Positions 1 through 64,000 of a stretch of DNA of 64,000 nt are shown piece after piece (within the stretch, counting starts at the first letter, position 1; the number at the start of each line of letters is the position of its first letter). The stretch comes from Frankia alni ACN14a (GTDB lineage: Bacteria; Actinomycetota; Actinomycetes; Frankiales; Frankiaceae). Under the pieces are notes generated by a model. The model was not told the DNA's origin, searched no databases, and saw only the letters and a program-made list of their open reading frames with translations. The DNA lies in assembly GCF_000058485.1 (NCBI RefSeq), contig NC_008278.1, positions 550,962 through 614,961 of the forward strand, read 5' to 3'. The position numbers and the translations under genes were made by a program.

Positions 1-2087
1 CCGCCGGCGCTGCCCCCGGAGGCGGGGTGCGGTTCCACCGGTCTCGGTGGCACGGTCGGTCCCGGTGGCACGGTCGGTCTCGGTGGCACGGTCGGTCTCG
101 GTGGCACGGTCGGTCCCGGTGGCACGGTCGGTCCCGGCAACGCGGTCGGTCCGGTACGTGACGGAGGCAGCGGAGGCGGCGGCGATGGCGGGCGACCCAC
201 GCCGGGCCGGTCGGGCGCGCTGGAGGTGTTCGAGGCGACCGCGTCGGTCCGCTCGCCGCGGGTCGCGCGGCGGAAGGCGCCGAAGCGGGCGCCGGCGTCG
301 GCGGGCGGGGAGGCGCGCGTCGGCGCCGGCGGAACCGGCACCCGGCCCACCGCGTTCGCCATGGTCTCCCCGCGACGCCGTTTCGGCAGCACCTCGCGGG
401 GCGCCGGTGGCACGGGCGCGGCCGGCTCGCCGGGAACATCGGCGCGCGCGACCGGCCCCGTCGGGCTGCCCAGAACGGGTGTGCCGGGTGCGGCGGGTCG
501 CCCCGCCGCGGCGCCGTCCGCCAGGCCGCTTCCCGCCAGGCCGCTTCCCGCCAACCCGGTTCCCGCCAACCCGGTTCCCGTCGACCCGGTTCCCGTCGAC
601 CTGGTGCCGTTGAAGCTCGTGCCGTCGAAGCTGGCGCCGTCGAAGCTGGCGCCGTCGAGGCTGGGTTCGACCGAGGTGGGGCGCTCCAGCCTGCTGCTCG
701 TGCCCCGAGGCGCCGCGCCGGCCGCGTCCGCGCGCGCCGCCGCGCCCGGGGCGGCCGCGGCCGCGCCGACGATCTCGCCCACCGGCAGCCCGGCCGCGGT
801 GGGGTTCGGCCGCGGCTGGGTGATGAGCCGGCGGGGGATCATCACCACGACGCCGGTACCGCCGCGCGAGGACGGCCGGAACGACACCATCAGACCGTGC
901 TTGCGGGCAAGCACGCCGACGACGGCCAGGCCCAGGCGGGTGCCGGACAGCGTGGTCAGATCCAGCGGCTCCGCCGAGACGGCGGCCTCGGCACGGCGCA
1001 GCGCGGCGGGTCCCATGACGAGGCCACCGTCCTCGATCGTCACGACGATGCCGGCCTGGACCTCCTCCACGTAGACGTGCACCTCCTCGGACGGAGGCGA
1101 GAAGCTGGTCGCGTTGTCCATCAGCTCGGCGAGAGCGTGCATGACGCCCTCCGCGGCGTAGCCGGCGACCGCGACCGTGCTCGTCGAGTGCAGACGGACC
1201 CGCTGGTAGGCACTGATCCGGCCGACCGCGCCGCGCAGGATGCTCTCCATCACGATCGGCTTGGTCCATCGCCGCCCGGTACGGGCGCCGGTCAGTACCG
1301 CGATGCTGTCCGCCAGCCGGCCCGCCTGCGCGGTCGCGTGGTCCAGGCGGAGCAGGTCGCCGAAGACCTCCTCGTCGTGGCGCTCCTCCATCTCGCGCAG
1401 GTCCGCGAGCATGCTCGTCGCCAGGGCCTGCACCCGGCCGGCGGCGTTGGCGCAGGCGGACATCGCCGCGGCGCGCATCCGCTCGCCGCGGCCGATCTCC
1501 GTCGCCAGCGTCCGCAGGATGCGTCGGTGGGTCTCGCGTGCCTCGCGGTCCCCGTCGCCGATCTCCGGGCTTGCGGCGGCGTCCCCGCGGCCGATGACGC
1601 CCGCCTCCTGGCCGATGACCGTCCCGACGGCAGGGTCGGTTCCGCGGGCGAGGCCCGGGTAGGCGGTGCCGGCGGCGCCGATCTCGCCGATCTCCACGAT
1701 CTCGGCCAGCGCGGCCTCGGGCGAGGCACCGTCACGCAGCCGTTTCACGACCGCGGGCAGGATCTGGTCGGCGAGCTGGGCGGCGCGGACGTTCTGCGTC
1801 TGGACCTGGGACTGCGCGCCGGCGAGCCGGTTCTCCAGGTCGGTGACCTGGCTGCGTAACCGACGGACCGCCCGACCGCGGCCGAGCGCGAGCGCGACGG
1901 TGAGCAGCACGACCGCGGTGGCCACCACCGCCGACACGATCACCGGCGGTCGGTCCGGGCCGGCGGTGGCGGCGTTCGCCCACGCGGCCGCGCCGACGAC
2001 GGCCAGCACGGCGATCAGCAGGACGACGGGCGTCTGGTCGGTCGGGGTGCGGGGGCCACGGCGGGTGGGCGAGGCATGTGTCGGCAT
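1..2087 (-). CDS. sensor histidine-kinase-like ATPase, conservon CvnA-like (N-terminal about 695 aa; gene continues beyond window start)
   Basis: The minus-strand frame (same phase as plus ORF 897..1859) reads MPTHASPTRRGP... It has two N-terminal hydrophobic helices, a coiled-coil segment and a HATPase_c-like block (ELMDNATSFSPP...GIVVTIEDGGLVMGP...LSGTRLGLAVVGVLARKHG). It also carries PTVPP and DGASF repeat linkers. GC is highest at the minus-strand third codon position. GAGGA lies 8 nt upstream of the ATG at 2085-2087. No in-window stop exists, so the gene is absent from the ORF track. The family call is from memory of CvnA-like kinases. Confidence 0.55.
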   Translation of the reverse strand, partial: MPTHASPTRRGPRTPTDQTPVVLLIAVLAVVGAAAWANAATAGPDRPPVIVSAVVATAVVLLTVALALGRGRAVRRLRSQVTDLENRLAGAQSQVQTQNVRAAQLADQILPAVVKRLRDGASPEAALAEIVEIGEIGAAGTAYPGLARGTDPAVGTVIGQEAGVIGRGDAAASPEIGDGDREARETHRRILRTLATEIGRGERMRAAAMSACANAAGRVQALATSMLADLREMEERHDEEVFGDLLRLDHATAQAGRLADSIAVLTGARTGRRWTKPIVMESILRGAVGRISAYQRVRLHSTSTVAVAGYAAEGVMHALAELMDNATSFSPPSEEVHVYVEEVQAGIVVTIEDGGLVMGPAALRRAEAAVSAEPLDLTTLSGTRLGLAVVGVLARKHGLMVSFRPSSRGGTGVVVMIPRRLITQPRPNPTAAGLPVGEIVGAAAAAPGAAARADAAGAAPRGTSSRLERPTSVEPSLDGASFDGASFDGTSFNGTRSTGTGSTGTGLAGTGLAGSGLAGSGLADGAAAGRPAAPGTPVLGSPTGPVARADVPGEPAAPVPPAPREVLPKRRRGETMANAVGRVPVPPAPTRASPPADAGARFGAFRRATRGERTDAVASNTSSAPDRPGVGRPPSPPPPLPPSRTGPTALPGPTVPPGPTVPPRPTVPPRPTVPPGPTVPPRPVEPHPASGGSAG

Positions 2088-2774
2088 GAGGCGGTCCTCG
2101 TCAGCGGCTGGTGGCGAGCACGCGGGGACGGTCCGGGTGGCCGCCGAGGGCGCGCCGTCGGCCGTGGGCGCGTTCGGCCTGGTGGGACGTGCGTAAGCCC
2201 AGATTCGTGACTGCCACGGTTTCGACCCCCCGGTCTCGCCTGTGTCGCCGGTCCCGCCGGTCCCGCGATCCGGCCGGTAGGACGTTGCCGATCCGGCCGG
2301 TCAACCATGTGCCCAGGCCACCGGCGGCGGCCGGCCCGGGTCGGCGGCGATGTCGGACAGCCTAGGCACGCATTCACGGCTCGCAGACGGCCAGCAACCA
2401 GCATTGAGCGGGACGATCGACCCCTAGTGGCAGAGATGGGGCACTGTTGTCCCCGAATGGTCCCCGAGGCTGCCCGGAACCATCCGGGGACAAGGGAACG
2501 GTTCCGCAAGAGGCGGCGGTCCCGCCTATGCGCGAACGGCCTAGATTCCCGAGCGCCGTCCTGAATGCCCCGTTTGCCCGTCCGCCTTAGTGGTGGTTTG
2601 CACACATCTGGACGATGTGGCTGTGCCGGGGAACCGTCTCGCGGATTCCCCGCATGACGGCGGCATGGTGATGCGGAAGCCGGCATGGACGAGGCGACGA
2701 GCGAACTGTTGGCACTTTTGGGCCATCGGAAGAACCCGGGGCTCGCTGTCGGCGGCGGGCTCGGCGCGGTGCGC

Positions 2775-3029
2775 TCAGCGGCCCCGGGCCGCGGCGGGTC
2801 CGGGGTAGGGCAGCAGCGCCATCTCCCGGGCGTTCTTGATCGCCCGGGTCACCTCCCGATGCTGACGAGGTGTCAGCCCGGTGATCCGCCGGGCCCGGAT
2901 CTTGCCCCGGTCGGAGATGAACTGGCGCAGCAGGGCGACATCCTTGTAGTCGACGTAGGTGATCCCGCGTTCGCGGAGAATGTTCGGCTTTTTGCGCTGT
3001 CCCGGCTTCGGGGTGCGACGCGTGGGCAT
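2775..3029 (-). CDS. rpsR: 30S ribosomal protein S18 (stand-alone paralog)
   Basis: The 84 aa protein has the S18 signature ([31 protein letters not shown]...[13 protein letters not shown]). AGGAGGT lies 7 nt upstream of the ATG. It is not in an rpsF-ssb-rpsR-rplI or rpmB-rpmG-rpsN context. Confidence 0.85.
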
Positions 3030-3281
3030 GGGATGACCTCCTGTCGACCGTCGGTGTCCACTCGGTTATCTCACGGAGCGCGCAGTGATGGTCGGGTGAC
3101 GACAATCCGTGCTCGGTCGCCATGCTGGCGGCGCCCACCCCGGTTTGGCGGTAAACCGCCGGTCCTGCACATCGTTGAATTCAGGTAACGCTAAGCATCT
3201 ACTGCGCCCGGGTGGCAGTCACGTGGGGTGACGGGGATCGCGGCCCTCCGCCTCACATCGGCCCTTCCGAAGGAGACTTTC

Positions 3282-4229
3282 GTGACCAGAAGGCATTCCC
3301 CGGCACGCGCGGCAACACTGACCACCGCGCTGGCCGCCGGAATCGTCGCCGCCCTCCCCGGCCTGGCCGGGGCGGCGAGCGCTTCTTCCGCGGTCCCGGG
3401 CGCCGTGGCCGTCTCGAAGCGCCCGGCGCTGTTCGAGCGCCCGGCGCGGTTCGACGACCTGCGGGCGGTCGGCCTCGGCCTGACGACGACGGGCGTCCTG
3501 GTCCGCTTCGACGTCGACTCGCCCTCCCGGCTGGTGCGGATCGGCCAGGTCAGCGGCCTCGTCGGCGGTGACACGAGCCTCATCGGGATCGACTATCGGG
3601 TGCAGAACGGTCGCCTCTACGGCGTCGGCAACCTCGGCGGCATCTATGTGATCAACACGTCCACCGCGGTCGCGACCCGGGTGTCGCACCTCACGGTGGC
3701 GCTCAGCGGCACCGCCTTCGACGTCGACTTCGACCCGGCGGCCAACCGGCTGCGCATCATCAGCAACACCGGCCAGAGCCTGCGGCACAACATCGACGAC
3801 CGGGCCGGCGTCCCGCCGATCGGCACCACGGTCGTCGACACACCGCTGAACTACCCGCCGACGGCCATCGTGGCGACCGGCCTGACCGGCGCTGCCTACA
3901 CCAACAACGACCTGGACCCGGCGACGTCGACCACCCTGTTCGGCGTCGACACCACCCTCGGCCAGGTGGTCGTCGGCTCGCCGTCCCACTCCGGTCAGCT
4001 CGTCGCGACGGGGCAGTTCGGCCTGCCCCTGGGTGGCGACGCCGGCTTCGACATCTTCACCCGGCGGTCGGGCGGTCGGGCGGTGGGCAACCGGGCCTTC
4101 GCGACCCTGCTGGTCGGGTCCACCTACCGGCTGGCCGAGATCGACCCGCTGACCGGGCGAATCCGCGTCCACGGCTCGTTCCCGAGCAACGCCCAGGTCG
4201 CCGACATCGCGATCCCGCCGAACCAGTAA
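3282..4229 (+). CDS. DUF4394 domain secreted protein
   Basis: GTG start preceded by GAAGGAGAC. The N-terminus is signal-peptide-like (RRHSPARAATLTTALAAGIVAALPGLAGAASA). The body matches my memory of DUF4394 (LRIISNTGQSLRHN, LFGVDTTLGQVV). Confidence 0.55.
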   Translation: MTRRHSPARAATLTTALAAGIVAALPGLAGAASASSAVPGAVAVSKRPALFERPARFDDLRAVGLGLTTTGVLVRFDVDSPSRLVRIGQVSGLVGGDTSLIGIDYRVQNGRLYGVGNLGGIYVINTSTAVATRVSHLTVALSGTAFDVDFDPAANRLRIISNTGQSLRHNIDDRAGVPPIGTTVVDTPLNYPPTAIVATGLTGAAYTNNDLDPATSTTLFGVDTTLGQVVVGSPSHSGQLVATGQFGLPLGGDAGFDIFTRRSGGRAVGNRAFATLLVGSTYRLAEIDPLTGRIRVHGSFPSNAQVADIAIPPNQ

Positions 4230-4255
4230 CGAGCTGATTCAGGAGCGGAACGAAC

Positions 4256-4352
4256 CTGGAGTAGGCCGAATCTGGAGTAGGCCGAATCTGGAGTTAGGCC
4301 AAGTCTGGAGCAGGCCGAGTCTGGAGCAGGCCGAGTCTGGAGCAGGCCGAAC
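4256..4352. repeat. intergenic tandem repeat, six copies of a 16-17 nt unit (ctggagtaggccgaat / ctggagcaggccgagt)
   Basis: Direct reading of the sequence immediately after the DUF4394 stop. Confidence 0.85.
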
Positions 4353-4369
4353 CAGGCGGGACTGTCACC

Positions 4370-4423
4370 GGGCCCGCAGCGGGTCGGGGCGGTGATCACA
4401 CCGTCCCGACCCGCCGCGGGCCC
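4370..4423. terminator. GC-rich imperfect hairpin between convergent genes (candidate bidirectional terminator)
   Basis: GGGCCCGCAGCGGGTCGGGGCGGTGATCACACCGTCCCGACCCGCCGCGGGCCC with long complementary arms. It sits between the 3' ends of the DUF4394 gene and tex. There is no U-tract, as is common in actinobacteria. Confidence 0.45.
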
Positions 4424-4464
4424 TGCCTGCCGACTACCGCGCCCGCGACGTGCCCCAGGCGGGG

Positions 4465-7152
4465 TCAGCTCCGCTTGCGGTCGGAGCCGTCGAGGGTGAT
4501 CCGGTCGCCGGTGACGATCCCGGCCCGCCGCAGCGCGTCGGCGATGGCGCCGTCCGGCGCACCGCCGCGTCCGCCCCGCCCGCCACCGCCGCCCCGGTTG
4601 GCACCCGCGCCGCCGCCGCCCCGGTTGGCACCCGCGCCGCCGCCGGACCCCACGCCGCCGGGACCCCCTGCCCCGCCGCGACCACCGCCGCGCGTACCGG
4701 GAGCCCGACCGGCCGATCCGTCGCGGCCGCCGCCCCGGCCCCGGCCACCGGCGCCGTCGCGACGCTCACCGCCGGCCTCGCCGCGCCGCGCGCCCTCCCG
4801 ACCCGTGCCGGCGCCGCCGCCGGGAGCCCGTCGCTCGCCGCCGCCGCTGCTGCTGCTGCCGGCGTTGCCACCGCTGCTGCCGGTACCGCCGCCGTCGCCG
4901 CCGCGGCGCCCCGAACCGCGCCCCGCGCCGCCCGCCGGCGCCCCGACCTCGTCGTCCAGGCGCAGCGTCAGCGAGATCCGCTTGCGCGGGATGTCGACGT
5001 CGAGAACCTTCACCGTGACGATGTCGCCGGGCTTGGCGACCTCCCGCGGGTCGCTGACGAAGTTCTTCGACATCGCCGAGACGTGCACCAGGCCGTCCTG
5101 GTGCACCCCGACGTCGACGAAGGCGCCGAAGGCGGCCACGTTGGTGACGGTGCCCTCCAGCGTCATCCCGGGCACCAGGTCCGCGAGGGTCTCGATCCCC
5201 TCGGTGAACGCCGCCGTGCGGAACGCCGGCCGCGGGTCGCGCCCCGGCTTCTCCAGCTCGGCGAGGATGTCGGTGACCGTCGGCAGCCCGACGGTGTCGT
5301 CGACGAACTCGGTCGGCTTCAGCGACCGCAGCACCGCGCCGTTACCGATGAGCGTGCTCAGCTCGCCGCCGGTGGCCGCGAGGATCCGCCGGACCACCGG
5401 ATAGGACTCGGGGTGGACGCTGGAGCCGTCCAACGGGTCGTCCCCGCCGCGGATGCGCAGGAAGCCGGCGCACTGCTCGAACGCCTTCGGGCCGAGCCGG
5501 GGCACGTCCCGCAGCGCCTCGCGGGTGCGGAACGGCCCGTTGGCGTCGCGGTGGCGGACCAGGTTCTCGGCGAGGCCCGCCCCGATTCCGGACACCCGGG
5601 TCAGCAGCGGCGCCGACGCGGTGTTGACGTCCACGCCGACGGCGTTCACGCAGTCCTCCACGACGGCGTCGAGGGACGACGACAGCCGCGCCTCGGCCAG
5701 GTCGTGCTGGTACTGGCCCACCCCGATCGACTTCGGATCGATCTTGACGAGCTCGGCGAGCGGGTCCTGCAGACGGCGGGCGATCGAGACCGCGCCCCGC
5801 AACGAGACGTCCATCCCGGGCAGCTCGGCCGCGGCGTAGGCGGACGCCGAGTACACCGACGCGCCCGCCTCGGAGACGGTCACCTTCGTCAGGGACAGCT
5901 CCGGATGCCGGCGGATGAGGTCGTCGGCCAGCTTGTCGGTCTCCCGCGAGGCCGTCCCGTTGCCGATCGAGATCAGGTCGACGTGGTGCTCGGCGGCGAG
6001 GCGGGCCAGGGTGGCGATCGACTCGTCCCAGCGCCGGGCCGGAACGTGCGGATGGATGGTGTCCGTGGCGACCACCTTGCCGGTCGCGTCGACCACGGCG
6101 ACCTTCACGCCCGTGCGGTACCCCGGGTCCAGGCCCATCGTCGCCCGGCTGCCGGCCGGCGCCGCGAGCAGCAGGTCGCGCAGGTTGGCCGCGAACACCC
6201 GCACGGCGGTGTCCTCCGCCGCCGTCCACAGCCGCATCCGCAGGTCCACGCCGAGGTGCACGAGGATGCGGGTGCGCCAGGCCCAGCGGACGGTGTCGAG
6301 GAGCCAGCGGTCGGCCGCCCGGCCGGCGTCGGAGATCCCGAAGGTCTCGGCGATCCGCACCTCGTAGCTCGTCGGCCCGGGCGCGGGCGGGGTGCCCGGC
6401 TCGGTCGGGGTGTCCGGCTCCAGGGTCAGATCGAGGATCTCCTCCTTCTCGCCCCGGAACGCGGCCAGGATGCGGTGGGAGGGCAGCGAGGTGAACGGCT
6501 CGGAGAAGTCGAAGTAGTCGGCGAACTTCGCGCCGGCCTCCTCCTTGCCCTCCCGCACCCGGGAGACGAGCACGCCGCGGGACCACATCTGCTCCCGCAG
6601 CGCGCCGATGAGGTCGGCGTCCTCGCCGAACCGCTCGACGAGGATCGCCCGCGCGCCCTCCAGCGCCGCACCGGCGTCCGCCACCCCCTTGTCCGGATCG
6701 ACGTAGCCGCTCGCCGTGCCGTGCGGGTCGCGGGTGGGATCGCCCAGCAGGGCGTCCGCCAGCGGCTCCAGGCCCGCCTCCCGGGCGATCTGCGCCTTCG
6801 TCCGCCGTTTCGGCTTGTAGGGCAGGTAGATGTCCTCCAGGCGGGCCTTGGAGTCGGCTGCCAGGATCTGCGCCTCGAGGGCGTCGTCGAGCTTGCCCTG
6901 GGCGCGGATGGACTCCAGCACCGCGGTGCGCCGCTCCTCCAGCTCCCGCAGGTAGCGCAGGCGCTCCTCCAGGGTGCGTAGCTGGGTGTCGTCGAGGGTG
7001 CCCGTCGCCTCCTTGCGGTAGCGGGCGATGAAGGGCACGGTGGCGCCCCCGTCGAGCAGGTCGACCGCCGCCGTCACCTGCCCCTGGCGCACGCCGAGCT
7101 CCTCGGCGATCCGCTGATGGATGGACCGCTGTGGGACAGATGTCGTCGTCAC
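4465..7152 (-). CDS. tex: transcription accessory protein Tex (YqgF/HhH/S1 domains) with about 170 aa C-terminal Gly/Arg-rich tail
   Basis: The N-terminus is Tex-typical (IARYRKEATGTLDD, GLDPGYRTGVKVAVVD, S1 domain near the end). A GTG start is read as M in the track. The tail GRGSGRRGGDGGG...GGGAGANRGGGG is encoded by plus 4465-4980. Confidence 0.9.
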   Translation of the reverse strand: MTTTSVPQRSIHQRIAEELGVRQGQVTAAVDLLDGGATVPFIARYRKEATGTLDDTQLRTLEERLRYLRELEERRTAVLESIRAQGKLDDALEAQILAADSKARLEDIYLPYKPKRRTKAQIAREAGLEPLADALLGDPTRDPHGTASGYVDPDKGVADAGAALEGARAILVERFGEDADLIGALREQMWSRGVLVSRVREGKEEAGAKFADYFDFSEPFTSLPSHRILAAFRGEKEEILDLTLEPDTPTEPGTPPAPGPTSYEVRIAETFGISDAGRAADRWLLDTVRWAWRTRILVHLGVDLRMRLWTAAEDTAVRVFAANLRDLLLAAPAGSRATMGLDPGYRTGVKVAVVDATGKVVATDTIHPHVPARRWDESIATLARLAAEHHVDLISIGNGTASRETDKLADDLIRRHPELSLTKVTVSEAGASVYSASAYAAAELPGMDVSLRGAVSIARRLQDPLAELVKIDPKSIGVGQYQHDLAEARLSSSLDAVVEDCVNAVGVDVNTASAPLLTRVSGIGAGLAENLVRHRDANGPFRTREALRDVPRLGPKAFEQCAGFLRIRGGDDPLDGSSVHPESYPVVRRILAATGGELSTLIGNGAVLRSLKPTEFVDDTVGLPTVTDILAELEKPGRDPRPAFRTAAFTEGIETLADLVPGMTLEGTVTNVAAFGAFVDVGVHQDGLVHVSAMSKNFVSDPREVAKPGDIVTVKVLDVDIPRKRISLTLRLDDEVGAPAGGAGRGSGRRGGDGGGTGSSGGNAGSSSSGGGERRAPGGGAGTGREGARRGEAGGERRDGAGGRGRGGGRDGSAGRAPGTRGGGRGGAGGPGGVGSGGGAGANRGGGGAGANRGGGGGRGGRGGAPDGAIADALRRAGIVTGDRITLDGSDRKRS

Positions 7153-7585
7153 AATGCCTGATCCGCCTTCTCGTCCTCGTCGCTGCTGTGCGCGTCAGCG
7201 CGGTGCCGGGCCGTCCGGCCGATCCGCGCTGACTGCGAGACTACGGGCGATCACCCGCCGCTTTCCGCCCGGGCGGCCATCCGGGCTGAGGCGCCGGCCG
7301 CCGCCCGTGGGCCGCGGTGCGGCGATCGGCCGGGCCGCCGTCCGCCGAGGGCAGCCTTGGAGGCGGTGGCCGGTCCGGTGTGATCCGGTGTGATCCGCCC
7401 CGTTCGATTCCGTTGCAGGGCATATCCCATTGGTGCGACATGACCTATGATGTGCGCGTGCGCATGGGGGGTGGGGACGCGGGTGCGGGACGCTGTTATT
7501 TCTCGCATTCGAGACGTGGTCCGGCTGGATACGGCTCGTCCATGCCGGGGTCGTCCGCTGCCGGATTGCAACGCAGGGCGGCGGA

Positions 7586-8698
7586 GTGACTCGGGAGAGT
7601 ACTCTCGGTCCAGTCCGCGGTCCGGCCCTGAGCCCGACCAACGTCGGCGGCATTCGCCACGAGGCTTTCCTGTTCCGGGGTGACGTCGGTTTCCTCAGCG
7701 CGACCAGGGATTTCATCCTCGCCGGCCTCGCGGCCGACGAGGACGTTCTCGTCGCGGTGACGCCCGCGCGGATGGCGCTTCTTCGGGCCGCGCTCGACCG
7801 GGCCGCCAGGCGAGTCACATTTCTCGATCTGACGGAGGTCGGCCGGAATCCGGCGCGCATCATCCCCGCCTGGCAGGAATTCCTCGACCTCGGGATCGAA
7901 CGGGGCCGGACGGTTCGCGGGATCGGCGAGCCGCTGTGGTCCGGGCGCCCCGTTCCCGAGCAGCGGGAGTGCATGCTTCACGAGGCCCTGCTCAACGAGG
8001 CGTTCACGGCCCCGCCGGCCTGGCGGCTGCGCTGCCCCTACGAGGTGACCGCGCTCGACGCGGTGACCGCCGACGAGGTGTGGCAGACCCATCCGGTGGT
8101 GGTGGACGGCGGGCTCGGCCGCGTCAGCGCGCGCTACCGCCCGCCGGCCCCCGCCGTCTCCGCGGTCCCCGCCGTCTCCGCGGTCCCCGCTGCCTCCGCG
8201 GTCCCCGCTGCCTCCGCGGTCCCCGCTGTCTCCGCGGTCCCCGCTGTCTCCGCCGCGGCGGTGGCCGACGCCGCCGCGGCCACCCGGCCGGATCCACTCG
8301 CCGAGCCGCTGCCGGACCTCGGCCGGCCGCGGGCCGAGGTGGCGTTCGGACCGGACGACCTCGGTCTGGTTCGCGCGGCGGCCACCCGCGCCGCCCTCGC
8401 CGACGGGCTCGGCGAGGACCGGGCCGGCGACCTCGAACTCGCCGTGCACGAGGTCGCGACGAACAGCGTCCGCCACGGCGGTGGGCGGGGCATCGTGCGT
8501 TTCTGGACCGCCGACGGCTGCCTGGTCTGCGAGGTCACCGACTCCGGTCGGCTCGCCGACCGGCTTGCCGGGCGACGGCGTCCGGACCTCGACCTCAGCG
8601 GCGGGCGGGGGCTGTGGCTCGTCAACCAGCTCTGCGATCTCGTGCAGCTCCGGTCGGGGAGCGTCGGCACGACCGTGCGGATGTTCATGTACGTCTGA
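7586..8698 (+). CDS. MEDS-domain plus HATPase_c (RsbW-like anti-sigma regulatory factor) protein
   Basis: The N-terminus reads RHEAFLFRGD...LVAVTPARMALL and the C-terminus reads HEVATNSVRHGGGRGIVRFW...GGRGLWLVNQLCD. A six-copy AVSAVP linker repeat lies between them. The start codon (GTG at 7586) is uncertain. Confidence 0.55.
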   Translation: MTRESTLGPVRGPALSPTNVGGIRHEAFLFRGDVGFLSATRDFILAGLAADEDVLVAVTPARMALLRAALDRAARRVTFLDLTEVGRNPARIIPAWQEFLDLGIERGRTVRGIGEPLWSGRPVPEQRECMLHEALLNEAFTAPPAWRLRCPYEVTALDAVTADEVWQTHPVVVDGGLGRVSARYRPPAPAVSAVPAVSAVPAASAVPAASAVPAVSAVPAVSAAAVADAAAATRPDPLAEPLPDLGRPRAEVAFGPDDLGLVRAAATRAALADGLGEDRAGDLELAVHEVATNSVRHGGGRGIVRFWTADGCLVCEVTDSGRLADRLAGRRRPDLDLSGGRGLWLVNQLCDLVQLRSGSVGTTVRMFMYV

Positions 8699-8744
8699 CC
8701 GGTCGCGGCGCCGATGCGCACGTCCGGCGGGGGAGGAGACTGCG

Positions 8745-9533
8745 GTGACGTCGACGGAGCGGACCCGGGTCGGGCGCGGCGCCTGGCCCACGGACGGTCG
8801 GGGCGGCACCGTTGCCCCGGCGGGTGGCACAACCGCCGCCGGGCCGGGCCGGTGCTACGGCGTCGGCGCGGGCGAGGCCCCGCCCGCCGGCAGCACCGAC
8901 GCGGACATCCTCGCCGTCCGGGCCGGCATCACCGCGATCAGCCGGGCGCTGAACTGGCACGGCGGCCCGGGCACCCCGGTGCCGACCGACGGTCGCTTCA
9001 CCGCCGCCACCAAGGCGGCCGTCATCGCGTTCCAGGACAAGCTGCAGCCCGTGATCAACCGCGACATGTACCTGCCGGCGGTCGAGCACAGCCCGGCGGG
9101 ATTCGTCAACAAGGAGACGTCCTACGCGTTGTTCATGCCGATTGCGGACCGTTACGCGTTGAAGTACACGGTCCCCCGCGGACTCCTGCGCGGTATCGCC
9201 ACCATCGAGAGCAACTGGGATCCCGGCGCGGTCGGCTACTGGACGAACTCGGATTTCGGGCTCTGCCAGTGGAACACCACGCTGCCCGACATCACCACGG
9301 CGCGGGCGCTGGATCCCTTCTGGGCGCTCGACTCCACGGCCAAGGCGATGCGGGAACGCTTTGATTCCGACCGCTGGGGCCACAACTGGCTGTACGTCAT
9401 TGCCGCGCACAATGTCCCGACCTGGGCCGCGCAGTGGGCCCAGGGCGAACTGTCCGCCACCGATCCGGCCGACAAACCGAAACTCGACCGGATGAACGGC
9501 TACGTCAGCAACGTCCTGGCCCGCGTCTGGTGA
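8745..9533 (+). CDS. peptidoglycan-binding / lytic transglycosylase (SLT)-like protein
   Basis: GTG start with GGGAGGAGA upstream. It has a PG_binding_1-like FTAATKAAVIAFQDKLQ motif and an SLT-like IESNWDPGAV...FGLCQW motif. Confidence 0.45.
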   Translation: MTSTERTRVGRGAWPTDGRGGTVAPAGGTTAAGPGRCYGVGAGEAPPAGSTDADILAVRAGITAISRALNWHGGPGTPVPTDGRFTAATKAAVIAFQDKLQPVINRDMYLPAVEHSPAGFVNKETSYALFMPIADRYALKYTVPRGLLRGIATIESNWDPGAVGYWTNSDFGLCQWNTTLPDITTARALDPFWALDSTAKAMRERFDSDRWGHNWLYVIAAHNVPTWAAQWAQGELSATDPADKPKLDRMNGYVSNVLARVW

Positions 9534-9581
9534 CGGCGGTGGCCGCCCCGGTGCCGAGGGACGCGGGGGGACGCGGCGGGG

Positions 9582-10025
9582 TCAGTCCGCAGGCGCCGTG
9601 ACCTTCTCCAGGACCGCGGTGTTCAGCCGGCGGATGCCGATCGGGGCGAAGGTGCGCTCGAAGAAGCCGCCGACCCCGCCGGCGCCGTCCCACGTGGTGG
9701 TCGCCGTGACCGTGCTCTGCTGTTCGCCGGCGCCGGGGGCCACCTGCCACCGGGTCTGCAGGGAGGAGTTCTGGTCCGCCTCGACGAGCGTGGTCGCATC
9801 CGGCGCGGACACCGTCGCGTCGACCTGGCGGACCCGCTTGCGGGTGGCCTGCAGCCGGTAGGCGATCCGGCTGCCCGCCCCGGTGCCGCCGGCCAGCACC
9901 CGGTACTCCGAGACGTTCTCCGGCCAGGACCGCGCGCGGGCGCCCTGGTAGTCGGCGAGCTTCGCGACGACCTGCTCGGGCGTGCCGGGTACGGCCCGCT
10001 GGACCACCACCTTGATCTGTCCCAC
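9582..10025 (-). CDS. SRPBCC (START/Bet v1-like, polyketide cyclase/dehydrase family) protein
   Basis: GTG start with a strong GGGAGGA RBS 7 nt upstream. About 147 aa. The sequence pattern fits the SRPBCC fold. Confidence 0.5.
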   Translation of the reverse strand: MGQIKVVVQRAVPGTPEQVVAKLADYQGARARSWPENVSEYRVLAGGTGAGSRIAYRLQATRKRVRQVDATVSAPDATTLVEADQNSSLQTRWQVAPGAGEQQSTVTATTTWDGAGGVGGFFERTFAPIGIRRLNTAVLEKVTAPAD

Positions 10026-10295
10026 CGCTGTTCCTCCCTCGCTGCCGGGCGTCCGCACGGGTCAGATTCGCACGCCGGCCGCGGACGCCGCACCGGGGCC
10101 GCCCGAGCACCGGTCGAGGATGGCCGGATCGATTACTCAGAGTTACATTGCGGGGACGCTGGCGGCGGCCCTGGAACCGGCCGCCGCCACCGGGGCGCCG
10201 GACGAGGGGGTAGGCCGATTTCTCGCGCATGGGCAGGTTATCCGCGTGCCTTCGGGGACCTCCTCGTCTTCTGCGCGGGCGCGGACAGCCGCGCG

Positions 10296-11489
10296 GTGGC
10301 TCCGCAGGACCGCCCCCGTTTCGTCACCGCCGGTGCACTGATGTTGCTGACCGCCGGGCTCGCCACCTACGCGGGAGCCACGGTCGCCGCGATGGGTCTG
10401 CACCGCTCGACTCTCGGCGCGGTCCCGTTCGGCCTGTTCTATGCGACGGTGATCTTCTTCATCGACCGGTCGGTGCTGCTGTCCACCCGCCCGTACCGCT
10501 ACGGGCCCGGCGGGACCGTTCGAGTGGGCCGCGCCGGTCCTTCCACCGCCATGCGGATCTTCATCGCCGTCTGCGCCGCGCTGCTCGTCGGGGAGACGCT
10601 GCTACTGAGGATCTTCGCGCCGTCGATCGCGCCGCGGGTCACCCAGATCCGCCAGGAGGACCTCGGCCGGGTGCTGCGCGGCTGGGATGCCAACCAGCTC
10701 GGCGAGCAGCGGGTCCTGCGCGACGACCTCGCCGCCCGCCAGCGTGCGCTGGACAGCGCCCACGCCCTCGTCACCGGCAAGACCGCCGAGGTGAACTGCC
10801 AGCTCACCGGGGGCGACGGCTGCCTGAGCGGCGAGGGAGCGGTGTACCGGATCAAACTGGGCGAGCTCGGCGCCGCGACCGCGGCGGTGACCACCGCGAC
10901 CGGCCAGCGCGACGCCGCCCAGGCCCGCCTGGACGTCTTCGACCAGTCCCGCGACGCCCGCCGCGCGCACTTCCGCGACCAGCAGACCGCCACCGTCGAC
11001 GCCGCCGACGACCTGCTGATCCGGGAGAAGGCGTTCTGGCGGCTGACGGCCGCCGACCACTCCGTGCTGCTCTGGCGGACGGTGCTGACCCTGCTGCTGC
11101 TCGGCATCGACCTCGGCCCGCTGATGTTCAAACGGACGCTGGAGCAGACGGAGCTGCGGCGCCGGGAGCGGCTCGTCCAGTGGCAGGGGGAGACCACCGA
11201 CGAGGTCGACGCCCAGCAGATCGGCCAGACTGCGCGTCGCCGCGGTGAGCTCGCCGAGGCCCTCGCCGAGGGCGCCGCCGCCCGTTACGGCCAGTATGTG
11301 CGGCGCCGGGACGAGATCGGCACCTCCCTGCGCGTCGCGGCCGACCTCGCCGACGCCGACGTCGGCCGCGAGCAGATCCGCATCGATCGGGACAGCCGGA
11401 TCCGCGACCTGCGCGTCCGGTACCGCGTGCCGGACCCGGCGCCGGCGCCGGACCCCGCCGACCGCGCCCACCGCGCCACGCCGTCCTGA
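10296..11489 (+). CDS. DUF4407 family membrane protein with long coiled-coil region
   Basis: N-terminal TM helices (FGLFYATVIFFIDRSVLL) are followed by a Q/R/A-rich coiled coil. Start uncertain (GTG at 10296 or ATG at 10341). Confidence 0.5.
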   Translation: MAPQDRPRFVTAGALMLLTAGLATYAGATVAAMGLHRSTLGAVPFGLFYATVIFFIDRSVLLSTRPYRYGPGGTVRVGRAGPSTAMRIFIAVCAALLVGETLLLRIFAPSIAPRVTQIRQEDLGRVLRGWDANQLGEQRVLRDDLAARQRALDSAHALVTGKTAEVNCQLTGGDGCLSGEGAVYRIKLGELGAATAAVTTATGQRDAAQARLDVFDQSRDARRAHFRDQQTATVDAADDLLIREKAFWRLTAADHSVLLWRTVLTLLLLGIDLGPLMFKRTLEQTELRRRERLVQWQGETTDEVDAQQIGQTARRRGELAEALAEGAAARYGQYVRRRDEIGTSLRVAADLADADVGREQIRIDRDSRIRDLRVRYRVPDPAPAPDPADRAHRATPS

Positions 11490-11645
11490 ACCGTCCGCCG
11501 TCCTGAAGCGTCCATGGGGCCGAAGCGTCCATGGGGCTGAACCGTGCGCCGGGCTGGAAGACCTGGACGTCGCAACGCCCGGGCACGTGGGGTCAGTCCC
11601 ACACGTGCCCGGGCGTCCGGTGGCCGGATCTCCCGGCGAGGGTCG

Positions 11646-12191
11646 TCAGTCGAGCGTGTCCGTGTCCTGGCGCCGGTGGCGCAGCACGACCAGCAGCAGC
11701 GCGAGCAGCGCCGCGGCGGCCGCGGCGGCGGTACCGGTGGCCCGGGGGTTCGCGGCGGCCTTCTGCCGGCCGGCGCTGACCGCCCCGCCCGCGGTGTCGC
11801 GCACCTGGCTCACCTTCGCCGCGACCTGTGGGTGGGAGTCGAGCTGGCGGTGGACCGTCTGGCTGGCGGAGCCGGCGGCGCTGCCGGCGGTGTCCCTGGC
11901 GCGCTGCGCGGTCGCCGCGACCTGCGGGTGCGCGTCGAGCTGACGGCGCACCGTGGCCTTGGCCTGGTCCGCGGTGTGGCGGGCCTTCTCGGTGGCGGTA
12001 CCCGTCGTCGCGGCCACCTTCGGCCGCACCGACTCGGTCGCCGAGCTCACCCGGCGCCGGAGGTCCTGCGCCGTGCGCCCGGCCACCTTCTGCGGGCTGA
12101 CGCGGTCGGAAAGCTCGTCGAGATCGTCGCCGAGCCGGGCCCGGGTCGCCTCGATGTCGGACCGGATCTCGTCCGGACTCGTGCTGGTCAC
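11646..12191 (-). CDS. DUF3618 domain protein (C-terminal membrane anchor)
   Basis: Repeated helical segments and a C-terminal hydrophobic AAAAALLALLLVVL. GTG start. Confidence 0.55.
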   Translation of the reverse strand: MTSTSPDEIRSDIEATRARLGDDLDELSDRVSPQKVAGRTAQDLRRRVSSATESVRPKVAATTGTATEKARHTADQAKATVRRQLDAHPQVAATAQRARDTAGSAAGSASQTVHRQLDSHPQVAAKVSQVRDTAGGAVSAGRQKAAANPRATGTAAAAAAALLALLLVVLRHRRQDTDTLD

Positions 12192-12270
12192 TGCCCACCT
12201 GGCCTTTCAGTCGGTATCTGCGGTGTTGCGGTCCGAGCCGTGTACGGGGAGCGGCGCGAGACGCGGCGGC

Positions 12271-12837
12271 CTACCTGCGTCGGCTCTGCGCCCACTGGAC
12301 GTCCTCGCGCAGCGTCTCCACGGTCTGCGTCGGGGCGGGGTGGACCTTGCGCACGGTGGAGCGGCCCTTCAGCGCCAGGACGGCGGCGACGGCGCCGAGC
12401 ACGACGGTGATGATGAGAGCCGCCCAGCCCAGTGCCATCACCTCCCCAAGCCCGAACATGACGGCCAGCAGGGCGAACAGCAGCGCGAAGTACCCGGCGC
12501 CGCCGGCGCCGGCGAACATGCCGGCCCCCTTGCCGGCCTTCTTCGCCTCCTCGCGGACCTCCGCCTTCGCGAGGGCGACCTCCTGGCGGAACAGGGTGGA
12601 GATGTCCGTGACGACCTCGGAGACGAGCTGCCCGGTCGATCCGCGGCCCGCCGAATGCCCCTCTCCGTCGTGACGGGCGCTCGAAGGCGGGGCGGTCGAG
12701 GTCGCGGCGGTCGGTGCGCGCAGCACCTGGGTCGACTCGTCCGGCGCGTCCACGTCGACACCGCCCCGGTACGCGGTAACATCGTTCGGGTACGGATCGG
12801 CGGCGACGTCCGGCTGCTGACGGTATGTGCTCGTCAT
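12271..12837 (-). CDS. phage-holin-superfamily (actinobacterial holin-X-like) membrane protein
   Basis: Central LFRQEVALAKAEVREE motif followed by two TM helices. GGAGA RBS. Confidence 0.5.
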   Translation of the reverse strand: MTSTYRQQPDVAADPYPNDVTAYRGGVDVDAPDESTQVLRAPTAATSTAPPSSARHDGEGHSAGRGSTGQLVSEVVTDISTLFRQEVALAKAEVREEAKKAGKGAGMFAGAGGAGYFALLFALLAVMFGLGEVMALGWAALIITVVLGAVAAVLALKGRSTVRKVHPAPTQTVETLREDVQWAQSRRR

Positions 12838-12929
12838 GGGGTCTCCTCGCGGGTTCTGCTGGCGGGGCGTCCGCGTGGCGGCACCCGTGGAACATCGTGT
12901 GGTCTGCGGAATTCCCCACCTTGGGCCGC

Positions 12930-14069
12930 TTAACCACGCCTCTCACGGCGTCGGAAACGAATTCCCGTCCTGATCCGTTCGGCCGCGCCCGCTGGGCGGT
13001 CGGTGGCGGTCTCCCCGTCCCGATCGGTCTCGGCTTCGGTCTCGGCTTCGTCGTCGGCCTCCGGCCGGTCCCAGGGGCGGCGGACGCCGACGGGGGAGGC
13101 TTCCGGATAGGTCTCGGGCGCGGTGGCGCCGGTCGCCTCGCGGGCCGCCTCGGCGTTGAGCAGCGCGCCGATGAGCACGACCGTGACGGCGTAGTACAGC
13201 CACAGCATGAGGATCACGACGCCGCCGAGCGCGCCGTAGGTCTTGTTGTAGTGGCCGAAGGCGCGCACGTAGAACGAGAACGCCACCGAGGCGACGATCA
13301 GCGCCACGGTCGCGACCACGGCCCCGACCGACGCCCACCGCCAGTTCGCCGGGGTGTGGGCCGGCCCGAAGCGGTAGAGCGTGGCGACCGCGGCCATCAC
13401 GATCATCGCCAGCACGAGCCACTGCACCACCGTGAGCACCACCCGGACCGTCCCGTCGGCCACGTGGTGGGACAGCAGGGAGCCGCCGGCGGTGATGCCG
13501 CCGACGATCAGCACCGCGACGACCACGCCCCCGAGGCTCATCGCGACCGCGAGGCCCCGCAGCCGGACCGGCCCGCGCGTCTCCTCCTGCTCGAAGGCCA
13601 CGGTCACGGCCTTGATCAGGTTCTGCGTGCCGGAGGAGACCGCCCAGAGCACCCCCGCGAGGCTCAGCAGCAGGCCGAGGCCGAGCCCGGAGTGGTTCGT
13701 CGAGACGATGCCGTTCAGCCAGTCCCGCAGCACCGCGCTCGTCGACGGGGACAGGGAGTCGGACAGGTCGGCGATCTGGTTGCTCACCGTCTGCGGGCTG
13801 GCGACCAGCCCGTAGACGGTGAGGACCGCGATGGCGGCTGGGAAGATCGACAGGATCGCCCAGAACGCCACGCCGCTGGCGATCAGCGGGATCGACAGGA
13901 TGGCGAGCTGTGACTTCACCCGCTTCGCCACGGCGAGCCAGCCTCGCGCCGGGACGGATGTCGGGCCGTGTTCGGGCGGGTCGACCTCCCGCACCGGCCG
14001 GCTGGTGCGGTGCCCGCGGTCGTCGTGGCGGTGCCCGAGAAGGACGGACGGATTCATGGCGATCTCCAC
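12930..14069 (-). CDS. YihY/BrkB family membrane protein
   Basis: About six TM helices with YihY-like spacing (ILSIFPAAIAVLTVYG, GVVILMLWLYYAVTVVLIGALLNAE). The C-terminus is acidic. Confidence 0.6.
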   Translation of the reverse strand: MEIAMNPSVLLGHRHDDRGHRTSRPVREVDPPEHGPTSVPARGWLAVAKRVKSQLAILSIPLIASGVAFWAILSIFPAAIAVLTVYGLVASPQTVSNQIADLSDSLSPSTSAVLRDWLNGIVSTNHSGLGLGLLLSLAGVLWAVSSGTQNLIKAVTVAFEQEETRGPVRLRGLAVAMSLGGVVVAVLIVGGITAGGSLLSHHVADGTVRVVLTVVQWLVLAMIVMAAVATLYRFGPAHTPANWRWASVGAVVATVALIVASVAFSFYVRAFGHYNKTYGALGGVVILMLWLYYAVTVVLIGALLNAEAAREATGATAPETYPEASPVGVRRPWDRPEADDEAETEAETDRDGETATDRPAGAAERIRTGIRFRRRERRG

Positions 14070-14173
14070 TGCCGTCGTGACATGGCGGCAGATGTACCCG
14101 TCCGGCCCTGCTCAACCCCCCTTCCGGGCCCTGTCCGCGGCGCCCGCCGCGGCGGGGGGCCTCCGTCGGTGCG

Positions 14174-15058
14174 TCAGTCGGTGCGTTCCTGAGGGGAGGA
14201 GTGCTCCCAGTCGGCCAGGATGGTGCGGATGCCCGTGACCAGCAGCAGCGGCCGGTCGAGCATCACGTGATGACCGGCGAGCGGAATCTCGATCACCGGC
14301 GCCACCCGGCCGAGCAGGTTGTACATCTGCACCCCGATGTCCGGCGTCAGCAGGCCGTACTCGGCCCGGAACAGCGCGACCCGACAGTGCACCTTGCGCA
14401 GCACCTCCGGGGAGGGCGTGCGGTTGCCGAACACCTTCGGGTCGAACTTCCACGTCCAGCCGCCCTGCACCGAGCCGATCGACCCGCGGGCAATGTGGTC
14501 GATGATGAACGGCAGCGAGCTCGGCTGGTCCGGAACCGTGCGGAACCGGGCGAGGGCGTCGGTCGCGGTCGGGTAGACCCGCAGCGGCCCGAAGGCGGTC
14601 CGGTCGCGGGCGGCCCGCTCCTCCGGGGTGAACTCCTGGACGGGGGAGTCGACGACGACGATGCCGGCGACCCGGTCCGGGTACTCGGCGGCCGTCGTGA
14701 TCGTGACCCAGCCGCCCATGCTGTGACCGATGATGATCGGCGGCGAGGTGATCCCGGCATGGTCGATGACGGCGATGACCTCCGCCGCCCATGTGCTCAG
14801 CGTGTAGTCCTCGCGCCGGTCGCTGTCGCCGTGCCCGGACAGGTCCAGGGCGACGACCCGGTACTCGCTGGGGATGAGGGGGGCGATGTGGTCCCACCAC
14901 CCCGCGTGGGCGGCGCCGCCGTGAACCAGGACGATCGCCGGCCGCCCGGCCGTACCCCAGCAGCGGTAGCTGATGGTGGCGCCGGCGACCTCGGTCTCGT
15001 GCCGCTGCGGTCGGCTGTCAAGGGCGGCCTCGAACCAGGCCGGTGCTTCGTCTTCCAT
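14174..15058 (-). CDS. alpha/beta hydrolase fold protein
   Basis: HGGAAHAGWWDH and the nucleophile elbow GHSMGG. The start was reassigned to the internal MEDEAPAWF ATG at 15056-15058. Confidence 0.7.
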   Translation of the reverse strand: MEDEAPAWFEAALDSRPQRHETEVAGATISYRCWGTAGRPAIVLVHGGAAHAGWWDHIAPLIPSEYRVVALDLSGHGDSDRREDYTLSTWAAEVIAVIDHAGITSPPIIIGHSMGGWVTITTAAEYPDRVAGIVVVDSPVQEFTPEERAARDRTAFGPLRVYPTATDALARFRTVPDQPSSLPFIIDHIARGSIGSVQGGWTWKFDPKVFGNRTPSPEVLRKVHCRVALFRAEYGLLTPDIGVQMYNLLGRVAPVIEIPLAGHHVMLDRPLLLVTGIRTILADWEHSSPQERTD

Positions 15059-15326
15059 CCCAGGTCTCTGCCGTTCGGGTCGTGGGGCGGGTGGTTCCGG
15101 TCGCCGGCCGGGCGGCCTGCGACGTGTCCCACCCTGATACAACACCGCTTGCCCGGAGTTCCGGGCCTTCCGGGGCAGGTTGTCGGATTGACGATGTGTC
15201 ACCTGGCCCGCTGCGACGGGGCCGTGACGCGCGTGTGACCTCCCGGGGCGCGGTGTGGACCGGTGGTGATCGGCCGGCGGCTGGTCAGGCGTGGCCGAGC
15301 GCCGGTCAGGCGTGGCCGAGCGCCGG

Positions 15327-16925
15327 TCAGGCGTGGCCGAGGCCGGTGATGTGGCCGGCCAGCACGGGGGTGCGCACACCGTCGGGCCAGCGCAGCGTCA
15401 CGCCCGCGCCGGGTAGCAGGATGCCGCACCGGGCCGAGGCTGCGGGTCCGGTCGGGGGCACCGGCCGGTCCGCACGGTCGGCTGTGATCATTCCGTAGCC
15501 GGGGAAGCAGGTCAGCCAGTCACCCATGGTCACCCCCGCTGGGCGTGGCACCGCCGCCACGTCCACCTCGGCGGCGCAGCCGCTGGCCTCGGCGAGCATC
15601 CCGAGGGTGCCGGCGATGCCGGCCATGCTGACATCCTTGGCCGCGCTGGGCCGGTGGCGGCCGGGCATCCGCACCATCGCCTGGAGTTCGGCGGTGCGCC
15701 GGCTGGCGGCCGAATCCCACTGCCGACCGGTGTATCCAGGGCGCCAGCCGCCGCCGAGGTCGACCGTGAGGGAGACGGCGTGGCCTGGCAGCCCGCCGCC
15801 GGCCGGCACCGGGTGCGCCGCGCGCCCGAGTGCCGTGACGGCCAGCGCCGCCCGGACGCCGAACTGGCTGTGCCCGCCGAGGATCTGCACGCCGTAGGCG
15901 TCCGCCGCCGCGCGCAGTCCCCCCAGCACCCGGGCGACGTGGGACGCGGTCGTCCCCGCCACCGCGTCGAGCAGGCCGATCGGGGTGGCACCCATGGCGG
16001 CGAGATCGTTGATGCTCACCAGCGCGCCGCACCAGCCGGCCCAGTGCGGGTCCCGCTCCACCATCGTCGGCATGATCGCGTCGCAGGCCGCGACGATGTC
16101 GCTGCCCGGCAGCGGGGCGCCGTCGTCGCCGACGAAGCCGGGCCCGCCCGGACGCAGCCCGGCGAGCACCGCTCCCAGCGGGGCCTTGCAGGACGCGACC
16201 AGCGCCGCGATCCGGTCGATGGGCCATCGCATCAGCACCCCCGGCCCGCGGGCGAGCGCCGCTGGGCCCGCCGTGGACCAGCCCAGCCGGCCGAAGAAGC
16301 GCTCCAGCTCCGGGCGCACCACCGCCTCGAGTCGGAGCACCCCGCAGTCCTCCGCCCGGGCGGCCGCGGCGCGCACGAGCGCGGCGGCGACGCCGGGGAA
16401 CTCGTGGCGTGCCCGGGCGGACACGGCGAGCCGGTCGCAGTACCAGGCGCCCAGGTCCGGCCCCGGCCACAGCGGTCCGAGCCGGATCCCACCGAGGACG
16501 GCGCCGTCGCCCCCCGCACCGACGGCCCGCGCGATCAGGACGACCGTCCGTGGATCGCCTTCCCGTGATTCGTCTGTCCACGGATCATCAGCTGGCGGTT
16601 CGTCGGCCCGCGAATCGTCGGTCCACGGACCGTCGGCCCGCGAATCGTCGGTTCGGGCATCGTCGCCGCCGGAGCCCTCGTAGCCGGTGTGGATGGCCGG
16701 GCTCGCGAGCTCGCGGTGGGCCGCAAGCGTCGCGGCGTCGCCGGCCTGCTCGATGCGGTACGGGGGCAGCCGCTCCAGGGTCCGTCGGTCGCCCCAGATC
16801 GCGAGGGTGTCGACCGGCTCGGCCGTCACGGGCGGCGCGGCACCCGCGGACAACAGTGCGTCGAGGACCGGCCGGGCCACCCGTGCGCGCCGGGGTGGGG
16901 CGGCCGGCGCGCCGTCGACGGTCAC
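15327..16925 (-). CDS. fusion of a GNAT N-acetyltransferase (MSMEG_0567/sll0786-like) and an AIR synthase-related protein (sll0787-like), i.e. Nit1C-cluster components
   Basis: The N-terminal half has the GNAT core (RTVVLIARAVG...GAWYCDRLAV...RLEAVVRPELERFFGRLGW). The C-terminal half has a PurM-like fold (INDLAAMGATP, ILGGHSQ). A low-complexity repeat insert sits near the N-terminus. GTG start. The family assignment is from memory. Confidence 0.55.
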   Translation of the reverse strand: MTVDGAPAAPPRRARVARPVLDALLSAGAAPPVTAEPVDTLAIWGDRRTLERLPPYRIEQAGDAATLAAHRELASPAIHTGYEGSGGDDARTDDSRADGPWTDDSRADEPPADDPWTDESREGDPRTVVLIARAVGAGGDGAVLGGIRLGPLWPGPDLGAWYCDRLAVSARARHEFPGVAAALVRAAAARAEDCGVLRLEAVVRPELERFFGRLGWSTAGPAALARGPGVLMRWPIDRIAALVASCKAPLGAVLAGLRPGGPGFVGDDGAPLPGSDIVAACDAIMPTMVERDPHWAGWCGALVSINDLAAMGATPIGLLDAVAGTTASHVARVLGGLRAAADAYGVQILGGHSQFGVRAALAVTALGRAAHPVPAGGGLPGHAVSLTVDLGGGWRPGYTGRQWDSAASRRTAELQAMVRMPGRHRPSAAKDVSMAGIAGTLGMLAEASGCAAEVDVAAVPRPAGVTMGDWLTCFPGYGMITADRADRPVPPTGPAASARCGILLPGAGVTLRWPDGVRTPVLAGHITGLGHA

Positions 16926-17081
16926 GTCGGGTTGTTCGTCGGCATCGAGTGCTTCCAGTCGGTCGGGGCGTGGCCTGGCCGGTGGGGGCGTGGCCTGGTC
17001 GGTCCGCGCGTGGCCCGGTTGGTCAGGGCGTGGCCTGGTTGGTCAGCGCGTGGCCCGATTGGTCGGGGCGTGGCCGGTTGG

Positions 17082-17591
17082 TCAGAACATGAAGGTGGAA
17101 TTGATGATCGCGCCACGCCGGGTGTACTCGATGACGCAGTCCTGGATGTCCAGCGGATGCGCGGGTATCACCCCGTCGATGACGTCCTCCTCGCGCAGGC
17201 CGTGCAGCGACAGTCCGAACCGGCAGACGTAGACCTTCCCGCCCTCCTTGATGAACGTCTCGATCTGGTGATTGATGTTGTGCTCGCCCGGAAACGCGGA
17301 ATCGCCGGTGTGCGGAAATCCTCGGGTCGCCATCGTGTTCATCGCGCCGGGCCCGTAGAAATAGAGGACGGACTCGAAGCCCTTGCGTAGGGCGCGGGTG
17401 GCCTGCAATATCGCGACGAAGCTGACCGACGACTCGTGTGCGATGCCGTGGACGAGGGTCAGGTAGCACTCGCCGTCACGGGCCTGGTAGTCCGGGAAGA
17501 TCTTGGTCGATCCGTACAGGTTGCTACCCGGGGGGAGTGCCGGATGGGGAACCTCGTTGAGGCTCTGCCGGTCGTTCTCCGTCAGCTCCAT
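17082..17591 (-). CDS. sll0783/MSMEG_0572-family (DsrE-like fold) nitrogen-starvation-response-like protein
   Basis: 169 aa (MELTENDRQSLNEV...YLTLVHGIAHESS...VYVCRFGLSLHG). GAGGAGCG RBS. Local GC is about 60 % against about 72 % in the flanks. Confidence 0.45.
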   Translation of the reverse strand: MELTENDRQSLNEVPHPALPPGSNLYGSTKIFPDYQARDGECYLTLVHGIAHESSVSFVAILQATRALRKGFESVLYFYGPGAMNTMATRGFPHTGDSAFPGEHNINHQIETFIKEGGKVYVCRFGLSLHGLREEDVIDGVIPAHPLDIQDCVIEYTRRGAIINSTFMF

Positions 17592-18052
17592 GAACGCTCC
17601 TCGATCGGGCCCGGGACGTGACTGCACGGATCGCCTGTCGCCGGTCTCACCGGGGCGCCGCCGGTCGTCGTCGACGACAAAGCGCGGACGGTACCGGCGG
17701 TCGGCACGTGCCGCGGAGATCCCCTTGTTGCACGCGTTGCAGTCAAGCACCTCGCCGATTCCCGTGTGCGACGAACACGACGATCCGCGACGAAGCCCGG
17801 GCTTTCTGGTCCCGGTATGGCCGCGGCGGACCAGACGGCATTGTCCGCAGCCCGATCGAGGTCTTTCTTTGCAACGATTGACCGGCCTGGGGTGATTTGC
17901 GCACTGTCGCCGGCACCCCCAGAACCAGCGGAGGCTTTGCCGAATCACGGATGGTTTGTGCCTTCGGGTCGACCAGGGCCGCCGGCCGGCGCCGTGCGCA
18001 CCGGACCGGGAATCGCCCGGCGGCGCAACGGTGGACCGGGGATGCTGGGGGG

Positions 18053-18946
18053 GTGCGATATGCCGTGCTTGCCGACCTCCACGGCCGACCGGGGGCGCTG
18101 CGGCGGATCCTCGCCGCCGCGGCGGCGGCGGGCGCCGACGAGATCGTCTGCCTCGGCGACTACCTGGAGGCGAAGGTCCCACGTCGCCTGCACGATCCCT
18201 CGCGGTTCTGGCCGCTGGAGCGCGTCGTCGACCCCGACCCGGCGCTGTGGGCGCGTCTCGCCGGCATCCGCCGGGTGCTGGGGAACCAGGAGCTGCGCAT
18301 CCGCGAGCTGCTGCGGCCCGAGCAGGTACCCGCCGACCTCGCCGTCCTGCTGGACGCGCCCGAGCGGGATCGCCTGCACGGTCTCGTGGGCCTGCACGGC
18401 CACCAGATCCGTTGGTCGACCGGTCGCGCCGAGCCCGTCGGCGGCCCGGGTGAGCCGGGTGAGCCGGGTGAGCCGGTCGGGACGGCGGCCGACGGCTCCG
18501 CGGACGGGCGGGCTCTGCTCGTGCCGGTCGCCGCCGACGTCCCCCGGGTGCCGGTAGTGGTGGTGGGGCACACCCACCAGGAGGCCATGTTCGAGATCGT
18601 CTGGTCCGACACCGCCCTTGGCGGCGATGCGGCGGACGGCCCGGCGGTGGGGCTGGTGCGGCCTGCGGGGATGCCGGGGCCTGCGGGGATGCCGGACCCT
18701 GCGGGGGTCGTGCGGACGCTGCCTCCCGTCGAGCCCGGCCGGCCGGTCGCGGTGCGCCTCGACGCGGGTCCGTCCGGTGGGGGTCCGTCCGGTGGGGGTC
18801 CGTTCGACACGGGTCGCACCGACACCGGTCGGTTCGGTGCTGCCACGCTGGTGGTCAACGTCGGGCCCGCCCGGGGCAAGCCGTCGCACTGGTTGTTGTA
18901 CGACACGGACCGTGGCGAGATCAGCTTCCAGCGAGCGGTCCGATAG
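18053..18946 (+). CDS. metallophosphoesterase (calcineurin-like)
   Basis: VRYAVLADLHGR, GDYLE, GNQE and VVVVGHTHQ motifs. GTG start after a GGGGG stretch. It has a PGEPGEPGEP insert. Confidence 0.65.
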   Translation: MRYAVLADLHGRPGALRRILAAAAAAGADEIVCLGDYLEAKVPRRLHDPSRFWPLERVVDPDPALWARLAGIRRVLGNQELRIRELLRPEQVPADLAVLLDAPERDRLHGLVGLHGHQIRWSTGRAEPVGGPGEPGEPGEPVGTAADGSADGRALLVPVAADVPRVPVVVVGHTHQEAMFEIVWSDTALGGDAADGPAVGLVRPAGMPGPAGMPDPAGVVRTLPPVEPGRPVAVRLDAGPSGGGPSGGGPFDTGRTDTGRFGAATLVVNVGPARGKPSHWLLYDTDRGEISFQRAVR

Positions 18947-19982
18947 CTAACCGTCCATTGTCAAGCACGTAAGGGCGTCATGTGGCAAGGGTCGGATGTA
19001 AGGGACTTTGGTCCTGTCGCGTCCGACAGATGGGGGTCGTACACTTTTACCAGTCCCGGTGAAGTTCTGCACCTGCGTTCCCCCCGTACGCCAGGTGAGG
19101 TGGCTTCACCGGGACTTCTTGCGTCCAAGCGTGTGTGCGGAGCGTTCCAGGGTCTTCCCGCGTCGCGCCGTGCCGCCGCTCACCCCCGCGGGGTGAATCC
19201 GGGCCGCTGCGCCTGTGCGCCCGCGCCCGCGCCCACATCCGCGACCACCGCCGGCGCGATCTCCCGGTGGTTGGCCAGCATGCTGCTCACCCCGCCGATC
19301 AGCCTCTGCCGGCGGGTGTCCCCGACCGGTCGATCCCCGCCTCGGGGTGTGGCACCTCGCCGCGCGGGTCTGGCCGGAGGGCTGTCGGCGGGCCGGCCTC
19401 GCCGACGTGCGGCTGGTGACGAGAGGGTGACTGAGTGCCACAGCGGGTATCGGAGGCGCGACGATGCCCCGTGCGCCCGGCGGCGCCCGGACCGCCGATG
19501 GGGAGGGAGAGGGGGCACCCACGATCGATCGCCGTCCGTCCCGGATCACGTGTCCACGGTGATGCGGATGAAAGATCCGACGGTCAGCGTCGCTTTGCCG
19601 ACAGGTTCGGCTACGTTCGGATAGATGTGAGATGTTTCGTAGATAACCAGTGTGGGCCGTAGCTGCGCCGTCGACCGGGGTCGATAGCCTGTTTTGGGCA
19701 TGTACTGACAAAGCTGGGCGTTACATCCGGACGAGTTGGAGGGGGCGCGGTCACGTCGGCGGGAGGCCGGCGTAATCCGGGGCCGTGGGGTCGTGAGGGT
19801 CACGGCCGCCAGGGAAGTTCCGCATCGCGGCGATGCCGTCCTGCGGATGCCCGCGGACCCGACATTGCGGCTGGGCCGCGGTGCCGGGCGACCGGGGTCC
19901 GCGCATCGGCGCGCCACCGCGATACGGGGCATCCGGAGCAGTGCCCGCTCACACGGATAACTCGGAAGGCAGGGGTGAACAG

Positions 19983-21113
19983 GTGCATGTCCCCGCGGCG
20001 CGCATCGTCTTCTCACCGGAGGATCGCGCGGAGATCGCGTCGGCCACGATCGAGATCCTTTCCACCGGCGCGATGACCTTGGGCGCTCATACCAACGAAT
20101 TCGAGTCGGCATTCGCCGCCGCTCACCGGGCCCCGTTCGCGGTGGCCGTGAGCAGCGGCACGGCCGCACTGGAGATCATTCTCCGAAGTCTGGACGTTCA
20201 GGGTGCGGACGTCGTCGTTCCCACCAACACCTTCGCCGCGACCGCGTTCGCGGTAATCCGGGCCGGGGCCACCCCGGTCTTTGCGGATGTGAGTCCGGAC
20301 ACCTTCGCGCTGACCGCCCGTGACGTCGCGGCGGCCGTGACCCCCAACACCCGGGCCGTGGTCCTGGTGCACATCGGCGGCCTGATTGCGTCGGACGTCG
20401 CCGAGCTGGCTGCGTTCTGCGCCGACCGGGGCCTCGCGCTCGTCGAGGACGCGGCGCACGCCCACGGCTGCCGCCACGGCGAGGGCTATGCCGGCTCCTT
20501 CGGGGTGGCGGGCGCGTTCTCGTTCTACCCGACCAAGCTGATCACCAGCGGCGAGGGCGGGATGATCGTCACCGCCGACCCCGCCATCCACGAGGCCGCC
20601 CTGGTCTACCGCGACCAGGGCAAGGCGGGCTTCCTCGGCAACACCCACATCAAGCAGGGCTACGCCTGGCGCCTCAGCGAGATGCACGCCGTCACCGGCA
20701 AGGTGCACCTGCGCCACCTCGACGAGTTCCTGACGACCCGGGCCGCCGTGGCCGCCCGCTACGACGCCGCGCTCGACGCCCTCGACGGCGCCACCCGCCT
20801 GCGGGTGCCCGCGGGCGACGTCTGCAACTACTACAAGTACATCGTGCTTCCTCGTCCCGGGGTCGACCGGGCGCGGCTGAAGAAGGAGCTCAAGGAGCGC
20901 TACGGGGTCTCGCTCAGCGGTGAGGTCTACGAGGCCCCGCTGCACCAGCAGCCCGTGTTCAGCGACTACGCGGGCCGCTCGCTGCCGGTCGCGGAGGACC
21001 TGTGCGCCCGGCACGTGTGCCTGCCGATCCATTCCGACATGACCGACGCGGAGGCCGACCATGTGGTCACCTCCTTCGCCGCCGCCCTGGCGAGCCTGGA
21101 CCTGGACGGGTGA
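19983..21113 (+). CDS. DegT/DnrJ/EryC1/StrS family PLP-dependent sugar aminotransferase (ArnB-like)
   Basis: AVSSGTAALEI, FSFYPTKLITSGEGGMIV. GTG start. Confidence 0.8.
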   Translation: MHVPAARIVFSPEDRAEIASATIEILSTGAMTLGAHTNEFESAFAAAHRAPFAVAVSSGTAALEIILRSLDVQGADVVVPTNTFAATAFAVIRAGATPVFADVSPDTFALTARDVAAAVTPNTRAVVLVHIGGLIASDVAELAAFCADRGLALVEDAAHAHGCRHGEGYAGSFGVAGAFSFYPTKLITSGEGGMIVTADPAIHEAALVYRDQGKAGFLGNTHIKQGYAWRLSEMHAVTGKVHLRHLDEFLTTRAAVAARYDAALDALDGATRLRVPAGDVCNYYKYIVLPRPGVDRARLKKELKERYGVSLSGEVYEAPLHQQPVFSDYAGRSLPVAEDLCARHVCLPIHSDMTDAEADHVVTSFAAALASLDLDG

Positions 21114-21121
21114 GCGTGAGC

Positions 21122-22099
21122 ATGAAGATTGCCGTTACCGGAGGCTCGGGCTTCATCGGCAGCCACGTCGTGGACCGTCTCCTCGACGCCGGGCACGACG
21201 TCCTCTCCCTCGACGTCGACTCCCGCCCGAGCGACCCGCGGGCCACCAGCCGGCAGGTCGACGTGCTCGACCTGCCGGGGCTGACCGCGGCGCTGGCCGG
21301 GGTCGAGGCGGTGTTCCACGTCGCGGGGATGTCCAACGTGGACTTCGCCTACGCCGATCCGGCGCGCACGGTGCGGCTCAACGTCGAGGGCACCGGCAAC
21401 GTCTGCGAGGCGGCCCGCCAGGCCGGCGTCGCTCGTGTGCTGTTCGCCAGCACCGTCTGGGTCTACGGCGCCGTCGGGGAACGGGCGGATCCGGCGCCCC
21501 TCACCGAGGACGCCGAGATCACTCTCGGTCGCGCCGGTCACGTCTACACCTCGACGAAGCTCGCCGCCGAGCTGCTGCTGCACAGCTACCAGCAGACCTA
21601 CGGGCTGCCCTTCACGATCCTGCGCTACGGCATCCCCTATGGTCCCGGCATGCGCGACGAGCTGGTGCTGGCCCGGTTCGTCCGCAAGGCGCTCGACGGC
21701 GAGTCGCTGACCGTCGCCGGCGACGGGCAGCAGTTCCGCAACTACGTGTTCGTCCGCGACCTCGCCGACGCCCACGTGCTGGCGCTGCGGCCCGAGGCGG
21801 AGAACGCCACCATCGCCCTGGAGGGCGCCGAGGCGGTCAGCGTGCTGGAGATGGCGCAGGCGGTGTGCAGCCACTTCCCCGGCACGGCGATCGAGCACGT
21901 CCCGGCCCGGCCGGGCGACTTCCGGGGCCGGGAGGTGTCGGCCCAGCGGGCGCTGGATCTGCTGGGCTGGCAGCCGACCACCCCGTTCACGGACGGGGTA
22001 CGGCAGTACATCGAGTGGTACCTGGCAAACCGACGGCCTCCGGCGCAGGCCGTCCAGCCCGTCGACGACCTAGACGTCTCCGCGGCGTCCTCGGAGTAA
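21122..22099 (+). CDS. NAD-dependent epimerase/dehydratase family protein
   Basis: VTGGSGFIGSHVV Rossmann motif and YTSTK catalytic motif. It starts 9 nt after the DegT stop. Confidence 0.8.
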   Translation: MKIAVTGGSGFIGSHVVDRLLDAGHDVLSLDVDSRPSDPRATSRQVDVLDLPGLTAALAGVEAVFHVAGMSNVDFAYADPARTVRLNVEGTGNVCEAARQAGVARVLFASTVWVYGAVGERADPAPLTEDAEITLGRAGHVYTSTKLAAELLLHSYQQTYGLPFTILRYGIPYGPGMRDELVLARFVRKALDGESLTVAGDGQQFRNYVFVRDLADAHVLALRPEAENATIALEGAEAVSVLEMAQAVCSHFPGTAIEHVPARPGDFRGREVSAQRALDLLGWQPTTPFTDGVRQYIEWYLANRRPPAQAVQPVDDLDVSAASSE

Positions 22100-22101
22100 C
22101 C

Positions 22102-23445
22102 ATGGCGCAGATCGGCGGTATCACGGTGAGCGGACCATCCGAAAACGGCGATGCGGCGGCGATGGCCGCCCCTGCGACCCGACCCTCCGCGGAGGGTCGG
22201 CCGGCGGGGGTGGTGTCGGCGGTCGAGCGGCTCGGCGACGGCGGGGCGCCCGACCGCGGCGGACCGGTGATCGACGGCGTCGCGGTGGAGGAGGCCGCGA
22301 CCGCGGCCCTGCTCGCCGGGGCCGCGTCGCGGCAGCCGGCGACCCGTCGTGGATCGGCGCTGCTGCTGTCCGGCTCGCTGGGCATGGGGCACGACGTCAT
22401 GGCCGAGGCGTGCGGGGCGTCGCTGACCCGGCGAGGGTTCACCGCCCGGACCGCCGACAGCCTGCGCATGCTCGGCGGGCGCAACGGCTCCCGCGGGGAG
22501 AAGGTCTTCCGCGGGATGATCGCCGTGCCGGGCCTGTACGACGCCGTGCACTTCTCCCAGATGCGCACCGGCGGCCGGCTGGCCCTGGCGATCGAGCGGG
22601 CGTCGAGCCGCTACGTCGTCCCCGCGCTGCGTCAGGAGCTCACCGAGCAACCGACCGATCTGGTCATCTCCATCTTCGCCACCGGCGCCGCAGCGACCAG
22701 CCGGGTCAAGCCGGAGTTTCCCGGCCTGGTCACCGCGGTGTTCTCCACCGACTGCTGCGTGCACCGGCTGTGGGTGCACGACAACACCGACCTGTACCTG
22801 GTCACCTCGCAGACCGCCGCCCGCTACGTGCGGCGGTTCGCGCCGAACGCGCTCGTCTCGGTCGTGCCCACCCCGGTGCGCGAGCCGTTCTACGACCCGC
22901 CCACCCAGGAGGAGGCGCGCGCGGCACTCGGCATCCCGGCCGACGCTCCGTGCGTGCTGCTGATGTCCGGCTCCTGGGGACTCGGGCCGCTGGTCGAGGG
23001 CGCCGCGGCGATGGCGGCGGCGGGGATCTACGTGCTCGCGGTGGCCGGGCGGAACAAGCCGCTGGCGGCGCGGCTGACCGCCCTGGCCGAGCGGCAGCAC
23101 AAGGTCATCCCGTTCGGCTTCACCGACCGCATCCCGGCGCTGATGGCCGCCAGCGACCTGGTCGTCACCTCCTCCGGGGACACCTGCAGCGAGGCGCGGG
23201 TGATCGGCCGGGACCTGCTGCTCATCGACGTCGTGCCGGGGCACGGCCGCGACAACCTGCAGAAGGAGCTCGAACGCGGGCACGCCGAGGTCACCAACAC
23301 CGACCCGGTGTCGCTGACCCGCTCCGCGCTGGCCTGCCTCGACCGGGTCAAGCCCCCCTCGGACCGGGTGGCGATCGGGCCGCAGGCGTGGGAGCAGGCG
23401 TTCGGTTCGGCCCTGGCGCAGATCGGCTTCGGTGCCCACTGGTGA
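22102..23445 (+). CDS. MGDG-synthase-like / GT28 (MurG-like) glycosyltransferase with low-complexity N-terminal extension
   Basis: LLLSGSLGMGHDV N-domain motif and a C-terminal GT-B half (LLMSGSWG, FGFTDRIPALMAASDLVVTSSG). The ATG is 3 nt after the epimerase stop. Confidence 0.65.
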   Translation: MAQIGGITVSGPSENGDAAAMAAPATRPSAEGRPAGVVSAVERLGDGGAPDRGGPVIDGVAVEEAATAALLAGAASRQPATRRGSALLLSGSLGMGHDVMAEACGASLTRRGFTARTADSLRMLGGRNGSRGEKVFRGMIAVPGLYDAVHFSQMRTGGRLALAIERASSRYVVPALRQELTEQPTDLVISIFATGAAATSRVKPEFPGLVTAVFSTDCCVHRLWVHDNTDLYLVTSQTAARYVRRFAPNALVSVVPTPVREPFYDPPTQEEARAALGIPADAPCVLLMSGSWGLGPLVEGAAAMAAAGIYVLAVAGRNKPLAARLTALAERQHKVIPFGFTDRIPALMAASDLVVTSSGDTCSEARVIGRDLLLIDVVPGHGRDNLQKELERGHAEVTNTDPVSLTRSALACLDRVKPPSDRVAIGPQAWEQAFGSALAQIGFGAHW

Positions 23446-23684
23446 TGCGCTGCCCACGCGTCGGCGCTGGAACGGATCGGCGGCGGGCGGGTACTCGTCC
23501 AGCCCGGGACGTTCCACGCGGCCCGCGGTGTTGACCCCGTCAGACGTTGTCGTCCCGGGTGTGGGCACGGGGCGGCGGGGGACGAGTGAGGCGGCCAGCG
23601 CATGGGCAGGGCAGGGGGATCCCGCCATGATCGGCGGAATCCGGGCGCGACCGACGGCACGCCCGTGACCAGGATGGCGCGCGT

Positions 23685-24944
23685 ATGAGCAAGGCGTTGG
23701 CGCTCGGCCTGCCCACCGCGATGGTGTCGGCCGCGCTGTACGGGGTCGCGCCGCTGGTGCAGGCGCGGGCCGCCCGGCGCGAGGAGGAGAGTTCCGGCCT
23801 GGGGCTGGGCCTGCTGGCGCGGCTGGTGCTGCGCCCGCTCTGGCTGCTCGGGCTCGCCGTCGAGGCGACGTCGTTCCTGCTGGAGGTCTACGCCCTGTCG
23901 GTCGCGCCGGTGGCGATGGTCGCCCCGGTGATGGCGCTCGACATGATCATATTCACGTTGCTGGCCCAGCGGGTGCTCGGTGAACGGATCAGTCTGACCG
24001 GCTGGCTGGGCGTCGGCTCGATGGTCGCCGGGGTCGGCCTGCTCGCCTACGCCTTCGCCAGCCGCGCCGAGGTCGGCAGCGCGGCCAGCACGGACGTCCT
24101 GCTGGCCTTCCTCGTCCTCGGCCTGGTCTTCGCGCTGGTGTGCGCGTTCCTCGCGAATGTCGCCGCCGCCCGGAGCATGATTGCCGGGGCGGCGTTCGGA
24201 TTCGGCGCGGCCGCCGGCGTCTGCTATGCGATCGCCACCCTCGCCACCCGGCAGATCGGCCTGGCGGTCAACGATCGCCGCGAGGGCCAGTCCGCGCTGG
24301 CCGACCTGCTCACCACCCCGACGCCGTACGTCCTCGTGCTGTTCTCCGTGCTGGCGCTCGGTCTACAGCAGCGTGGGCTGCAGGGCCGGGCGGCGGTGAT
24401 CGCATTCCCCGTGACCAGCGGGGTGTCCGCCTTCCTGCCGGTCACCCTGGGGCTGACCCTGTTCGGTGAGCCGGCCCCGGACGGCGCCCAGCGGGTGGCG
24501 TTCGTCGTCGCGATGGTGATGGTGGCCGCCGGCATCGCCGCACTGGGGCGCGACCGGATGGCGGCCAACCGTTCCGTGGACGAGCTGGAGGGCGCCGCGG
24601 CACGCCCCGCCGACGGGCCGGGTTCGGGTCGGCCGGATCCAGATCGGCCGGGTTCGGGTCGGCCGGACGTGGATCGGCCGGACGCGGGTCGGCCGGATGT
24701 GGGTCGGCCGGATTCACGGCGGGCCGATTCTGACGGGCTGGATCCGGCCGAGCGGCTGGACCCGGAGCGGCTGGACTCCGAGCCGCTGGACTCGGGACGC
24801 ATGGATCTGGAACGGGTGGATCTCGGGCGCTCCGAGCGGGTGGACTCCGACCTCGGGCGGCGTACCCGCCACGGCGACGACCCGTGGAACCCGCCGGGGC
24901 GGGGAGACGGTGGGCCCGGCGCCGCGCTGCGGGAGTTCGGCTGA
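23685..24944 (+). CDS. EamA/DMT-superfamily membrane protein (ArnE/ArnF-like duplicated 4-TM halves) with GRPD-repeat C-terminal tail
   Basis: About 290 aa of TM helices are followed by about 120 aa of (P/D)GRPD repeats. Confidence 0.55.
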   Translation: MSKALALGLPTAMVSAALYGVAPLVQARAARREEESSGLGLGLLARLVLRPLWLLGLAVEATSFLLEVYALSVAPVAMVAPVMALDMIIFTLLAQRVLGERISLTGWLGVGSMVAGVGLLAYAFASRAEVGSAASTDVLLAFLVLGLVFALVCAFLANVAAARSMIAGAAFGFGAAAGVCYAIATLATRQIGLAVNDRREGQSALADLLTTPTPYVLVLFSVLALGLQQRGLQGRAAVIAFPVTSGVSAFLPVTLGLTLFGEPAPDGAQRVAFVVAMVMVAAGIAALGRDRMAANRSVDELEGAAARPADGPGSGRPDPDRPGSGRPDVDRPDAGRPDVGRPDSRRADSDGLDPAERLDPERLDSEPLDSGRMDLERVDLGRSERVDSDLGRRTRHGDDPWNPPGRGDGGPGAALREFG

Positions 24945-25147
24945 GCCGCTGGGGTGTGCGGCCCGGGCGACTAACCGTCATCAAGGGCGCGGACCGGCAC
25001 GGTCGTTAACCCTGACGGCAAGAGCCCGAACTTATAGTGACGCGGCATGTGCTTTCGGTGAGATAGTCGAGGTGGCCGGCCGCCCGGGTTCACCCCCCGA
25101 TCGCCCGGGCGCCCGGCCGTCTCCCGCCCGCGGCCACCACTGCCCGC

Positions 25148-25999
25148 TCAGGGTAGCCGCGGGACGGGCCGAAGCATCGCGGGATGCAGCACCGTGGCGT
25201 CGCCCCGGCGGTACAGCTCCGCGGGCCGGCCTCCGTCTCGGCTCGTGAAGCGCCCGGTCGGGACGAGAAAGCCCGCGGTCCCGGTCACCTTGCGGTGGAA
25301 GTTGCGGGGGTCCAGCCGTGAGTTCCAGACCAGCTCGTAGATCCGGCGCAGCTCCGCCACCGTGAACTCGTCCTCGCAGAAGGCCGCCGCCGCCGCACTG
25401 TACTCGATCTTCGCCCGGGCGCGTTCCAGCCCGTCCGCGAGGATCGCCGCATGGTCGAAGGCCAGCCGGGACCCGCAGCCCTGGGTCGAGACCGGCTCCC
25501 AGCGGCTCGCGGCGGCGTCCGTGCCGGCGATCGGCGTACGCGACTGCGGCGCGAGCGCCAGGAACGCCACCGTGACAACCCGGCCGCGGGGATCGCGATC
25601 CGGCGCGCCGTAGGTCGCGAGCTGTTCGAGATGTGCCGGGGGGTGGCGCAGCCCGGTCTCCTCGGCGAGTTCCCGCACGGCCGCCGCGGCGAGGTCCTCG
25701 CCCGGCCGGACGAAGCCGCCGGGCAGGGCCCATCGGTCCCGGTAGGGCTCGATCCCGCGGCGCACCAGCAGCACCTGGAGCTGCTCCTCGCGGACGGTCA
25801 GCAGGACCAGATCGACGCTGAGCGCCACCGGCACGACCTCCGCCGGCAGCCCGCCCGCCCCGCCGCCGGCGTGGGTGTCTGCGTCGGCGTGGGTGTCGGC
25901 GTGGGCGTCGGTGTCGGGGCCGGGGTCGGGGTGGTCGTGGGCGGTCGTGGCGGCGGACGACTCCGGTGGGGACGGCATGCGGGGAACCCTACTCGTCAT
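25148..25999 (-). CDS. Nudix hydrolase fused to NrtR-like C-terminal winged-helix domain
   Basis: Intact Nudix box GGFVRPGEDLAAAAVRELAEETG. The C-terminal FTVAELRRIYELVWNSRLDPRNFHRKV resembles NrtR DNA-binding domains. The N-terminus is His/Asp-rich and repetitive. Confidence 0.6.
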   Translation of the reverse strand: MTSRVPRMPSPPESSAATTAHDHPDPGPDTDAHADTHADADTHAGGGAGGLPAEVVPVALSVDLVLLTVREEQLQVLLVRRGIEPYRDRWALPGGFVRPGEDLAAAAVRELAEETGLRHPPAHLEQLATYGAPDRDPRGRVVTVAFLALAPQSRTPIAGTDAAASRWEPVSTQGCGSRLAFDHAAILADGLERARAKIEYSAAAAAFCEDEFTVAELRRIYELVWNSRLDPRNFHRKVTGTAGFLVPTGRFTSRDGGRPAELYRRGDATVLHPAMLRPVPRLP

Positions 26000-26044
26000 G
26001 TTGACGAGAACCGCGATCCCGGATTATCGTCAAATCGACGATAA
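25992..26044. promoter_or_regulatory. two perfect palindromes in the divergent NrtR-like/SPFH promoter (candidate NrtR operators)
   Basis: CTCGTCA-TGT-TGACGAG at 25992-26008 and TTATCGTC-AAATC-GACGATAA at 26024-26044, both read directly. They share a TCGTC/GACGA core. Confidence 0.5.
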
Positions 26045-26059
26045 AGAGAGGACCTTCCC

Positions 26060-27100
26060 ATGGCGGACATCAGCCGGGCGCCGTTCCTGTGCCACCTGCG
26101 GGGCACCCCCACCGCGTACATCCGCCACCAGCGCGGCACAGCCGTCGCCCACGAGGGCGTCGGCCTGGTCTTCTGGTATCGGCCGCGCACGGCGGTGATC
26201 AGCGAGGTGCCGGTCGACGACCGGGAGCTCGCGGTGCTCTTCCACGCGCGGACCGCCGACTTCCAGGACGTCGCGGTGCAGGCCACCGTCACCTACCGGA
26301 TCGCCGACCCGGTGCTGGCCGCCACCCGCCTCGACTTCGGCATCGACCCCGAGCTCGGGACCTGGCGGGAGAAGCCCCTCGACCAGCTCGCCGGGATGAT
26401 CAATGAGTCGGCCCAGGAGTACGCCTCGGACCTGCTCGCCCGCACGTCGCTCACCACCGCGCTCGCCGAGGGGGTGCCGGTCATCCGCGAACGGGTGACC
26501 ACCGGTCTGCGCGGCGACGCCCGCCTGGTCCAGACGGGGGTGAGCGTGGTCGGCGTCCGCGTGGTCGCCGTCCGCCCGGCGCCGGAGGTGGAGAAGGCGC
26601 TGCGCACGCCCACCCGTGAGCAGATCCAGACCGAGGCCGACCGGGCCACCTATGGCCGCCGCGCGCTCGCCGTCGAGCAGGAGCGGCGCATCGCCGAGAA
26701 CGAACTGCAGAGCAAGATCGAGCTGGCCGTGCGCGCGGAGCGGCTCGTGACCCAGGAGGGAGCCAACGAGCAGCGCCGGATGACCGAGCAGGCAGCCGCG
26801 GCGCGCATCGCCGCCGCGGCGGAGGCGGAGCGGGCGCAGACGGCCGCCCGCTCGCAGGCCGAGCGGGTTCGGGTGGAGGCGGCAGCGCAGGCCGAGGCCC
26901 TCCGCCTGGTCGGACAGGCCGAGGCCGACGCCGAGGCGGCCCGGGTCGCCGCGGTCACCGGTCTGGACAGCTCGGCGGTGGTCGCGCTGGCGGTGCGCGA
27001 CCTGGCCGACCATCTGCCCGCGATCGGGGCGCTCACCATCACCCCCGATGTGGTCACCGAGGCGGTCGCCCGGTTCGTCCGCGCCGGCACCCCGCGGTGA
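26060..27100 (+). CDS. SPFH/band-7 family protein
   Basis: SPFH core followed by an A/E/R-rich coiled coil. AGAGAGGA RBS. Confidence 0.7.
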
Positions 27101-28020
27101 GCCTCGCCCCGCGCGCGGTGCTTGTGCACCGGCGTACCGAGTACGCCGAGCTGATGGACCGGCACGGCACCCGCGGCCAGGCCGCGTTCTTCCTGGCCAC
27201 CCGCGGACGAGAGCTGGCCGAGGTGCAGGCCGCCCACGACGGCGCCGAGGCGGCCAGGCGGGTGGTCGCCGCGGCGATCCCGCCGCACTGGCGTCGCGGC
27301 GAGGTGGAGCGGACCGACCTCGACCGGTTCCTGTTCGCTCCGGATGACGTGGTCGTCTGCGTCGGGCAGGACGGGCTCGTCGCGAACGTCGCGAAGTACC
27401 TCGACGGGCAGCTCGTCCTGGGGATCAACGCCGAACCCGCCCGCACGCCGGGTGTCCTGGTCCGGCACACCCCGGGTGAGGCCGCCGCCCTGCTGCGCAC
27501 CGTCGAGGGATCTCCCACGGACCCCGCTCGGGGGCTTGGCCGCCTGCTGCGCGAACTGACCATGGTCGAGGCCCGCTCCGACGACGGCCAGCGCCTCGTC
27601 GCGCTGAACGAGATCTACGTCGGCCACCCCGGTCACCAGACCGCCCGGTACCGGCTGCGGGTCCCCGGCGAGGGCGTCCCGGTGACCGAGCGGCAGGCGT
27701 CGTCCGGACTGCTGGTCGGCACCGGCACCGGGGCGACGGGCTGGTGCCGCTCGGTCTGGGCGCAGCGGCGCAGCGAGCTTCCGCTACCGGCGCCGACCGC
27801 CGGCGCCCTGGCCTGGTTCGTCCGCGAGGCGTGGCCGTCACCGGCCACGGGCACCGCCTGCACCGAGGGCCGCCTCACCGGGCCGGCGCGACTGGAGGTC
27901 CTGGTGGAGGCTGATCGGATGGTCGTGTTCGGCGACGGCATCGAGGCGGACACGATCGAGCTGTCCTGGGGGCAGCAGCTCACCGTCGGCGTGGCCGACC
28001 GCCGCCTGCGCCTCGCCTAG
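27097..28020 (+). CDS. diverged ATP-NAD kinase (NadK/DAGK_cat superfamily)-like protein
   Basis: GQDGL replaces the canonical GGDGT. The NE motif is [15 protein letters not shown] replaces TGSTAY. GTG start overlaps the SPFH stop (GTGA). Confidence 0.5.
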
Positions 28021-28046
28021 CAAGCACCCTGCCTGCCGCGCCTCTC

Positions 28047-28158
28047 GGGCTACGCGCCCTGCCGGCTACGCGCCCTGCCGGCTACGCGCCTTACCGGCTA
28101 CGCGCCTTGCCTGCCGCGCTTTATTCGGGCTGCGTCCCTCGCCGGCTGCGTCCCTCGG
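28047..28158. repeat. intergenic tandem repeats (about 16 nt gctacgcgccctgccg x4, then ggctgcgtccctcg x2)
   Basis: Direct reading immediately after the NadK-like stop. Confidence 0.8.
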
Positions 28159-28286
28159 TGGTCAGCCGCGGCGGCGAGCCCGCCGGCCTGGCCGGGAGGT
28201 CCAGGGCCGGCCAGGCCGGCGCACCGCGCCGGTCGCGGAGGGGCCGGGCGGCGGACGGCGCCGCCCGCCCGGCCTGGGCCTGCCCA

Positions 28287-28616
28287 TCACACTCCGAAGC
28301 GTTCGAGAGCCTTGCTTACCCGAAGATTTGCCTGCGCAAAGGTGATCTTCCCGTCCACGTACGCCGACAGCGCCGCGCGCCGAACACGTTCGACGCGCTG
28401 ATCTTTCATCGGGGTGTTGAGCAGGTTGGTCGTGGCGGTGGCCACGGCAATCACCTCCCAGTGGCAGGGGAACAGGATGGTGCTACGCGGGTGGATCTCG
28501 GAGTCGTGCCCGTGGCCGGGGATCCGTCGGGGACGTCGATGCCCGGCGGATCCAGAGGCGGACCGACCGTGATCGAAGGTGCGGGGGTGCCCGGCGCGCG
28601 GGCGGGAGCGCCGTTC
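28287..28616 (-). pseudogene. decayed C-terminal remnant of a metallophosphoesterase-like gene (open frame with GHxH motif, no usable start; terminal 40-aa ORF MKDQRVERV...)
   Basis: The minus frame has high GC3 and reads ...RIPGHGHDSEIHPRSTILFPCHWEVIAVATATTNLLNTPMKDQRVERVRRAALSAYVDGKITFAQANLRVSKALERFGV*. An in-frame TGA lies at 28617-28619 and no start codon follows before the internal Met. Base composition is lower GC than the flanks. Confidence 0.25.
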
Positions 28617-29399
28617 TCAGCTAGGACGGCGACGGGATGGCGGCACCGCCGGCCACCGAGCCTGCCCGAGGCCCGCCTGCCGGCGGGCGACAACACGCGG
28701 TTATGCGGACCGAGGCCGTAGGCGCGGCCTGGTGGCCGCCGGGGTCGAGCGCCGCCGGCAGCACGGTCACCCGGACCGTGGCGTTGCGGCGCCGTACGCG
28801 GGTAGCCGCACCGTCAAAAATGATCACAACGACTGCCCTCCTCCGCGTTGGGCGGGCATTCGCAGCCCGCGTGGCCCGTCCAGTGGGCGAAGGTGGCCGA
28901 GCGCCGTCCCATGCCGCCACGGCGCCGGGAGCGTCCGGTCCGCCTGCCCACCCTGCGAGATGGACGCTGCGGACGTCGTGCCCCGGAAATGCCACGACCA
29001 CAACGGGACGAACACTTGAACAACGAGGACCGACTGAACATCTACAAGAGTGCGCGACCGGGGGGCGTTGCGCAAGAGCCAACCGGCATGTCGAGCGGTC
29101 GCCACCGCACCGTCATGACAGGCACCTCGACCCGGTCGGGGCGGGAACGTCGACGTTGATCGGATCGTTCTGCCCCCTCGACCCGGTGGCCGTTCCCGGC
29201 CCGGCGGTCCCCGACCGGCCCGGGCGACTCCGGTGGAGGCGTCCGGGCCGGAGCCGGCGCTGTCGGGCGCAGGGAAGCACAGGCACGGGCCAGGCCGGTC
29301 TCGCCGGCCGCTTCGCCGTCAGGGCTCTGGCCGGTCCGGGTCCGCGTGAGTCCCGAGTCGGACCGGGCTGGGTCGGCCGGGTGAGCCGGGCCGGGTGGT

Positions 29400-29642
29400 T
29401 CAGGCCTGGCCCACCCGGGTGCGGTCGAACTCGCCGTCCCGCGCGCCGGCCAGGAAGGCGTCCCACTCGGCCGCGGAGAAGGCGAGCACGGGACCGCTGG
29501 GGTTCTTCGAGTCACGCACCACGATGCCCTCGCCCAGGGGAGCGACCTCCACGCACATGCCACCCGCTCCGTTGCTGTAGCTGCTCTTGCGCCAGGCCAG
29601 CTCGGCGGGACCGCCCAGATCGGGCTTCGCAAATCTGGTCAT
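29400..29642 (-). CDS. DUF397 domain protein
   Basis: WRKSSYSNGAGGMCVEVA signature. Overlaps the upstream XRE gene by 4 nt. Confidence 0.8.
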   Translation of the reverse strand: MTRFAKPDLGGPAELAWRKSSYSNGAGGMCVEVAPLGEGIVVRDSKNPSGPVLAFSAAEWDAFLAGARDGEFDRTRVGQA

Positions 29643-30500
29643 CTTAGTTCCTTTACGACGGAAAGTATCATCTGTGTGGATTCTTCCGGCCGCAGGGCGG
29701 CGGCCAGAAGGTGATTCATCTTCAACTTATAGCGCCGGACTTCGGCGGCACGCTCGATGTAAAGGCTGCCTGCCGCCTCTTCTATATAGACCACTTCGTG
29801 GTCTTCCGAATCGGGGAATCCGAGTATGGAGAATGCGCTGCCCAGGCCGGCGTGTGCGCCCACGGCGAACGGCAGGACCTGGATCGTCACATTCGGGAGT
29901 TCGGACCGTTTGGCGAGGAAATCGAGCTGATCGCGCATGACCGCCCGACCGCCGATCTCCCGACGCAGGACCGCCTCGTCCAGAACCACCCAGAGCCGGG
30001 GATGGTCGGGGGCGGTGAGCCGGCGCTGCCGGTCCATCCGCAGGGCGATCTTGCGTTCGACCTCCTCGTCGTCGGCCTCCGGGTCATCGGCCCGGATGAC
30101 CTGCCGGGCGTAGTCTCCGGTCTGGAGCAGCCCGTGGACGAGCTGGGGCTCGTACACCTGGATCGATGCCGCGTCACCCTCCAGGCCGATGTAGATCTCG
30201 AACCAGGCCGGGACGACGTCGTGGTAGGAGTGCCACCAGCCGTGACGGCGGGACTCCCGAGCCAGCGCCATCAGCGCGTCGCGCCGCTCACCCTCCGTGA
30301 CGCCATACAGGTTGAGCAGGTCCGACACGTCGCGAGTGCGTACCGGCACCCGCCCGTTCTCCATGCGGCTGACCTTGGAGACCGAGCAGCGCAGCAGTTG
30401 GCACACCTCGTCGACCGAGACGTCCGCCGCCTCTCGCAGTCGCCGTAACTCGGCACCCAGCCGCCGCCGCCGCACAGTCGGACCGCCGCTCGTGGCCATC
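29639..30500 (-). CDS. XRE-family HTH regulator with DUF5753 domain (partner of DUF397)
   Basis: HTH LGAELRRLREAADVSVDEVCQLLRCSVSKVSRMENG. The start was reassigned to MATSGG (ATG at 30498-30500, AAGGA RBS). Confidence 0.7.
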
Positions 30501-30716
30501 GCTAGTCCTTCGGTCTGCTGGGAGTGATGAGTGCATCCTGCCACTGGATCGCCACTCCTCATACACAGTGCACAGCTCTGGGTAGCAAAACTGTTACAGA
30601 AGCTCTTGCAGGCGGTCGAGGCGGGGGCCATGCTTCGAGTCTTGGTTTACTTTGAGTGGCGAACTCAACCCTCTGGGTGAGAACTTGGTATGGTGAGGAA
30701 TCACGGGGAGTAGTCA

Positions 30717-31433
30717 ATGGCGATCGTGTGGGGTCCGAGGCGTCGGTCCGGCAACCGTGCCGGAACGACTGGCTGGGCGGCATCGGTCCTGCCGCACGCC
30801 CCCGACACTCTCGCCACCTCCGCACCTCTGTCCGCCCCTGCCGTCCTGTCCTTCCCGTCCGTTCCGGACGTTCGGATCGCCACCACAACGACCACGGCGT
30901 GGGCGGCCATCGTGAGGGCTGCGGCCACCTGGTCGGCGACGAGTCGGTCCACGACGGCGCGGCACGTCGGCGTGCTGGCCTGGGGCGACGGGGGCGGCCG
31001 TCGACCGCCGGCTCCGGGCGGGTGGACATCGAGCCCCGTCCGGAGCCGGCCAACCCACCGTCGCGGGCCGGACCGACGCCTCTGCGGGCGTGACCGCGCA
31101 CCGGGGACAGCTCCACGGCTCTCATTATTCGGCAATTGGCTGAAAGGCGTGACAATGGCGACTCGCCGATTCCAGGTCTACGACGGAGATGGCGAACTGG
31201 TGGCCACCTTCCTGGAGTGGGAGGCGGCGCACTCCTGGGCACATCGCCGCGCCGGCGAGGCAGGAACCCGAAACCCGGTTCAGGTCGAGGACCGGGTCGA
31301 GCGGCGGACCTGGACGATCGATGCCGATCAATGCCGGCTCACAGTGTGGCGGCGCCGCGTGGAATACGGATACTGCGGTCGGCCGGAGGCGCGTCCCGTC
31401 GGCGCCGGCCGTAAGCACGTCTACGTCTCCTGA
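30717..31433 (+). CDS. hypothetical protein (S/T/P/R-rich N-terminal half, conserved-looking C-terminal about 90 aa; alternative start ATG 31155)
   Basis: GC3 is about 85 % throughout this frame. GGGGAG lies 10 nt upstream of ATG 30717, and AAAGG lies upstream of ATG 31155. No recognisable domain. Confidence 0.3.
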   Translation: MAIVWGPRRRSGNRAGTTGWAASVLPHAPDTLATSAPLSAPAVLSFPSVPDVRIATTTTTAWAAIVRAAATWSATSRSTTARHVGVLAWGDGGGRRPPAPGGWTSSPVRSRPTHRRGPDRRLCGRDRAPGTAPRLSLFGNWLKGVTMATRRFQVYDGDGELVATFLEWEAAHSWAHRRAGEAGTRNPVQVEDRVERRTWTIDADQCRLTVWRRRVEYGYCGRPEARPVGAGRKHVYVS

Positions 31434-32581
31434 ACGGGCCGGGCGGTCGCGATGCCGGGGTGTCCGGTGCTGGCGCCGGTGTCCTGGCCGTCGGCGGCAT
31501 AGGCCGGCTGCCGGACGCCCGCGCGCAGGGCCTCGAAGATGGCCACACCCTGCCCGACAAGTCCACTGGCGATCTCACCGATGCCCTCGGCGCCGTTGAG
31601 CACCGTGACGTTCGCGCCCGCCAGCCCTGAGGCCGCCTGCCGGACGATCTCCGGGAGCTGGTCGATGAGCATCCGGTCGAGAGCAACCCGGTTGTGCGAC
31701 GCGGCGGCCTCGGCCTGGATCCTCATCTTCTCGGCCTCGGCGAGGGCGAGGACGCGAACCCGCTCGGCCTCCGCCTCCGCGGGCTTGACGACCTCGGTGA
31801 CGAGTTGCTGCTGGCGCAGCTGAGCCTCCCGTTCGGCCAGCTCGGTCCGGGCCGCGGTCACCGCGACCTCCGCCTGGGCCTGCGCAAGCGGTCCGGCCTG
31901 CGCGGCCTCGGCCTGGGCTCGGTCGATCTCCGCCCGGTACTGGGCCTGGACGATGGAGGTCTGCCGGGCGTACTCCGCCTGCGCCCGCTGCGAGCGCTGC
32001 TCGGCCTCGGCGGCGGCCTGGTTGGCCTCGGCCTGGGCGATCTGCGCCTGGCGCTGGATGGCGGCGTTGTGCGGCGCCGCGATCGCCGCGATGTAGCCGA
32101 GTCTGCCGTCGTCGATGGACTGGATCTGCAACGCGTCGACGGTCAGCCCGATCCGGGCCATCTCCGCCTTCGACCCGTCGAGTACCTCGGTGGCGAGTTT
32201 CTGCCGGTCACGGATGATCTCCTCGACCGTCATCGAGCCGATGATCGAACGCAGGTGGCCGGAGAAGATCCGCCCGGTCAGCACGGCCATCTGGCCCTGG
32301 TCGGACAGGAAGCGCTGGCCGGCGTTGACGATGCTCTCGCTGTCGTTGCCCACCTTGAAGGCGATCACGGCGCGGACGTTCAGGGAGATTCCCTGGTGAG
32401 TGACGCACGTCTCCGTGACCTCGGCCTCGCACATCGCCAGGGTCAGGAAGCGGACCTTGCGGAAGAACGGCAGAATGAATCCGCCGTGACCGGTGATCAC
32501 CTTGAAAGGCATCCCACCGCGGTTCTTCCCGCCCGAGATCAGCATCGCCTGGTCGGGTGCGGGGACTCGGTAACCAAACAC
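31421..32581 (-). CDS. flotillin-like SPFH protein (YqiK/FloT-like)
   Basis: SPFH domain followed by a long AQAEA coiled coil. GTG start. Confidence 0.7.
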   Translation of the reverse strand: MFGYRVPAPDQAMLISGGKNRGGMPFKVITGHGGFILPFFRKVRFLTLAMCEAEVTETCVTHQGISLNVRAVIAFKVGNDSESIVNAGQRFLSDQGQMAVLTGRIFSGHLRSIIGSMTVEEIIRDRQKLATEVLDGSKAEMARIGLTVDALQIQSIDDGRLGYIAAIAAPHNAAIQRQAQIAQAEANQAAAEAEQRSQRAQAEYARQTSIVQAQYRAEIDRAQAEAAQAGPLAQAQAEVAVTAARTELAEREAQLRQQQLVTEVVKPAEAEAERVRVLALAEAEKMRIQAEAAASHNRVALDRMLIDQLPEIVRQAASGLAGANVTVLNGAEGIGEIASGLVGQGVAIFEALRAGVRQPAYAADGQDTGASTGHPGIATARPVQET

Positions 32582-32596
32582 GCCGTGAACCTTTCG

Positions 32597-32836
32597 TCAG
32601 AGATCGCCGCCGAAGACGGCGGCGGGATCCAGCCACGGCACCACCTCGACGGTCCGAGGCCCGCGCGTTCCGATGACCAGCACGGAGGCGCCCTTGGGCA
32701 GCGGAGTGTCGGACAGGGCGAGGAAAGTCTCGATTCCGCCGCGTACCCGCACCACCACCTCGCCCGGCCCGGCGTCGCCCCGAGTGCCCACGATGAGCGC
32801 GCCGACGCGGCCGATGACGGACGGATCGCCCACCAT
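32597..32836 (-). CDS. NfeD-like OB-fold protein (short form)
   Basis: 79 aa (MVGDPSVIGRVGALIVGTRG...GEVVVRVRGGIETFLALSD...GASVLVIGTRGPRTVEVVP). Strong GAGGAGGAGG RBS. Lies immediately upstream of the flotillin gene. Confidence 0.55.
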   Translation of the reverse strand: MVGDPSVIGRVGALIVGTRGDAGPGEVVVRVRGGIETFLALSDTPLPKGASVLVIGTRGPRTVEVVPWLDPAAVFGGDL

Positions 32837-33268
32837 CCTCGAACCTCCTCCTCGCACGCGGGGCGCGGAAGGCCATGGCTGAACGGTCGTTGCAGGCGAG
32901 AAGAGACTACAAGTCGCCATCCTTGGGATCAGGAGCTTGTCGCTGTCGCCTTCTGTATTGACCAGACGCTGGTCGTCTGGAGCAGTCCGGTCCACGCTGA
33001 CCGCATCTCCGTCAGCCGCTGACGGCCGGACCGGCCGGTTCTGGCGCTCGTCGGCCCGGCTCGAACCGGCGCCGGTAGGCGGTCGGCGTGAGGCCGGTGC
33101 GTCGACGCAGAGCGACCCGTAGACCCGCGGCGGTCCCGAGACCACTGGCCCGGGCCACGAGATCGAGGCGTTGTTCCCCCCGTTCGAGCAGCCGGCAGGC
33201 CAAGGTGACCCGTTCGGCGGTCAGCCACGTGGAAGCGACAACAGGGCACGCCCCCATCTGAATCGGTC

Positions 33269-34063
33269 TCACGAGTGGTCCGATCCCGGCGCGAGCGGAC
33301 CGGCGCCGGGGACTGCTACGCCGGACTCGTACGCGGCGACCACGAGCTGCGCCCGATCGCGCGCCCCAAGCTTGGTCAGTAGCCGGCTGACGTGCGTCTT
33401 GACGGTGGTGACGCCGACGAACAGCCGCCTGGCGATCTCGGAGTTCGACAGCCCCGCTGCGACCTGGACGAGCACCTCGCGCTCCCGCTCCGTCAACCGG
33501 GTCAGCTCCTCGCCCCGGACGGGCCGCTGTGGCCGCTGGGCGAACTCGGCGATGAGACGCCGGGTGACGCTCGGGGTCAGCAGCGCGTCGCCGGCGGCCA
33601 CGATCCTGATCGCGGCCAGGAGGTCCTCCGGACGAGTGTCCTTCAGGACGAATCCGCTGGCGCCGCCACGCAGGGCCGCGAAGACGTGTTCATCCTGATC
33701 GAAGGTCGTCACCACGAGGACGCGTGTCGCGGCGGTGCCAGGGTCCGCAGCGATGATCCGCATCGCCTCCAAGCCGTCCATGATCGGCATACGGATGTCC
33801 ATGAGAACGACATCCGGGCGCAGGTGCCTGGCCAACCGCACCGCCTGCGCGCCGGTCCCGGCCTCCGCGATCACGGCGAGATCGGGAGCGGAGTCGACCA
33901 GCACTCGGAAACCGGCGCGCACCAGAGCCTCGTCGTCGGCGATGAGGACCCGGACGCGACCGTCCGCCGCCGGCACGGGGCGGGACGGACGGTCGGAATC
34001 AGCGCGGCTACTGAGCCCTTCCTGGGTCTCCGCCGATGCAGAGCCATCGGCTGTCACCACCAT
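33269..34063 (-). CDS. NarL/LuxR-family response regulator
   Basis: REC domain (VLIADDEALVRAG...DVVLMDIRMP) plus LuxR HTH (LTEREREVLVQVAAGLSNSEIARRLFV). Its ATG overlaps the kinase stop (TGATG). Confidence 0.8.
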   Translation of the reverse strand: MVVTADGSASAETQEGLSSRADSDRPSRPVPAADGRVRVLIADDEALVRAGFRVLVDSAPDLAVIAEAGTGAQAVRLARHLRPDVVLMDIRMPIMDGLEAMRIIAADPGTAATRVLVVTTFDQDEHVFAALRGGASGFVLKDTRPEDLLAAIRIVAAGDALLTPSVTRRLIAEFAQRPQRPVRGEELTRLTEREREVLVQVAAGLSNSEIARRLFVGVTTVKTHVSRLLTKLGARDRAQLVVAAYESGVAVPGAGPLAPGSDHS

Positions 34064-35634
34064 CAGACTGCATCCTGTCCGGCAGGACACGGCTGGACCG
34101 ATGTCGGCGGGCGCTCACAGGACCGATCTGCCATGACGATTGCGGGTGGGAGGGGGAACCGGGCCACGACCGCGAATCCCCCACCTTCATGGGGGCCGGC
34201 GCTGAGCGTGCCGGCGAAGAGCTCCGCTCGCTCGCGCATCCCGACGAGGCCCAGCCCGGGGCCTGATGCTGTGTCCGGCTCGGGTCGCCCCGAGGCTGAG
34301 CCGGTCGGTGCATCGGCCAGGCCGCAGCGCGCCTGGTCGATCCGGCGATCTGCCGGTGTCGCCTCGCTGTGATGATGCTCTGGGCTGCCTGGTGAGGTAC
34401 GCCCGTCATCGACGATGCGCACGACCAGTTCCCGCGGCCCGTCGTGCACGCTGACCTGGGCCTCGGTGGCGTCGGCATGCCGAACCACGTTCGTCAGTGC
34501 TTCTTGGACGATGCGGTACACCGAGGTTTCCAGGACCGGGAGATAGCAGCGCTCGGTGCCGGTGCGCCGGTATGACGTGCGGAACCCATGTCGCTGCAGC
34601 CCGGCGACCAGATGGTCGAGGTCTGCGAGCTTCGGCTCGGTGATCCTGGCCGGTGCGTCAGCACTGAACCGTTCGTCAGCTTGCACTGATTCGGCGCGCT
34701 CGGGCTGCCCGCTCGACGGGACCGTCTGATCCGCCCGGCTCGAGACTCCGGTCGGCTCTCTTTCTGGTCGCGCTGTCAGCGTCGCATCCGATCGGCCGGA
34801 TGGCTCCTCGATCTCCTGGCGGGTACTGCGCAGGACGCGGCGTACCTCGTCGAGAGCTGAGCGGCTCGTCGTCTCGATGACGCTCAGTGCCTCGCGTGCC
34901 TCGCGCGGGTCCTCGAGCAGACGCGCAACTCCGGACCGGACCGCGATCAGGCTCAGCGTGTGCGACACGACGTCGTGGACGTCCCGAGCGACTCGAAGCC
35001 GTTCTTCGGCGCGGATCCGGCGCTCCCGCTCCGCGGCCTCTCGGCGCGCCTCCAGCGCAAGCCGACACCGATAGCGGCGGCGGGTGCGGAAGGCATCGCC
35101 GACCAGCCAGGCCGCTGCGGCGATGAGTGCCTGGACCAGATCCTGTTCCTGATCGGGATACAGGCGCATGGCGACGGCGGTGGAGACCGCGATCGATGCG
35201 ACTGCCGCCGTGCTCGCGGCCAGTGACGTTCGCCTGGGGTGGTGATCGGCGACGGTGAGGACGGCAACGCCGAGCGCTGGTCCGGCGTTGCTGACCAGCG
35301 GCGTGAAGCGGACCCCTGCGAACGCGGCCGCGCAGAGGACCGCGGTGACGCTGGCGAGCACGGGAAGCGGCCAGCGTCGGGCTGCTATCAGCGGGGCGGC
35401 GCAGAGCACCCCGAACAGCAGGATGTGCGAAGTTGAGCCGTAGGCGTCAGCCCCAGGCGAGACCGTCGGAGTCAGGGCGGCGGGCAGGCTGAACAGGGCG
35501 AAGGAAGCAAGGGCAACCGCGACGTCGACGGCGCCGGGTCCTGCACTGCGGCCGACCTTGGCGGACCCGGCGAATTCCTGCATGCGTGCGGGCCGATGGG
35601 TCGGGCCGGACGGGGCCGGCGTGATGAGCGCCAT
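34063..35634 (-). CDS. sensor histidine kinase (HisKA_3 / NarX-like) with low-complexity inserts
   Basis: H-box VARDVHDVVSHTLSLI and HATPase motifs (IVQEALTNVVRHA, GLGLVGMRERAELFAG). N-terminal TM segments. The start is uncertain (35634 or 35583). Confidence 0.7.
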   Translation of the reverse strand: MALITPAPSGPTHRPARMQEFAGSAKVGRSAGPGAVDVAVALASFALFSLPAALTPTVSPGADAYGSTSHILLFGVLCAAPLIAARRWPLPVLASVTAVLCAAAFAGVRFTPLVSNAGPALGVAVLTVADHHPRRTSLAASTAAVASIAVSTAVAMRLYPDQEQDLVQALIAAAAWLVGDAFRTRRRYRCRLALEARREAAERERRIRAEERLRVARDVHDVVSHTLSLIAVRSGVARLLEDPREAREALSVIETTSRSALDEVRRVLRSTRQEIEEPSGRSDATLTARPEREPTGVSSRADQTVPSSGQPERAESVQADERFSADAPARITEPKLADLDHLVAGLQRHGFRTSYRRTGTERCYLPVLETSVYRIVQEALTNVVRHADATEAQVSVHDGPRELVVRIVDDGRTSPGSPEHHHSEATPADRRIDQARCGLADAPTGSASGRPEPDTASGPGLGLVGMRERAELFAGTLSAGPHEGGGFAVVARFPLPPAIVMADRSCERPPTSVQPCPAGQDAV

Positions 35635-35789
35635 GGAATGTGACGGTAGACGCCGAGGTCGGCTTCCGGCGTCCCTCCACAGGATGACTCGGGCCATCCG
35701 CCTCCGGTCGGACGAGCCGCGCCGAGTCCACCCCTCGAAGGACCCGAGGATGGTTCCGGCGATGGACGACAGGCCGGCCCAAGAACGCG

Positions 35790-36470
35790 ATGTTGATGGA
35801 CATGAAGCCGCGTCCATCCGCTCCCTCCCGTCCAGCTGGCGCCTCGCCGCGCAGAGCCGTCACCGTCCGACCACGGCTCCGGGACTGGCCGTACAGGCAT
35901 CCCCGAACCGTTCCCTCGCGTCGGGTAACCGCAGGGCTGTCGCCCGTTCTGGCCGGCTTCGCCGTGAGCGCTTTCAGTGCAGGCGTCGTCTCGGGCTACC
36001 TCACGTACCAGCACCGGTCCTCGGTGCGCGCGGAGCACAGCGCGGGCACTGCCGCCTGGGGGCCACACCTCGCCGTGCTGATTCTGGCCGGAGTTCTCGC
36101 CACCGGTTCATGGCTGCGTCGCCGGCGGCCTTCGACCGAGTGGCGTGCCCGGGGCGCGCTGCCTGCGCCGCTCGGCCGGCCCGCGGCACGGCGGATCACG
36201 TTGACGGCGCTCGCTGTCCGCCGCCGCCCGGCGGAGCTGTGGCGGCTCGCTGTTCTCGCCGCCTCGGCCGTGGTGCTGCTCTACCTGTGTTGGCGGGCCG
36301 GGTTGCAGGTGCTGGGGGGACTGGACCCGAACTTCACGGCGAATGCGTGGGGCGGCCCCAGCTATGCGGGGGCGATGGCCTGCCACTATCTCGATCTTGC
36401 GGTTATCGGTGCGGTCGTCGCGGGACTGCTCGATCGGGCCCTGCTACCGGTCCCAGCGGGCCGTGGCTAG
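35790..36470 (+). CDS. hypothetical membrane protein
   Basis: Several hydrophobic helices. GC3 is only moderate and the start is unclear. Confidence 0.3.
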   Translation: MLMDMKPRPSAPSRPAGASPRRAVTVRPRLRDWPYRHPRTVPSRRVTAGLSPVLAGFAVSAFSAGVVSGYLTYQHRSSVRAEHSAGTAAWGPHLAVLILAGVLATGSWLRRRRPSTEWRARGALPAPLGRPAARRITLTALAVRRRPAELWRLAVLAASAVVLLYLCWRAGLQVLGGLDPNFTANAWGGPSYAGAMACHYLDLAVIGAVVAGLLDRALLPVPAGRG

Positions 36471-36576
36471 CTCCTGGCAGGGCGGACTGGCTCTGGTAGT
36501 GTGAGCGCAGCCGTAAATGATCTTTTTGAGGAGGTGGGACCCATTTCCGCGGTATCAAGGTGGGTGTACTCCTCCC

Positions 36577-37479
36577 ATGATCACATGTGGTTCGACCAGG
36601 CCTGGTGATCGGGAGGACGCCCTTCGGTGTCCCGAAAGGCTTCCCGTGTCGTCATTGCCTTCGTCCCTTCCGCCGTCTCTCTCGTTGCCCCACATCGTTC
36701 ATCGGCTGCGTGCCGCAGGCTGCGTCTTCGCCGAGGACGAGGCCCGGCTGCTTGTGGGCGCTGCCCGGACAGCCGCCGAGCTGGCCGCGATGGTTGACCG
36801 CCGGGTCGCCGGCCAGCCCTTGGAACACCTTCTCGGCTGGGTCGAGTTCTGCGGCCTGAGGATCGCGGTAGAGGCCGGTGTGTTCGTGCCCCGGCGCCGT
36901 ACCGAGTTCCTCGTCCGACAGGCCCTCGGCCAGGCCGTTGGCCGGCCCGGCGAGGTCGTGGTCGACCTGTGCTGTGGATCCGGTGCAGTGGCTGCCGCAC
37001 TGCTCGCGGCTCTGCCCGCTGCTGAGGTGCACGCCGCCGACATCGAGCCTGCCGCGGTGCGCTGCGCTCGGCGCAACGTCGCCGGCGGGGGCCTGGTGCA
37101 CGAGGGTGACCTGTTCGCCGCGCTCCCCAGGACGCTGCGGGGACGTGTGGATCTCCTGGTGGTCAACGCGCCGTATGTCCCGACCGACGCGATCGGCCTG
37201 ATGCCGCCCGAGGCGCGGGAGCACGAGCCCCGACTGGCTCTCGATGGTGGAACGGACGGCCTCGACGTGCTGCGACGGGTCGTCGTCGACGCGCCGTCCT
37301 GGCTGGCCCCGGGCGGCAGCCTCCTGTTCGAGACCAGCGCGCAGCAGTCGCCCGCGCTCGCTGACGCGGTCACCCAAACCGGGCTGATCGTCCGGATCGT
37401 CCAGTCCGAGGAATCGGCAGCCACCGTGGTTGTCGCGGTCTCTCGGGCCGCAGACGCGGCAACGTCGGACCGACGGTGA
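36577..37479 (+). CDS. HemK/PrmC-like protein N5-glutamine methyltransferase family protein
   Basis: SAM motif VVDLCCGSGAV and the NPPY-type motif VVNAPYVP. Confidence 0.65.
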   Translation: MITCGSTRPGDREDALRCPERLPVSSLPSSLPPSLSLPHIVHRLRAAGCVFAEDEARLLVGAARTAAELAAMVDRRVAGQPLEHLLGWVEFCGLRIAVEAGVFVPRRRTEFLVRQALGQAVGRPGEVVVDLCCGSGAVAAALLAALPAAEVHAADIEPAAVRCARRNVAGGGLVHEGDLFAALPRTLRGRVDLLVVNAPYVPTDAIGLMPPEAREHEPRLALDGGTDGLDVLRRVVVDAPSWLAPGGSLLFETSAQQSPALADAVTQTGLIVRIVQSEESAATVVVAVSRAADAATSDRR

Positions 37480-37605
37480 GGGAACAGACCCTCGAAGATG
37501 AAGCACCCCTGGCGGAGGGCCGGCGGGGTAGTCGTCGTCCGACGTATGTTCGGGCCTTTTCCGCTCGCGCCGCGAAAAATGATCACGGTGTGGGAAGGGG
37601 TGTGG

Positions 37606-38826
37606 TCAGCCCGGTGAGGTGGCGCCGGCGGGGCGGGCGGGAGTGCGGCGAGGCGGTCTGGGGCCGCGACCGGCGGTGGTCAGGCGGCTGCCGAGCCAGC
37701 CCGCGGCGGCGGCGGCCGGCCACAGGCGGGTGGCTGCGTTGCGGGCGTGGATGCCGGTCCAGGTGGTGGGGATGAGCAGGTGGGCGGCCTGGTCGACGCC
37801 GCGCTGGCGTGGTTCGACAAGGTGGCGGTGACGCGCCTCGTAGCGGCGCAGGGCCGAGCGGTGATCATCGGGGGTTGCGGCCAGTTCCTCGGCGAGTGCG
37901 AACGCCCCGGCCATCGCCAGGGAGGAGCCGTCGCCGAACAGGGACACGCAGGAGGCCGCGTCGCCGACGAGCGTGATCCGACCAGTCGACCAGGCGGGTA
38001 CGTCCACCCGGCTCACCGCGTCGAAGTAGAGGTCCTCGCTGGCCTGTGCCCGCGCCAGCAGTTCCGGCGTCCGCCACGATCCGGCTGCGTAGGCGCCGGC
38101 GAGCAGAGTGCGGTGCTGGTCGATGTCGCGATGGTTGAAGTCCGCCAGATCCGGGCGGCGGAAGGCGAAGAACGCGATCGGCCCCGAGGCGGAGGGGTGC
38201 AGGGCGACGGCCCGGCCCGGGGTGTTGTGCATGACCACCTCACGCCGGTGCTCGATCGGTCCGTTGAACGGCACTGTGGCGATGTAGAGACCCAGGTGGC
38301 GTACGAAGTTGGCATCTGGCCCGAAGGCGAGCCGGCGCACTGCCGAATGGAGACCGTCGGCGCCGATGACCAGGTCGAATCGGCGGGAACGACCGTGGTC
38401 GAAGGTCACGTCGACGCCGTGGTCGTCCTGCGCCAGACCGGCGATGGAGTCGCCGAACACGAACTCCGCGTGCTCCGCGCTCGCCGCCTGCAGGATCGTG
38501 GCGAGCGCGCCGCGAGGAAGCTCGACGTCGCCACCGCCGGTCGCGCGCGCGAGCGCGCGCAGGTTGACACGGCCGACGCTGCGGCCGGCCGCGTCCACGA
38601 AGCGCATTCCCGTCACGTTGGTGGCGGCGGCCCGCAGCCGGGCGAGCACCCCCATCCGCTCTGCCACCCGCAGGGCCGGGCCGCGCACGTCCACCGGGCT
38701 GCCGCTGGTCCGCTGCCACAGCCCGCGCTCGACCACCGTCGGCCGAAAGCCGTGCCACGACAGCCAGTACGCGAGCGTCGTCCCGGCGATGCCGGCGCCG
38801 GAGACGAGCACCGTCCGGTTGCCCAT
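37606..38826 (-). CDS. FAD-dependent monooxygenase (aromatic-ring hydroxylase family)
   Basis: GAGIAGTTLAYWL dinucleotide motif, DLVIGADGLHSAVR, GDAAS. GGAGGAC RBS before the reassigned ATG at 38826. Confidence 0.75.
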   Translation of the reverse strand: MGNRTVLVSGAGIAGTTLAYWLSWHGFRPTVVERGLWQRTSGSPVDVRGPALRVAERMGVLARLRAAATNVTGMRFVDAAGRSVGRVNLRALARATGGGDVELPRGALATILQAASAEHAEFVFGDSIAGLAQDDHGVDVTFDHGRSRRFDLVIGADGLHSAVRRLAFGPDANFVRHLGLYIATVPFNGPIEHRREVVMHNTPGRAVALHPSASGPIAFFAFRRPDLADFNHRDIDQHRTLLAGAYAAGSWRTPELLARAQASEDLYFDAVSRVDVPAWSTGRITLVGDAASCVSLFGDGSSLAMAGAFALAEELAATPDDHRSALRRYEARHRHLVEPRQRGVDQAAHLLIPTTWTGIHARNAATRLWPAAAAAGWLGSRLTTAGRGPRPPRRTPARPAGATSPG

Positions 38827-38871
38827 GCGTCCTCCGCAGGTGGGGTCGAGGCCGATCGGACCGTCAGCGTA

Positions 38872-38894
38872 TGACCAGGTTTCAAATCTGGTCA
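38872..38894. promoter_or_regulatory. perfect 7-bp-arm palindrome TGACCAG-N9-CTGGTCA (candidate TetR operator) plus extra half-site at 38923-38929
   Basis: Direct reading, in the 110-bp divergent region between the monooxygenase and TetR genes. Confidence 0.55.
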
Positions 38895-38936
38895 AAAATT
38901 GAATGCGCGGTGTGATGAACGTTGACCAGCTCTCGA

Positions 38937-39746
38937 ATGCGGTCATACGGTCGTTCCGTGAGCCCGACAGCCGGCCGGTCCCGGGACTCGTCGCGCGGGC
39001 GGGAGCGCGCCACGCGCATCCTCGATGCCGCCGAGGATCTGCTGGTGCGTCACGGCGCGCGGCGGGTGACCGTCGAGGATGTCGCGCTCGGCGCCAACAT
39101 CGGCAAAGGCACGGTCTACCTGCACTGGGAGACGCGGGAGAAGCTGTTCGCCGCCGTCTTCGACCGTGCGGTGGCCCGAGCGATCTCCGAGCTGCTCGTC
39201 GCGATGCGCACCCAGCCGAGTACCTGCCTGCCGCACCAGTTCGCCCACGACTACTTCCTCGCCGTGATGCACCGTCCGCTGCTGCGCGGGCTGCTGCTGT
39301 CCGACCCGGAGCTGCTCGGCCGGCTGGCCCGCCAACACGACCCCGCCTGGGACGAACGCCACCACCTGGTGTCCGAACGGTACTTTCGGTTGCTCGCCGA
39401 ATACGGTGTGCTCCGGGCCGAGCTCGGTGCCGACGAGGTCGCCTACGCCTTCCAGGCGACGTTCGAGGGTTTCGTGCGGGCCGAGGACGAACTGGCCGGC
39501 GGCGAGAACGCCGCGCCGCGGGCTGCCGCCCAGCCCGCCGTCGCCACCCTGGAACGGCGGGCGGACCTGCTCGCCCGGACCGTCGAGCTCGCGTTCGAGA
39601 ACAGCCGCCCGGTCACGGCCGACGAGCTGCGTTCGCTCGCCGCCGACGTCGTGGACCTGTTCACCGACCTCGTCGACCGCCGCGGGTTCACCGACCTCGT
39701 CGACCTCGTCGACCATGCCGAGCTCGGTGCCCCCGCCGTGTCCTGA
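38937..39746 (+). CDS. TetR/AcrR-family transcriptional regulator
   Basis: HTH VTVEDVALGANIGKGTVYLHWETREKLF. An alternative TTG start lies at 38922. Confidence 0.7.
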   Translation: MRSYGRSVSPTAGRSRDSSRGRERATRILDAAEDLLVRHGARRVTVEDVALGANIGKGTVYLHWETREKLFAAVFDRAVARAISELLVAMRTQPSTCLPHQFAHDYFLAVMHRPLLRGLLLSDPELLGRLARQHDPAWDERHHLVSERYFRLLAEYGVLRAELGADEVAYAFQATFEGFVRAEDELAGGENAAPRAAAQPAVATLERRADLLARTVELAFENSRPVTADELRSLAADVVDLFTDLVDRRGFTDLVDLVDHAELGAPAVS

Positions 39747-39815
39747 TCGTCCAGGGCGGCCGCCCGGCCCCCCTCGCGCCGTCCGGTCCCCTCCGGACAC
39801 CCGACGGCGCGAGGG

Positions 39816-40826
39816 TCAGGGCAGGACGTCGTAGGTGTAGATGGCCGAGACGTCGAGGACGCCGCCCGGGGTGTCCGGCTTGCTGGCCGGGGTGAACGGG
39901 GAGACGAGCGGGTCGTCGATCCGGTGGCCGAGCAGGGTCGGCGGGGCCGTCATGTCCGGCTGGTACCGGCGGCCGTTGCGGCTCATCCAGCCCTCCCAGA
40001 GCCGGTCGACGTTGCAGTGGTGGACGAAGAACACCGGGTCGTTGGGGGACGACGCCGGGGCCATGTCGCCGCCGACCCACAGGTGGACCTGGTTGTGCAG
40101 GCCGGGGCCGGTGAAGCCCTCCAGCCGGTTGCGGAAGCCGCGGGAGGAGACGTCGAACGGCGGCCGGTCGTAGTCGGCGAGGCTCGGGTCGGCACGCGTG
40201 TCGTAGGCCGCGCGGACGTCGCCGGTGCGAGGCAGCCGCGGCGAGCCGAACGGGGCGTTCTGGCCGAAACTGCGGGCGAGGCCGCGCTCGGTGACCTGGC
40301 GCAGCGCGCCGCTGGAACCGGTCGCGATCCGGACCCGGAAACTCGTCGGGTCGGCCCGGTCGAAGGCGAACGCCCCACCGCGCACGGGGCTGCCCTGACC
40401 GCCGAACCCGTCCGGGGTGTCCCGCCACAGCACCGAGGCGGCCGGGTTCGCCACGCCGCCCGGCGCGGGCGGGGTGCCGTCGAGCGCCCAGTCCCAGTAG
40501 GGCAGGCCGAAGTCCGGGTCACCGAGAACCCGTTGCAGGTGTGCCTCCAACCACCGGAGCATCACCCGGTGCCAGGGCAGGAACACCGGCCCGCGGTGCG
40601 CGGCGTTGCGGGTCCCGGCGTCACCGCCCGGAGGCACCGCGGTGTTCATGGCGAGGACATGCCAGATGACGAACAGGTCGTAGGTGTACACGGGGCGGGC
40701 ACGATCGGGGATGCCGAACCGGTCCGTGGTCAGCGTGGTGGGCTCGTGCTTGAGCAGCTTGACGCCGCGGATGTAGTCCGCACGCGCCTTGTCGTCGCGG
40801 AGGATGTCCCGGCGGATCGCGGCCAT
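39816..40826 (-). CDS. melC2: tyrosinase
   Basis: CuA HRGPVFLPWHR and CuB HNQVHLWVGGDM...FFVHHCNVDRLW. Confidence 0.85.
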   Translation of the reverse strand: MAAIRRDILRDDKARADYIRGVKLLKHEPTTLTTDRFGIPDRARPVYTYDLFVIWHVLAMNTAVPPGGDAGTRNAAHRGPVFLPWHRVMLRWLEAHLQRVLGDPDFGLPYWDWALDGTPPAPGGVANPAASVLWRDTPDGFGGQGSPVRGGAFAFDRADPTSFRVRIATGSSGALRQVTERGLARSFGQNAPFGSPRLPRTGDVRAAYDTRADPSLADYDRPPFDVSSRGFRNRLEGFTGPGLHNQVHLWVGGDMAPASSPNDPVFFVHHCNVDRLWEGWMSRNGRRYQPDMTAPPTLLGHRIDDPLVSPFTPASKPDTPGGVLDVSAIYTYDVLP

Positions 40827-40827
40827 C

Positions 40828-41235
40828 TCACCGACCTCCCGGGGTCTCGTCGCCGTGCATGTGGCCGCTGCCGCCGTGATCGTGGCCTTCGTGATCGTGG
40901 CCTTCGTGGCCCTCGGCGGGCGACGGCTGCGGGGAGAACTCTTCGGGGAAGGTGCGGATGAGCACCCGCACCAGGTCCACGAGGGAGGGGAGCTGGTAGG
41001 CGGGCAGGCCGTGGCAGTGCGCCGAGCCGTCGTTCGACAGCCCGATGTGCACGTCCAACGGCCGCCCGTCGACGGTGATCTCGTAGGTGGTCGTGACGAC
41101 GACGTGATGGCCGTCGAAGTCGTCCTCGCGCACGCTGCGCGCCGGACCGGTGTGATCGTGCTCGGGCTGTGGGAGTCCGGCCAGGTAGGTCGCGAGGAAG
41201 GCCGGCTGGATGGGGTCGGCGGTGTCCGATGGCAT
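40828..41235 (-). CDS. melC1: tyrosinase copper chaperone (MelC1-like) with His-rich C-terminal repeat
   Basis: Lies immediately upstream of melC2 with a TGAGATG junction. HxxH motifs and a GHDHEGHDHGGSGHMHG tail. Confidence 0.6.
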   Translation of the reverse strand: MPSDTADPIQPAFLATYLAGLPQPEHDHTGPARSVREDDFDGHHVVVTTTYEITVDGRPLDVHIGLSNDGSAHCHGLPAYQLPSLVDLVRVLIRTFPEEFSPQPSPAEGHEGHDHEGHDHGGSGHMHGDETPGGR

Positions 41236-41557
41236 GGAGGTCCCCCGAGGTCTGGTGGCTGCCACGATGCGATGATGTGGCCGCAGCATCTACCGTGGGT
41301 GAGGAATTCACAGCGAACTGTCGCCTAGACGTCGTCCTCCGCGATACCCGAGCTCGGGATGGCAGAGGCGGCTACGCGGGATGCCACCTCGTGAGGGCTG
41401 TGCGGGAGCAGGGTTGACGGCTCCCGCGATGCGGCGGAGCCTTTGTTCGCGCCGAGTTTCGCCCTTGCCGGTCGGGCCGCCCTCGTCGGCTGCTCGCCGC
41501 CGAGGTGTCCGCATCCGCGGGTCCGCCTGCGGGCCCAGCCGGTCTGGAGGAAGTCCG

Positions 41558-41941
41558 ATGTCGCGAACGGTCCTGCTGCCGAACGCCGATCATCCGATCA
41601 CCGTCGAGCCGACCGGTGGGCGGGTGGTCGTCCGGATCGACGGGCGTGTCGTCGCCGACTCGCATGACTCGCGGACGCTGCGCGAGGCCAGCTATCCGCC
41701 GGTGCAGTACATACCGATCGCCGACGTCGACCAGAGCGTGCTGCGCCGCAGCGACACCACCAGCTACTGCCCGTACAAGGGCGACGCGAGCTACTACAGC
41801 GTCGAGACCTCGGACGGCACGACGCTGCGCGACGTCATCTGGACCTACGAGACCCCCTACCCGGCCGTCGCGGACATCGCCGGCCGGATCGCCTTCTACG
41901 CCGACCGCGTGGAGATCACCCTCCCCGACGCCGCCGCGTGA
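41558..41941 (+). CDS. DUF427 domain protein
   Basis: YPPVQYIPIADVDQSVL...YCPYKGDASYYSV. GGAGG RBS. Confidence 0.65.
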   Translation: MSRTVLLPNADHPITVEPTGGRVVVRIDGRVVADSHDSRTLREASYPPVQYIPIADVDQSVLRRSDTTSYCPYKGDASYYSVETSDGTTLRDVIWTYETPYPAVADIAGRIAFYADRVEITLPDAAA

Positions 41942-42022
41942 ACCCGGCGGCGCGGCATCCTTCGCGGCTTCGCTTCGGCCGGGGTCGCGAGCGCAGGTCC
42001 CGTCGGCAGTAGGGCTCGCGGT

Positions 42023-42517
42023 ATGCGGCGGATCGTCATCCTCGGCCGTGGCGGGGCCGGGAAGTCCACCCTCGCCCGCCGGCTCGGGGAGATCACCGGC
42101 ATTCCCGTGATCGAGCTGGACCAGCTCTTCTGGCGCCCCGGGCCGCGGCCCAGCCTGCCGCAGGAGTGGACGAGGACCGAGCGGGAGGCCGTCCGGGCGG
42201 ATGCCTGGATCATGGATGGCGATCTCGGGCCCTACGAGGTGTCCCTGGACCGGTTCGCCGCCGCGGACACCATCGTCGTGCTCGACTTCTCCCTGCCCCG
42301 CTGCGCCTGGCGGGCGTTGCGGCGCTCAAGGGAGAACCTCGAGTTCTGGCGGTGGACGATCGGCTATCGGCGCCGCAGCCTCCCGCAGGTCATGGCCCGG
42401 ATCTCGGCGCGCCGCGCCGCCGCGAAGCTCCACGTGGTGCGCAACCCGCGGGAACTGGAACGGTTCGTCGCCCTGGTGGCGGCCACGGCCGGTCGCGGGA
42501 CGACCAGCGCCTCCTGA
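42023..42517 (+). CDS. P-loop NTPase (AAA-family kinase / topology-modulation-like)
   Basis: Walker A ILGRGGAGKSTLARRL. Confidence 0.6.
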   Translation: MRRIVILGRGGAGKSTLARRLGEITGIPVIELDQLFWRPGPRPSLPQEWTRTEREAVRADAWIMDGDLGPYEVSLDRFAAADTIVVLDFSLPRCAWRALRRSRENLEFWRWTIGYRRRSLPQVMARISARRAAAKLHVVRNPRELERFVALVAATAGRGTTSAS

Positions 42518-42581
42518 GCGCCCGCGCCTGGCCCGCCGGCACGGGTCAGGCGCGCTGGTCGGGTCAGGTGAGCCGGTCGGG

Positions 42582-43535
42582 TCAGGCGAGCCGGTCGAGC
42601 GCGTCGCGCAGGTACCGGCCCAGGGTTTCGCTCCCGGTGTGGCCGGAATCGGTGATCGGGACGAGGTCGGCGTCCGGCCAGGCACGGGCCAGCTCCCAGG
42701 CGACGCGGAACGGGCCGCCCAGATCATGGCGGCCGTGGATCAGCACCCCCGGGATGCCGGCGAGCCGGCCGGCGTCGCGTAGCAGCACGCCTTCGTCCAG
42801 CCAGGCCCCGTGCGCGAAGTAGTGCGAGCAGATCCGCGCCAGCGCGAGCCTCGCCCGCTGTGGGCGGCTGCCGTACGCGCCCGGCTGCCCGTTCGACTCC
42901 AGTGAGATGACCGCGTCCTCCCAGGCGCACCAGTCGTCGGCGGCCCGCTGACGCACCGCCGGGTCCGGATCCGCAAGCAGGCGCGCGTAGCCGGCGACGA
43001 GGTCGCCGTCGCGGTCCGCGGGCGGCAGTGCGTCGCGGAACCGCTCCCACTCCGCGGGGAAGTACCGGGCCACGCCGCGGTAGAGCCAGTCGACGTCGCG
43101 GCGGCGGGTCATCGTCACGGCCACAAGGACGATTTCCGACACCCGGGACGGGTGGCGCTCGGCGTAGGCCAGGGTGAGCGTCGAACCCCACGAGGCGCCG
43201 TACAGCAACCACCGGTCGATCCCGAGGTGCTCGCGGAGCAGCTCCATGTCCGCCAGCAGATGGCCGGTGGTGTTGTGCCGCAGGTCGGTGTCGTGGTCGC
43301 CGGCATGCGGGGTGCTGCGGCCGCAGCCGCGCTGGTCGAACAGGACAATCCGGTAGCGGTCCGGGTCGAACCACCGGCGCGCCTGCGGCGAGCAGCCCGA
43401 ACCCGGCCCGCCATGGACGACCAGCGCCGGCCTGCCGGCCGGGTTGCCGCAGACCTCCCAGTAGACGAGGTTGCCGTCGCCGACGTCGAGCATCCCGGTG
43501 TCGTACGGCTCGATCGGCGGATACTGCGATCCCAT
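42582..43535 (-). CDS. pip: prolyl aminopeptidase (proline iminopeptidase)
   Basis: VVHGGPGSG, GASWGSTLTLAY and a full-length S33 pattern. Confidence 0.8.
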   Translation of the reverse strand: MGSQYPPIEPYDTGMLDVGDGNLVYWEVCGNPAGRPALVVHGGPGSGCSPQARRWFDPDRYRIVLFDQRGCGRSTPHAGDHDTDLRHNTTGHLLADMELLREHLGIDRWLLYGASWGSTLTLAYAERHPSRVSEIVLVAVTMTRRRDVDWLYRGVARYFPAEWERFRDALPPADRDGDLVAGYARLLADPDPAVRQRAADDWCAWEDAVISLESNGQPGAYGSRPQRARLALARICSHYFAHGAWLDEGVLLRDAGRLAGIPGVLIHGRHDLGGPFRVAWELARAWPDADLVPITDSGHTGSETLGRYLRDALDRLA

Positions 43536-43549
43536 CGGCCAATCCTGGC

Positions 43550-44392
43550 CTACTGGTCACGGTGGGTACCGGCAGTGGTCGGGATTCCGATCGTGTGGAC
43601 CCACTCCTCGTAGCGACCGACCGGGAGGAAGCCGAGGGCGGCGTAGAGGCCACGGGCCATCGGCGTCGACTGCAGGGTCGCGGTCCGCGCCCCGTCCTGT
43701 TCGGCGACGGCGAGCACGTGGCGCAGCAGCGCCGTCGCCAGGCCGCGCCGTCGCCAGGCCGGGGCCGTCCCGACCGTGTAGATCCCGCAGTCGGCGCCGT
43801 GCCGGAAGCTCCAGGCGCCCGCCACCGCGGCTCCGTCGCGCAGCAGGGCCCAGGCGGCCAGGCCCGGCACCGCCTCCGGTAAACCGAGTTCGGCCGCGTC
43901 GAGCGGCCCGTCGGCGGCCCGGATGGCCGCGTCGATCGAGGTGCGGACGACGCCGTCGGTCCGGGTCGGCCCAGGTTGCAGCACGGCCCGCATGACGAGC
44001 GTCGTGGTGTCACGAGTGAGCCCGTCGACCGTGCACGGCCCGTCGACCGTGCACGGCCCGTCGACCGTGCGCGGCTCGTCGGGGGTGTCGAGGTCCGTCG
44101 CCCGGCTCGGGATCCACAGCGCCCACGTGTCGACGCCGGCCGCGGCGTACAGCCTGCCCAGCCGGCCCGCGACCGTCGACGCGGTGGCCACGTCGTCGAG
44201 CAGGATCGCGTTGTTCAGCGGCGCCCAGTCCGGGAAGACCGCCGCGACCGCACCGGGCGGGTGGACCAGCCCGGCGCCCGGTGATGTTCGGGCCAGGGCC
44301 GCCCAGCTGGCGAGCAGCGTCTCCTGCCCCGGCAGCGTCGTAGCTGTGCTCGTGCCCGCCGGTTGCCCGGTCCCATGCCCGGTCCCAGTCAT
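43550..44392 (-). CDS. GNAT family N-acetyltransferase
   Basis: C-terminal acetyl-CoA-binding motif RRRGLATALLRHVL. GGGAGG RBS. Has a GPCTVD x3 repeat. Confidence 0.6.
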   Translation of the reverse strand: MTGTGHGTGQPAGTSTATTLPGQETLLASWAALARTSPGAGLVHPPGAVAAVFPDWAPLNNAILLDDVATASTVAGRLGRLYAAAGVDTWALWIPSRATDLDTPDEPRTVDGPCTVDGPCTVDGLTRDTTTLVMRAVLQPGPTRTDGVVRTSIDAAIRAADGPLDAAELGLPEAVPGLAAWALLRDGAAVAGAWSFRHGADCGIYTVGTAPAWRRRGLATALLRHVLAVAEQDGARTATLQSTPMARGLYAALGFLPVGRYEEWVHTIGIPTTAGTHRDQ

Positions 44393-44531
44393 GCGTCCGC
44401 CTCCCGCCTGTCTGGTACGGGACATCGATGCCGGCCCCGGTAGCTCCGTCGACTATGGCCCCTGGCCAGGCACCGCCCGGGTCGGATCGACGGCACGCTT
44501 CTCCAGACCGTCAGAAGATCCCGGCAATCGT

Positions 44532-44544
44532 ATGCGATTCGCAT
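44532..44544. promoter_or_regulatory. palindrome ATGCGA-T-TCGCAT in an AT-rich stretch 15 nt upstream of the MarR start (candidate autoregulatory operator)
   Basis: Direct reading. Confidence 0.35.
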
Positions 44545-44558
44545 GTAATATCTATGCG

Positions 44559-45116
44559 ATGCGCACAGATATTGATGGCGCCGATGATGTGGCGCCGGGC
44601 GGACCCGCGCTGTTCCGGCTGGTCAGGTTCTGGTCACGGCGATGGACGGCCACCGCCGCGGCCGGCGAGGACGTCGACCGGACCGGTCACGTCCTTGTCC
44701 TGACGGCGATCGATGCCGCAAGCCGTGACGGCCGCGCCCAGATCGTCGACGTCGCCGCGGAGCTCGGGCTCGACCGGTCGAACGCCAGCCGGATGCTTGC
44801 CGCCGCCGTGTCCGCCGGACTGGTGACCAAGAGCGTTTCGCCCGCGGACGCGCGCCGCGCCGAACTCGCCGTCACCCCGGCCGGCGCGGAGCTGCTCGCC
44901 GCCGCCCGCGCCTGGCAGGAGCGCATGTTTGCCGGGCTCGTGGCGGACTGGCCGGCCGACGACGCCCGCCGCTTCGCCGCCTACCTCGCCCGCCTGGCCG
45001 CCGAGACCACGCCGGCCACCACGACCACACCGACTGCCACGACCACACCGACTGCCACAACCACACCGACCGCCGCCATGCCGGCCACTCGGACCGCATT
45101 GGAGGTACGCCCATGA
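44559..45116 (+). CDS. MarR-family transcriptional regulator with TTTPTA-repeat tail
   Basis: wHTH IVDVAAELGLDRSNASRMLAAAVSAGLVTKS. Confidence 0.7.
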   Translation: MRTDIDGADDVAPGGPALFRLVRFWSRRWTATAAAGEDVDRTGHVLVLTAIDAASRDGRAQIVDVAAELGLDRSNASRMLAAAVSAGLVTKSVSPADARRAELAVTPAGAELLAAARAWQERMFAGLVADWPADDARRFAAYLARLAAETTPATTTTPTATTTPTATTTPTAAMPATRTALEVRP

Positions 45117-45478
45117 CTGTCGTGCTCAACCACACCATCGTCCCGGTGGCCGACAAGGAACGCTCGGCCCGGCTGCTCGCCGCCCTGCTTGGTGTCGAGG
45201 CGGGCGAACCGGCCGGTCCTTTTGTTCCGGTCCGCGTCAACGACGAGCTCACCCTCGACTTCGATGACCGGCTCGGCGCCCGTCCCGGCCACTACGCCTT
45301 CCTGGTCGACGACGTCACTTTCGACGTCGCCCTCGACCAGGCGAGGCGGTCCGGCCTGGCCTGGGGCTCGGCGCCGCGGACCGTCGACCGTCAGATCAAC
45401 CACCTCGGTGGCGGCCGGGGCGTCTACATCCGTGACCCCGACGGCATCGCCTACGAGTTCTTCACCACCGTTCCGTGA
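45113..45478 (+). CDS. VOC/glyoxalase-family protein
   Basis: 121 aa with the VOC fold pattern. ATGA overlap with MarR. GGAGG RBS. Confidence 0.6.
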   Translation: MTVVLNHTIVPVADKERSARLLAALLGVEAGEPAGPFVPVRVNDELTLDFDDRLGARPGHYAFLVDDVTFDVALDQARRSGLAWGSAPRTVDRQINHLGGGRGVYIRDPDGIAYEFFTTVP

Positions 45479-45537
45479 CGATGGTCACGGCGGAAGGGTG
45501 ACAGTAGGTTGTCGCCGGCCGGGGCAACGATCGAATC

Positions 45538-46545
45538 ATGACTGAGTTCGCGATCGCGCCGCCGTCCGCTGTCCGTAACGATTCCCTCGTCACGACCGGG
45601 CTCGACTGTCTCGCCGAGACCGAGGCGTTCAACGCCGCGTTCGAGGCCAAGGCGGGCTCCGTGCCGGACCGCAGCCGAGGGGTGGACGCCGCGACGCTGG
45701 CGACGTTGCGGCGTAACCGGGTGGGTGGCGAGGCGCCGCCGGTGCGCCTGGCCGAGGCGCACGACCGGCAGGTCGAGGTCGACGGGGTGCGGGTCGGGTT
45801 GCGGGTCTTCGTCCCGCCCGTCGTCGAGGGCGCCTACCTGCACATCCACGGCGGCGCGTGGATGTTCGGCTCGGCCGACGGGCAGGACGAGCAGCTGTGG
45901 GACCTCGCCCGCACCGCCCGGCTCGCCGTGCTCAGCGTCGACTACCGCCTCGCGCCCGAACACCCGTACCCGGCGGCGCTGGACGACTGCGAACGGGCCG
46001 CGCTGTGGCTGGTCCGCAACGCCGCGGTCGAGTTCGGCACCGACCGGCTGCTCATCGGCGGCGAGTCCGCCGGCGCGCACCTGTCGCTGACCAGCCTGCT
46101 GCGGCTGCGGGACCGACACGCGATCACGGGGGCGTTTCGGGCGGCCCACCTGACGTTCGGGCCGTACGACCTGTCGATGACGCCGAGCCAGCGCCTGTTC
46201 GGCTCCCGCCGGCTGGTGAGCAACACCGACTCGCTACGGGGGACCTACGACGCGTTCGTCCCCGGTCGGACGCCCGAGCAGCGGCGCGACCCGGACGTGT
46301 CCCCGCTGTACGCGGACCTCGCGGGCATGCCCGCGGCGCGCTTCGTGGTCGGCACCGACGATCCGCTGCGCGACGACTCACTGTTCATGGCCGCGCGCTG
46401 GCGGGCCGCCGGACTGCCGGTGGAACTGGAGGTGGTGGCCGGGGCGATGCACGGGTTCACCCTGTTCCCCCTCACCATCACCGAACGGGAGCTGCGCCGG
46501 CAGACCGAGTTCCTGTCGGGGGCGGGACGTAGCCTCCGGCCGTGA
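45538..46545 (+). CDS. alpha/beta hydrolase (HSL-type esterase/lipase)
   Basis: HGGAW oxyanion motif and GESAGAHL nucleophile elbow. Confidence 0.75.
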   Translation: MTEFAIAPPSAVRNDSLVTTGLDCLAETEAFNAAFEAKAGSVPDRSRGVDAATLATLRRNRVGGEAPPVRLAEAHDRQVEVDGVRVGLRVFVPPVVEGAYLHIHGGAWMFGSADGQDEQLWDLARTARLAVLSVDYRLAPEHPYPAALDDCERAALWLVRNAAVEFGTDRLLIGGESAGAHLSLTSLLRLRDRHAITGAFRAAHLTFGPYDLSMTPSQRLFGSRRLVSNTDSLRGTYDAFVPGRTPEQRRDPDVSPLYADLAGMPAARFVVGTDDPLRDDSLFMAARWRAAGLPVELEVVAGAMHGFTLFPLTITERELRRQTEFLSGAGRSLRP

Positions 46546-47252
46546 CCCGAACGGACCGGCTCTATGCGCTGATGGAGGAGCTGCGGGCGGTGGCGCCGCG
46601 TCCCGTCACGGTGCCGGTGCTCGCGCGACGTCTGGAGGTCAGCGAGCGCACCGTGCAGCGGGATCTGAAGGCGCTGGCGGAGACAGGCGCCCCCGTCTAC
46701 AGCGCCACCGGGCGCGGCGGCGGCTGGTCCGTGGACCCGGCGATGACCCTGCCGCCGATCGGGTTCACGCCAGGGGAGGCCCTGGCGGTGGCCGCGGCGC
46801 TGGCCGCCGCGGAGGGCTCCGCGCCGTTCGCCGACGGCATCCGCGGCGCGATGCGGAAGATTGCCGCGTCCCTGTCCGGCCAGGCCCTCGTCGAGGCGCA
46901 CGAGTTGGCCGCCCAGATCGTCGCCCTGCCGTCCCGGCTCGACCCAACGGTCCGCGGCGCGGTGGAGTGGGCCCTGACCCGGCGGGAGGTGCTGTCGCTG
47001 AGCTACCTGGACGCCGGCGGGCGCACCTCGGAGCGGGAGGTGGAGCCGGCCGGCCTGCTCGCCGCCGAGGGCCGTTGGTACCTGGTGGCCTGGTGCCGCC
47101 TGCGGCGCGCCCCGCGCGGTTTCCGGCTCGACCGGATTCGCGCCGCCGCCCCGACCGGGCAGGCCGCCCCCCGCCGCGAGCTCGCCGACCTGCTCGGCTC
47201 GGCCGCCACGGGCGCGGTCACTCCGGCCGTGCTGGACAGCCTGGCCCCCTGA
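46542..47252 (+). CDS. HTH plus WYL-domain transcriptional regulator
   Basis: N-terminal HTH (LARRLEVSERTVQRDL) and a C-terminal WYL motif (GRWYLVAWC). GTGA overlap with the esterase stop. Confidence 0.65.
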   Translation: MTRTDRLYALMEELRAVAPRPVTVPVLARRLEVSERTVQRDLKALAETGAPVYSATGRGGGWSVDPAMTLPPIGFTPGEALAVAAALAAAEGSAPFADGIRGAMRKIAASLSGQALVEAHELAAQIVALPSRLDPTVRGAVEWALTRREVLSLSYLDAGGRTSEREVEPAGLLAAEGRWYLVAWCRLRRAPRGFRLDRIRAAAPTGQAAPRRELADLLGSAATGAVTPAVLDSLAP

Positions 47253-47368
47253 CGCAGCCAGCCCGATCCGCGCCGACGCGGCCCGGGTAGGACCGGTCCG
47301 GCGGCGGGCGGGAGAGGCCGGCGGGGAGCTGGGTGGGGCGGCGCCGGGTGAGGTGGGACAGCGGTGGA

Positions 47369-48127
47369 TCAGAGGTTCTGGCCGCCGGACAGCTCGATAC
47401 GGGTGCCGTTGGCCCAGCCGAAGCCATCGGCGAGGATCAGCGGCACGGCCGCGCCGATGTCCTCGGCCTCGCCCACGCGGCCCAGCGGGATGGCGCTCGC
47501 GACCGCCTCGTTGAGCTGGGCGTTGTCCCGGAGCCGGCCGCCGCCGAAGTCGGTGGCGATCGCCCCCGGCACGAGTACGTTGACCCGGATACCTCGCTCG
47601 CCGAGCTCCTTGGCCTGATACCTGGTCAGGACCTCGATCGCCCCCTTCGCGGCGGCGTAGGCGGAGGTGCCAGGATGGGTGAAGCGGGCCAGGCCGGAGG
47701 AGACGTTGAGGATGCGTCCGCCGTCGGCCAGCAGTGGCAGCAGCGTCTGCGTCAGGAAGAACGGCGCCTTGACGTGAATCCGGAACAACTCGTCGAACTG
47801 GTCCTCGGTCGTCTCCGTGAACGGCGCGTAGAGGCCGACGCCGGCGTTGTTGACGAGGTAGTCGAGGCGCTCGGCGCCGAGGCCGGCGAGCGTCGTGCGG
47901 ACGTCGGCCGCGAATCGGGCGAAGTCGCCGCTGTTGCCCACGTCGAGCTGCAACGCCGCCGCGGGCACCCCCTGCCCTTCGAGCTCCGCCACGAGCCGGT
48001 CGGCCTCGTCCTTGCGGCTGTTGTAGGTGCCGATGACGCCCACCCCGGCGCGGGCGAGGTGGGTGGCCATGCTGCGCCCGAGGCCGCGGCTCGCGCCGGT
48101 GATCAGGGCGATTCTGCTGTCGGACAT
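47369..48127 (-). CDS. SDR-family oxidoreductase
   Basis: TGASRGLG, NNAG and YAAAK motifs. Confidence 0.8.
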   Translation of the reverse strand: MSDSRIALITGASRGLGRSMATHLARAGVGVIGTYNSRKDEADRLVAELEGQGVPAAALQLDVGNSGDFARFAADVRTTLAGLGAERLDYLVNNAGVGLYAPFTETTEDQFDELFRIHVKAPFFLTQTLLPLLADGGRILNVSSGLARFTHPGTSAYAAAKGAIEVLTRYQAKELGERGIRVNVLVPGAIATDFGGGRLRDNAQLNEAVASAIPLGRVGEAEDIGAAVPLILADGFGWANGTRIELSGGQNL

Positions 48128-48331
48128 GAGTTCCTCATTTCTCCCGTGACACGCCTGTGGTGCTCGTCAACCACCCTGGCACCTCCGCCGGCCGTCAGCG
48201 GAGTCTCGGTCATCCCCGGATCGCGAGTCCGGGGATAGTCCGGCCGGCCGCGGTCATGATGGGGAGGTCGGACGGGCCGTGGGCGCACGGCCGCGTGGAA
48301 GCCGTCGAGTGGAACACGCGGAGGTACCGCC

Positions 48332-49189
48332 GTGCAGCGCCAGGAGCTGGGTGCATTCCTTCGTCACCGGCGGGAGCTGCTGCGGCCGTCGGACGTCGGG
48401 CTGGTCGCCGGTGGTCGGCGGCGGGCGCCCGGTCTGCGCCGCGACGAGGTCGCCGTGCTCGCCGACATGTCGACGGACTACTACGAGCGGATTGAGCAGG
48501 GCCGTGGGCCGAGGCCGTCGCCGTCGATGCTCGGCGCGATCGCGCGGGCGCTGCGCCTCACGCTGGACGAGCGCGACCACGTCTACCTGCTGGCCGGCCA
48601 CGAGGCCCCGCCGCGGCACTGCTCGCTCGGCTACGCCGACGCCGGCCTGATGTGCGTGCTGGACGCACTTGCGCCCACCGTGCCAGCGCTCATCTCCGAC
48701 GACCTCGCCAACGTCGTGGCGCAGAACCCGCTGAACATCGCGCTGCTCGGCCCGATCGCCCGCGCGCCGGGTCGGGCGCACAACTTCCTGTGGCGCTGGT
48801 TCACCGACGGTGAGCTGCGCGCGCGATACCTCGCCGACCAGCACGACACGCTCGGCCGCGAGCACGTCGCGGACCTGCGCGTCACGCTTGGCCGGCGGCA
48901 TGAGGACGAGGCGGTCCGATCCCTCGTCGCCGAGCTCTCGGCGGCCAGCGCCGAGTTCCGCGAGGTGTGGGCCCGCCAGGAGGTGGCGGTGCGGCGGACC
49001 ACCCGCAAGGTGCTCCTCCATCCCGAGGTCGGCCGGCTCGACCTGGAGTGCGACGCGGTGGTCAGCCCGCCGTCCGGCCAGCGACTGGTCCTGTTCCGCC
49101 CGCAGCCCGGTTCGGGGGCGGGTGAACGCCTGGAGATGCTCGCCGTCCTCGGCACCCAGACCTTCCTGGCACCTGGCCGTTCGCGCTGA
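48332..49189 (+). CDS. MmyB-like (XRE HTH plus ligand-binding domain) transcriptional regulator
   Basis: LGAFLRHRRELL...GLRRDEVAVLADMSTDYYERIEQGR. GTG start with GGAGG. Confidence 0.65.
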   Translation: MQRQELGAFLRHRRELLRPSDVGLVAGGRRRAPGLRRDEVAVLADMSTDYYERIEQGRGPRPSPSMLGAIARALRLTLDERDHVYLLAGHEAPPRHCSLGYADAGLMCVLDALAPTVPALISDDLANVVAQNPLNIALLGPIARAPGRAHNFLWRWFTDGELRARYLADQHDTLGREHVADLRVTLGRRHEDEAVRSLVAELSAASAEFREVWARQEVAVRRTTRKVLLHPEVGRLDLECDAVVSPPSGQRLVLFRPQPGSGAGERLEMLAVLGTQTFLAPGRSR

Positions 49190-49203
49190 CGCCGGCCGCC
49201 GGG

Positions 49204-50460
49204 TCAGGCCGGGACGAGGCCGTGCAGCGCTGCCCACCGGCCGACCTCCTCCCGGCGCAGCGCCGTGGCCAGCAGCTCGGGGAATCTGTCCGGGGTGCAG
49301 GCGAAGGCCGGCGCGCCGAGCTGCGCGCAGGTCGCCGCGAGTTGGTGATCGTAGGCGGGGGCGCCGTCGTCGGACAGCGCCAGCAGCACGATGACGGTGA
49401 CCCCGGCGTCGACCAGCGCACGCAGCCGGGCGATCAACGACGACTGGTCGGCGCCCTCGATGAGATCGCTGATGAGGATGAGGACGGTGTCGGCGGGCCG
49501 GCGCACGAGACTCGCGCCGTAGCCGACCGCGCGGTCGATGTCGGTGCCGCCGCCGAGCTGGACCCCGAAGAGCACGTCGACGGGGTCGTCGAGGGAGTCG
49601 GTCAGGTCCACCACAGACGTGTCGAAGACGACCAGCCTGGTGCTCAGGGACCTGATACTCGCCAACGACGCGCCAAGCACCCCGGCGTAGACGACCGACG
49701 ACGCCATCGAGCCGCTCTGGTCGATGAGCAGAATGACGTCGCGCAACGCGGCCACCCGCCGGGCCCGCTGGTATCCGACCAGTCGGTCGACGATGACGGT
49801 GCGCTGCTCGGGCTGGTAGTTGCGCAGGTTGGCGAGGATCGTCCGGTTCCAGTCGACGTCGGGCAGCCGTGGGGTGCGGGCACGCTCGCCGCGGTTCAGC
49901 GCGCCGAACACCGCCGAGCGCAGCGACTGCGCCAACCGCCGCTCGATGTCCTCGACGACCATGCGGACCACCCTCCGCGCGGTCTCCCGGGTGCGTTCGG
50001 GCAGCGCCGAACGCAACGACAGCAGCGTGCCCACCAGGTGGACGTCGGGCTCGGCCGCCGCCAGCAGCTCGGGCTCCATGAGCAGCTGCGCGAGCCCCAG
50101 CCGCTGGACGGCGTCGTGCTGGAGGACCTGCACCACCGACGACGGAAAGTAGTCGCGGATGTCGCCGAGCCAGCGGGTCACCGCCGGCGCCGATCCGCCG
50201 AGCCCCGCCGAGCGCTCCCGGCCGCGACCGCCACCGGATTCGCCGTCGGCGTCGTAGAGCGCGCCCAGCGCGGCGTCGATGTCGGCGTCCCGCTTCGACA
50301 GCGCCCGCGCCGGGCCGAACGCGGGCGCCGCCGGCGCCCCGAGGACCAGCCGCCACCGCCGCAGCCGCTCCTCCTCCGTCACCTCCGTCTTGTCCGTCTC
50401 GCCGTGGGCGGACCGTGCCGGTGGCGGACCGTCGACGTCGGTGATCGTGGGGTCAGGCAT
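49204..50460 (-). CDS. vWA-domain protein (CoxE-like) of the SWIM-MoxR-vWA operon
   Basis: MIDAS LLIDQSGSM. Overlaps the upstream gene by 8 nt. Confidence 0.7.
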   Translation of the reverse strand: MPDPTITDVDGPPPARSAHGETDKTEVTEEERLRRWRLVLGAPAAPAFGPARALSKRDADIDAALGALYDADGESGGGRGRERSAGLGGSAPAVTRWLGDIRDYFPSSVVQVLQHDAVQRLGLAQLLMEPELLAAAEPDVHLVGTLLSLRSALPERTRETARRVVRMVVEDIERRLAQSLRSAVFGALNRGERARTPRLPDVDWNRTILANLRNYQPEQRTVIVDRLVGYQRARRVAALRDVILLIDQSGSMASSVVYAGVLGASLASIRSLSTRLVVFDTSVVDLTDSLDDPVDVLFGVQLGGGTDIDRAVGYGASLVRRPADTVLILISDLIEGADQSSLIARLRALVDAGVTVIVLLALSDDGAPAYDHQLAATCAQLGAPAFACTPDRFPELLATALRREEVGRWAALHGLVPA

Positions 50461-52927
50461 CGGTGTGTTCCTTCTCCGCGCGGGCAGGCGCTGCGCTGTC
50501 GGGGCCGAGCAGGGCGGCGAGGGTGGGCAACACGATCGCGACCCGAGCGGGGTCCCAGGCCGGGCCGTCGCCGGGCGGGATCGCCCCGGTCGGCGGTCTG
50601 GCCGTGGCCGGACTCCCTCCCGGGCTCGTGGTGTCTGCCGGGTCTGTCACGGCGCCGCCCGGGGGCTCGGCGGTCGGCCGGGGCAGGCCGGAGCGGACCC
50701 GTTCGCCGATCAGGCGGCGTTCCGGGCCGGCGAAGGCGGCGAACGTGCGGCGCAGGGGCGCGAGGACGACCGTGAAGGCGTCCCCGTCGAGGCCGGCCAG
50801 CCAGGTGTCGACGAGCGAGAGCATCGCGGGGTCACGGGCGAGCACCGCGCCGGACCGGCCGAGGAAGCCCGCGAGCCAGTGCGCGGCGTCCGCGGGGGCG
50901 CCGCCGGCCGCGGACAACGCCCGCGCCAGCCTGGTCGCCACCGCCGCGGGCGTGAGCCGGCCGGCATCGGACAGGATGCGGGTGCACCGCCCGGCAACCA
51001 GCGGGTTACCACCGGCCGTGGTGGCGGCGACGCCGACCGCCGCGTGCCACCGGGCGACGTGTTCGGGGTCGGCGACGAGCCCGAAGGCGGTGTCCGCGGT
51101 GTCGACGGCGGCGACCATGGCGTCCGCGGCGTCGTCGTCGAGGCTTGCGCAGGCCGCCGGCAGCCCCGCGCAGATGCGGGTCATCAGGCTCGTCGTCAGC
51201 CCGACGACCAGGCCGGTGTCGGTGCCGCGCACGTCGCCGTAGCGGTGGACCCGGGCCAGCGGGGCCAGTGCCAGCATGAGGTGGGCGACGTCGCCGGTCG
51301 TGGCCGCGCGCTGTTCGAGCCCCGCGCGCACCGCCTCCAGCGCGGCGGGCAGGTCCGCGAGGACCACCTGCTCGAACAGCCCGGTGATGGCGGCGAGGTC
51401 GGGCGCTGCCCGGGTGCGCTCGGCGACGACGTCGCCCGCGGCGTCCTCGACGGTCGCACCGTGCCGGGCGGCCACGACGAGTGCCAGCGCGAACGTCGGC
51501 TGCCAGGCGAGCGTCCAGCCCTCGGCGAACGTGCCGGTGCTGCTGGTCGCGGTGGGGATGCCCCAGTCGACGTCGAGCAGGCGCAGCCGGTGCAGCAGGG
51601 CGCTGCGTTCCCGGTCGAGCTCGCGGCGTAGGTCCAGGCGCAGTGGCTTCTCCACCGGGGTGGGTGCGAGCCGCAGCCTCTTCTGCGTGCGGGCGACGTC
51701 GGCGGCCAGCGGCACGGTGGGCACGTCGGGGCCGACGGCGCCGACGACGTCACCGATGACGAGCTGTTCGCGGACGACGGCCAGCGGCACCGGGTCACCG
51801 GCGCAGAGCCCGGCCAGCACCGCGTCGGTCAGCTCGGTGAGCCCTGGGACGGCTCGCTCGCGCACCGCGGCGAGGGCCTCGGCCAGCCGCACGGTCTCCA
51901 CCACCGAGGCCGTCGAGGCGGGCAGGTCGGCGGCGCGCAGGAGCGCCGCGACGCGGGCCACCCACCGGGCGCCGACCTGGTCGGGGGCGGTCCACAGGTG
52001 GTGGTACCAGCCCGGTGACGTGACGCCGGCGCCGTAGCCGGAGTCGGCGCTCAGCAGCGCGTGCGTCCACGGCACCCACGTCGTGGTGGTGCGCACCGGC
52101 CGGATGCCGCGCAGCAGCTCACGGTCCGCCGCGACGGTGGTCCGGCCCGTCCGGCCGGTCAGCGCCGGGACGTGCCACGCACCGCAGAGCACGGCAACCC
52201 GCGCAGCGGCGTCGGCGCCGGTGCTGGCCGCACGGATCGCCAGGCGCATGTGCGCCTCCCGCAGGTCCTCCCGCCGAGCGTGCGCTCCCCGCGACGCAGC
52301 CGGACCGGGCTGGTGGTCGGGATCGCGCAGCGCCGCCATGGCCTCGGCCACGGCGGCGAACAGCTCCAGACCCGGGGAACGGCCGCCCGCGCCGGCCGTC
52401 GGGGTGCTCGCGGGCCGGCGGTGTTCGACGAGGTCCTCCCAGAATCGTTCCGGGTCGTCGTGGCCGGCGGCGAACGCCAGCCAGCCAAGCGGGTCGGCCA
52501 CCAGCTCCGGGACCGTGTCCTCGTCGGCTTCCCCCGTGTCCTCGTCGGCTTCCGCCGTGTCCTCGTCGGCTTCCCCCGTGTCCTCGTCGGAGTCGGTCTC
52601 GGCGTCGCGCCGGCGCAACGCCAGGTCGTGCCCGAAGGGCAGGTCGATGAACCGGGTGGGCACGCCCGCCGCGCGGCCGTGCAGCAGGGCCTGCCACTCG
52701 GGGGAGAACTCGGCGAGGGGCCAGAAGGCGGCGTCGCGCGGCTCGTCGACGGCGTAGGCGGTCAGCGCGACGGGCGGGGTGAGCGCGCCGACGTGGACGA
52801 GCGCGCTGTCCCCCTCGGGCGGCCCCTCGACGAGGACGAGGTCCGGATCGAGCTCGGCGAGCGCCGCCCGCACCGCACGCGCCGAACCGGGGCCGTGGTG
52901 GCGCACCCCCAGAACGGTGACGGTCAT
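50453..52927 (-). CDS. large conserved protein of unknown function (DUF5682/YehM-like candidate) of the SWIM-MoxR-vWA operon
   Basis: 823 aa starting MTVTVLGVRHHGPGSARAV. Has an EDTGEADE x4 repeat. Shares 1 nt with the AAA gene stop. The DUF assignment is from memory. Confidence 0.55.
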   Translation of the reverse strand: MTVTVLGVRHHGPGSARAVRAALAELDPDLVLVEGPPEGDSALVHVGALTPPVALTAYAVDEPRDAAFWPLAEFSPEWQALLHGRAAGVPTRFIDLPFGHDLALRRRDAETDSDEDTGEADEDTAEADEDTGEADEDTVPELVADPLGWLAFAAGHDDPERFWEDLVEHRRPASTPTAGAGGRSPGLELFAAVAEAMAALRDPDHQPGPAASRGAHARREDLREAHMRLAIRAASTGADAAARVAVLCGAWHVPALTGRTGRTTVAADRELLRGIRPVRTTTTWVPWTHALLSADSGYGAGVTSPGWYHHLWTAPDQVGARWVARVAALLRAADLPASTASVVETVRLAEALAAVRERAVPGLTELTDAVLAGLCAGDPVPLAVVREQLVIGDVVGAVGPDVPTVPLAADVARTQKRLRLAPTPVEKPLRLDLRRELDRERSALLHRLRLLDVDWGIPTATSSTGTFAEGWTLAWQPTFALALVVAARHGATVEDAAGDVVAERTRAAPDLAAITGLFEQVVLADLPAALEAVRAGLEQRAATTGDVAHLMLALAPLARVHRYGDVRGTDTGLVVGLTTSLMTRICAGLPAACASLDDDAADAMVAAVDTADTAFGLVADPEHVARWHAAVGVAATTAGGNPLVAGRCTRILSDAGRLTPAAVATRLARALSAAGGAPADAAHWLAGFLGRSGAVLARDPAMLSLVDTWLAGLDGDAFTVVLAPLRRTFAAFAGPERRLIGERVRSGLPRPTAEPPGGAVTDPADTTSPGGSPATARPPTGAIPPGDGPAWDPARVAIVLPTLAALLGPDSAAPARAEKEHTDA

Positions 52928-54093
52928 CAGGCGTCGCCGGGGACGCGCGCGTCGTCGTCCAGGTCACGGCAGGCCCGGTACAGGTCCGACCAGCCCTTCC
53001 GGTCCCGGACCACGCCTTCGAGGTACTCGCGCCAGGCCACGGGATCCGTCGCGGGATCCTTGATCACCGCATCGACGAGCCCGGCGGCGACGTCCTCGGC
53101 TCGCAGTCGGCCGTCGCCGAAGTGGGTGGCCAGTGTGATGCCCCCGGTGATCACGCTGATCGCCTCGGCCGTGGACAGGGTGGCGGTCGGGGACTTCAGC
53201 GTGGTGCGCCCGTCGCGGGTGACGCCGGCGCGCAGCTCCCGGAAGATCTGCACGACGCGGCGCACCTCGCTCGCGGCCGGTGGCTCGTCCGGCAGCGCCA
53301 GCGTCCGGCCGAGGTCGGCGACCCGCCTGGTGACGATCTCCACCTCGGCGTCCTCGCTGGCGGGCAGCGGCAGCACGACGGTGTTGAACCGGCGGCGCAG
53401 CGCCGAGGACATCTCGTTGACGCCGCGGTCCCGGTCGTTGGCGGTGGCGATCACGGCGAATCCGGCGACGGCCTGCACCTCGCTGGCCAGCTCGGGCACG
53501 GGCAGGGTCTTCTCCGACAGCACGGTGATGAGCGCGTCCTGCACCTCGGCGCCCATCCGGGTGAGCTCCTCGACCCGGGCGATCGACCCGCGGGTCATCG
53601 CGCGCATCACCGGCGAGGGCACCAGCGCATCGGGGGAGGGCCCCTCGGCGATCAGGCGGGCGTAGTTCCAGCCGTAGCGGACGGCGTCCTCGGAGGTGCC
53701 GGCGGTGCCCTGCACGACGAGGGTCGAGTCGCCGCTGACCGCGGCGGCGAGGTGCTCGGACAGCCAGCTCTTCGCGGTGCCGGGGCTGCCGAGCAGCAGC
53801 AGCGCCCGGTCGGTGGCGAGGGTGGCGACCGCGACCTCGACGAGGCGCCGGGAACCGATGTACTTCGGGGAGATGACCGTCCCGTCGTCGAGCACGCCGC
53901 CGAGCAGGTAGGTGACGACCGCCCACGGCGACAGCCGCCACGACGGCGGGCGTGCCCTGGTGTCGGCGGCGGTGAGCGCGGCGAGTTCGCCGGCGTACGC
54001 CTGCTCGGCGTGCGGACGCAGCAGCGGCGCGCTGTCCGCGGTGGGACCGGCGTCGGGCGTGGCGGTGCTGGTGGACGGGGGCGCCAGGGTCAT
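52927..54093 (-). CDS. MoxR-like AAA+ ATPase
   Basis: Walker A LLLGSPGTAKSWL and Walker B region ATANDRD. ATGA overlap with the SWIM gene. Confidence 0.75.
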   Translation of the reverse strand: MTLAPPSTSTATPDAGPTADSAPLLRPHAEQAYAGELAALTAADTRARPPSWRLSPWAVVTYLLGGVLDDGTVISPKYIGSRRLVEVAVATLATDRALLLLGSPGTAKSWLSEHLAAAVSGDSTLVVQGTAGTSEDAVRYGWNYARLIAEGPSPDALVPSPVMRAMTRGSIARVEELTRMGAEVQDALITVLSEKTLPVPELASEVQAVAGFAVIATANDRDRGVNEMSSALRRRFNTVVLPLPASEDAEVEIVTRRVADLGRTLALPDEPPAASEVRRVVQIFRELRAGVTRDGRTTLKSPTATLSTAEAISVITGGITLATHFGDGRLRAEDVAAGLVDAVIKDPATDPVAWREYLEGVVRDRKGWSDLYRACRDLDDDARVPGDA

Positions 54094-57000
54094 GAGGGGC
54101 CTTCCTGAGGCAGGTGCACCGGGCGGGTCGGCGCGGTGTCGGCGGGGGGTGGGTCGGTCAGTGCGGCGCGCAGCCGCCGTCGGGCGCCGAGGATCGTGGT
54201 CAGCCGGGTGCGCCCGTCGAGATCCAGGTACCTCGGCCGATCCGGATTGGGATCGCCGAGATCGGTGTCGGGATGCAACGCCCAGGCCATGGGTCCGATG
54301 AGCTCACGCAGGAGGTAGTCGTCGGAGTAGTGACGTGCGGACAGGGCGGTGAGCGCGGTCCACACCGCCCGGGAGAACGGTTCGGACCACGGGCCGGGCA
54401 CCGCGGTCAACAGCGTCGTGATCCGCTCGACCGGCGTGTCCGGCCACCGCCCGTCCTGGTCTCGGGCGGCTGACCCGTCTGGGTGGTAGGAGTCGAGCCT
54501 CAGCCCGCGCAGCGTGTCCGTGAGAGCCTGCGTGCGGGCGGGCTCGGCCAGGCAGGCGAGCAGCCGCCCCTGGTACGTCCGCCCGACGTGGGGCAGCAGC
54601 GCCGCAACCCAGCCGGGATCGCCATGGCGCAGGACGGCGGGCAGCAGCCCGATGCTCAGCAGTTGGCTCACCGGATGGCGTGCCCCGGGCAGGTCGGCCC
54701 CGGCATCGAGGAACTCCTTCGGGGTCAGCCCGGTGCGGCGCGTCCACACGGTCGGATCGACGCGGGCGAGTTCGGCCACGAACATGACCTCGCCCGCCGT
54801 CGCCCTGCCGAGGATCAAGCTGGCCGGATCCGTGTCGCTGATGCCGTCGCGGCGCATCTCGTCACTGCACTCGGCCGGCAGGGTGATCTCGAGATGGTGG
54901 CGCCCGCCCAGCCTGCCGCGCCGTGACGTGATCATTCCTTCGGTGCGCGCCTCGGCGCGTGCCTGCAGCCCGGAGCCGGGCAGGAGCAGAGCGATCTCGA
55001 CCGCGGCCCGGCGGATGTCCTCGCGCCGGTCGTCAAGGGCATGGTCGAGCAGGTCGACGTCCCAGGGACCGAGACCGACCCGCAGCGCCTCGCAGAAGGC
55101 GAGGCGTTCCGCGGCGCCGGCCGCGTCGAACGCGGCGAAGGGGGGATCGTCCGCCGGGCCGCGCAGGAGCGTCACCGCGGCGGCCGGGTCGCGCTGCCGC
55201 AGTTCCTGCACCAGCGTGCGCCGCTCGAGGGCGCTCGCGGTCGGCCAGTCGGCGAGGCGGGTGCGCGAGACCCACCGGCCGTCCGGGTGCAGGCCGGCGA
55301 GCCACCGCCCGCGCTCACCCAGAACCCTGGCGATCGGGGCGCGCATCGCCACATCCCGCAGGCCCCGCGACAGCAGCCCCGCCAGCAGGAGATCCGGAAC
55401 GCGCCACCCTCCCTCGGCCATCAGCTCCAGGTACTGGCGGGTCCCCGCGGGCTCGGATCCGTCCAGCGCGCCCTCGACGATGCGCGCCGCGTGCGGCGCC
55501 AGCGTCGGAGCCCGCTCGGGCGGGGCGGGGGCGGGGGCCGGCAGCGCACGGGCGTCGGCGGCGAACAGGCCGGCGCGGCGCGCGCAGGACGCGAGGGCCG
55601 CCGTCCGCAGCAGAGCGGTGGCGCGCGAGGGCCCGTCCCCCGCCGCGCCGCCTCCGCCGCCGCTTCCACCGCCGCCTCCGCCGGAGCCGGCAGCGTCCCC
55701 GAGGTCGGGGAGGACGGGCACGGCGGCACGCGCCGAGCCGACGACAGCCGCGTCGACCAGGCTCGACCATCCCGGCGTCGGTCGCGGACAGGCGGGCTGC
55801 CCGGGGGGTACTGGGGGCTCGGCCCCAGGATCCGCGGCGCCCGTCCGCGCGGGCAGGCCGGTGCCGGGCTGCGGCCGGGACGCCATCGCCGCCAACGGCA
55901 CCAGCTCGAACCCGTCCCACTCCACTCCGAGGTCGAGGGGGTGGCCGCCGCCGAGGGCCAGCAGGTGCCAACCCCACCGGGCGCCCGCGTCGGCTGTCAG
56001 CGCAAGGGCCTGACCGGCCCGGTCTCGCAGCAGCCAGCGAGCACCGACGCCCGACGGGCCCCCGCCCTGTCGGCCCTTCCGTGCCACCGCGCCCGTCGGC
56101 GCCTTGTCGTGGGCGTCGACGATGGGTGGCAGCACGGTGAGCTGCCGGACGATGAACGCGACGGGGTCGGCCCACGGGTCCGCCGCCAACGCCGGGGTGA
56201 GCGCCGCCAGTGCCTCCTGCCAGGTCCCGGCGGTGTCACCGGCGTCGGTGGCGGCCAGTTCGGCGAGTGGCTGCGGTGCCGTGGTGGTCTCGGCGAGGGC
56301 CACCCTGGTCGGACGACGCCCCGGATACGCGGCTACCTCACCCTGGAAGCGGGTGAGGACAGGCAGAGTCGGCGGCGGGACCTCCTTGGCGGAGCCGTAG
56401 GAGACCAGCAGGGCGAGCCGTTCGATCCCGGCCACCCGCAGCCACTGCCGCCGCCCCTGCAGCTTTCCGGTGGTGAACCGGCGCTCGCCGAGGACGTCGA
56501 TCGGCCCGGCGAGCCGCTCGCCGGCGAGCACGTCCGAGGCGCTGCGGGAGAAGCCGATCCGGTCGCGCACGACGTCGACCAGCGCGGGCTCCACCTCCCC
56601 CCGCCTCGACCAGCCCTCGCAGAGCAGGTACAGGCGGCCGAGCCGGTCGGTGAGCCGCGCCGGCCAGTCGGGACCGCCCGCCGCGGCGATCCGCGCCATG
56701 TCGCGGACGACTTCGGCCAGGCCCGGAGCCTGCGCGTCGACCATCCGCGCCGCGGTCGCCTCCCACCAGGAGGCCGGCTGGACCTGGGCGGCGCCGAGCC
56801 CGCCGTGGGCGAGATCGACCAGCCAGCGGCTCAGCTCCGCGACCCCGGCGTCGACCCGGGCGTCGCGGCGGGCCTGCGTGCGCGCCGCCGACGTGGCGCG
56901 GGACGCCCCGGCCTTCCCACCGGTTCCGGCCTTGCCCGTTCCCGCGGCCTCACCCGGTGCCGCCTCCGGTGAGGCTGCCCGCGCGGCGCGGGCGGCCCGC

Positions 57001-57341
57001 CGGGCGAGCCAGTCCGCGGCCCAGTCCGGCGGATCGTCGCCGGTGGCCAGCGCGGCCGGGGTGGCACAGGCGAGGAACAGCAGGCCGAGGGCATGCTTGC
57101 AGGGGAACTTCCGGCTCGGGCAGGTGCAGGAGGACGCGAACTCGGCGCCGGCCAGCACCACCACCCGGTACGGCGTGGCTCCGCTTCCCCGGCACGCCCC
57201 CCACAGCGCCTGGTTGGACATGCCGAGGCCCGACCAGCTTCCGGTGCTACCGAGCCGTTCGCCCGCCCGGGCGGAAGCCGAATCGGGCGCCAACGTGAGG
57301 ACGGCCTCGCGGCTCATGGCCGAGACAGGTGTCAGCGACAT
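54090..57341 (-). CDS. SWIM zinc-finger protein with Gly-rich linker and large C-terminal region (YehQ/DUF4132/DUF5691-like candidate)
   Basis: SWIM motif SCTCPSRKFPCKHAL. The start was reassigned to ATG 57339-57341, because the track start is a TTG. Confidence 0.6.
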   Translation of the reverse strand: MSLTPVSAMSREAVLTLAPDSASARAGERLGSTGSWSGLGMSNQALWGACRGSGATPYRVVVLAGAEFASSCTCPSRKFPCKHALGLLFLACATPAALATGDDPPDWAADWLARRAARAARAASPEAAPGEAAGTGKAGTGGKAGASRATSAARTQARRDARVDAGVAELSRWLVDLAHGGLGAAQVQPASWWEATAARMVDAQAPGLAEVVRDMARIAAAGGPDWPARLTDRLGRLYLLCEGWSRRGEVEPALVDVVRDRIGFSRSASDVLAGERLAGPIDVLGERRFTTGKLQGRRQWLRVAGIERLALLVSYGSAKEVPPPTLPVLTRFQGEVAAYPGRRPTRVALAETTTAPQPLAELAATDAGDTAGTWQEALAALTPALAADPWADPVAFIVRQLTVLPPIVDAHDKAPTGAVARKGRQGGGPSGVGARWLLRDRAGQALALTADAGARWGWHLLALGGGHPLDLGVEWDGFELVPLAAMASRPQPGTGLPARTGAADPGAEPPVPPGQPACPRPTPGWSSLVDAAVVGSARAAVPVLPDLGDAAGSGGGGGGSGGGGGAAGDGPSRATALLRTAALASCARRAGLFAADARALPAPAPAPPERAPTLAPHAARIVEGALDGSEPAGTRQYLELMAEGGWRVPDLLLAGLLSRGLRDVAMRAPIARVLGERGRWLAGLHPDGRWVSRTRLADWPTASALERRTLVQELRQRDPAAAVTLLRGPADDPPFAAFDAAGAAERLAFCEALRVGLGPWDVDLLDHALDDRREDIRRAAVEIALLLPGSGLQARAEARTEGMITSRRGRLGGRHHLEITLPAECSDEMRRDGISDTDPASLILGRATAGEVMFVAELARVDPTVWTRRTGLTPKEFLDAGADLPGARHPVSQLLSIGLLPAVLRHGDPGWVAALLPHVGRTYQGRLLACLAEPARTQALTDTLRGLRLDSYHPDGSAARDQDGRWPDTPVERITTLLTAVPGPWSEPFSRAVWTALTALSARHYSDDYLLRELIGPMAWALHPDTDLGDPNPDRPRYLDLDGRTRLTTILGARRRLRAALTDPPPADTAPTRPVHLPQEGPS

Positions 57342-57646
57342 GCCAGGGAGTCTGGCCCCGACCTCCGACACTTTTGCCCGGCGCAAGCACCCGGACGAAG
57401 GCCCTCGATCCGACCGGCGGCGCTGGTGGCCGAGGTGCCATGCAGTGAATAGGCACTACGTAAAATGGTTCAACCATCCGCAGGTCTGAATTCTCACACC
57501 GCACCCGAGCCGCTCAACCCGGCCGAGGAAGGTGGGCCTCACCTACCTGGCGGGACCCGGCTCCCCGGCGAGACCACGCTTTGCCTGCGCTGCCGACCGG
57601 CACGGCAGATGGTTGGCGCCACCGGGCTGCGGGAGGGCCACGGTGG

Positions 57647-58381
57647 TTATCGCGCGCGCCGGCCGCCGACCACGCTCAGCCCGAGCGTCCCGACGATGAC
57701 GGCCAGGAGCAACAGGATGGCCCAGAGGGGTCCGTCCTCGCCGATGAGGGCCTCCTCGCCGATGACGGCCGGGACCCAGACGAACGCGGCGGCCAGTTGG
57801 ATCCGGTGTCCGACGACGCGGCGGCGGGTGATCCTCTCCTGATCGGCCGCATCCGTGATCACCTGCCGGTGCCGGTGCAGCCATCGGACCGGGTCCTCGA
57901 ACCGGGTGGCTCCGGCGGCGAGCAGGAGTCGCTCCAGCCCCGATGGGTTCTCGGCACGCAGCTTCACGCCGTCGACGTAGGCCCCGCGCTCCGCCCGCGT
58001 CGAGAAGTAACCGAACGGAAGGTCGGAGTTCGGCGCCATCGCGGGCCCGAGCCGAAGCGGTGGCACCCGTTGCGGCTCGGTGAACATCAGCAGCAGGTTC
58101 GGCAGGGTCAAAGGCCCCGTGGTGAACAGGTAGGGAATCGTCACCTGACGGGCCAGAACCGGCTCGGGTTCTGGGATGTCCTCCGGTAGCGGCGCGCTGC
58201 TCAGGTCGCGCACGGCAACCCGATCTACCGGGATGGACCATGGACGGTCACCGAAGTACCCGGGGAGAACCAGCGACACCACCCCGGCCTCGTGGACCAC
58301 CCGGGGCTTGCGGACCGCGTACCAGTACGCCTTCAACCGTGTCGCTTCGGCCGGCGTCACCTCGTCCGATTTTCTCGGCAT
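57647..58381 (-). CDS. hypothetical protein with C-terminal TM anchor
   Basis: Good GC3. C-terminal LWAILLLLAVIVGTLGLSVV. No domain recognised. Confidence 0.4.
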   Translation of the reverse strand: MPRKSDEVTPAEATRLKAYWYAVRKPRVVHEAGVVSLVLPGYFGDRPWSIPVDRVAVRDLSSAPLPEDIPEPEPVLARQVTIPYLFTTGPLTLPNLLLMFTEPQRVPPLRLGPAMAPNSDLPFGYFSTRAERGAYVDGVKLRAENPSGLERLLLAAGATRFEDPVRWLHRHRQVITDAADQERITRRRVVGHRIQLAAAFVWVPAVIGEEALIGEDGPLWAILLLLAVIVGTLGLSVVGGRRAR

Positions 58382-58708
58382 ACCGCGAAAGATTTTACCT
58401 GAGGGCGCCGGTTCCGTTCGGGCTTTCGTCCGGTTGCGCGAGGTGACGACGGCGGTTGGAACACCGGGAGATCAAGAAGATCGCGAAGTCGCGGCCGTCC
58501 GACCACCCCCGAGCCGGCACGTTCCCGACGGCGACCTGCGAAACGCCCCGGATCCGGGCGCAGCCAGCCGGCGAAGCGGACACGCACGGTGGTCGACACA
58601 CGGCGGGCGGAGACCGGGGTGGGTTCTCCGGTTGACCCACAGGTGCTTTTCAGGTTCAACAGCGACCGAGGTCAGCCACTTTTCAGCCTTTTCGCCCAAC
58701 GTTGCCAC

Positions 58709-60139
58709 ATGACGTGGATGCCTCCTCCGGCGCCCGAGCCGCACGCTCGCCTCGGGCTGAAACCCAGGCGGCCGCGCGTCACGGCGTGGTCGCGCGATCT
58801 GCTGTCCGAGGATCGGCTTCCCGATCTGGCGGTGCGCCTCGGGCTCACCGCGGTCGGCGTCGCCGTCATCGCCCTGTGGTGGGTGGACACGCCTTCGTCC
58901 CGGGTGCAGACGGCGGCGGCCACGATGACCGCGCTCGGCCGGGTGGCCGGCCTGCTGGCCGCCTATCTCGTGCTGGTGGAACTGATGTTGATGGCCAGGG
59001 TGCCGGCGCTCGAGCGGGCGATCGGCTTCGACCGGCTGGCGTCCTGGCATCGAGGGCTGGGCACGAACATCGTGCTCCTCATCGGTGGGCACGTCCTGCT
59101 GACGGTGTGGGGCTACGGGCTGAGCGCGCACGAGCAGCCGCTGTCCGAACTCGTCACGGTGATCACGCGGTACCCGGACGAGTGGGAGGCGACCATCGGC
59201 GCACTGCTGTTCGTCGCCGTGGGGATCAGCAGCGCCTGGTCGTTGCGCGCCCGGATCTCGTATGAGGCGTGGTACGCGGTCCATCTGACGGTCTACGCGG
59301 CAGTCGCGCTCACCTTCTTCCATCAGATCGCGAGCGGCGAGGACTTCGTCGACCATCCCCGGAACAGGCTGCTGTGGACGGCCCTGTACCTGGCCGTGGC
59401 CGCCTGCCTCGTGGTCTGGCGGATCGTCCTGCCGGCGCGGGCCGACCTGCGACACCGGATGACCGTCGACCGGGTGGTGGTGGAGGCAGCCGGGGTCGTG
59501 TCCGTCTGGATTCGGGGGCGGCGGCTGGACCAGCTCGGCGCACTTCCCGGGCAGTTCCTGCTGTGGCGGTTCCTCGCCCGCGGGCAGTGGGCGTCCGCGC
59601 ACGCCTACTCGTTGTCGATGCCCCCGCATCCGGACCTGCTGCGGATCACCGTGAAGGATCTCGGCGACCAGTCCAGGGACCTCGCCCGGCTCCGGCCCGG
59701 AACCCGCGTGCTCGCGGAAGGGCCGTTCGGGCACTTCACCCACGCCCACGCCCACGCCCCCGCACGCAAGGCGCTGCTGATCGGCGGTGGCAGCGGCATC
59801 GGGCCCGTCCGGGCGGTGGCCGAGGACCTCGTCAACCGGGGCTGGGACGTCATCGTCCTGCAGCGGGCGAGCCGGCCGGACGATCTGCCGCTCGGCGGCG
59901 AGCTGTCGCTTCTCGCCGCTCACGGGCGCCTCGTGTTCCACCAGGTCGTCGGCAGCCGGCGGGAACTCGGCTACGACCCGCTCGCATCCGACATCATCGC
60001 CGTCTCCGTACCGGACGTCGCGCAGCGTGACGTCTTTGTCTGTGGACCCCCCGGGATGACGGCGGTTGTCGCACGCGGGTTGCGTGATCTCGGCGTCCCG
60101 ACGGGTCAGATCCACACGGAGGAGTACAGCCTGCGATGA
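58709..60139 (+). CDS. ferric-reductase-like transmembrane protein fused to FAD/NAD(P)-binding (FNR-like) domain
   Basis: Six TM helices with His ligands, then RITVKDLGDQS (FAD) and LLIGGGSGIGPV (NAD) motifs. Confidence 0.65.
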   Translation: MTWMPPPAPEPHARLGLKPRRPRVTAWSRDLLSEDRLPDLAVRLGLTAVGVAVIALWWVDTPSSRVQTAAATMTALGRVAGLLAAYLVLVELMLMARVPALERAIGFDRLASWHRGLGTNIVLLIGGHVLLTVWGYGLSAHEQPLSELVTVITRYPDEWEATIGALLFVAVGISSAWSLRARISYEAWYAVHLTVYAAVALTFFHQIASGEDFVDHPRNRLLWTALYLAVAACLVVWRIVLPARADLRHRMTVDRVVVEAAGVVSVWIRGRRLDQLGALPGQFLLWRFLARGQWASAHAYSLSMPPHPDLLRITVKDLGDQSRDLARLRPGTRVLAEGPFGHFTHAHAHAPARKALLIGGGSGIGPVRAVAEDLVNRGWDVIVLQRASRPDDLPLGGELSLLAAHGRLVFHQVVGSRRELGYDPLASDIIAVSVPDVAQRDVFVCGPPGMTAVVARGLRDLGVPTGQIHTEEYSLR

Positions 60140-60684
60140 ACGACATCGGCAGTCGCCGCTACCGGGGTCCACTCGGCTTCGCCGCCCTGGCGAGCGCGGT
60201 CGTCCTCGTCGTCGGCGTCAAGACGATTTCCGGCGACGGGTCCGCACCGAGCTCCGCGCTGGCGTCCGCGCCGCCTGACCGGGCCACGGCAGCCGACGCC
60301 GCCCCCTCGGCCTCACCCGATTCCGACCCGTCCGAGGCATCCGCCGCGCCCGACCCATCCGTCTCGTCCGGCTCCGGTAGTGCGGCCGGCTCCGGCGGCT
60401 CCAGCGCCCGACAGACCGTGCGAGGGGACGCGATCGACACCAGGTTCGGGCCGGTACAGGTCGACGTCGTCCTGGCCGGCAGCACGATCGTCGACGTGGT
60501 GCCGGTGGTAGTGCCGGATCAGGATCCACGCGACCGCCAGATCAACGAGTACGCCGTGCCGCTCCTGCGGCAGGAGGTCCTCGACGCGCAGAGCGCGAAG
60601 ATCGATTCGGTCTCCGGCGCATCATTCACCAGCTACGGGTATGCATGGTCCGTCCAGTCGGTACTGGACAAGCTCGGTGCCTAG
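60136..60684 (+). CDS. FMN-binding domain protein (flavinylation target, signal-anchored)
   Basis: N-terminal TM, Ser/Ala-rich linker and a C-terminal FMN_bind-like DSVSGASFTS motif. ATGA overlap. Confidence 0.6.
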   Translation: MNDIGSRRYRGPLGFAALASAVVLVVGVKTISGDGSAPSSALASAPPDRATAADAAPSASPDSDPSEASAAPDPSVSSGSGSAAGSGGSSARQTVRGDAIDTRFGPVQVDVVLAGSTIVDVVPVVVPDQDPRDRQINEYAVPLLRQEVLDAQSAKIDSVSGASFTSYGYAWSVQSVLDKLGA

Positions 60685-61549
60685 CCCGACGAACGCGCCG
60701 AGGCCAGCGGGCCGGACCGGCCGGGTTCACCCCGAGCCGGTGATGGGCACGGTCGTCAGCATCGACGTGCGCACCCCGTTGCCGCCGCCGGCCCTCGACG
60801 CGGCGATCGAGACGGCCGTCGCCGTCCTGCATCAGGCGGACGAGGACTTCAGTACGTTCCGGCCCGAGTCCTGGGTGTCTCGGCTGCGGCGGGGCGAGGT
60901 CGACCTCGCCGACTGCCCGGAGCACGTGCGCGAGGTGTATCGGCTGGCCGGGCGTTGCCGGGACGCCACCGGCGGCTGGTTCGACCCGGCCTGGCGGCGG
61001 GACGGCACCCTCGACCCCACCGGGCTGGTGAAAGGCTGGGCCGCCGATGCGGCCTCCGCCGCCCTGATCGAGGCCGGCGCCCCGGACCACTGCGTCAACG
61101 CGGCCGGCGACCTGCGGATCCGCGGCGCGGCCGGACCGTCAGCCGAGGGATCGTCAGCCGAGGGATCGGGGTCCGGCAAGCCCTGGCGGATCGGCATCGT
61201 CGACCCGTTCGACCGGGGCGGGCTGGTCGCGGTCGTCGAAGGCACCGATCTCGCCGTGGCCACGTCCGGTATCGCGGAGCGTGGCAGCCACGTCGTCGAC
61301 CCGTCGACCGGCGTGCCCGCGAGCGGTCTGGCCTCCGTGACCGTCGTCGGGTCCGACCTGACCGTGGCGGACGCCTACGCGACCGCGGCGCTCGCCGCCG
61401 GGTCGGATACGGGCGACCTGCTCGCGGAGTTCACTCGGGCGGGTTGGGCGTGGCTTACCGTCACGACAACCGGCCGGATCCGCGCCGGCAAGGCCTTCCC
61501 CGGTCAACTGGCCGCCGGGAGACAGCAGCTGGGAATGCCGGCACTGTAG
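60641..61549 (+). CDS. ApbE-family FAD:protein FMN transferase
   Basis: VMGTVVSI, GLVKGWAAD, HVVDPSTG. Start uncertain. Confidence 0.65.
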   Translation: MHGPSSRYWTSSVPSPTNAPRPAGRTGRVHPEPVMGTVVSIDVRTPLPPPALDAAIETAVAVLHQADEDFSTFRPESWVSRLRRGEVDLADCPEHVREVYRLAGRCRDATGGWFDPAWRRDGTLDPTGLVKGWAADAASAALIEAGAPDHCVNAAGDLRIRGAAGPSAEGSSAEGSGSGKPWRIGIVDPFDRGGLVAVVEGTDLAVATSGIAERGSHVVDPSTGVPASGLASVTVVGSDLTVADAYATAALAAGSDTGDLLAEFTRAGWAWLTVTTTGRIRAGKAFPGQLAAGRQQLGMPAL

Positions 61550-61759
61550 CGGGTGGATTCCCGTCGGACGGGCGTGTCCCGCTCGGTCCCGAGGCGTCCG
61601 AATGTGCGGCCTGGCCGCAGCGGACCCGGGCGGTGCAGCCGAGAGGAGTGCTCCGTCCTGGTCCACTCGGGCGGCATGGCCGTGGTCATCCGCCGAGGGC
61701 GGGTCGGGCCGGCGCCGGACTGGGCAGGGGATCGGTTTCGGATCGGCCGCCGTCAGCAG

Positions 61760-61951
61760 CGCCGTCCCGGCGGCGGAAAGACGATCGAGCTGGTCACAGA
61801 GGATCGCGGCAACCAGGTTCTCCTTGCTGGCGAAGTGGCGGAAGACCCCGATCAGTCGGCGATACCAGCTCGCGGACGGTGCCCAGGCCTGTGTCGATCT
61901 CCTGCGCGAGCGCACCCGTGGAAAACTGGTCGTCCGCTGCGGCGACGGGAT
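61760..61951 (-). pseudogene. frameshifted remnant of a TetR-family HTH (two frames: ...FSTGALAQEIDTGLGTV... and ...FRHFASKENLVAAIL...)
   Basis: TetR helix-turn-helix residues are split across two reading frames. The region overlaps the ApbE 3' end on the opposite strand, so an intact gene is impossible. Confidence 0.2.
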
Positions 61952-62368
61952 CTAAGCCTCGGCGCCGGGCGACGCGGGTACCAGGCCGGACGCGCTCACG
62001 GCCTCGATGAGCAGCTTGTCGTAGCTGAGCACGATGTCCAGAGAGTCTCTGAGGTCGAGCGCTGTCGCCAGGTGGATCGCGTCGAGGGTCCGCAACCGGG
62101 CCGGAGGCACGCGGGAAGCGTCGGCGAGCAGCGGTGGAGTGATCTGCACGAGATCCACATCGCTGGAAAGGAAGGACTCCGCCAGGCCGAGTATGGCTGG
62201 GTTGATCAGTCCGAGCAGCCGGGTCAGTTCGACTGCGAGCAGGGCCGACGAGACGAGACGCAGCGGCTGCACCTGCTCGACGAGCCACTGACGAAGGTCA
62301 TCTGACTCCTTCTCGGCGATGAACATCTTTGCCAGGGCGGACGTGTCGAGATAGATCCGCGTCGGCAT
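61952..62368 (-). CDS. vapC: type II toxin VapC (PIN domain)
   Basis: IYLDTSALAKMF...D...LRTLDAIHLATA. Its start overlaps the antitoxin stop (TGATG). Confidence 0.8.
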   Translation of the reverse strand: MPTRIYLDTSALAKMFIAEKESDDLRQWLVEQVQPLRLVSSALLAVELTRLLGLINPAILGLAESFLSSDVDLVQITPPLLADASRVPPARLRTLDAIHLATALDLRDSLDIVLSYDKLLIEAVSASGLVPASPGAEA

Positions 62369-62664
62369 CAGCCCTCGCCGCGCAGGTCGGCGAGCCACTC
62401 GTCGGTGGAACGGCCGGTCGGATTGGCCGCCGGCTCCGGTAGATGCGCAGGGTTGAACGGACCGGTGGCCTGGCGGATCAGGCCGGCGGCGACAAGCTGT
62501 TCGTAGCGGTCGTCCTCCGCCGGAACGATTCTCGCAACGATTCTGCCTCGGTCGGTCACCTCGACCGTCGCACCCGCGCGGACCAGCGCGAGAACCTTGG
62601 CGGTCCGCTGGGAGAGCTCGCGCATCCCCACCCGAGGCTGGCCGCCGTCTGGCAACGCTGTCAT
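62368..62664 (-). CDS. type II antitoxin (Phd/YefM-like)
   Basis: About 98 aa with MRELSQRTAKVLALVRAGATVEVTDRGRIVARIVP. An alternative start lies at 62625. Confidence 0.65.
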   Translation of the reverse strand: MTALPDGGQPRVGMRELSQRTAKVLALVRAGATVEVTDRGRIVARIVPAEDDRYEQLVAAGLIRQATGPFNPAHLPEPAANPTGRSTDEWLADLRGEG

Positions 62665-62729
62665 GCGCTCCACGTTATTACATGTACAGCGCTGTGCCTC
62701 CGCGGCCTCATGCCTGCCCGCCAGCCGTG

Positions 62730-63212
62730 TCAGCGTGTCGAGTGATGATCGTCTATGCGTTGCAGGAGGCGGATCAGCTCCGCGCGTTCGGTCGGGGTCA
62801 GCGGGGCGAGCAGCTCGTCCTGGGTCTGGTCGACGAGCCGGTCCAGGGTGCGCAGCCGGGAGCGCCCGGCCGGGGTCAGTGTGACGATGTTGCGGCGCTG
62901 GTCGGCGGGGTCGGGGGTGCGTTCCACGTACGCGGCCTCGGTCAGGCCGCCCAGCACGGCCACCATGTCGCTGCGGTGGATGCCGGTGCGCTCGCTGAGC
63001 GCGGCCTGACTCGCCGGGCCGGCGTCGCGGAGCGTCACAAGCGTCGCGTACTGCCACCGCGTCGCCCCCACCGCCGCGAGGCGGGCGTGCGAGATCCGGT
63101 CCGCGTGCACCGCGCCCCGGCCGAGGAGCCGGGTGGCCAGCGACCGTAGGCGCGCGGGGACGGCGGTGGGGTCGATCGACCCGTGACGGCCGCGCTCCGG
63201 CATGAACCACAT
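62730..63212 (-). CDS. MarR-family transcriptional regulator
   Basis: wHTH LSERTGIHRSDMVAVLGGLTEAAYVER. Confidence 0.7.
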   Translation of the reverse strand: MWFMPERGRHGSIDPTAVPARLRSLATRLLGRGAVHADRISHARLAAVGATRWQYATLVTLRDAGPASQAALSERTGIHRSDMVAVLGGLTEAAYVERTPDPADQRRNIVTLTPAGRSRLRTLDRLVDQTQDELLAPLTPTERAELIRLLQRIDDHHSTR

Positions 63213-63278
63213 CGTAGCGCCTTGCGTTCGTCCCACCAACGATTTACGTTGGTGCGACAAACGTTAGGAGGACTAACG

Positions 63279-64000
63279 GTGAGGATCCAATCCTTCCGTG
63301 TCGACGTGCCGCAGGCCGACCTCGACGACCTGCAGGCACGCCTCGACCGCACCCGCTGGCCCGACGAGCTGCCGGGCGTCGGCGACGAGTTCGGCGTGCC
63401 GCTGGCCAGAGTCAGGGACCTGGCCGACCACTGGCGCCGCCGTTACGACTGGCGTGCGGCGGAGGCCGAGCTGAACAGCCATCCGCAGTTCGTCACCGAG
63501 ATCGACGGCCAGCGGATCCACTTCCTGCACGTGCGCTGCCCGCGGCCGGAGGCGCTCCCGCTGGTGTTGACCCACGGCTGGCCGGGCTCGATCGTGGAGT
63601 TCCTCGACGTGATCGGGCCGCTCTCGGCCGAGTTTCACCTGGTCGTCCCGTCGATTCCGGGCTGGGGCTTCTCCGGCCCGACGCGCGAGCGCGGCTGGGA
63701 TGTCGACCGCGTGGCACGTGCCTGGGCGGAGCTGATGTGTGGTTTGGGCTATCGGCGGTACGGCGCCCACGGGGGAGACTGGGGGGCCTCGGTGTCCCGG
63801 GCGCTGTCCCAGCACGACGCCGACCACGTCGTCGGCATCCACCTCAACTACCTCCCGACCCCACCGCTGCCCGGCGACCCGGACCGCGCCCGGCTGACCC
63901 CGGGAGACCAGGAGCGGCTCGTCCAGACCGAGGCCTACCTGCGTAACCAGCCGGCGGTTCGGACGATCAACGGCACCCGGCCGCAGACCCCGGCGTACGC
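63279..64000 (+). CDS. epoxide hydrolase (N-terminal EHN domain plus alpha/beta hydrolase), 3' end beyond window
   Basis: FRVDVPQADLDDLQARLDRTRWPDE and HGWPGS. GTG start with a GGAGGA RBS. Confidence 0.7.
   Translation, partial: MRIQSFRVDVPQADLDDLQARLDRTRWPDELPGVGDEFGVPLARVRDLADHWRRRYDWRAAEAELNSHPQFVTEIDGQRIHFLHVRCPRPEALPLVLTHGWPGSIVEFLDVIGPLSAEFHLVVPSIPGWGFSGPTRERGWDVDRVARAWAELMCGLGYRRYGAHGGDWGASVSRALSQHDADHVVGIHLNYLPTPPLPGDPDRARLTPGDQERLVQTEAYLRNQPAVRTINGTRPQTPAY

Follow-up and report, generated by a model that had tools for sequence, protein, structure and literature searches.

The locus described here raises the question of why two genes of a conserved bacterial cluster, 0572A and 0567A (Table 1), stand side by side without the rest of it. 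The Nit1C cluster as defined in 2005 comprises ORF1, a subfamily-1 nitrilase, a radical SAM protein, a GNAT protein, an AIR-synthase-like (AIRS) protein, an ORF6 of ~100 aa and a flavin oxidoreductase, with ORF1 its most conserved member at >60% identity (Podar et al. 2005, PMC1199592). Related systems are nitBCDEFGH of cyanotrophic Pseudomonas, where NitB is >90% identical among Pseudomonas (PMC11049912), the Synechocystis PCC 6803 protein Sll0783, which is abundant and induced by nitrogen starvation and whose knock-out lowers NADPH/NADP under that condition (PMC3901256), and the gpr cluster of Mycobacterium smegmatis, MSMEG_0565-0572, which confers GlnR-dependent peroxide resistance (PMC6039565), raises NADPH/NADP and is induced >250-fold by GlnR (PMC6039565, PMC3662644). 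When the nine proteins that make up a canonical actinobacterial cluster (that of Lentzea, L025) were searched by tblastn against the window, the whole 64-kb stretch of DNA analysed here, 0572A and 0567A were the sole matches; neither the full Nit1C set of seven genes, represented only by ORF1 and GNAT/AIRS homologues, nor the full gpr-type set, which includes TIGR04043, TIGR04046 and TIGR04047, is present at the locus. Both ORFs are intact, co-oriented and separated by 156 bp, show host-like GC3, and are followed, as an initial annotation had described, by an alpha/beta hydrolase gene in the same orientation. Two NCBI assemblies carry the pair in identical arrangement, as do independently built Logan assemblies, and an assembly artefact was rejected on this ground. 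Taking the synteny, gene remnants, selection statistics and second cluster that we observed together, we consider it likely that the pair is the remnant of a redundant paralogous locus, locus A, in ongoing decay, with a complete cluster B elsewhere in the genome.

Table 1. Features of the two-gene locus and its flanks, in window positions
Feature	Positions	Strand	Description
Alpha/beta hydrolase	14174..15058	-	Pfam Abhydrolase_1 + Abhydrolase_6; flanking synteny anchor
Repeat at 0567A 3' end	15283..15347	.	21-bp unit, 3.1 copies
0567A	15327..16925	-	532 aa, MSMEG_0567-type GNAT + AIR-synthase-like fusion
0567A AIR-synthase-like (PurM-superfamily) half	15327..16211	-	residues 239-532 + stop codon
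0567A GNAT half	16212..16925	-	residues 1-238
Tandem repeat in GNAT half	16562..16665	-	15/45 bp, Tandem Repeats Finder
0572A/0567A spacer repeat	16958..17085	.	20-bp unit, 6.3 copies
0572A	17082..17591	-	169 aa, MSMEG_0572/Sll0783 family (TIGR04044)
Conserved block upstream of 0572A	17730..17786	-	kept in seven cluster-1 Frankia
Metallophosphoesterase	18053..18946	+	Pfam Metallophos; annotated 297 aa; divergent; opposite-side synteny anchor

Profile searches upheld both family assignments of the initial annotation. 0572A, which had been correctly placed as an sll0783/MSMEG_0572-like gene, matched TIGR04044 over the full profile (263.6 bits against a cut-off of 109.85, E 5e-79, positions 1-159 of 159). 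The C-terminal half of 0567A matched TIGR04050, the MSMEG_0567 C-terminal domain, equally completely (504.3 bits against a cut-off of 312.2, E 1e-151, positions 1-296 of 296), with further Pfam matches to AIRS, AIRS_C and, weakly, Acetyltransf_1. The fusion is nothing special, since GNAT-AIRS is the normal actinobacterial form. The nearest homologues of 0567A are one 99%-identical AvcI1 protein and others of at most 64% identity, which marks the fusion as rare in cluster-1 Frankia, while homologues of 0572A outside the closest Frankia are 73-89% identical to it.

The pair had also been called orphaned, lacking nitrilase, radical SAM and flavin partners. This is true locally, throughout the 64-kb window, and wrong for the genome, where contig JALJSB010000035.1 of the same assembly (GCA_024519345.1, an AvcI1-like Frankia) carries the missing members in a complete, tightly packed paralogous cluster B. 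Its gene junctions overlap and its products score 251 bits to TIGR04044, 525 to TIGR04043, 510 to TIGR04050 plus 85.6 to TIGR04045, 653 to TIGR04046 and 480 to TIGR04047; a CN_hydrolase gene is also present, and the gpr-type set, including TIGR04043, TIGR04046 and TIGR04047, is complete. 0572B adjoins radical SAM, GNAT/AIRS, CN-hydrolase and oxidoreductase genes; 0572A adjoins the fusion gene only. The alpha/beta hydrolase gene, which is missing beside cluster B and serves as a synteny flank in Parafrankia, was rejected as a cluster member; its dN/dS is 0.06-0.09. The A and B copies are 75% and 62% identical, the gene tree places the A copies in one Frankiaceae clade with B grouping elsewhere, and their sequences mark A and B as old paralogues. 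All of the named matches to the B-type radical SAM protein came from cluster-1 strains. Compensation for locus A by cluster B is suggested by a single circumstance, namely that the two co-occur.

At the same site Parafrankia and Pseudofrankia carry seven genes, encoding an amidohydrolase (Amidohydro_2), 0572, radical SAM, GNAT/AIRS, CN-hydrolase, FAD oxidoreductase and glycosyltransferase, bounded as in the window by metallophosphoesterase and alpha/beta hydrolase genes. The flanks of the window are collinear with the seven-gene Parafrankia locus L007 and with the single-gene loci L001-L005 and L018: the metallophosphoesterase matches its Parafrankia neighbour at a tblastn E of 5e-75, and the Parafrankia alpha/beta hydrolase, which lies beyond the glycosyltransferase, is orthologous to that of the window. 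Other cluster genes adjoin 0572 in 73 of 80 related loci, the exceptions being six loci of cluster-1 Frankia and that of the window. The fusion gene has been deleted in every other cluster-1 species examined, with 0572A kept under strong selection; in F. torreyi and Frankia sp. AiPs1 0567 is reduced to a 3' stump, such stumps directly following 0572 in L001 (53 codons aligned) and L002, and in F. gtarii, F. tisae and Ca. F. alpina nothing of the gene is left. Searches of three spacers for remnants of the lost genes (tblastn with Parafrankia proteins and an E limit of 1, blastn with word size 7) returned nothing beyond chance, and no radical SAM remnant was detected in the spacer. Because of the synteny with the seven-gene Parafrankia locus and the 3' stumps in F. 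torreyi and AiPs1, the earlier suggestion that the cluster had been reduced stands, and the window locus is a vertically inherited cluster minus five genes.

Locus A would thus be the copy of the actinobacterial Nit1C-like or gpr-type cluster (MSMEG_0565-0572 type) that Frankiaceae have inherited vertically, and from it the Alnus-type (cluster-1) Frankia lineage would have lost ~5.8 kb in three separate deletions that removed the amidohydrolase gene, the radical SAM gene and the CN-hydrolase/oxidoreductase/glycosyltransferase block. These losses would likely have been tolerated as the second, complete cluster B supplies the pathway. The AvcI1 lineage, with the window, would occupy an intermediate stage in which the fusion gene is still present, and later stages would be seen in the stump of F. 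torreyi and AiPs1 and in the complete absence of the gene from F. gtarii, F. tisae and Ca. F. alpina.

Vertical inheritance is at odds with the horizontal acquisition that had been proposed for the small gene on account of its AT-richness. The composition itself is much as described (about 60% GC), with 62.5% GC in 0572A compared with 71-77% in the neighbours and a window mean of ~73%, and this is what speaks for acquisition of the small gene or of the pair. By codon position, however, GC1 is 0.59, GC2 0.41 and GC3 0.87; the third-position value matches the neighbours, and those of the first two positions do not differ between orthologues. The 0572 orthologue falls below the GC of its locus in 80 of 80 loci, by a mean of 6.6 points. 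Since the drop sits in codon positions 1 and 2 across 80 loci, the argument for transfer from low GC fails, and the low GC of 0572A is not a sign of transfer. The flanks, in addition, are syntenic in Frankia, Parafrankia and Pseudofrankia, and the 0572 gene tree reproduces the species groups of Frankiaceae. As far as the tools used here allow, horizontal acquisition is already refuted, and we assign it a vanishingly small probability.

The GNAT half of 0567A is degenerate. Against TIGR04045 it scores 31.5 bits, under the cut-off of 68.45 and compared with 85.6 bits for the same-genome paralogue 0567B, and it retains 53 of 72 conserved columns compared with 68-72 in the comparison sequences, the 19 changes including R74, F78, D119, D122, G163, G180, F199 and H229, all of which are invariant in the others. 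In the protein alignment the motif AVFVxEQGLF is replaced and GVGGAL has become GVAAAL, while the tandem repeat in this half encodes a low-complexity insertion of ~24 aa (...DDSRADGPWTDDSRADEPPADDPWTDESREG...) that is missing from homologues. The amino-acid distance of the GNAT half to outgroups exceeds that of the full-cluster Frankiaceae homologues by 0.00-0.15, and by at least 0.07 in all comparisons but one; three-point dN/dS estimates differ modestly, at ~0.49 on the window branch vs ~0.41 on the Parafrankia branch. This half has evolved at an accelerated rate and has probably lost its activity. Constraint persists in the AIRS half, which keeps 149 of 159 columns of at least 90% conservation, like other Frankiaceae homologues, with a dN/dS of 0.18-0.37 against a baseline of 0.23-0.30 and neither rate acceleration nor extra distance towards outgroups.

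This bears on whether the fusion gene is a dead pseudogene whose frame has stayed intact by chance, leaving 0572A as the only gene that matters. The sub-threshold GNAT half with its 19 altered positions and repeat insertion would fit such a gene, as would its loss in sister lineages and the finding that, among the 20 substitutions separating two sister assemblies, 11 lie inside 0567A, five of these 11 being non-synonymous. That cluster of substitutions, however, also spans the neighbouring metallophosphoesterase gene, where they are synonymous, and looks like a recombination tract and not like decay; moreover, the 1.6-kb frame persists with no stop or frameshift, the AIRS half shows the conservation just described (dN/dS ~0.2, no added outgroup distance), and its TIGR04050 score of 504 bits is about as high as the 510 of the intact paralogue 0567B. 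We regard a dead fusion gene as unlikely. If the pair is instead a remnant in ongoing decay, 0567A would be in late decay and its PurM-like, ATP-grasping half would amount at most to a redundant isozyme of 0567B, although 0567A may have kept its role or gained a new one because its 532-codon ORF is intact in two strains and its AIRS half is unrelaxed. The idea that the locus is a variant repurposing the GNAT/AIRS pair is improbable in view of the degeneration of the GNAT half and the deletion of the gene in every sister species examined.

The same observations weigh on a reading of the pair as a functional minimal two-gene module, in which the DsrE-like and fusion proteins cooperate without radical SAM, nitrilase or flavoprotein; in one conceivable scheme the ATP-dependent PurM-like domain would act on an intermediate that 0572A carries on its cysteine. 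A terminator scan found one terminator-like site on the strand opposite the pair and none on the pair's own strand, which together with the intact, co-oriented and closely spaced ORFs, the baseline-strength purifying selection on the AIRS half and the identical arrangement in two assemblies and Logan contigs would suit such a module. Yet the fusion has been deleted while a selected 0572A was kept in every other cluster-1 species examined, so the two genes do not form an obligate unit; the GNAT half has degenerated, the genome has no need of an independent pathway given its full cluster B, and in most related loci 0572 stands beside other cluster genes. A self-sufficient module of this kind seems to us decidedly improbable, and we retain the interpretation of the pair as the decaying remnant of locus A.

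Of that remnant 0572A is the intact, selected survivor. Its dN/dS against Frankia species whose copy stands alone is 0.01-0.09, and the gene is under strong purifying selection even as a lone gene. A sequence search of the PDB with 0572A returned only a spurious match to CNOT1 (E 0.014), so that a fold search was needed. The AF2 model (pLDDT 79, pTM 0.79) is of a predicted DsrE/YchN-like fold: its best 12 Foldseek matches in the PDB all come from the DsrE/DsrF/YchN family, counting a designed cage that has one of these proteins as its building block, at E 3e-6, target-normalised TM 0.57-0.80 and 9-16% sequence identity, and Pfam DsrE scores 19.6 bits, under its gathering score of 22.7. Cys123, invariant across 35 homologues, appears to sit at a strand-to-helix junction, the position of the DsrE-type active-site cysteine, a correspondence of place and not of residue-by-residue alignment. 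0572A would then be a functional DsrE-like protein, its cysteine invariant, and by analogy with the sll0783 and gpr mutants, which show NADPH/NADP phenotypes, its role is probably that of a thiol/persulfide or redox relay in the nitrogen-starvation response. A literature search for DsrE in Frankia listed what appear to be papers on DsRed.

Nearly all of the spacer between 0572A and 0567A is taken up by a 20-bp tandem repeat (core GGCCACGCCCCGACC), which occupies the site of the radical SAM gene in the ancestral arrangement. The array at the 3' end of 0567A duplicates the final codons and stop of that gene (GGCGCTCGGCCACGCCTGACC), and its core is akin to that of the spacer array; the corresponding stretch of Parafrankia locus L007 has no such tandem repeat. 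Deletion breakpoints fall at window positions ~15299-15312 and ~17038-17080, so that both lie in or beside the two arrays in L003-L005 and approximately so in L002; in L001 only the breakpoint at the upstream array falls in or beside a repeat, and the left breakpoint of F. torreyi is within coding sequence, outside the repeats. These positions, the one basis for the proposal, suggest that the related repeats flanking 0567A probably promoted its deletion in sister lineages. Elsewhere in the window the repeat core has one further near-match, which is chance level, and a dispersed element was rejected for this reason.

The conserved block upstream of 0572A (GGATCG..GTGTTCGTCGCACACGGGAATCGGCGAGGTGCTTGACTGCAAC), in which a TTGACT hexamer is invariant, is kept even in the distant F. 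canadensis and is missing from Parafrankia and every other locus with up to 6 mismatches allowed. The block probably serves the remnant locus as promoter or operator, and 0572A would be expressed from it, acting alone or in trans with cluster B. A scan for the sigma-70 consensus found no sigma-70-like site, and a scan upstream of 0572A for GlnR boxes (Gn2AC-n6-GnAAC / GTnAC-n6-GAAAC, consensus from PMC3662644) gave only matches with one or two mismatches, most of them without the critical adenines.

Compared with the gpr cluster, the window proteins belong to the families named for MSMEG_0572 and MSMEG_0567, and the fusion architecture of 0567A is that of the fused proteins of other actinobacterial clusters examined; the ancestral Frankiaceae locus and cluster B share with gpr the radical SAM protein TIGR04043, the glycosyltransferase TIGR04047 and CN-hydrolases, and cluster B the TIGR04046 flavoprotein. 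Unlike gpr, the window locus keeps two genes, its GNAT domain is under the family cut-off, it has no convincing GlnR box upstream, and its order, 0572 then 0567 across a repeat-filled spacer, would be a product of deletion. With Nit1C the window shares the families of ORF1 (NitB/Sll0783), GNAT (NitE) and AIRS (NitF), ORF1 being the most conserved in both. It differs in that neither the window nor cluster B has an sll0784-type nitrilase, the CN-hydrolases of cluster B being of other types, that no ORF6/MSMEG_0570 gene was detected and that GNAT and AIRS are fused; glycosyltransferase and Amidohydro_2 genes typify the actinobacterial form. Sll0783, which shares the TIGR04044 family with 0572A and is likewise DsrE-like, sits in a full sll0783-0787 cluster, whereas 0572A of cluster-1 Frankia persists without adjacent partners. 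The predicted fold of 0572A also matches the DsrE/TusD/YchN sulfur-relay proteins, from which it differs by an N-terminal extension of ~40 residues and by having no DsrF/H or TusBC partners.

For the field at large the change is small, as both genes are already named by NCBI family models and the missing partners lie in the same genome. The locus is a clean, dated case in which a symbiotic actinobacterium loses a redundant paralogous cluster one gene at a time, with intermediates kept in sister species and repeat arrays at deletion junctions. Since 0572 here is a second copy with its own upstream block that is strongly selected after the loss of all adjacent partners, we tentatively raise the possibility that the 0572/Sll0783 function is separable from the cluster enzymes, and that 0572A of the AvcI1 lineage may still have a partner in a PurM-like enzyme whose GNAT domain is dead. 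Such a separable role would concern the DsrE-like ORF1, the most conserved and least understood component of Nit1C and gpr. If this is correct, Frankia would offer a natural deletion series, from the full locus through 0572 plus fusion to 0572 alone, with which the part played by each Nit1C/gpr component could be dissected, a question standing since 2005.

Reading frames at locus A, which lies in a region of ~72-78% GC, were picked by third-position GC, and the gene products were assigned with NCBIfam and Pfam (see the table). The 169-aa protein 0572A falls in TIGR04044 (MSMEG_0572/Sll0783 family) with 263.6 bits against a cut-off of 109.85. In the 532-aa GNAT/AIR-synthase-like fusion 0567A, residues 239-529 belong to TIGR04050 (MSMEG_0567 C-terminal domain; 504.3 bits, cut-off 312.2), and the N-terminal GNAT model TIGR04045 scored 31.5 bits, below its cut-off of 68.45. 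Pfam was concordant, with AIRS and AIRS_C and a marginal Acetyltransf_1 on 0567A and a sub-threshold DsrE match on 0572A. The two-gene observation and both family guesses of the initial annotation are therefore confirmed; both proteins belong to families already described, and public annotation names them accordingly.

Features of locus A (window positions) and genes of the paralogous cluster B
Feature	Position	Strand	Assignment or remark
Alpha/beta hydrolase	14174-15058	-	Pfam
Further tandem repeat	15073-15112		21 bp, 1.9 copies; between hydrolase start and 0567A
0567A, 532 codons	15327-16925	-	TIGR04050; AIRS, AIRS_C
0572A, 169 codons	17082-17591	-	TIGR04044
Conserved block upstream of 0572A	17730-17786		57 bp, invariant TTGACT; in all cluster-1 Frankia including F. 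canadensis
Metallophosphoesterase	18053-18946	+	Pfam; divergent from the three minus-strand genes
Cluster B, Amidohydro_2			
Cluster B, 0572B, 173 aa			TIGR04044, 251 bits
Cluster B, radical SAM			TIGR04043, 525 bits
Cluster B, 0567B, 479 aa			TIGR04050, 510 bits; TIGR04045, 85.6 bits (above cut-off)
Cluster B, CN-hydrolase			
Cluster B, flavoprotein			TIGR04046, 653 bits
Cluster B, glycosyltransferase			TIGR04047, 480 bits

With 0572A as query and one genome per species, 80 loci were collected, and additional cluster genes adjoin 0572 in 73 of them. The exceptions in which 0572 stands alone form one taxonomic group (Frankia torreyi, AiPs1, F. gtarii, F. tisae, Ca. F. alpina and F. canadensis). 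A Lentzea locus is ordered MSMEG_0570, flavoprotein (TIGR04046), an unassigned 278-aa homologue of the Amidohydro_2 genes at Frankiaceae loci, 0572, radical SAM (TIGR04043), the fusion, two CN-hydrolases and glycosyltransferase (TIGR04047). Its fusion carries TIGR04045 plus TIGR04050, and the fused GNAT/AIRS arrangement as such is therefore the usual actinobacterial form. When the nine Lentzea proteins were searched against the whole 64-kb window by tblastn, only 0572 and 0567 were matched, and locus A fits the definition of neither the Nit1C nor the gpr cluster.

The exact 0567A protein is encoded on contig JALJSB010000004.1 of GCA_024519345.1 and a 99%-identical copy in GCA_024519415.1 (named Frankia sp. 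AvcI1); the next homologues are at most 64% identical. Parafrankia elaeagni has both flanking genes of the window locus and, between them, Amidohydro_2, 0572, radical SAM, GNAT/AIRS, CN-hydrolase, a 571-aa FAD oxidoreductase and a glycosyltransferase. Relative to Parafrankia, the window has lost ~5.8 kb in three separate deletions, and no recognisable remnants of the deleted genes were found at the window locus. By blastn the window and F. torreyi align collinearly (~92% identity) on either side of a gap spanning window 15456-17079, nearly the entire fusion gene, and ~15300-17074 is absent from other cluster-1 (Alnus-type) species. Junction alignment revealed the fusion-gene tail directly after 0572, stop included (the last ~45 codons in F. 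torreyi, ~25 in AiPs1), which shows that the fusion is ancestral at locus A and was deleted in sister lineages, not inserted in the window. These tails and the seven-gene Parafrankia locus between the same flanks bear out the earlier alternative that the cluster was reduced. The deletion endpoints are not the same in F. torreyi, in AiPs1 and in the gtarii group (including F. gtarii, F. tisae and Ca. F. alpina), suggesting that the fusion gene is dispensable in those lineages.

In Parafrankia locus A (L007 14301-16016) the FAD-binding oxidoreductase replaces the usual MSMEG_0569-type flavoprotein, and the Lentzea TIGR04046 protein gave no match to it. A ~500-aa ORF lies at the corresponding position in a Mycobacterium MAG cluster (L040 8360-9850); together the two suggest a sub-variant of the actinobacterial cluster.

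The 156-bp spacer between 0572A and 0567A consists of a 20-bp unit repeated in tandem 6.3 times, and a 21-bp array triplicates the 3' end of the fusion gene together with the stop codon; the cores of both arrays are nearly identical, GGCCACGCC(C)TGACC. Both breakpoints of the gtarii group fall inside the two arrays. In AiPs1 the upstream array contains one breakpoint and the second lies next to the 3' array; for F. torreyi the upstream breakpoint alone lies in an array. No such arrays were found in Parafrankia. Recombination or slippage between direct repeats would be a plausible route to loss of the fusion gene. Short tandem duplications also abound in the intergenic stretch between the hydrolase and the fusion gene.

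Querying with the Parafrankia radical-SAM protein gave MSMEG_0568-family matches that carry the names of cluster-1 strains (AvcI1 and AiPs1 among them), and look-up of the encoding contigs led to cluster B, a complete seven-gene cluster on contig JALJSB010000035.1 of GCA_024519345.1 (L086 7149-14573), in which several gene junctions overlap or are ≤25 bp. An F. alni accession exists for a protein identical in sequence to 0572B. Radical-SAM, CN-hydrolase and flavoprotein partners thus reside on another contig of the same assembly, and the pair described as orphaned is so locally, not genomically. The A and B copies, 75% (0572) and 62% (0567) identical, are old paralogues. Frankia sp. AgKG'84/4 likewise encodes 0572 twice, with a B-type paralogue adjoining radical SAM (21-kb contig) and another that shares 84% identity with 0572A (155-kb contig).

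The initial annotation had read the low GC of 0572A as a sign of horizontal acquisition. Its GC is 62.5% (GC1/GC2/GC3 = 0.59/0.41/0.87), the deficit being confined to positions under amino-acid-sequence constraint. Every orthologue shows this pattern, and 0572 is below the GC of its own locus in 80/80 loci (mean gap 6.6 points). In neighbour-joining trees the site-A 0572 and AIRS-domain copies of Frankia, Parafrankia and Pseudofrankia form a single clade. Locus A is thus native, so the low GC is no evidence of transfer and that proposal is unsupported. In the same simple trees, which carry no support values, the cluster B copies group with non-Frankia actinobacteria (0572 with Nakamurella and Subtercola, the AIRS domain with Pseudonocardia and Blastococcus). 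If anything, cluster B rather than A would be the import, and it may have arrived by horizontal transfer and so rendered locus A redundant.

The 0567A frame is intact in both strains. With residue 238 as the dividing point, the two halves were analysed separately; columns counted as conserved were those ≥90% conserved among 119 homologues. The AIRS half keeps 149/159 conserved columns (comparison sequences, 148-158 of 159-162; Frankiaceae ones, 148-152), shows pairwise dN/dS of 0.18-0.37 against Frankiaceae A copies (baseline 0.23-0.30) and is at unchanged amino-acid distance to five outgroups relative to full-cluster Frankiaceae. The GNAT half keeps 53/72 (comparison sequences, 68-72), with pairwise dN of 0.39-0.44 (baseline mostly 0.25-0.27) and outgroup distances of 0.46-0.54 versus 0.36-0.46 in full-cluster Frankiaceae; it has lost eight residues invariant in other homologues, its 'AVFVxEQGLF' segment is replaced, and a ~24-residue insertion stems from a tandem repeat. 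Three-point estimates by hand gave window-branch dN/dS of ~0.23 (AIRS) and ~0.49 (GNAT). This domain-wise pattern indicates that the GNAT half is degenerating or changing and that the PurM-like half was kept up over most of the period following the Parafrankia split. The departures from the Nit1C and gpr definitions and the GNAT score below its cut-off reflect a decaying duplicate, not a new system. The suggested repurposing of the GNAT/AIRS pair is unsupported.

Between the window and the AvcI1 sister assembly there are 20 substitutions across 21.6 kb, 18 of them within window 15415-19237 (3.8 kb): the fusion gene holds 11 and the repeat spacer 2, another 5 fall in or ahead of the metallophosphoesterase, and 0572A has none. 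This cluster has the appearance of a tract introduced by recombination from a third, unsampled strain, not of local decay. The sister assemblies also differ by an 18-bp in-frame indel at window ~18695, in the proline/glycine-rich repeat (PAGMPGPAGMPD...) of the metallophosphoesterase, a fast-evolving gene (dN/dS 0.33-0.41 among Frankia) with low-complexity inserts that its Parafrankia orthologue lacks.

Against species where 0572 stands alone, 0572A has dN/dS of 0.011-0.089 at dS 0.20-0.33, equal to or below that of the housekeeping-like flanking genes. The conserved TTGACT block upstream of it is absent upstream of the Parafrankia locus and from all other loci examined. The 12 best PDB matches of its AF2 model (pLDDT 79) are all DsrE/DsrF/YchN-like, and Cys123 is invariant in 35/35 aligned homologues. 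From purifying selection, the upstream block, the predicted fold and this cysteine we conclude that 0572A is in all probability functional.

In M. smegmatis, GlnR binds upstream of MSMEG_0572, and the cluster, induced 263-fold under nitrogen limitation, is needed to withstand peroxide and increases NADPH/NADP (PMC3662644, PMC6039565); a Synechocystis sll0783 knock-out shows no NADPH/NADP rise under nitrogen starvation (PMC3901256), and the nitBCDEFGH cluster of cyanotrophic Pseudomonas is associated with the assimilation of cyanide and nitriles (PMC11049912). On our best reading, cluster B would carry out the pathway in this Frankia, 0572A would add to the supply of the DsrE-like cysteine protein under separate regulation, and 0567A would be a redundant isozyme of which the ATP-dependent half alone is still maintained. 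We consider it rather unlikely that the DsrE-like protein functions separately from the enzymes; if it does, Frankia would offer a natural deletion series with which to dissect the cluster.

Follow-up and report, generated by a model that had tools for sequence, protein, structure and literature searches.

The locus at positions 25148 to 28020 of the window, the whole 64-kb stretch of Frankia alni ACN14a DNA analysed here, comprises a gene for an NrtR-type regulator and, divergent from it, an operon coupling an SPFH protein (NrtX) to a kinase-fold protein (NrtY) that is closest, among solved structures, to the human mitochondrial NADK2. Two conserved operators of NrtR type cover the predicted promoter of the pair. 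It is quite likely that this nrtR2 <> nrtX-nrtY divergon is a branch of the NAD/ADP-ribose homeostasis regulon working by the steps proposed below. What the first-pass annotation had observed at this locus holds as a whole, while its interpretation is partly supported.

The gene nrtX (26060..27100, plus strand) encodes an SPFH/Band-7 protein of 346 aa (Pfam Band_7, 9e-14). It is followed on the same strand by nrtY (27097..28020, GTG start), which encodes a NAD-kinase-fold protein of NADK2 type of 307 aa, as assigned from the AF2 model, Foldseek and the family profile. The stop codon of nrtX and the start codon of nrtY share the four nucleotides GTGA, an overlap already recorded in the first-pass annotation and retained by the majority of actinobacterial loci. 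The open frames reported there (Nudix 25148-25999 on the minus strand, SPFH 26060-27100 and kinase-like 27097-28020 on the plus strand) were all recovered, and the divergent arrangement of the Nudix and SPFH genes stands, but the 60-bp gap stated between them does not. Although the open frame of nrtR extends to 25999, this ATG is replaced by CAG in both F. torreyi and F. gtarii, the latter also having a 1-nt deletion just downstream of the equivalent position. The ATG at 25978 (Met8 of the long frame) is conserved, and the public annotation of the contig starts nrtR there (276 aa). The start at 25999 was therefore rejected and nrtR, of the nrtR2 type and a predicted repressor with N-terminal Nudix and C-terminal NrtR winged-helix domains, is placed at 25148..25978 on the minus strand, so that the intergenic gap is 81 bp and operator 1 lies upstream of the nrtR coding region and not inside it. 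An Rfam scan of 23000-33000 gave no RNA family, and a terminator-like site at 27172, which falls within nrtY, is not credible.

The regulatory link itself is not new. For group Actinobacteria-2b, Rodionov et al. (2008, NAR 36:2047) give 'nrtR2<#>nrtX-nrtY' for Frankia alni and Kineococcus and, as 'unlinked', '#nrtR2; #nrtX-nrtY' for Streptomyces, where nrtR2 has its own predicted site; Proteus mirabilis is given as 'nrtR<#>nrtX-nrtY', and Hahella also has nrtX-nrtY. The entries of that paper on these genes mark the nrtX-nrtY pathway with '?' and give no function. The arrangements listed in 2008 for Frankia and Kineococcus, for Streptomyces and for Proteus were each reproduced among the loci that we examined, and both the P. 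mirabilis locus (L090; NrtR(-) <> SPFH - kinase-like) and the Frankia locus confirm the SPFH gene as nrtX and the kinase-like gene as nrtY. The earlier statement that this is not a described NAD module is thus right in that those entries assign no function, and wrong in that the divergon had been published. Besides Rodionov et al. we found no published account of nrtX, or of an SPFH protein tied to NrtR or a NAD kinase, and a literature search for bacterial NADK2 homologues returned nothing relevant. Compared with the 2008 entries, the SPFH and NADK2-type assignments, the overlap with the promoter, the fixed spacing of the two sites and the breadth of the linkage are new. Since the regulatory half is already published, the value of the locus lies in the biochemistry of the pair and not in the switch.

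The regulator matches the Pfam families NUDIX (PF00293, 1.2e-20, residues 66-170) and NrtR_WHD (PF21906, 4.8e-13) and aligns across both domains with the NrtR of S. oneidensis (Shewanella; 3GZ5, 1.1e-29), and the NrtR-type C-terminus proposed from the letters alone is hereby supported. The Nudix box GX5EX7REUXEEXGU, reported as intact, is so in the Frankia protein (GFVRPGEDLAAAAVRELAEETGL) and in 30/30 of the actinobacterial orthologues listed. Against the NCBIfam equivalog model NF050029 the regulator scores 133 bits, under the cut-off of 400, and is a member of the NrtR family but not an equivalog of the subgroup modelled by NF050029. Both ADP-ribose and phospho-ADP-ribose detach NrtR from DNA in vitro; release by ADP-ribose is established for the NrtR proteins of Shewanella, Synechocystis and M. 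smegmatis, and the mycobacterial protein is an ADP-ribose-sensitive auto-repressor.

The intergenic gap contains two inverted repeats, one with 7-bp arms around a 3-nt centre (25992-25998/26002-26008) and one with 8-bp arms around a 5-nt centre (26024-26031/26037-26044). These had been described as perfect palindromes with 15 bp between them; the inverted-repeat search returned the same 15 bp, and the word perfect applies to the arms, which are 100% complementary, but not to the centres. The first repeat lies in predicted operator 1 (25990..26010, TACTCGTCATGTTGACGAGAA), whose right half contains the nrtX -35 box, and the second makes up predicted operator 2 (26024..26044, TTATCGTCAAATCGACGATAA), an exact match to the family consensus whose left half contains the -10 box. 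The predicted nrtX-nrtY promoter itself (TTGACG, 18-nt spacer, TATCGT; 26001..26030, plus strand) is the sole promoter-like site in 25900-28300, with a mean of 0.0 in shuffles. The motif TTATCGTC-N5-GACGATAA occurs twice, spanning the -35 and -10 boxes, and each site measures 21 bp and has a GT-N7-AC core, which is the published operator rule for NrtR (21-bp palindrome with GT-N7-AC core). On the minus strand, the sequence suggests a possible -10 box of nrtR, TAGGGT (25986..25991), only 7 nt before its ATG at 25978, so that the transcript would be leaderless; Kribbella loci have TAGAGT at the equivalent position relative to the nrtR start.

A search with TTATCGTCN5GACGATAA allowing at most 3 mismatches gave exactly two matches in the 64-kb window, namely operators 1 and 2, against a chance expectation of 0.02; two or more matches were obtained in 0/100 shuffles. 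The palindromes are conserved upstream of orthologues, a point on which the first-pass annotation had made its reading depend, both operators being present upstream of 79/81 orthologous operons, with the consensus TTnTCGTCnnCTTGACGAnAA for operator 1 across these 79 of 81 upstream regions and TTATCGTCnnnnTGACGAnAA for operator 2. Their start-to-start spacing is 33-34 bp in 74/79 loci (34 bp in Frankia), and the near-invariant positions are TTGAC of site 1 and TA..T of TATCGT in site 2. The nrtX-nrtY operons of Proteus and Acinetobacter carry 2-3 tandem palindromes with a different NrtR motif around TTGACA, so that regulator and site co-vary. That a different regulator binds the palindromes, or that these repeats are of chance or structural origin and the divergent Nudix gene is a mere neighbour, could be argued from Streptomyces and Kitasatospora, where nrtR does not adjoin nrtX-nrtY. 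The operator pair is nevertheless conserved in these two genera, and the sites follow the 21-bp GT-N7-AC rule, co-vary with the NrtR clade across phyla and are retained in 79 of the 81 loci, while the Streptomyces entry of Rodionov et al. 2008 gives the unlinked nrtR2 a predicted site of its own; such an explanation is exceedingly improbable.

The AF2 model of NrtY (pLDDT 95.6) has the two-domain fold of NAD kinases, as anticipated in the first-pass annotation. Human NADK2 is the best Foldseek match (7R4L, E 3e-19) and the best 50 matches are all NAD kinases, on which ground an identity as DAGK or sphingosine kinase, also envisaged at that stage, was rejected. NrtY is nearer to NADK2 than to classical NadK both by fold (TMq, the TM-score normalised to the query, 0.68-0.69 for the NADK2 chains 7R4J/K/L/M vs 0.53-0.63 for classical NadKs) and by sequence (family profile against the PDB, 3.5e-23 for NADK2 vs 5.9e-9 to 6e-4 for bacterial NadK). 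The NrtY of the window has no match to PF01513 or PF20143 above the gathering score, and 11/49 members of its family match PF01513, weakly (best 1.7e-4). The motifs GQDG (VGQDGLV) and TGATGW (GTGTGATGW) are present as reported, but the latter, taken to be an altered TGSTAY, is not decay but the signature of the NADK2/C5orf33 clade: S203 and W216 correspond to Ser306 and Trp319 of NADK2, each is found in 49/49 members, and they lie 13 residues apart, as in NADK2. Ser203, Thr214 and Trp216 take the place of the classical NadK residues.

The other positions give the same picture of a strongly conserved family and not of a decayed NadK. The catalytic D92 corresponds to NADK2 D161 and is Asp in 48/49 members, while R12 corresponds to K76 and is R or K in 47/49. 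In the NE/D motif the invariant N171 is followed at position 172 by E (33 members) or D (16 members). Across the 49 members, down to approximately 31% identity, N171, S202, S203, G204, W216, R243, E244, D280 and G281 are invariant. Motif 1 of NADK2, PX-GXN(T/S)DP, is similar to but not the same as the actinobacterial (A1) consensus PVIGIDPDP and LVLGINAEP of the window protein; 38 of the 49 members have N at N111 and the other 11 have D. None of the 49 has the second Gly of GGDG, in whose place stands Q, P, R, L or H, and its absence could alter the phosphoryl donor or the chemistry. This broken motif, together with the missing Pfam NAD_kinase match at threshold, is what might suggest a pseudo-enzyme, as had been considered earlier, that would serve as a ligand sensor or as a structural partner of the SPFH assembly. 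Dead enzymes usually lose catalytic and substrate-contact residues, but here nearly every substrate-contact position, like the catalytic Asp, is unchanged to about 31% identity, and we judge a loss of catalysis to be most unlikely. The Frankia genome presumably has the essential NadK as well, with NrtY as an additional kinase.

In the AF2 model of NrtX (pLDDT 80) the SPFH domain is followed by a single helix at residues 175-299 (approximately 125 residues) and a small C-terminal part. The fold matches are HflK/C, stomatin, prohibitin, erlin, QmcA, MVP and flotillin, and the modelled architecture is that of cage-forming SPFH proteins. The window protein is 100% identical to a multispecies Frankia protein; its N-terminus is polar, with MADI(T/S)R..RHLR conserved from Met1. 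No transmembrane segment or N-terminal hairpin was found in NrtX (the maximal 19-residue hydropathy is 1.5, at 294-312), and its earlier description as a membrane scaffold is not borne out. An NfeD or protease partner was found in none of 174 loci, where the kinase and NrtR are the only conserved neighbours.

The pairing of the SPFH and kinase genes, suspected from this single locus, is real and very conserved. They adjoin in 164/164 loci with room for both (83/83 + 81/81), from at least five phyla. The NrtY family has more than 7,900 clusters at 90% identity and is found in Actinomycetota, alpha-, beta- and gamma-proteobacteria, Bacteroidota, Firmicutes, Verrucomicrobiota and Spirochaetes. 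Among 59 diverse loci with flanks long enough to judge, NrtR adjoins nrtX-nrtY in 45, and in 14 loci with adequate flanks no nrtR is nearby. The operon mates include nadA (7 loci), nadV and pncB, with NAD synthesis genes in 9 of approximately 170 loci, and in one case a NADAR-Macro-PARG set, and we count NrtR and these mates around the pair as support for a link to NAD/ADP-ribose metabolism. A large 'cluster' of neighbours in Streptomyces proved to be an antisense artefact plus genus synteny, and short-chain dehydrogenases, which are recurrent, were rejected as partners since their positions vary and they occur on either side.

NrtY may alternatively be a kinase for ADP-ribose or a derivative (free ADP-ribose, O-acetyl-ADP-ribose, NaAD) and not for NAD(H), in an operon that detoxifies or recycles the ADP-ribose freed by ADP-ribosyl-removing enzymes. 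A single metagenomic operon with the order NrtR-NADAR-Macro-SPFH-PARG-NrtY hints at ADP-ribose itself as a possible substrate; the operon would moreover be induced by ADP-ribose, phospho-ADP-ribose is also an effector of NrtR in vitro, and the altered GxDG together with Val at the position of NADK2 H191, which stacks on adenine, suggest a remodelled pocket. However, every family member keeps the Trp whose NADK2 counterpart (W319) stacks on the nicotinamide ring, which would be odd for a substrate lacking this ring, and ADP-ribose-processing neighbours occur in this 1 of approximately 170 loci vs the 9 with NAD synthesis genes. We regard such a substrate as rather unlikely, and NAD(H) as the better candidate.

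Many defence systems revolve around the chemistry of NAD and ADP-ribose, and the pair could belong to an anti-phage or toxin-related NAD-depletion system, or to a counter-measure, and not to housekeeping NAD homeostasis. A RES-domain toxin gene follows the pair in locus L123, a phage integrase and a deaminase lie near it in L093, and the module is found on large plasmids. A PADLOC scan of the three proteins, on the other hand, gave no match for the SPFH protein or the kinase and a weak Nudix match of the regulator to the candidate model PDC-S07 (8e-6), and tblastn found no homologue in 50,697 phage records. Conservation is also housekeeping-like, the Frankia and Streptomyces sequences being 60-65% identical; each locus examined has a single copy of the pair, and the flanking genes vary and belong mainly to ordinary metabolism. 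A role in defence is in our opinion very unlikely, and a function in NAD/ADP-ribose homeostasis is preferred.

For this homeostatic function we infer that NrtR represses, that ADP-ribose is its signal, what the kinase phosphorylates and what its SPFH partner contributes, as follows. NrtR dimers would occupy the two 21-bp operators, 34 bp apart, which cover the -35 and -10 boxes of nrtX and lie just upstream of nrtR, so that the nrtX-nrtY and nrtR units would both be repressed. Upon NAD consumption, free ADP-ribose or a relative such as 2'-phospho-ADP-ribose would build up and bind to the Nudix domain. NrtR would then leave the DNA, and nrtX and nrtY would be co-translated via their overlapping stop and start codons. 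NrtY is expected to be an active kinase of the NADK2/NADK3 branch, the most likely target being the adenosine 2'-OH of NAD(H). The anchor-less NrtX most likely assembles into a ring or cage, as is typical of its fold, and would be the obligate partner of the kinase, as scaffold, container or regulator. The actinobacterial regulators retain an intact Nudix box, and hydrolysis of the effector by NrtR itself may therefore also occur. As a counterpoint, the induction of a NAD-consuming kinase during NAD depletion is not obviously adaptive.

NADP is generally taken to be made by NAD kinase alone, and bacteria are usually credited with a single NadK. NrtY, strongly conserved and usually wired to a predicted ADP-ribose sensor, would be a second enzyme of NAD-kinase type. 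Its substrate would close a gap in the NrtR regulon that dates from 2008 and could also reveal how the cell responds to NAD consumption, and the pair would supply the first enzymatic client of a bacterial SPFH assembly other than proteases. Loss of the human mitochondrial NADK2 causes disease, and NrtY may bear on the origin of this enzyme. In the major vault protein, NAD+ or ADP is bound at the interface of the SPFH domains, and the NAD-using enzyme PARP4 sits next to them. One might speculate, as a doubtful proposal, that NrtX is a soluble, membrane-free SPFH ring or cage which binds NAD(H) or ADP-ribose or houses NrtY, so that it would parallel in bacteria the eukaryotic vault, with its NAD-binding SPFH shoulder and the NAD-using enzyme that resides there, and that the NrtY family is the bacterial stock of mitochondrial NADK2 and plant NADK3. 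The family occurs in alphaproteobacteria such as Rhizobium and has an N-terminal helical stretch and the Ser/Trp signature in common with these enzymes.

The Frankia locus is of the same type, and from the same genus, as the nrtR2<#>nrtX-nrtY entry of Rodionov et al. 2008. With the characterised regulators S. oneidensis SO1979 (prs-nadV, tandem sites), Synechocystis Slr1690 and M. smegmatis MSMEG_3198 (nadABC) its NrtR has the Nudix plus winged-helix architecture in common. Palindromic promoter operators, tandem sites and the divergent layout, which in the characterised NrtRs is auto-regulated, are likewise shared, and by analogy with these proteins the Frankia NrtR would be released by ADP-ribose. 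The characterised NrtRs, however, have a degenerate Nudix box and are without hydrolase activity, whereas the box is intact in Frankia. The operator is TTATCGTC-N5-GACGATAA in Frankia vs GTTTTCGA-N7-TCGAAAAC in mycobacteria, and the targets, nrtX-nrtY, are not NAD biosynthesis genes, unlike those of the characterised proteins. NrtX resembles HflK/C-FtsH, QmcA-YbbJ, stomatin, prohibitin, flotillin and the SPFH shoulder of the vault in that a very long helix follows the SPFH domain, and from the ring or cage building of the known proteins with such a helix the same is predicted for NrtX; it differs from the cage-forming members in having no transmembrane segment or hairpin and a kinase partner instead of NfeD or a protease. 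NrtY and classical bacterial NadK/PpnK (PF01513 + PF20143) share the two-domain fold, with the GxDG Asp, the NE/D motif and the Gly-rich loop at equivalent positions, but Asp-189 and Tyr-202 of PpnK are Ser and Trp in NrtY. The NADK2 insertions of approximately 38 and 32 residues are absent from the NrtY family profile, which has no counterpart of the additional region of C5orf33, the dimer-building insert domain, and NrtY further differs from NADK2 by GxDG vs GGDG, by Val vs H191 and by its SPFH partner and NrtR link. NADK2 (C5orf33) and plant NADK3 nevertheless share with NrtY the Ser/Trp signature in place of the classical Asp/Tyr, together with the N-terminal helical stretch, the NE motif and the catalytic Asp.

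An ORF check of the window returned the three reading frames of the first-pass annotation: nrtR, for a Nudix plus winged-helix regulator, in an open frame at 25148-25999 on the minus strand (Pfam NUDIX at 1.2e-20, NrtR winged helix at 4.8e-13); nrtX, for an SPFH protein, at 26060-27100 on the plus strand (Pfam Band_7/SPFH at 9e-14); and the kinase-like nrtY at 27097-28020, also on the plus strand, with no Pfam match and a weak NCBIfam NAD-kinase match (4.7e-5). Frankia, the source genus, is a high-GC actinomycete; NrtX and a 'MULTISPECIES: Frankia' protein are 100% identical, and NrtY shares 94% identity with an F. torreyi protein. The observation is confirmed with one start codon corrected. 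ATG 25999 was rejected as the nrtR start: it lies inside the first palindrome (site 1), and the codon is CAG in F. torreyi and F. gtarii. F. gtarii also has a 1-nt deletion between the equivalent codon and the next ATG. ATG 25978 is conserved in comparison with both species, and the public gene call on the identical contig (276 aa) corresponds to a start there. The divergent layout stands, but the reported 60-bp gap becomes a true intergenic distance of 81 bp. TAGGGT lies 7 nt upstream of ATG 25978, a placement that a leaderless nrtR mRNA would fit. The low-complexity N-terminal tail of the regulator, rich in His, Ala, Asp and Thr, is encoded by hexamer and 18-mer tandem repeats of CGGCGT type within the 5' portion of nrtR (25864-25953). 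Compared with F. torreyi and F. gtarii, ACN14a has 60 nt inserted in frame, and the tail therefore differs in length between close relatives. Beyond nrtY, neither a convincing ORF nor a match to Rfam turned up in the approximately 1.4 kb at 28021-29400, where public gene calls on the identical contig list a single gene, of 52 aa. At 29400-30631 (minus strand) a DUF397 small protein stands beside an HTH_31/DUF5753 regulator, a common actinomycete pair unconnected to nrtR-nrtX-nrtY.

The twin palindromes between nrtR and nrtX are real. One has 7-bp arms (25992-25998/26002-26008) and the other 8-bp arms (26024-26031/26037-26044), the arms of both are 100% complementary, and a gap of 15 bp separates them. 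The corresponding 21-mers, site 1 (TACTCGTCATGTTGACGAGAA, 25990-26010) and site 2 (TTATCGTCAAATCGACGATAA, 26024-26044), are predicted NrtR operators and agree with how NrtR sites have been described in print, as palindromes of 21 bp built around a conserved GT-N7-AC core. They are the sole matches in 64 kb to TTATCGTCN5GACGATAA with at most 3 mismatches (chance expectation 0.02). Genomic loci encoding an NrtY homologue numbered 80, plus six via exact-protein look-ups; operators were compared in 81 regions (80 loci and the window itself), each made up of the 130 nt that precede the SPFH start. The palindromes are conserved upstream of orthologues, both being present in 79 of the 81 regions, with consensus TTnTCGTCnnCTTGACGAnAA for site 1 and TTATCGTCnnnnTGACGAnAA for site 2, and with a start-to-start distance of 33 or 34 bp in 74/79 loci. 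Among the actinobacterial loci, only that of an Aeromicrobium MAG lacks both sites upstream of the pair.

Beyond the palindrome logic, CTTGAC in site 1 and TA..T in site 2 are near-invariant, and these are, as judged from sequence, the predicted -35 box and actinobacterial -10 box. An independent consensus scan of 25900-28300 found exactly one promoter-like site, where shuffles gave none: a predicted plus-strand nrtX promoter with TTGACG (26001), an 18-nt spacer and TATCGT (ending at 26030). The sites overlap both boxes, and therefore a protein on either site would block RNA polymerase; the palindromes are thus predicted to be NrtR operators covering the nrtX promoter. The orthologous operon of Proteus mirabilis and Acinetobacter has two or three palindromes of another type, TAGTGTC-N5-GACACTA, around TTGACA, which indicates that site and regulator clade co-vary.

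The NrtR-type C-terminus proposed for the regulator is borne out by the winged-helix match and by an alignment over both domains to S. oneidensis NrtR (3GZ5, 1.1e-29); Bacteroides AraR was also matched. The Nudix box is intact, as had been noted, in the window protein and in all 30 actinobacterial orthologues of the set; proteobacterial and clostridial NrtR orthologues carry RKLKEK, RVLKEK or RELRSE there. A statement in Rodionov et al. 2008 (PMC2330246) correlates an intact box with real ADP-ribose pyrophosphatase activity, and by this analogy the window NrtR may also destroy its own effector.

NrtY belongs to a compact and slowly evolving family, as seen from the 60-66% identity of Streptomyces homologues to the Frankia protein and from the 195 representatives below 1e-30 at 50% clustering; more than 7,900 relatives occur among clusters at 90% identity. 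Database annotations vary between 'sugar kinase', 'NAD(+)/NADH kinase' and 'hypothetical', and the family scores under the Pfam thresholds, PF01513 matching 11 of 49 family members weakly. The AF2 model is confident (pLDDT 95.6, pTM 0.90), and all of its best 50 PDB matches are NAD kinases, with human mitochondrial NADK2 on top (7R4L, E 3e-19, TM 0.68). A profile of the 49 members, scored against PDB proteins, likewise reached NADK2 at 3.5e-23 over positions 5-237 and the best classical bacterial NadK at 5.9e-9. Residue roles in NADK2 (Du et al.) were mapped through the profile alignment and conservation was counted in the same members: the catalytic D161 corresponds to D92 (48/49), the diphosphate-contacting K76 to R12 (R or K in 47/49) and W319, which stacks on nicotinamide, to W216 (49/49), while H191, which stacks on adenine, is replaced by Val (V120). 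In the C5orf33 clade as delimited by Ohashi et al., Ser306 and Trp319 take the places of Asp-189 and Tyr-202 of PpnK; NrtY has S203 and W216 at the same 13-residue spacing, both invariant. The TGATGW motif first noted as an altered TGSTAY is therefore a signature of the NADK2 branch and not a product of decay. NrtY differs from NADK2 in having neither of its two long insertions, and a trait peculiar to the NrtY family is that the second residue of GGDG is never G (Q 34, P 8, R 4, L 1 and H 1 across the 49 members). The suggestion of a pseudo-enzyme was too pessimistic, since catalytic and ligand-contact residues are invariant down to about 31% identity, and this favours a catalytically active protein with an NAD-like substrate.

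The pairing of SPFH and kinase genes was profiled in a first set of 86 loci and a more distant set of 88, the latter comprising 80 metagenome loci (at 43-54% identity to P0277, the distant family member queried first) and Pontibacter, Lachnospiraceae, Verrucomicrobiota, Proteus, Rhizobium and Acinetobacter. SPFH lies directly upstream of the kinase gene in 83/83 first-set loci with enough sequence, most of which keep the 4-nt stop/start overlap, and was found in 81/81 second-set loci with room for it. One Nocardioides aurantiacus SPFH gene (L004, 4985-6004) is broken after 39 codons by a frameshift or sequencing error. Frankia, Nocardioides, Kribbella, Klenkia, Blastococcus and Acidimicrobiia have the regulator gene in divergent orientation to the pair, and in Streptomyces and Kitasatospora it is missing from the flanks of every locus, yet both operator sites are kept. 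Of the second set, 45 loci have NrtR as a neighbour (20 downstream and 17 upstream on the same strand, 8 divergent) and 14 with adequate flanks lack it, the flanks of the other 29 being too short. The Proteus mirabilis chromosome has the order NrtR(-) <> SPFH - kinase-like, and there (L090, 5635-6828) the immediate neighbour of the module is tet(J), for tetracycline efflux. On the Acinetobacter lwoffii plasmid pALWED1.1 (L092, 5927-7841) it lies beside tetR(H)-tet(H), and the kinase has a similar copy on a Moraxella plasmid, whose E-value and bit score equal those of the Acinetobacter match; the module may have been acquired along with the tet(H) region during its mobilisation.

Neither set showed any other generally conserved neighbour of the pair. 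Occasional operon members are quinolinate synthase NadA in seven loci (PF02445, 1.9e-107), NAMPT/NadV between nrtR and SPFH (L142), a PncB N-terminus after the kinase gene (L100) and a RES-domain protein (L123). A metagenome contig (L094, ERZ25067825, 196-4918) has the single-strand operon NrtR-NADAR-Macro-SPFH-PARG-NrtY, the only locus where SPFH and kinase genes are separated, both among ADP-ribose-removing enzymes. The nadA, nadV, pncB and NADAR/Macro/PARG members place the pair with NAD supply and ADP-ribose turnover. The last operon also supports the main rival for the substrate of NrtY, namely ADP-ribose itself or a derivative, against which speaks the invariant nicotinamide-stacking W216; NAD(H) as the substrate we rate at even odds. 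A defence role for the pair is unlikely, as PADLOC gave no match for NrtX or NrtY, no phage homologues of the pair were found, conservation is housekeeping-like and the flanking genes are ordinary. Elsewhere (L127, 3955-5001) a 349-aa fusion of NAD_kinase_C and a MarR-type winged helix directly upstream of SPFH-NrtY may be an NAD-kinase-derived transcription factor substituting for NrtR. In a Lachnospiraceae MAG (L088, 3208-3750) SPFH-NrtY-NrtR is closely preceded, on its own strand, by an ECF-transporter S-component gene, which could belong to the same regulon and serve the uptake of niacin or a vitamin.

NrtX has no membrane-spanning hydrophobic segment (the maximal Kyte-Doolittle 19-residue mean, 1.5, falls in an Ala-rich stretch near the C-terminus), and its polar N-terminus, MADI(T/S)R..RHLR, is conserved from the first Met. 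The model (pLDDT 80) has an SPFH domain, one continuous helix at 175-299 and a short C-terminal part, and its fold matches are the SPFH proteins that build rings and cages, namely HflK/C, stomatin, prohibitin, erlin, QmcA, flotillin and major vault protein. The designation as a membrane scaffold was therefore an assumption, and an oligomeric ring or cage is, from the model, the better-founded expectation. The window holds a second SPFH protein 3.4 kb downstream (31421-32581, minus strand), of flotillin type (Band_7 and Flot domains) and of a sequence class unrelated to NrtX.

From the components, operator positions and linkage observed directly, and with repression and its relief by ADP-ribose carried over from what is established for other NrtR proteins, we infer the following course. 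Consumption of NAD would raise ADP-ribose, NrtR would then depart from both operators, and NrtX and NrtY would be produced together in fixed proportion; NrtY would phosphorylate NAD(H) or a close analogue, with NrtX assembling as its partner. The regulatory half of this model, drawn by analogy, is in our judgement very probably correct. A notable parallel to NrtX is the human vault, where NAD+, ADP and possibly ADP-ribose bind a pocket between adjacent SPFH domains beside the NAD-using PARP4.

The first reading of the locus as a regulatory switch was right, but its description as an undescribed module was wrong: three entries in Table 1 of Rodionov et al. 2008 (PMC2330246) bear on it, among them 'Proteus mirabilis: nrtR<#>nrtX-nrtY'. 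On the locus arrangements, an indirect identity check, nrtX is the SPFH gene and nrtY the kinase-like gene. In the literature search, neither nrtX nor nrtY came up in a later paper, and no publication linking SPFH with NrtR or NAD kinase was found. The SPFH-kinase pair, a widespread but uncharacterised variation on the NAD-kinase theme, merits biochemical work. The switch is known, having been predicted in 2008, and the loci compared here (Frankia-type divergent, Streptomyces-type unlinked, and Proteus) are exactly the three arrangements of that table.

Follow-up and report, generated by a model that had tools for sequence, protein, structure and literature searches.

The four genes at positions 49204-57341, on the minus strand of the 64,000-nucleotide stretch of Frankia alni ACN14a DNA that we analysed (hereafter the window), very likely form a cassette of the YehLMPQ family whose products assemble into a complex. 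We favour, tentatively, the fuller reading that the locus is the F. alni copy of a widespread, self-contained MoxR cassette of the YehL subfamily which works by the mechanism proposed below. As to its overall job, the ATP-gated hydrolytic processing of a protein client is possible, and we suggest it with more reserve. The families involved are already in Pfam and in the NCBI annotation, so that the cassette is not new biology, and the Frankia copy is typical of them.

The ORF list and its translations place all four cassette ORFs on the minus strand at these coordinates. GC3 lies between 0.89 and 0.92 in all four frames, in a genome with a GC content of roughly 75%, which marks them as real coding frames. 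The first-pass annotation had described genes linked by overlaps of 1-8 nt, and reading the junctions confirmed this: genes A and B share ATGA (4 nt, 54090-54093), B and C overlap by 1 nt in TGATG (52927), and C and D overlap by 8 nt in ATGCCTGA (50453-50460). The four genes are translationally coupled, in the order SWIM, AAA, DUF5682, vWA. All the Pfam families expected of such a tightly packed unit were matched, namely SWIM, DUF5691, AAA_5, DUF5682 and VWA (as VWA_CoxE). No 19-residue window in any of the four proteins was hydrophobic enough for a membrane span, and by their sequences all four appear to be soluble. Upstream lies an intergenic region of 305 nt (57342..57646, minus strand) with an AT-richer patch at about 57440-57480. 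Consensus scans for promoters and terminators at the cassette found none, and since the upstream region contains no match to the sigma-70 consensus, this candidate promoter region is assigned by its position only.

The second gene, B (52927..54093, minus strand), encodes a 388-aa MoxR-type AAA+ ATPase of the YehL subfamily, in agreement with the earlier assignment (AAA_5, E 1e-35). It shares 43% identity with E. coli YehL over 357 residues (E 2e-78). The Walker A motif GSPGTAKS (53767-53790) and the Walker B-like motif IARVEE (53566-53583), both on the minus strand, are accompanied by the sensor-1 motif ATAN and by RRRF, and the Walker A, Walker B, sensor-1 and Arg residues are conserved with YehL. 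The motif set of an active AAA+ module is complete and B is predicted to be an ATPase. Among solved structures, NorQ and the AAA modules of Midasin are the nearest to it. Gene D, the last of the four (49204..50460, minus strand), encodes a 418-aa CoxE-type vWA protein of the YehP family (VWA_CoxE, E 1.7e-47), which is 37% identical to YehP in an alignment that starts at residue 33 (E 2e-75). Its MIDAS is intact, as had been proposed: DQSGS (residues 247-251, 49708-49722), GGGTD (49540-49554) and ISDLIEG (49453-49473) are all present on the minus strand.

Gene A (54090..57341, minus strand) encodes a protein of 1083 aa that consists of a SWIM domain, a helical bundle, a beta domain and a HEAT-like solenoid, DUF5691. 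The SWIM zinc finger that had been noticed in this first protein was matched by Pfam (PF04434, 29.8 bits against a cut-off of 19.6; residues 58-89, 57075..57170, minus strand). Its CxC...CxH ligands C72, C74, C81 and H83, contained in CTCPSRKFPCKH, are invariant in 73 homologues; with the CxC-x(n)-CxH pattern present, a functional zinc finger is predicted. The Gly-rich linker of the first-pass annotation was found at residues 552-570 (55632..55688, minus strand), where it connects the N-terminal half to DUF5691; it is modelled as disordered, with a pLDDT of about 50, and a (CCG)n-type repeat occupies 55640-55683 of its DNA. The DUF5691 region (residues 528-1060, 54162..55760, minus strand; Pfam E 2.3e-101) is a helical repeat and all-helical in the structure model. 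HEAT repeats and a match to ZSWIM8, at 12% identity, were found for A.

The third gene, C (50453..52927, minus strand), encodes a DUF5682 protein of the YehM family that is matched by Pfam over its full length (E 5.7e-250). It has 824 aa and not the 823 first given. C shares 27% identity with YehM (E 4e-35), which is itself a DUF5682 protein (E 2.4e-98). The protein had been described as lacking any recognisable catalytic motif, a view that did not hold up. In the structure model (pLDDT 85.4, pTM 0.80), the N-terminal domain (residues 1-315, 51983..52927, minus strand) adopts a TraB/ChaN/TIKI-like alpha/beta fold, whose parallel sheet core is shared with TraB, ChaN and Ere proteins. This domain carries G7xRH10H11, E34, E77, D95, E168, E224 and C248GAWH252 as an invariant set. 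H10, H11, E34, E77, D95, E168, E224 and H252, as well as the glycines of G7-x-x-H10 and G249-x-x-H252, are invariant in 150 representatives. A profile search with the N-domain put the size of the DUF5682 family at roughly 3,200 clusters (at 50% identity); its listing covers the best 150 matches and does not reach the remote tail.

G7-x-x-H10, E34 and G249-x-x-H252 parallel GSIH, E67 and GALH of an alignment of YbaP and TraB. The layout G-x-x-H ... E ... R-x-x-x-[MW]-R ... G-A-x-H and its spacing are common to both, with 24 residues from the first His to the Glu in DUF5682 vs 26 in the YbaP/TraB alignment. Members of the TIKI superfamily hydrolyse peptides or esters at a 2His/2Glu site (PMC6254334). 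DUF5682 shares with the TIKI/TraB/PrgY/ChaN/erythromycin-esterase superfamily the alpha/beta fold and the pair of G-x-x-H motifs, along with a Glu that follows the second strand; the spacing resembles that of E. coli YbaP. It differs in its extra invariant acidic residues (E77, D95, E168 and E224) beyond the canonical 2His/2Glu, in its fusion to helical repeats that span about 500 residues, and in its place within a MoxR/vWA cassette.

The best PDB fold matches of the N-domain were a TraB protein and ChaN, and a Foldseek search of the DUF5682 model against the PDB returned nothing significant. Sequence and profile searches of the PDB gave noise. A Pfam search of C showed no match to TraB, ChaN or erythromycin esterase at E values up to 10, and hhalign of DUF5682 was not significant with YbaP alone or with a TraB alignment (probability 0.6%), a narrow set of 12 sequences from Enterobacteriaceae only. 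Since no sequence or profile similarity reached significance, we call the domain TraB-like in fold and site layout and do not file it as a superfamily member; what suggests the link is the modelled fold together with the motif layout. On this basis, the domain probably holds an active or metal site of the TraB/TIKI type. ChaN, which gives the cleaner structural match, binds haem and is not an enzyme; the invariant residues might thus serve to hold a metal or cofactor and not to catalyse hydrolysis. We also considered whether the GVRHHGPG motif marks a histidine phosphatase (RHG), and dropped the idea in view of the fold matches to TraB and ChaN.

Two further features of C deserve mention. The acidic repeat that had been described as four copies of EDTGEADE is real, and consists of 3.7 copies of a 21-nt unit encoding seven residues, (EDTxEAD)n (52513..52590, minus strand; 96% matches in TRF). 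It lies in a disordered, non-conserved insert of the N-domain, where the column range varies among homologues and pLDDT falls below 50 at residues 125-137. At the other end, the structure model shows a conserved C-terminal helix, WDPARVAIVLPTLAALLG (residues 791-808, 50504..50557, minus strand), which is tethered by a disordered linker (residues 755-791). Among 127 full-length representatives, D or N is found at position 792 in 101, R795 in 84, L807 in 91 and G808 in 83. This helix may be a docking motif.

The four families belong together well beyond Frankia. In 80 DUF5682 loci, counting those with enough flanking sequence, an AAA gene lies upstream of DUF5682 in 68 of 72, a vWA gene downstream in 68 of 74 and a SWIM protein gene upstream in 60 of 64. 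The modal order on one strand, SWIM-AAA-DUF5682-vWA, occurs in 48 of 62 loci. The block is thus co-conserved, as the first-pass annotation had proposed to check: the four families lie side by side in about ten phyla, with no further gene kept alongside. Clustering of all flanking ORFs from the 80 loci revealed no fifth conserved gene and no linked client, and yielded only lineage-level synteny (in Streptomyces, for instance, with sucC and mutase genes) and generic ABC transporters. The SWIM protein is the most variable and most replaceable component. Its gene is divergent in Streptomyces, SWIM and DUF5691 are two separate ORFs in a cyanobacterial locus (L022), and a WD40 protein takes its place in another locus (L029).

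Maturation pairs such as CoxD/CoxE and NorQ/NorD are encoded beside the genes of their client enzymes. They resemble the Frankia cassette in combining an AAA_5 MoxR ATPase with a MIDAS protein of the CoxE Pfam family, and the cassette might be a chaperone for metallocentre or cofactor maturation of the CoxD/CoxE, NorQ/NorD or CobS/CobT/CobN (BchI/D/H) type. The AAA+/vWA pair would then insert a metal or cofactor into a client, and DUF5682 would act as the large binding third subunit, whose ChaN-like domain and invariant His, Cys, Glu and Asp bind a metal or tetrapyrrole. We consider this unlikely. No client gene is conserved near the cassette, and no enzyme gene is conserved beside it in the 80 loci or in the window. 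Moreover, the cassette differs from these pairs in its obligatory DUF5682 and SWIM/DUF5691 subunits, the latter of which has no counterpart in known systems, and the TraB-like motif layout suits a site for hydrolysis no less than one for binding.

The cassette had been said to mirror E. coli yehL, yehM, yehP and yehQ. This is correct for three of the four genes, with B homologous to YehL, C to YehM and D to YehP, and both sets include a SWIM protein and are tightly packed on one strand. The comparison is weaker for YehQ (614 aa), which lacks DUF5691 and aligns with A across the SWIM finger only, found by Pfam near residues 60-90 in both. Beyond the finger, BLASTP of YehQ against A gave E values above 1 and hhalign a probability of 0.3%, and profile comparison of YehQ and YehI with A gave no signal past SWIM. 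The gene order differs as well. The SWIM gene is last in E. coli and first in Frankia, so that the order L-M-P-Q is not found at the Frankia locus; across phyla the order seen in Frankia prevails, and that of E. coli is a variant. In addition, the DUF4132 genes yehH and yehI lie upstream in E. coli and are absent at the Frankia locus.

DUF4132 genes and the SWIM finger raise the question of a stress system directed at DNA or chromatin, in which SWIM would bind DNA or a repair protein and the ATPase/vWA pair would remodel nucleoprotein complexes after DNA damage. SWIM domains are known from DNA-binding and repair-associated proteins. DUF4132 proteins accompany the cassette in E. coli and in Chitinophagaceae, where an extra HEAT and DUF4132 gene is present, comparable to E. 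coli yehI. WGR is a DNA-binding domain (PMC7824862), and MolR, which carries it, has been described as a LexA regulon member; the radiation/desiccation regulon of Deinococcus includes one gene for a DUF4132 protein and one for a WGR-domain protein, both with strong induction (PMC8533742). Against this, neither a WGR nor a DUF4132 gene occurs in the window, and both are missing from most loci. The cassette shows no linkage to any nuclease, helicase or recombinase, and ZSWIM8, the best structural analogue of A, is a receptor for protein substrates and not a DNA binder. We regard this explanation as very improbable.

The first-pass annotation also drew a parallel to MoxR-vWA ternary conflict systems, and this proved to be an analogy only. 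The ternary systems described by Kaur et al. 2020 (PMC7159879; VMAP, iSTAND, FtsH and beta-propeller classes) share with the cassette a MoxR and vWA core, extra conserved large subunits and a distribution that includes many filamentous bacteria. The P-loops of B (GSPGTAKS) and YehL (GEPGTAKS) fit the GXXXTAKS variant of the FtsH and beta-propeller systems, and the bpMoxR profile gave B a weak match of 22.8 bits, below its cut-off of 27 bits. In such an anti-phage or conflict system, the ATPase/vWA pair would act as a threshold switch, from which a TraB-like effector (the hydrolase) is set free once the SWIM/HEAT or WD40 subunit senses an invader. The replacement of the SWIM protein by a WD40 protein in one locus would suit this picture, as would the autonomy of a cassette that occurs in changing genomic contexts in at least ten phyla, many filamentous lineages among them, and the up-regulation of E. 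coli yehLMPQ in hns/stpA mutants (PMC3686432).

Nevertheless, we rejected the defence reading, to which we assign little likelihood. The third components that define ternary systems are absent: Pfam finds no VMAP, iSTAND, FtsH or beta-propeller-fused vWA in the Frankia cassette, the vWA protein has no fused effector domains, and hypervariable or swapped effector domains are lacking. Moreover, the paper on ternary systems (PMC7159879) names neither SWIM, TraB nor YehL. A search of PADLOC-DB 2.0 produced no specific match for any of the four proteins, with none for B, C and D and one weak match for A (E 0.002) that is limited to the SWIM region. Likewise, no PADLOC defence family matched more than three of the 118 immediate neighbours in 32 loci, so the proposed co-occurrence with defence islands was not seen. 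Searches of the E. coli pangenome, of plasmids and of phages indicate a locus that is stably chromosomal instead. The E. coli version is present in 5353 of 5426 complete genomes (98.7%) as a single chromosomal copy, unlike variable defence islands. Among 72,556 plasmid records, just 39 carry it, most of them megaplasmids, and on phages it is practically absent.

The neighbours of the Frankia cassette are an SDR/MmyB pair, hydrolases, a WYL regulator and a ferric-reductase/ApbE set, none of which is conserved with it across loci. The MmyB-like gene (48332-49189, plus strand) had been put forward as a divergently placed regulator. It is in fact tail to tail with the operon and divergent from the SDR gene (47369-48127, minus strand), and in Parafrankia the pair lies on the other side of the cassette. 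Given this convergent orientation, the pairing with SDR and the different position in Parafrankia, we rejected MmyB as a candidate regulator of the operon.

Judging from operon structure and synteny, we infer that the four proteins associate physically, and our tentatively favoured mechanism assumes that the products of A, B, C and D form a single cytoplasmic complex. The MoxR protein B, as a hexamer, would provide ATP-driven pulling or remodelling. MoxR/vWA pairs in general capture peptides at the MIDAS and act in chaperone-like maturation (PMC7159879, PMC3893208). By comparison with such pairs, the metal site in the MIDAS of D would grip an acidic residue of the client or of a partner subunit. 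A, with its SWIM domain and HEAT solenoid, is proposed to be a scaffold or client receptor. C would contribute an enzymatic or metal centre through the invariant His, Glu and Asp of its TraB/TIKI/ChaN-like N-domain; we take it to be a hydrolase, of which a site-specific peptidase or esterase is the likeliest kind, and its access to the client may be gated by the ATPase/vWA pair. Since no client gene adjoins the cassette, the client would be a general cellular component or one of the four proteins themselves.

A bolder version, which seems quite unlikely to us, is a new class of client-selective processing machine. The ZSWIM8-like SWIM/HEAT receptor would pick a specific cellular or foreign protein, the Midasin-like AAA_5 motor and the MIDAS would unfold or extract it, and the TraB/TIKI-type DUF5682 protein would cut it. 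ZSWIM8, a SWIM substrate receptor of a cullin-RING ligase, and Midasin/Rea1, an AAA_5 motor with a MIDAS, are structural analogies only, and differ in that cullin, ubiquitin machinery and a ribosome-assembly context are absent at the Frankia locus. If true, the cassette would be a site-specific protease system under ATP control, with no relation to Lon, Clp, FtsH or the proteasome.

In line with the earlier statement that no function has been demonstrated, we found no paper that assigns one to the cassette. DUF5682 and DUF5691 are not mentioned in the literature we found, and the MoxR papers that we consulted, including PMC3893208, list the YehL branch without a function. Overall, our analysis concerns a large family without an assigned role, a compact four-protein machine that is near-universal in E. 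coli genomes and occurs in at least ten phyla. It turns a set of four DUFs into a testable model, in which B is the putative motor, D the MIDAS adaptor, A the SWIM/HEAT receptor and C the subunit whose invariant His/Glu/Asp site is set on a TraB/ChaN-like fold, and it names particular residues as targets for mutation.

The region 49204-57341 is filled by four minus-strand open reading frames, A (54090-57341, 1083 aa), B (52927-54093, 388 aa), C (50453-52927, 824 aa) and D (49204-50460, 418 aa), with a third-position GC of 0.89-0.92; the window as a whole is an actinobacterial sequence of about 75% GC. A is 100% identical to a SWIM zinc finger family protein of Frankia at NCBI. The junctions overlap by 4 nt (A/B, ATGA), 1 nt (B/C, TGATG) and 8 nt (C/D, ATGCCTGA), and the four genes are co-translated. 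The reading frames, their coding-like third-position GC and the overlapping junctions therefore confirm the first-pass annotation, with three small corrections. The third protein, given there as 823 aa, is one residue longer. Its acidic repeat is present, but not as four copies of EDTGEADE: we found a near-perfect 21-nt tandem repeat at 52513-52590 (3.7 copies, 96% matches) which encodes EDTxEAD units. The repeat looks like a recent slippage expansion and lies in a disordered, non-conserved insert of the DUF5682 protein; at this place homologues have acidic or low-complexity inserts of unrelated sequence. The best homologues of C occur in Frankia (91% and 83% identity) and in Parafrankia (71%). 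The upstream region of the operon (57342-57646, minus strand) includes an AT-richer patch, and a consensus scan found no sigma-70 match there. Beyond this region, as the next gene upstream, lies a 244-aa minus-strand ORF (57647-58381) with a coding-like GC3 of 0.83; Pfam recognises nothing in it, and none of 80 related loci has a counterpart at 45% identity or more.

Every domain that had been predicted from the sequence was found with Pfam: SWIM (A, residues 58-89), DUF5691 (A, residues 528-1060, E 2e-101), AAA_5 (B, E 1e-35), DUF5682 over the full length of C (E 6e-250) and VWA_CoxE (D, E 2e-47). None of the four is covered by a specific NCBIfam model. The SWIM ligands C72, C74, C81 and H83 of A are invariant among 73 homologues. 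B carries the motifs GSPGTAKS, IARVEE, ATAN and RRRF, and its nearest solved structures are the Midasin AAA modules and NorQ. The residues of the MIDAS metal site are present in D, as had been proposed, with DQSGS, GGGTD and SD. In none of the four proteins is any segment hydrophobic enough to cross a membrane.

The operon had been likened to yehLMPQ of E. coli, and we compared the proteins of the retrieved K-12 locus one by one with A-D. YehL matches B (43% identity, E 2e-78), YehM matches C (27%, E 4e-35; DUF5682 in both) and YehP matches D (37%, E 2e-75; VWA_CoxE in both). YehQ, in contrast, shares with A only the SWIM finger, at the same position; nothing beyond it is alignable and DUF5691 is absent from YehQ. 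Judged by these alignments, three of the four genes thus belong to orthologous families, while the fourth is a different version of a comparable component. E. coli has its SWIM gene at the end, whereas the Frankia order is SWIM-AAA-DUF5682-vWA. Two DUF4132 genes that the Frankia operon lacks, yehH/molR and yehI, stand immediately before yehL in E. coli. The yehLMPQ genes (8597-14945 of the E. coli locus) are almost universal in 5,426 complete E. coli genomes, but in 934 of the records identity is no higher than 90-95%. YehL has been listed, without a function, as one of seven MoxR subfamilies (PMC3893208); our literature search found no mention of DUF5682 or DUF5691.

Using the DUF5682 alignment to scan one genome per species, we obtained 80 loci from Actinomycetota, Cyanobacteria, Bacteroidota, Chloroflexota, Planctomycetota, Acidobacteriota, Proteobacteria, Deinococcota, Clostridia and Methylomirabilota. 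Where the flanking sequence is long enough, the AAA gene lies directly upstream of the DUF5682 gene in 68/72 and the vWA gene directly downstream in 68/74, a SWIM protein is encoded upstream in 60 of 64, and the single-strand order SWIM-AAA-DUF5682-vWA is kept in 48 of 62. The four genes are co-conserved as a block. Clustering of all other flanking ORFs yielded nothing beyond generic ABC transporters and synteny within lineages. Because no further conserved partner emerged, the cassette is autonomous, and the four families are co-inherited as such a unit.

The flexible component of the cassette is the SWIM/DUF5691 protein. Its gene is divergently transcribed in six Streptomycetaceae-type loci. 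In one cyanobacterium (L022, 3146-9721) the SWIM, middle and DUF5691 parts are on separate ORFs, and a Uma2-family gene (putative restriction endonuclease-like) and another small ORF stand between the AAA and DUF5682 genes. Several other cyanobacterial loci have no AAA, vWA or SWIM gene in the available flank, which is the full upstream flank in L024 and L080 and includes little sequence on one side in L005, L031 and L039. A Trueperaceae cassette (L029) lacks the SWIM/DUF5691 gene and has a 1125-aa multi-WD40 protein after the vWA gene (14104-17478), suggesting an exchangeable receptor-like subunit. In four Chitinophagaceae loci (L021, L027, L032, L058) the component is supplemented by a HEAT and DUF4132 protein of about 980 aa, whose gene directly follows the vWA gene (about 13450-16400), a company shared with E. 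coli, where the DUF4132 genes (1411-7912 of its locus) precede yehL. A DNA-damage-linked remodeller is suggested by the SWIM finger and, in some lineages, by the presence of MolR/WGR/DUF4132 proteins, but we regard this role as very unlikely.

The predicted structure of C (pLDDT 85.4, pTM 0.80) begins with an alpha/beta domain (about 1-315). A helical segment (318-400) leads to a further, small alpha/beta unit (406-475) and then to a helical repeat (478-746), after which a disordered linker (755-791) connects to a conserved terminal helix (793-807). In a set of 150 sequences, made up of C, YehM and 148 representatives of clusters at 50% identity, R9, H10, H11, E34, E77, D95, E168, R201, R223, E224, G249 and H252 never vary where covered. 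In this layout strand 1 is followed by G-x-x-H and strand 2 by Glu; R-E-x-x-M-R comes next, and G-A-W-H follows a late strand. In our alignment, E. coli YbaP and its relatives (Pfam TraB) show a matching layout (GSIH, E67, QRNxAWR, GALH), with 26 residues from the first His to the Glu as against 24 in DUF5682. TIKI-superfamily enzymes use a 2His/2Glu site on a TraB/ChaN-like fold for peptide or ester hydrolysis (PMC6254334). Every sequence-based test of membership in the TIKI/TraB superfamily failed, the sole local hhalign match between the DUF5682 and TraB profiles being a non-significant one at the last motif pair, and Foldseek gave nothing significant. We therefore call the modelled domain TraB/ChaN-like in fold and site layout only, not a proven superfamily member. 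It very probably harbours an enzymatic or metal centre.

In the mechanism that we consider most likely, A-D would form one soluble complex. B may provide ATP-driven remodelling, and D may use its MIDAS to hold an acidic residue on a client or on a partner, in the manner of other MoxR/vWA pairs (PMC7159879). A would act as receptor or scaffold, and C would hold a TraB-like hydrolytic or metal centre to which B and D gate client access. A speculative candidate for a MIDAS or AAA docking motif is the C-terminal helix of C, which is tethered and has a conserved Asp/Asn. A chelatase- or CoxDE-like chaperone for cofactor insertion, with C as the cofactor-binding subunit, has a modest chance of being the correct explanation.

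A likeness to MoxR-vWA ternary conflict systems had also been proposed. The P-loop of B does fit the GXXXTAKS variant described for them, but none of their four classes (VMAP, iSTAND, FtsH and beta-propeller) matches the cassette, and SWIM, TraB and YehL go unmentioned in that work (PMC7159879). It has also been shown that hns/stpA mutants up-regulate yehL and yehM (PMC3686432), which would favour a conflict system. Against it, the sole PADLOC match is a weak one over the SWIM region of A (E 0.002), and B, C and D have none. Co-occurrence with defence genes was not consistent either: of 118 proteins encoded next to the cassette in 32 loci of up to 60% GC, at most three matched any one defence family. 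The cassette occurs in 5353 of the 5426 complete E. coli genomes (coverage of at least 80% in 5210), nearly always in single copy, and 5371 of 5374 places are chromosomal. Plasmids and phages rarely carry DUF5682: it occurs in 39 of 72,556 plasmid records, most of them for large non-mobilisable replicons, and in one doubtful phage record. The evidence thus runs against a defence-island lifestyle; a conflict role is possible but not supported, and we consider it unlikely.

The MmyB-like gene (48332-49189, plus strand; HTH_31 and MLTR_LBD in Pfam), described as divergent from the operon and as a possible source of ligand-dependent control, is convergent with it, which is the third of the corrections; it ends 14 nt from the D stop codon on the opposite strand. 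Its start lies about 200 nt from an SDR gene (47369-48127, minus strand), with which it forms a self-contained divergent pair. In the Parafrankia loci L002 and L003 this pair, again divergent, is on the other side, upstream of the cassette. We rejected it as the operon regulator, a role that is not likely. Farther out, an Abhydrolase_3 gene overlaps an HTH_11 and WYL-domain regulator gene (46542-47252) by 4 nt (pair at 45538-47252), with another alpha/beta hydrolase and a GNAT gene just upstream (42582-44425). On the other side, three plus-strand genes in a row (58589-61549) encode a ferric-reductase-like membrane protein of 516 aa that contains an NAD-binding domain, a 182-aa product without annotation and a homologue of the flavin transferase ApbE. 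This row looks like an extracytoplasmic flavinylation or electron-transfer module and is not conserved with the cassette.

Overall, the Frankia cassette belongs, as an ordinary member, to a family that is already catalogued but functionally uncharacterised, so there is little new in the cassette itself. It matters for the question of function, for which the TraB/ChaN-like site of DUF5682, the possible ZSWIM8-like receptor role of A, drawn by analogy, the autonomy of the unit and the evidence against a defence-island lifestyle provide handles.
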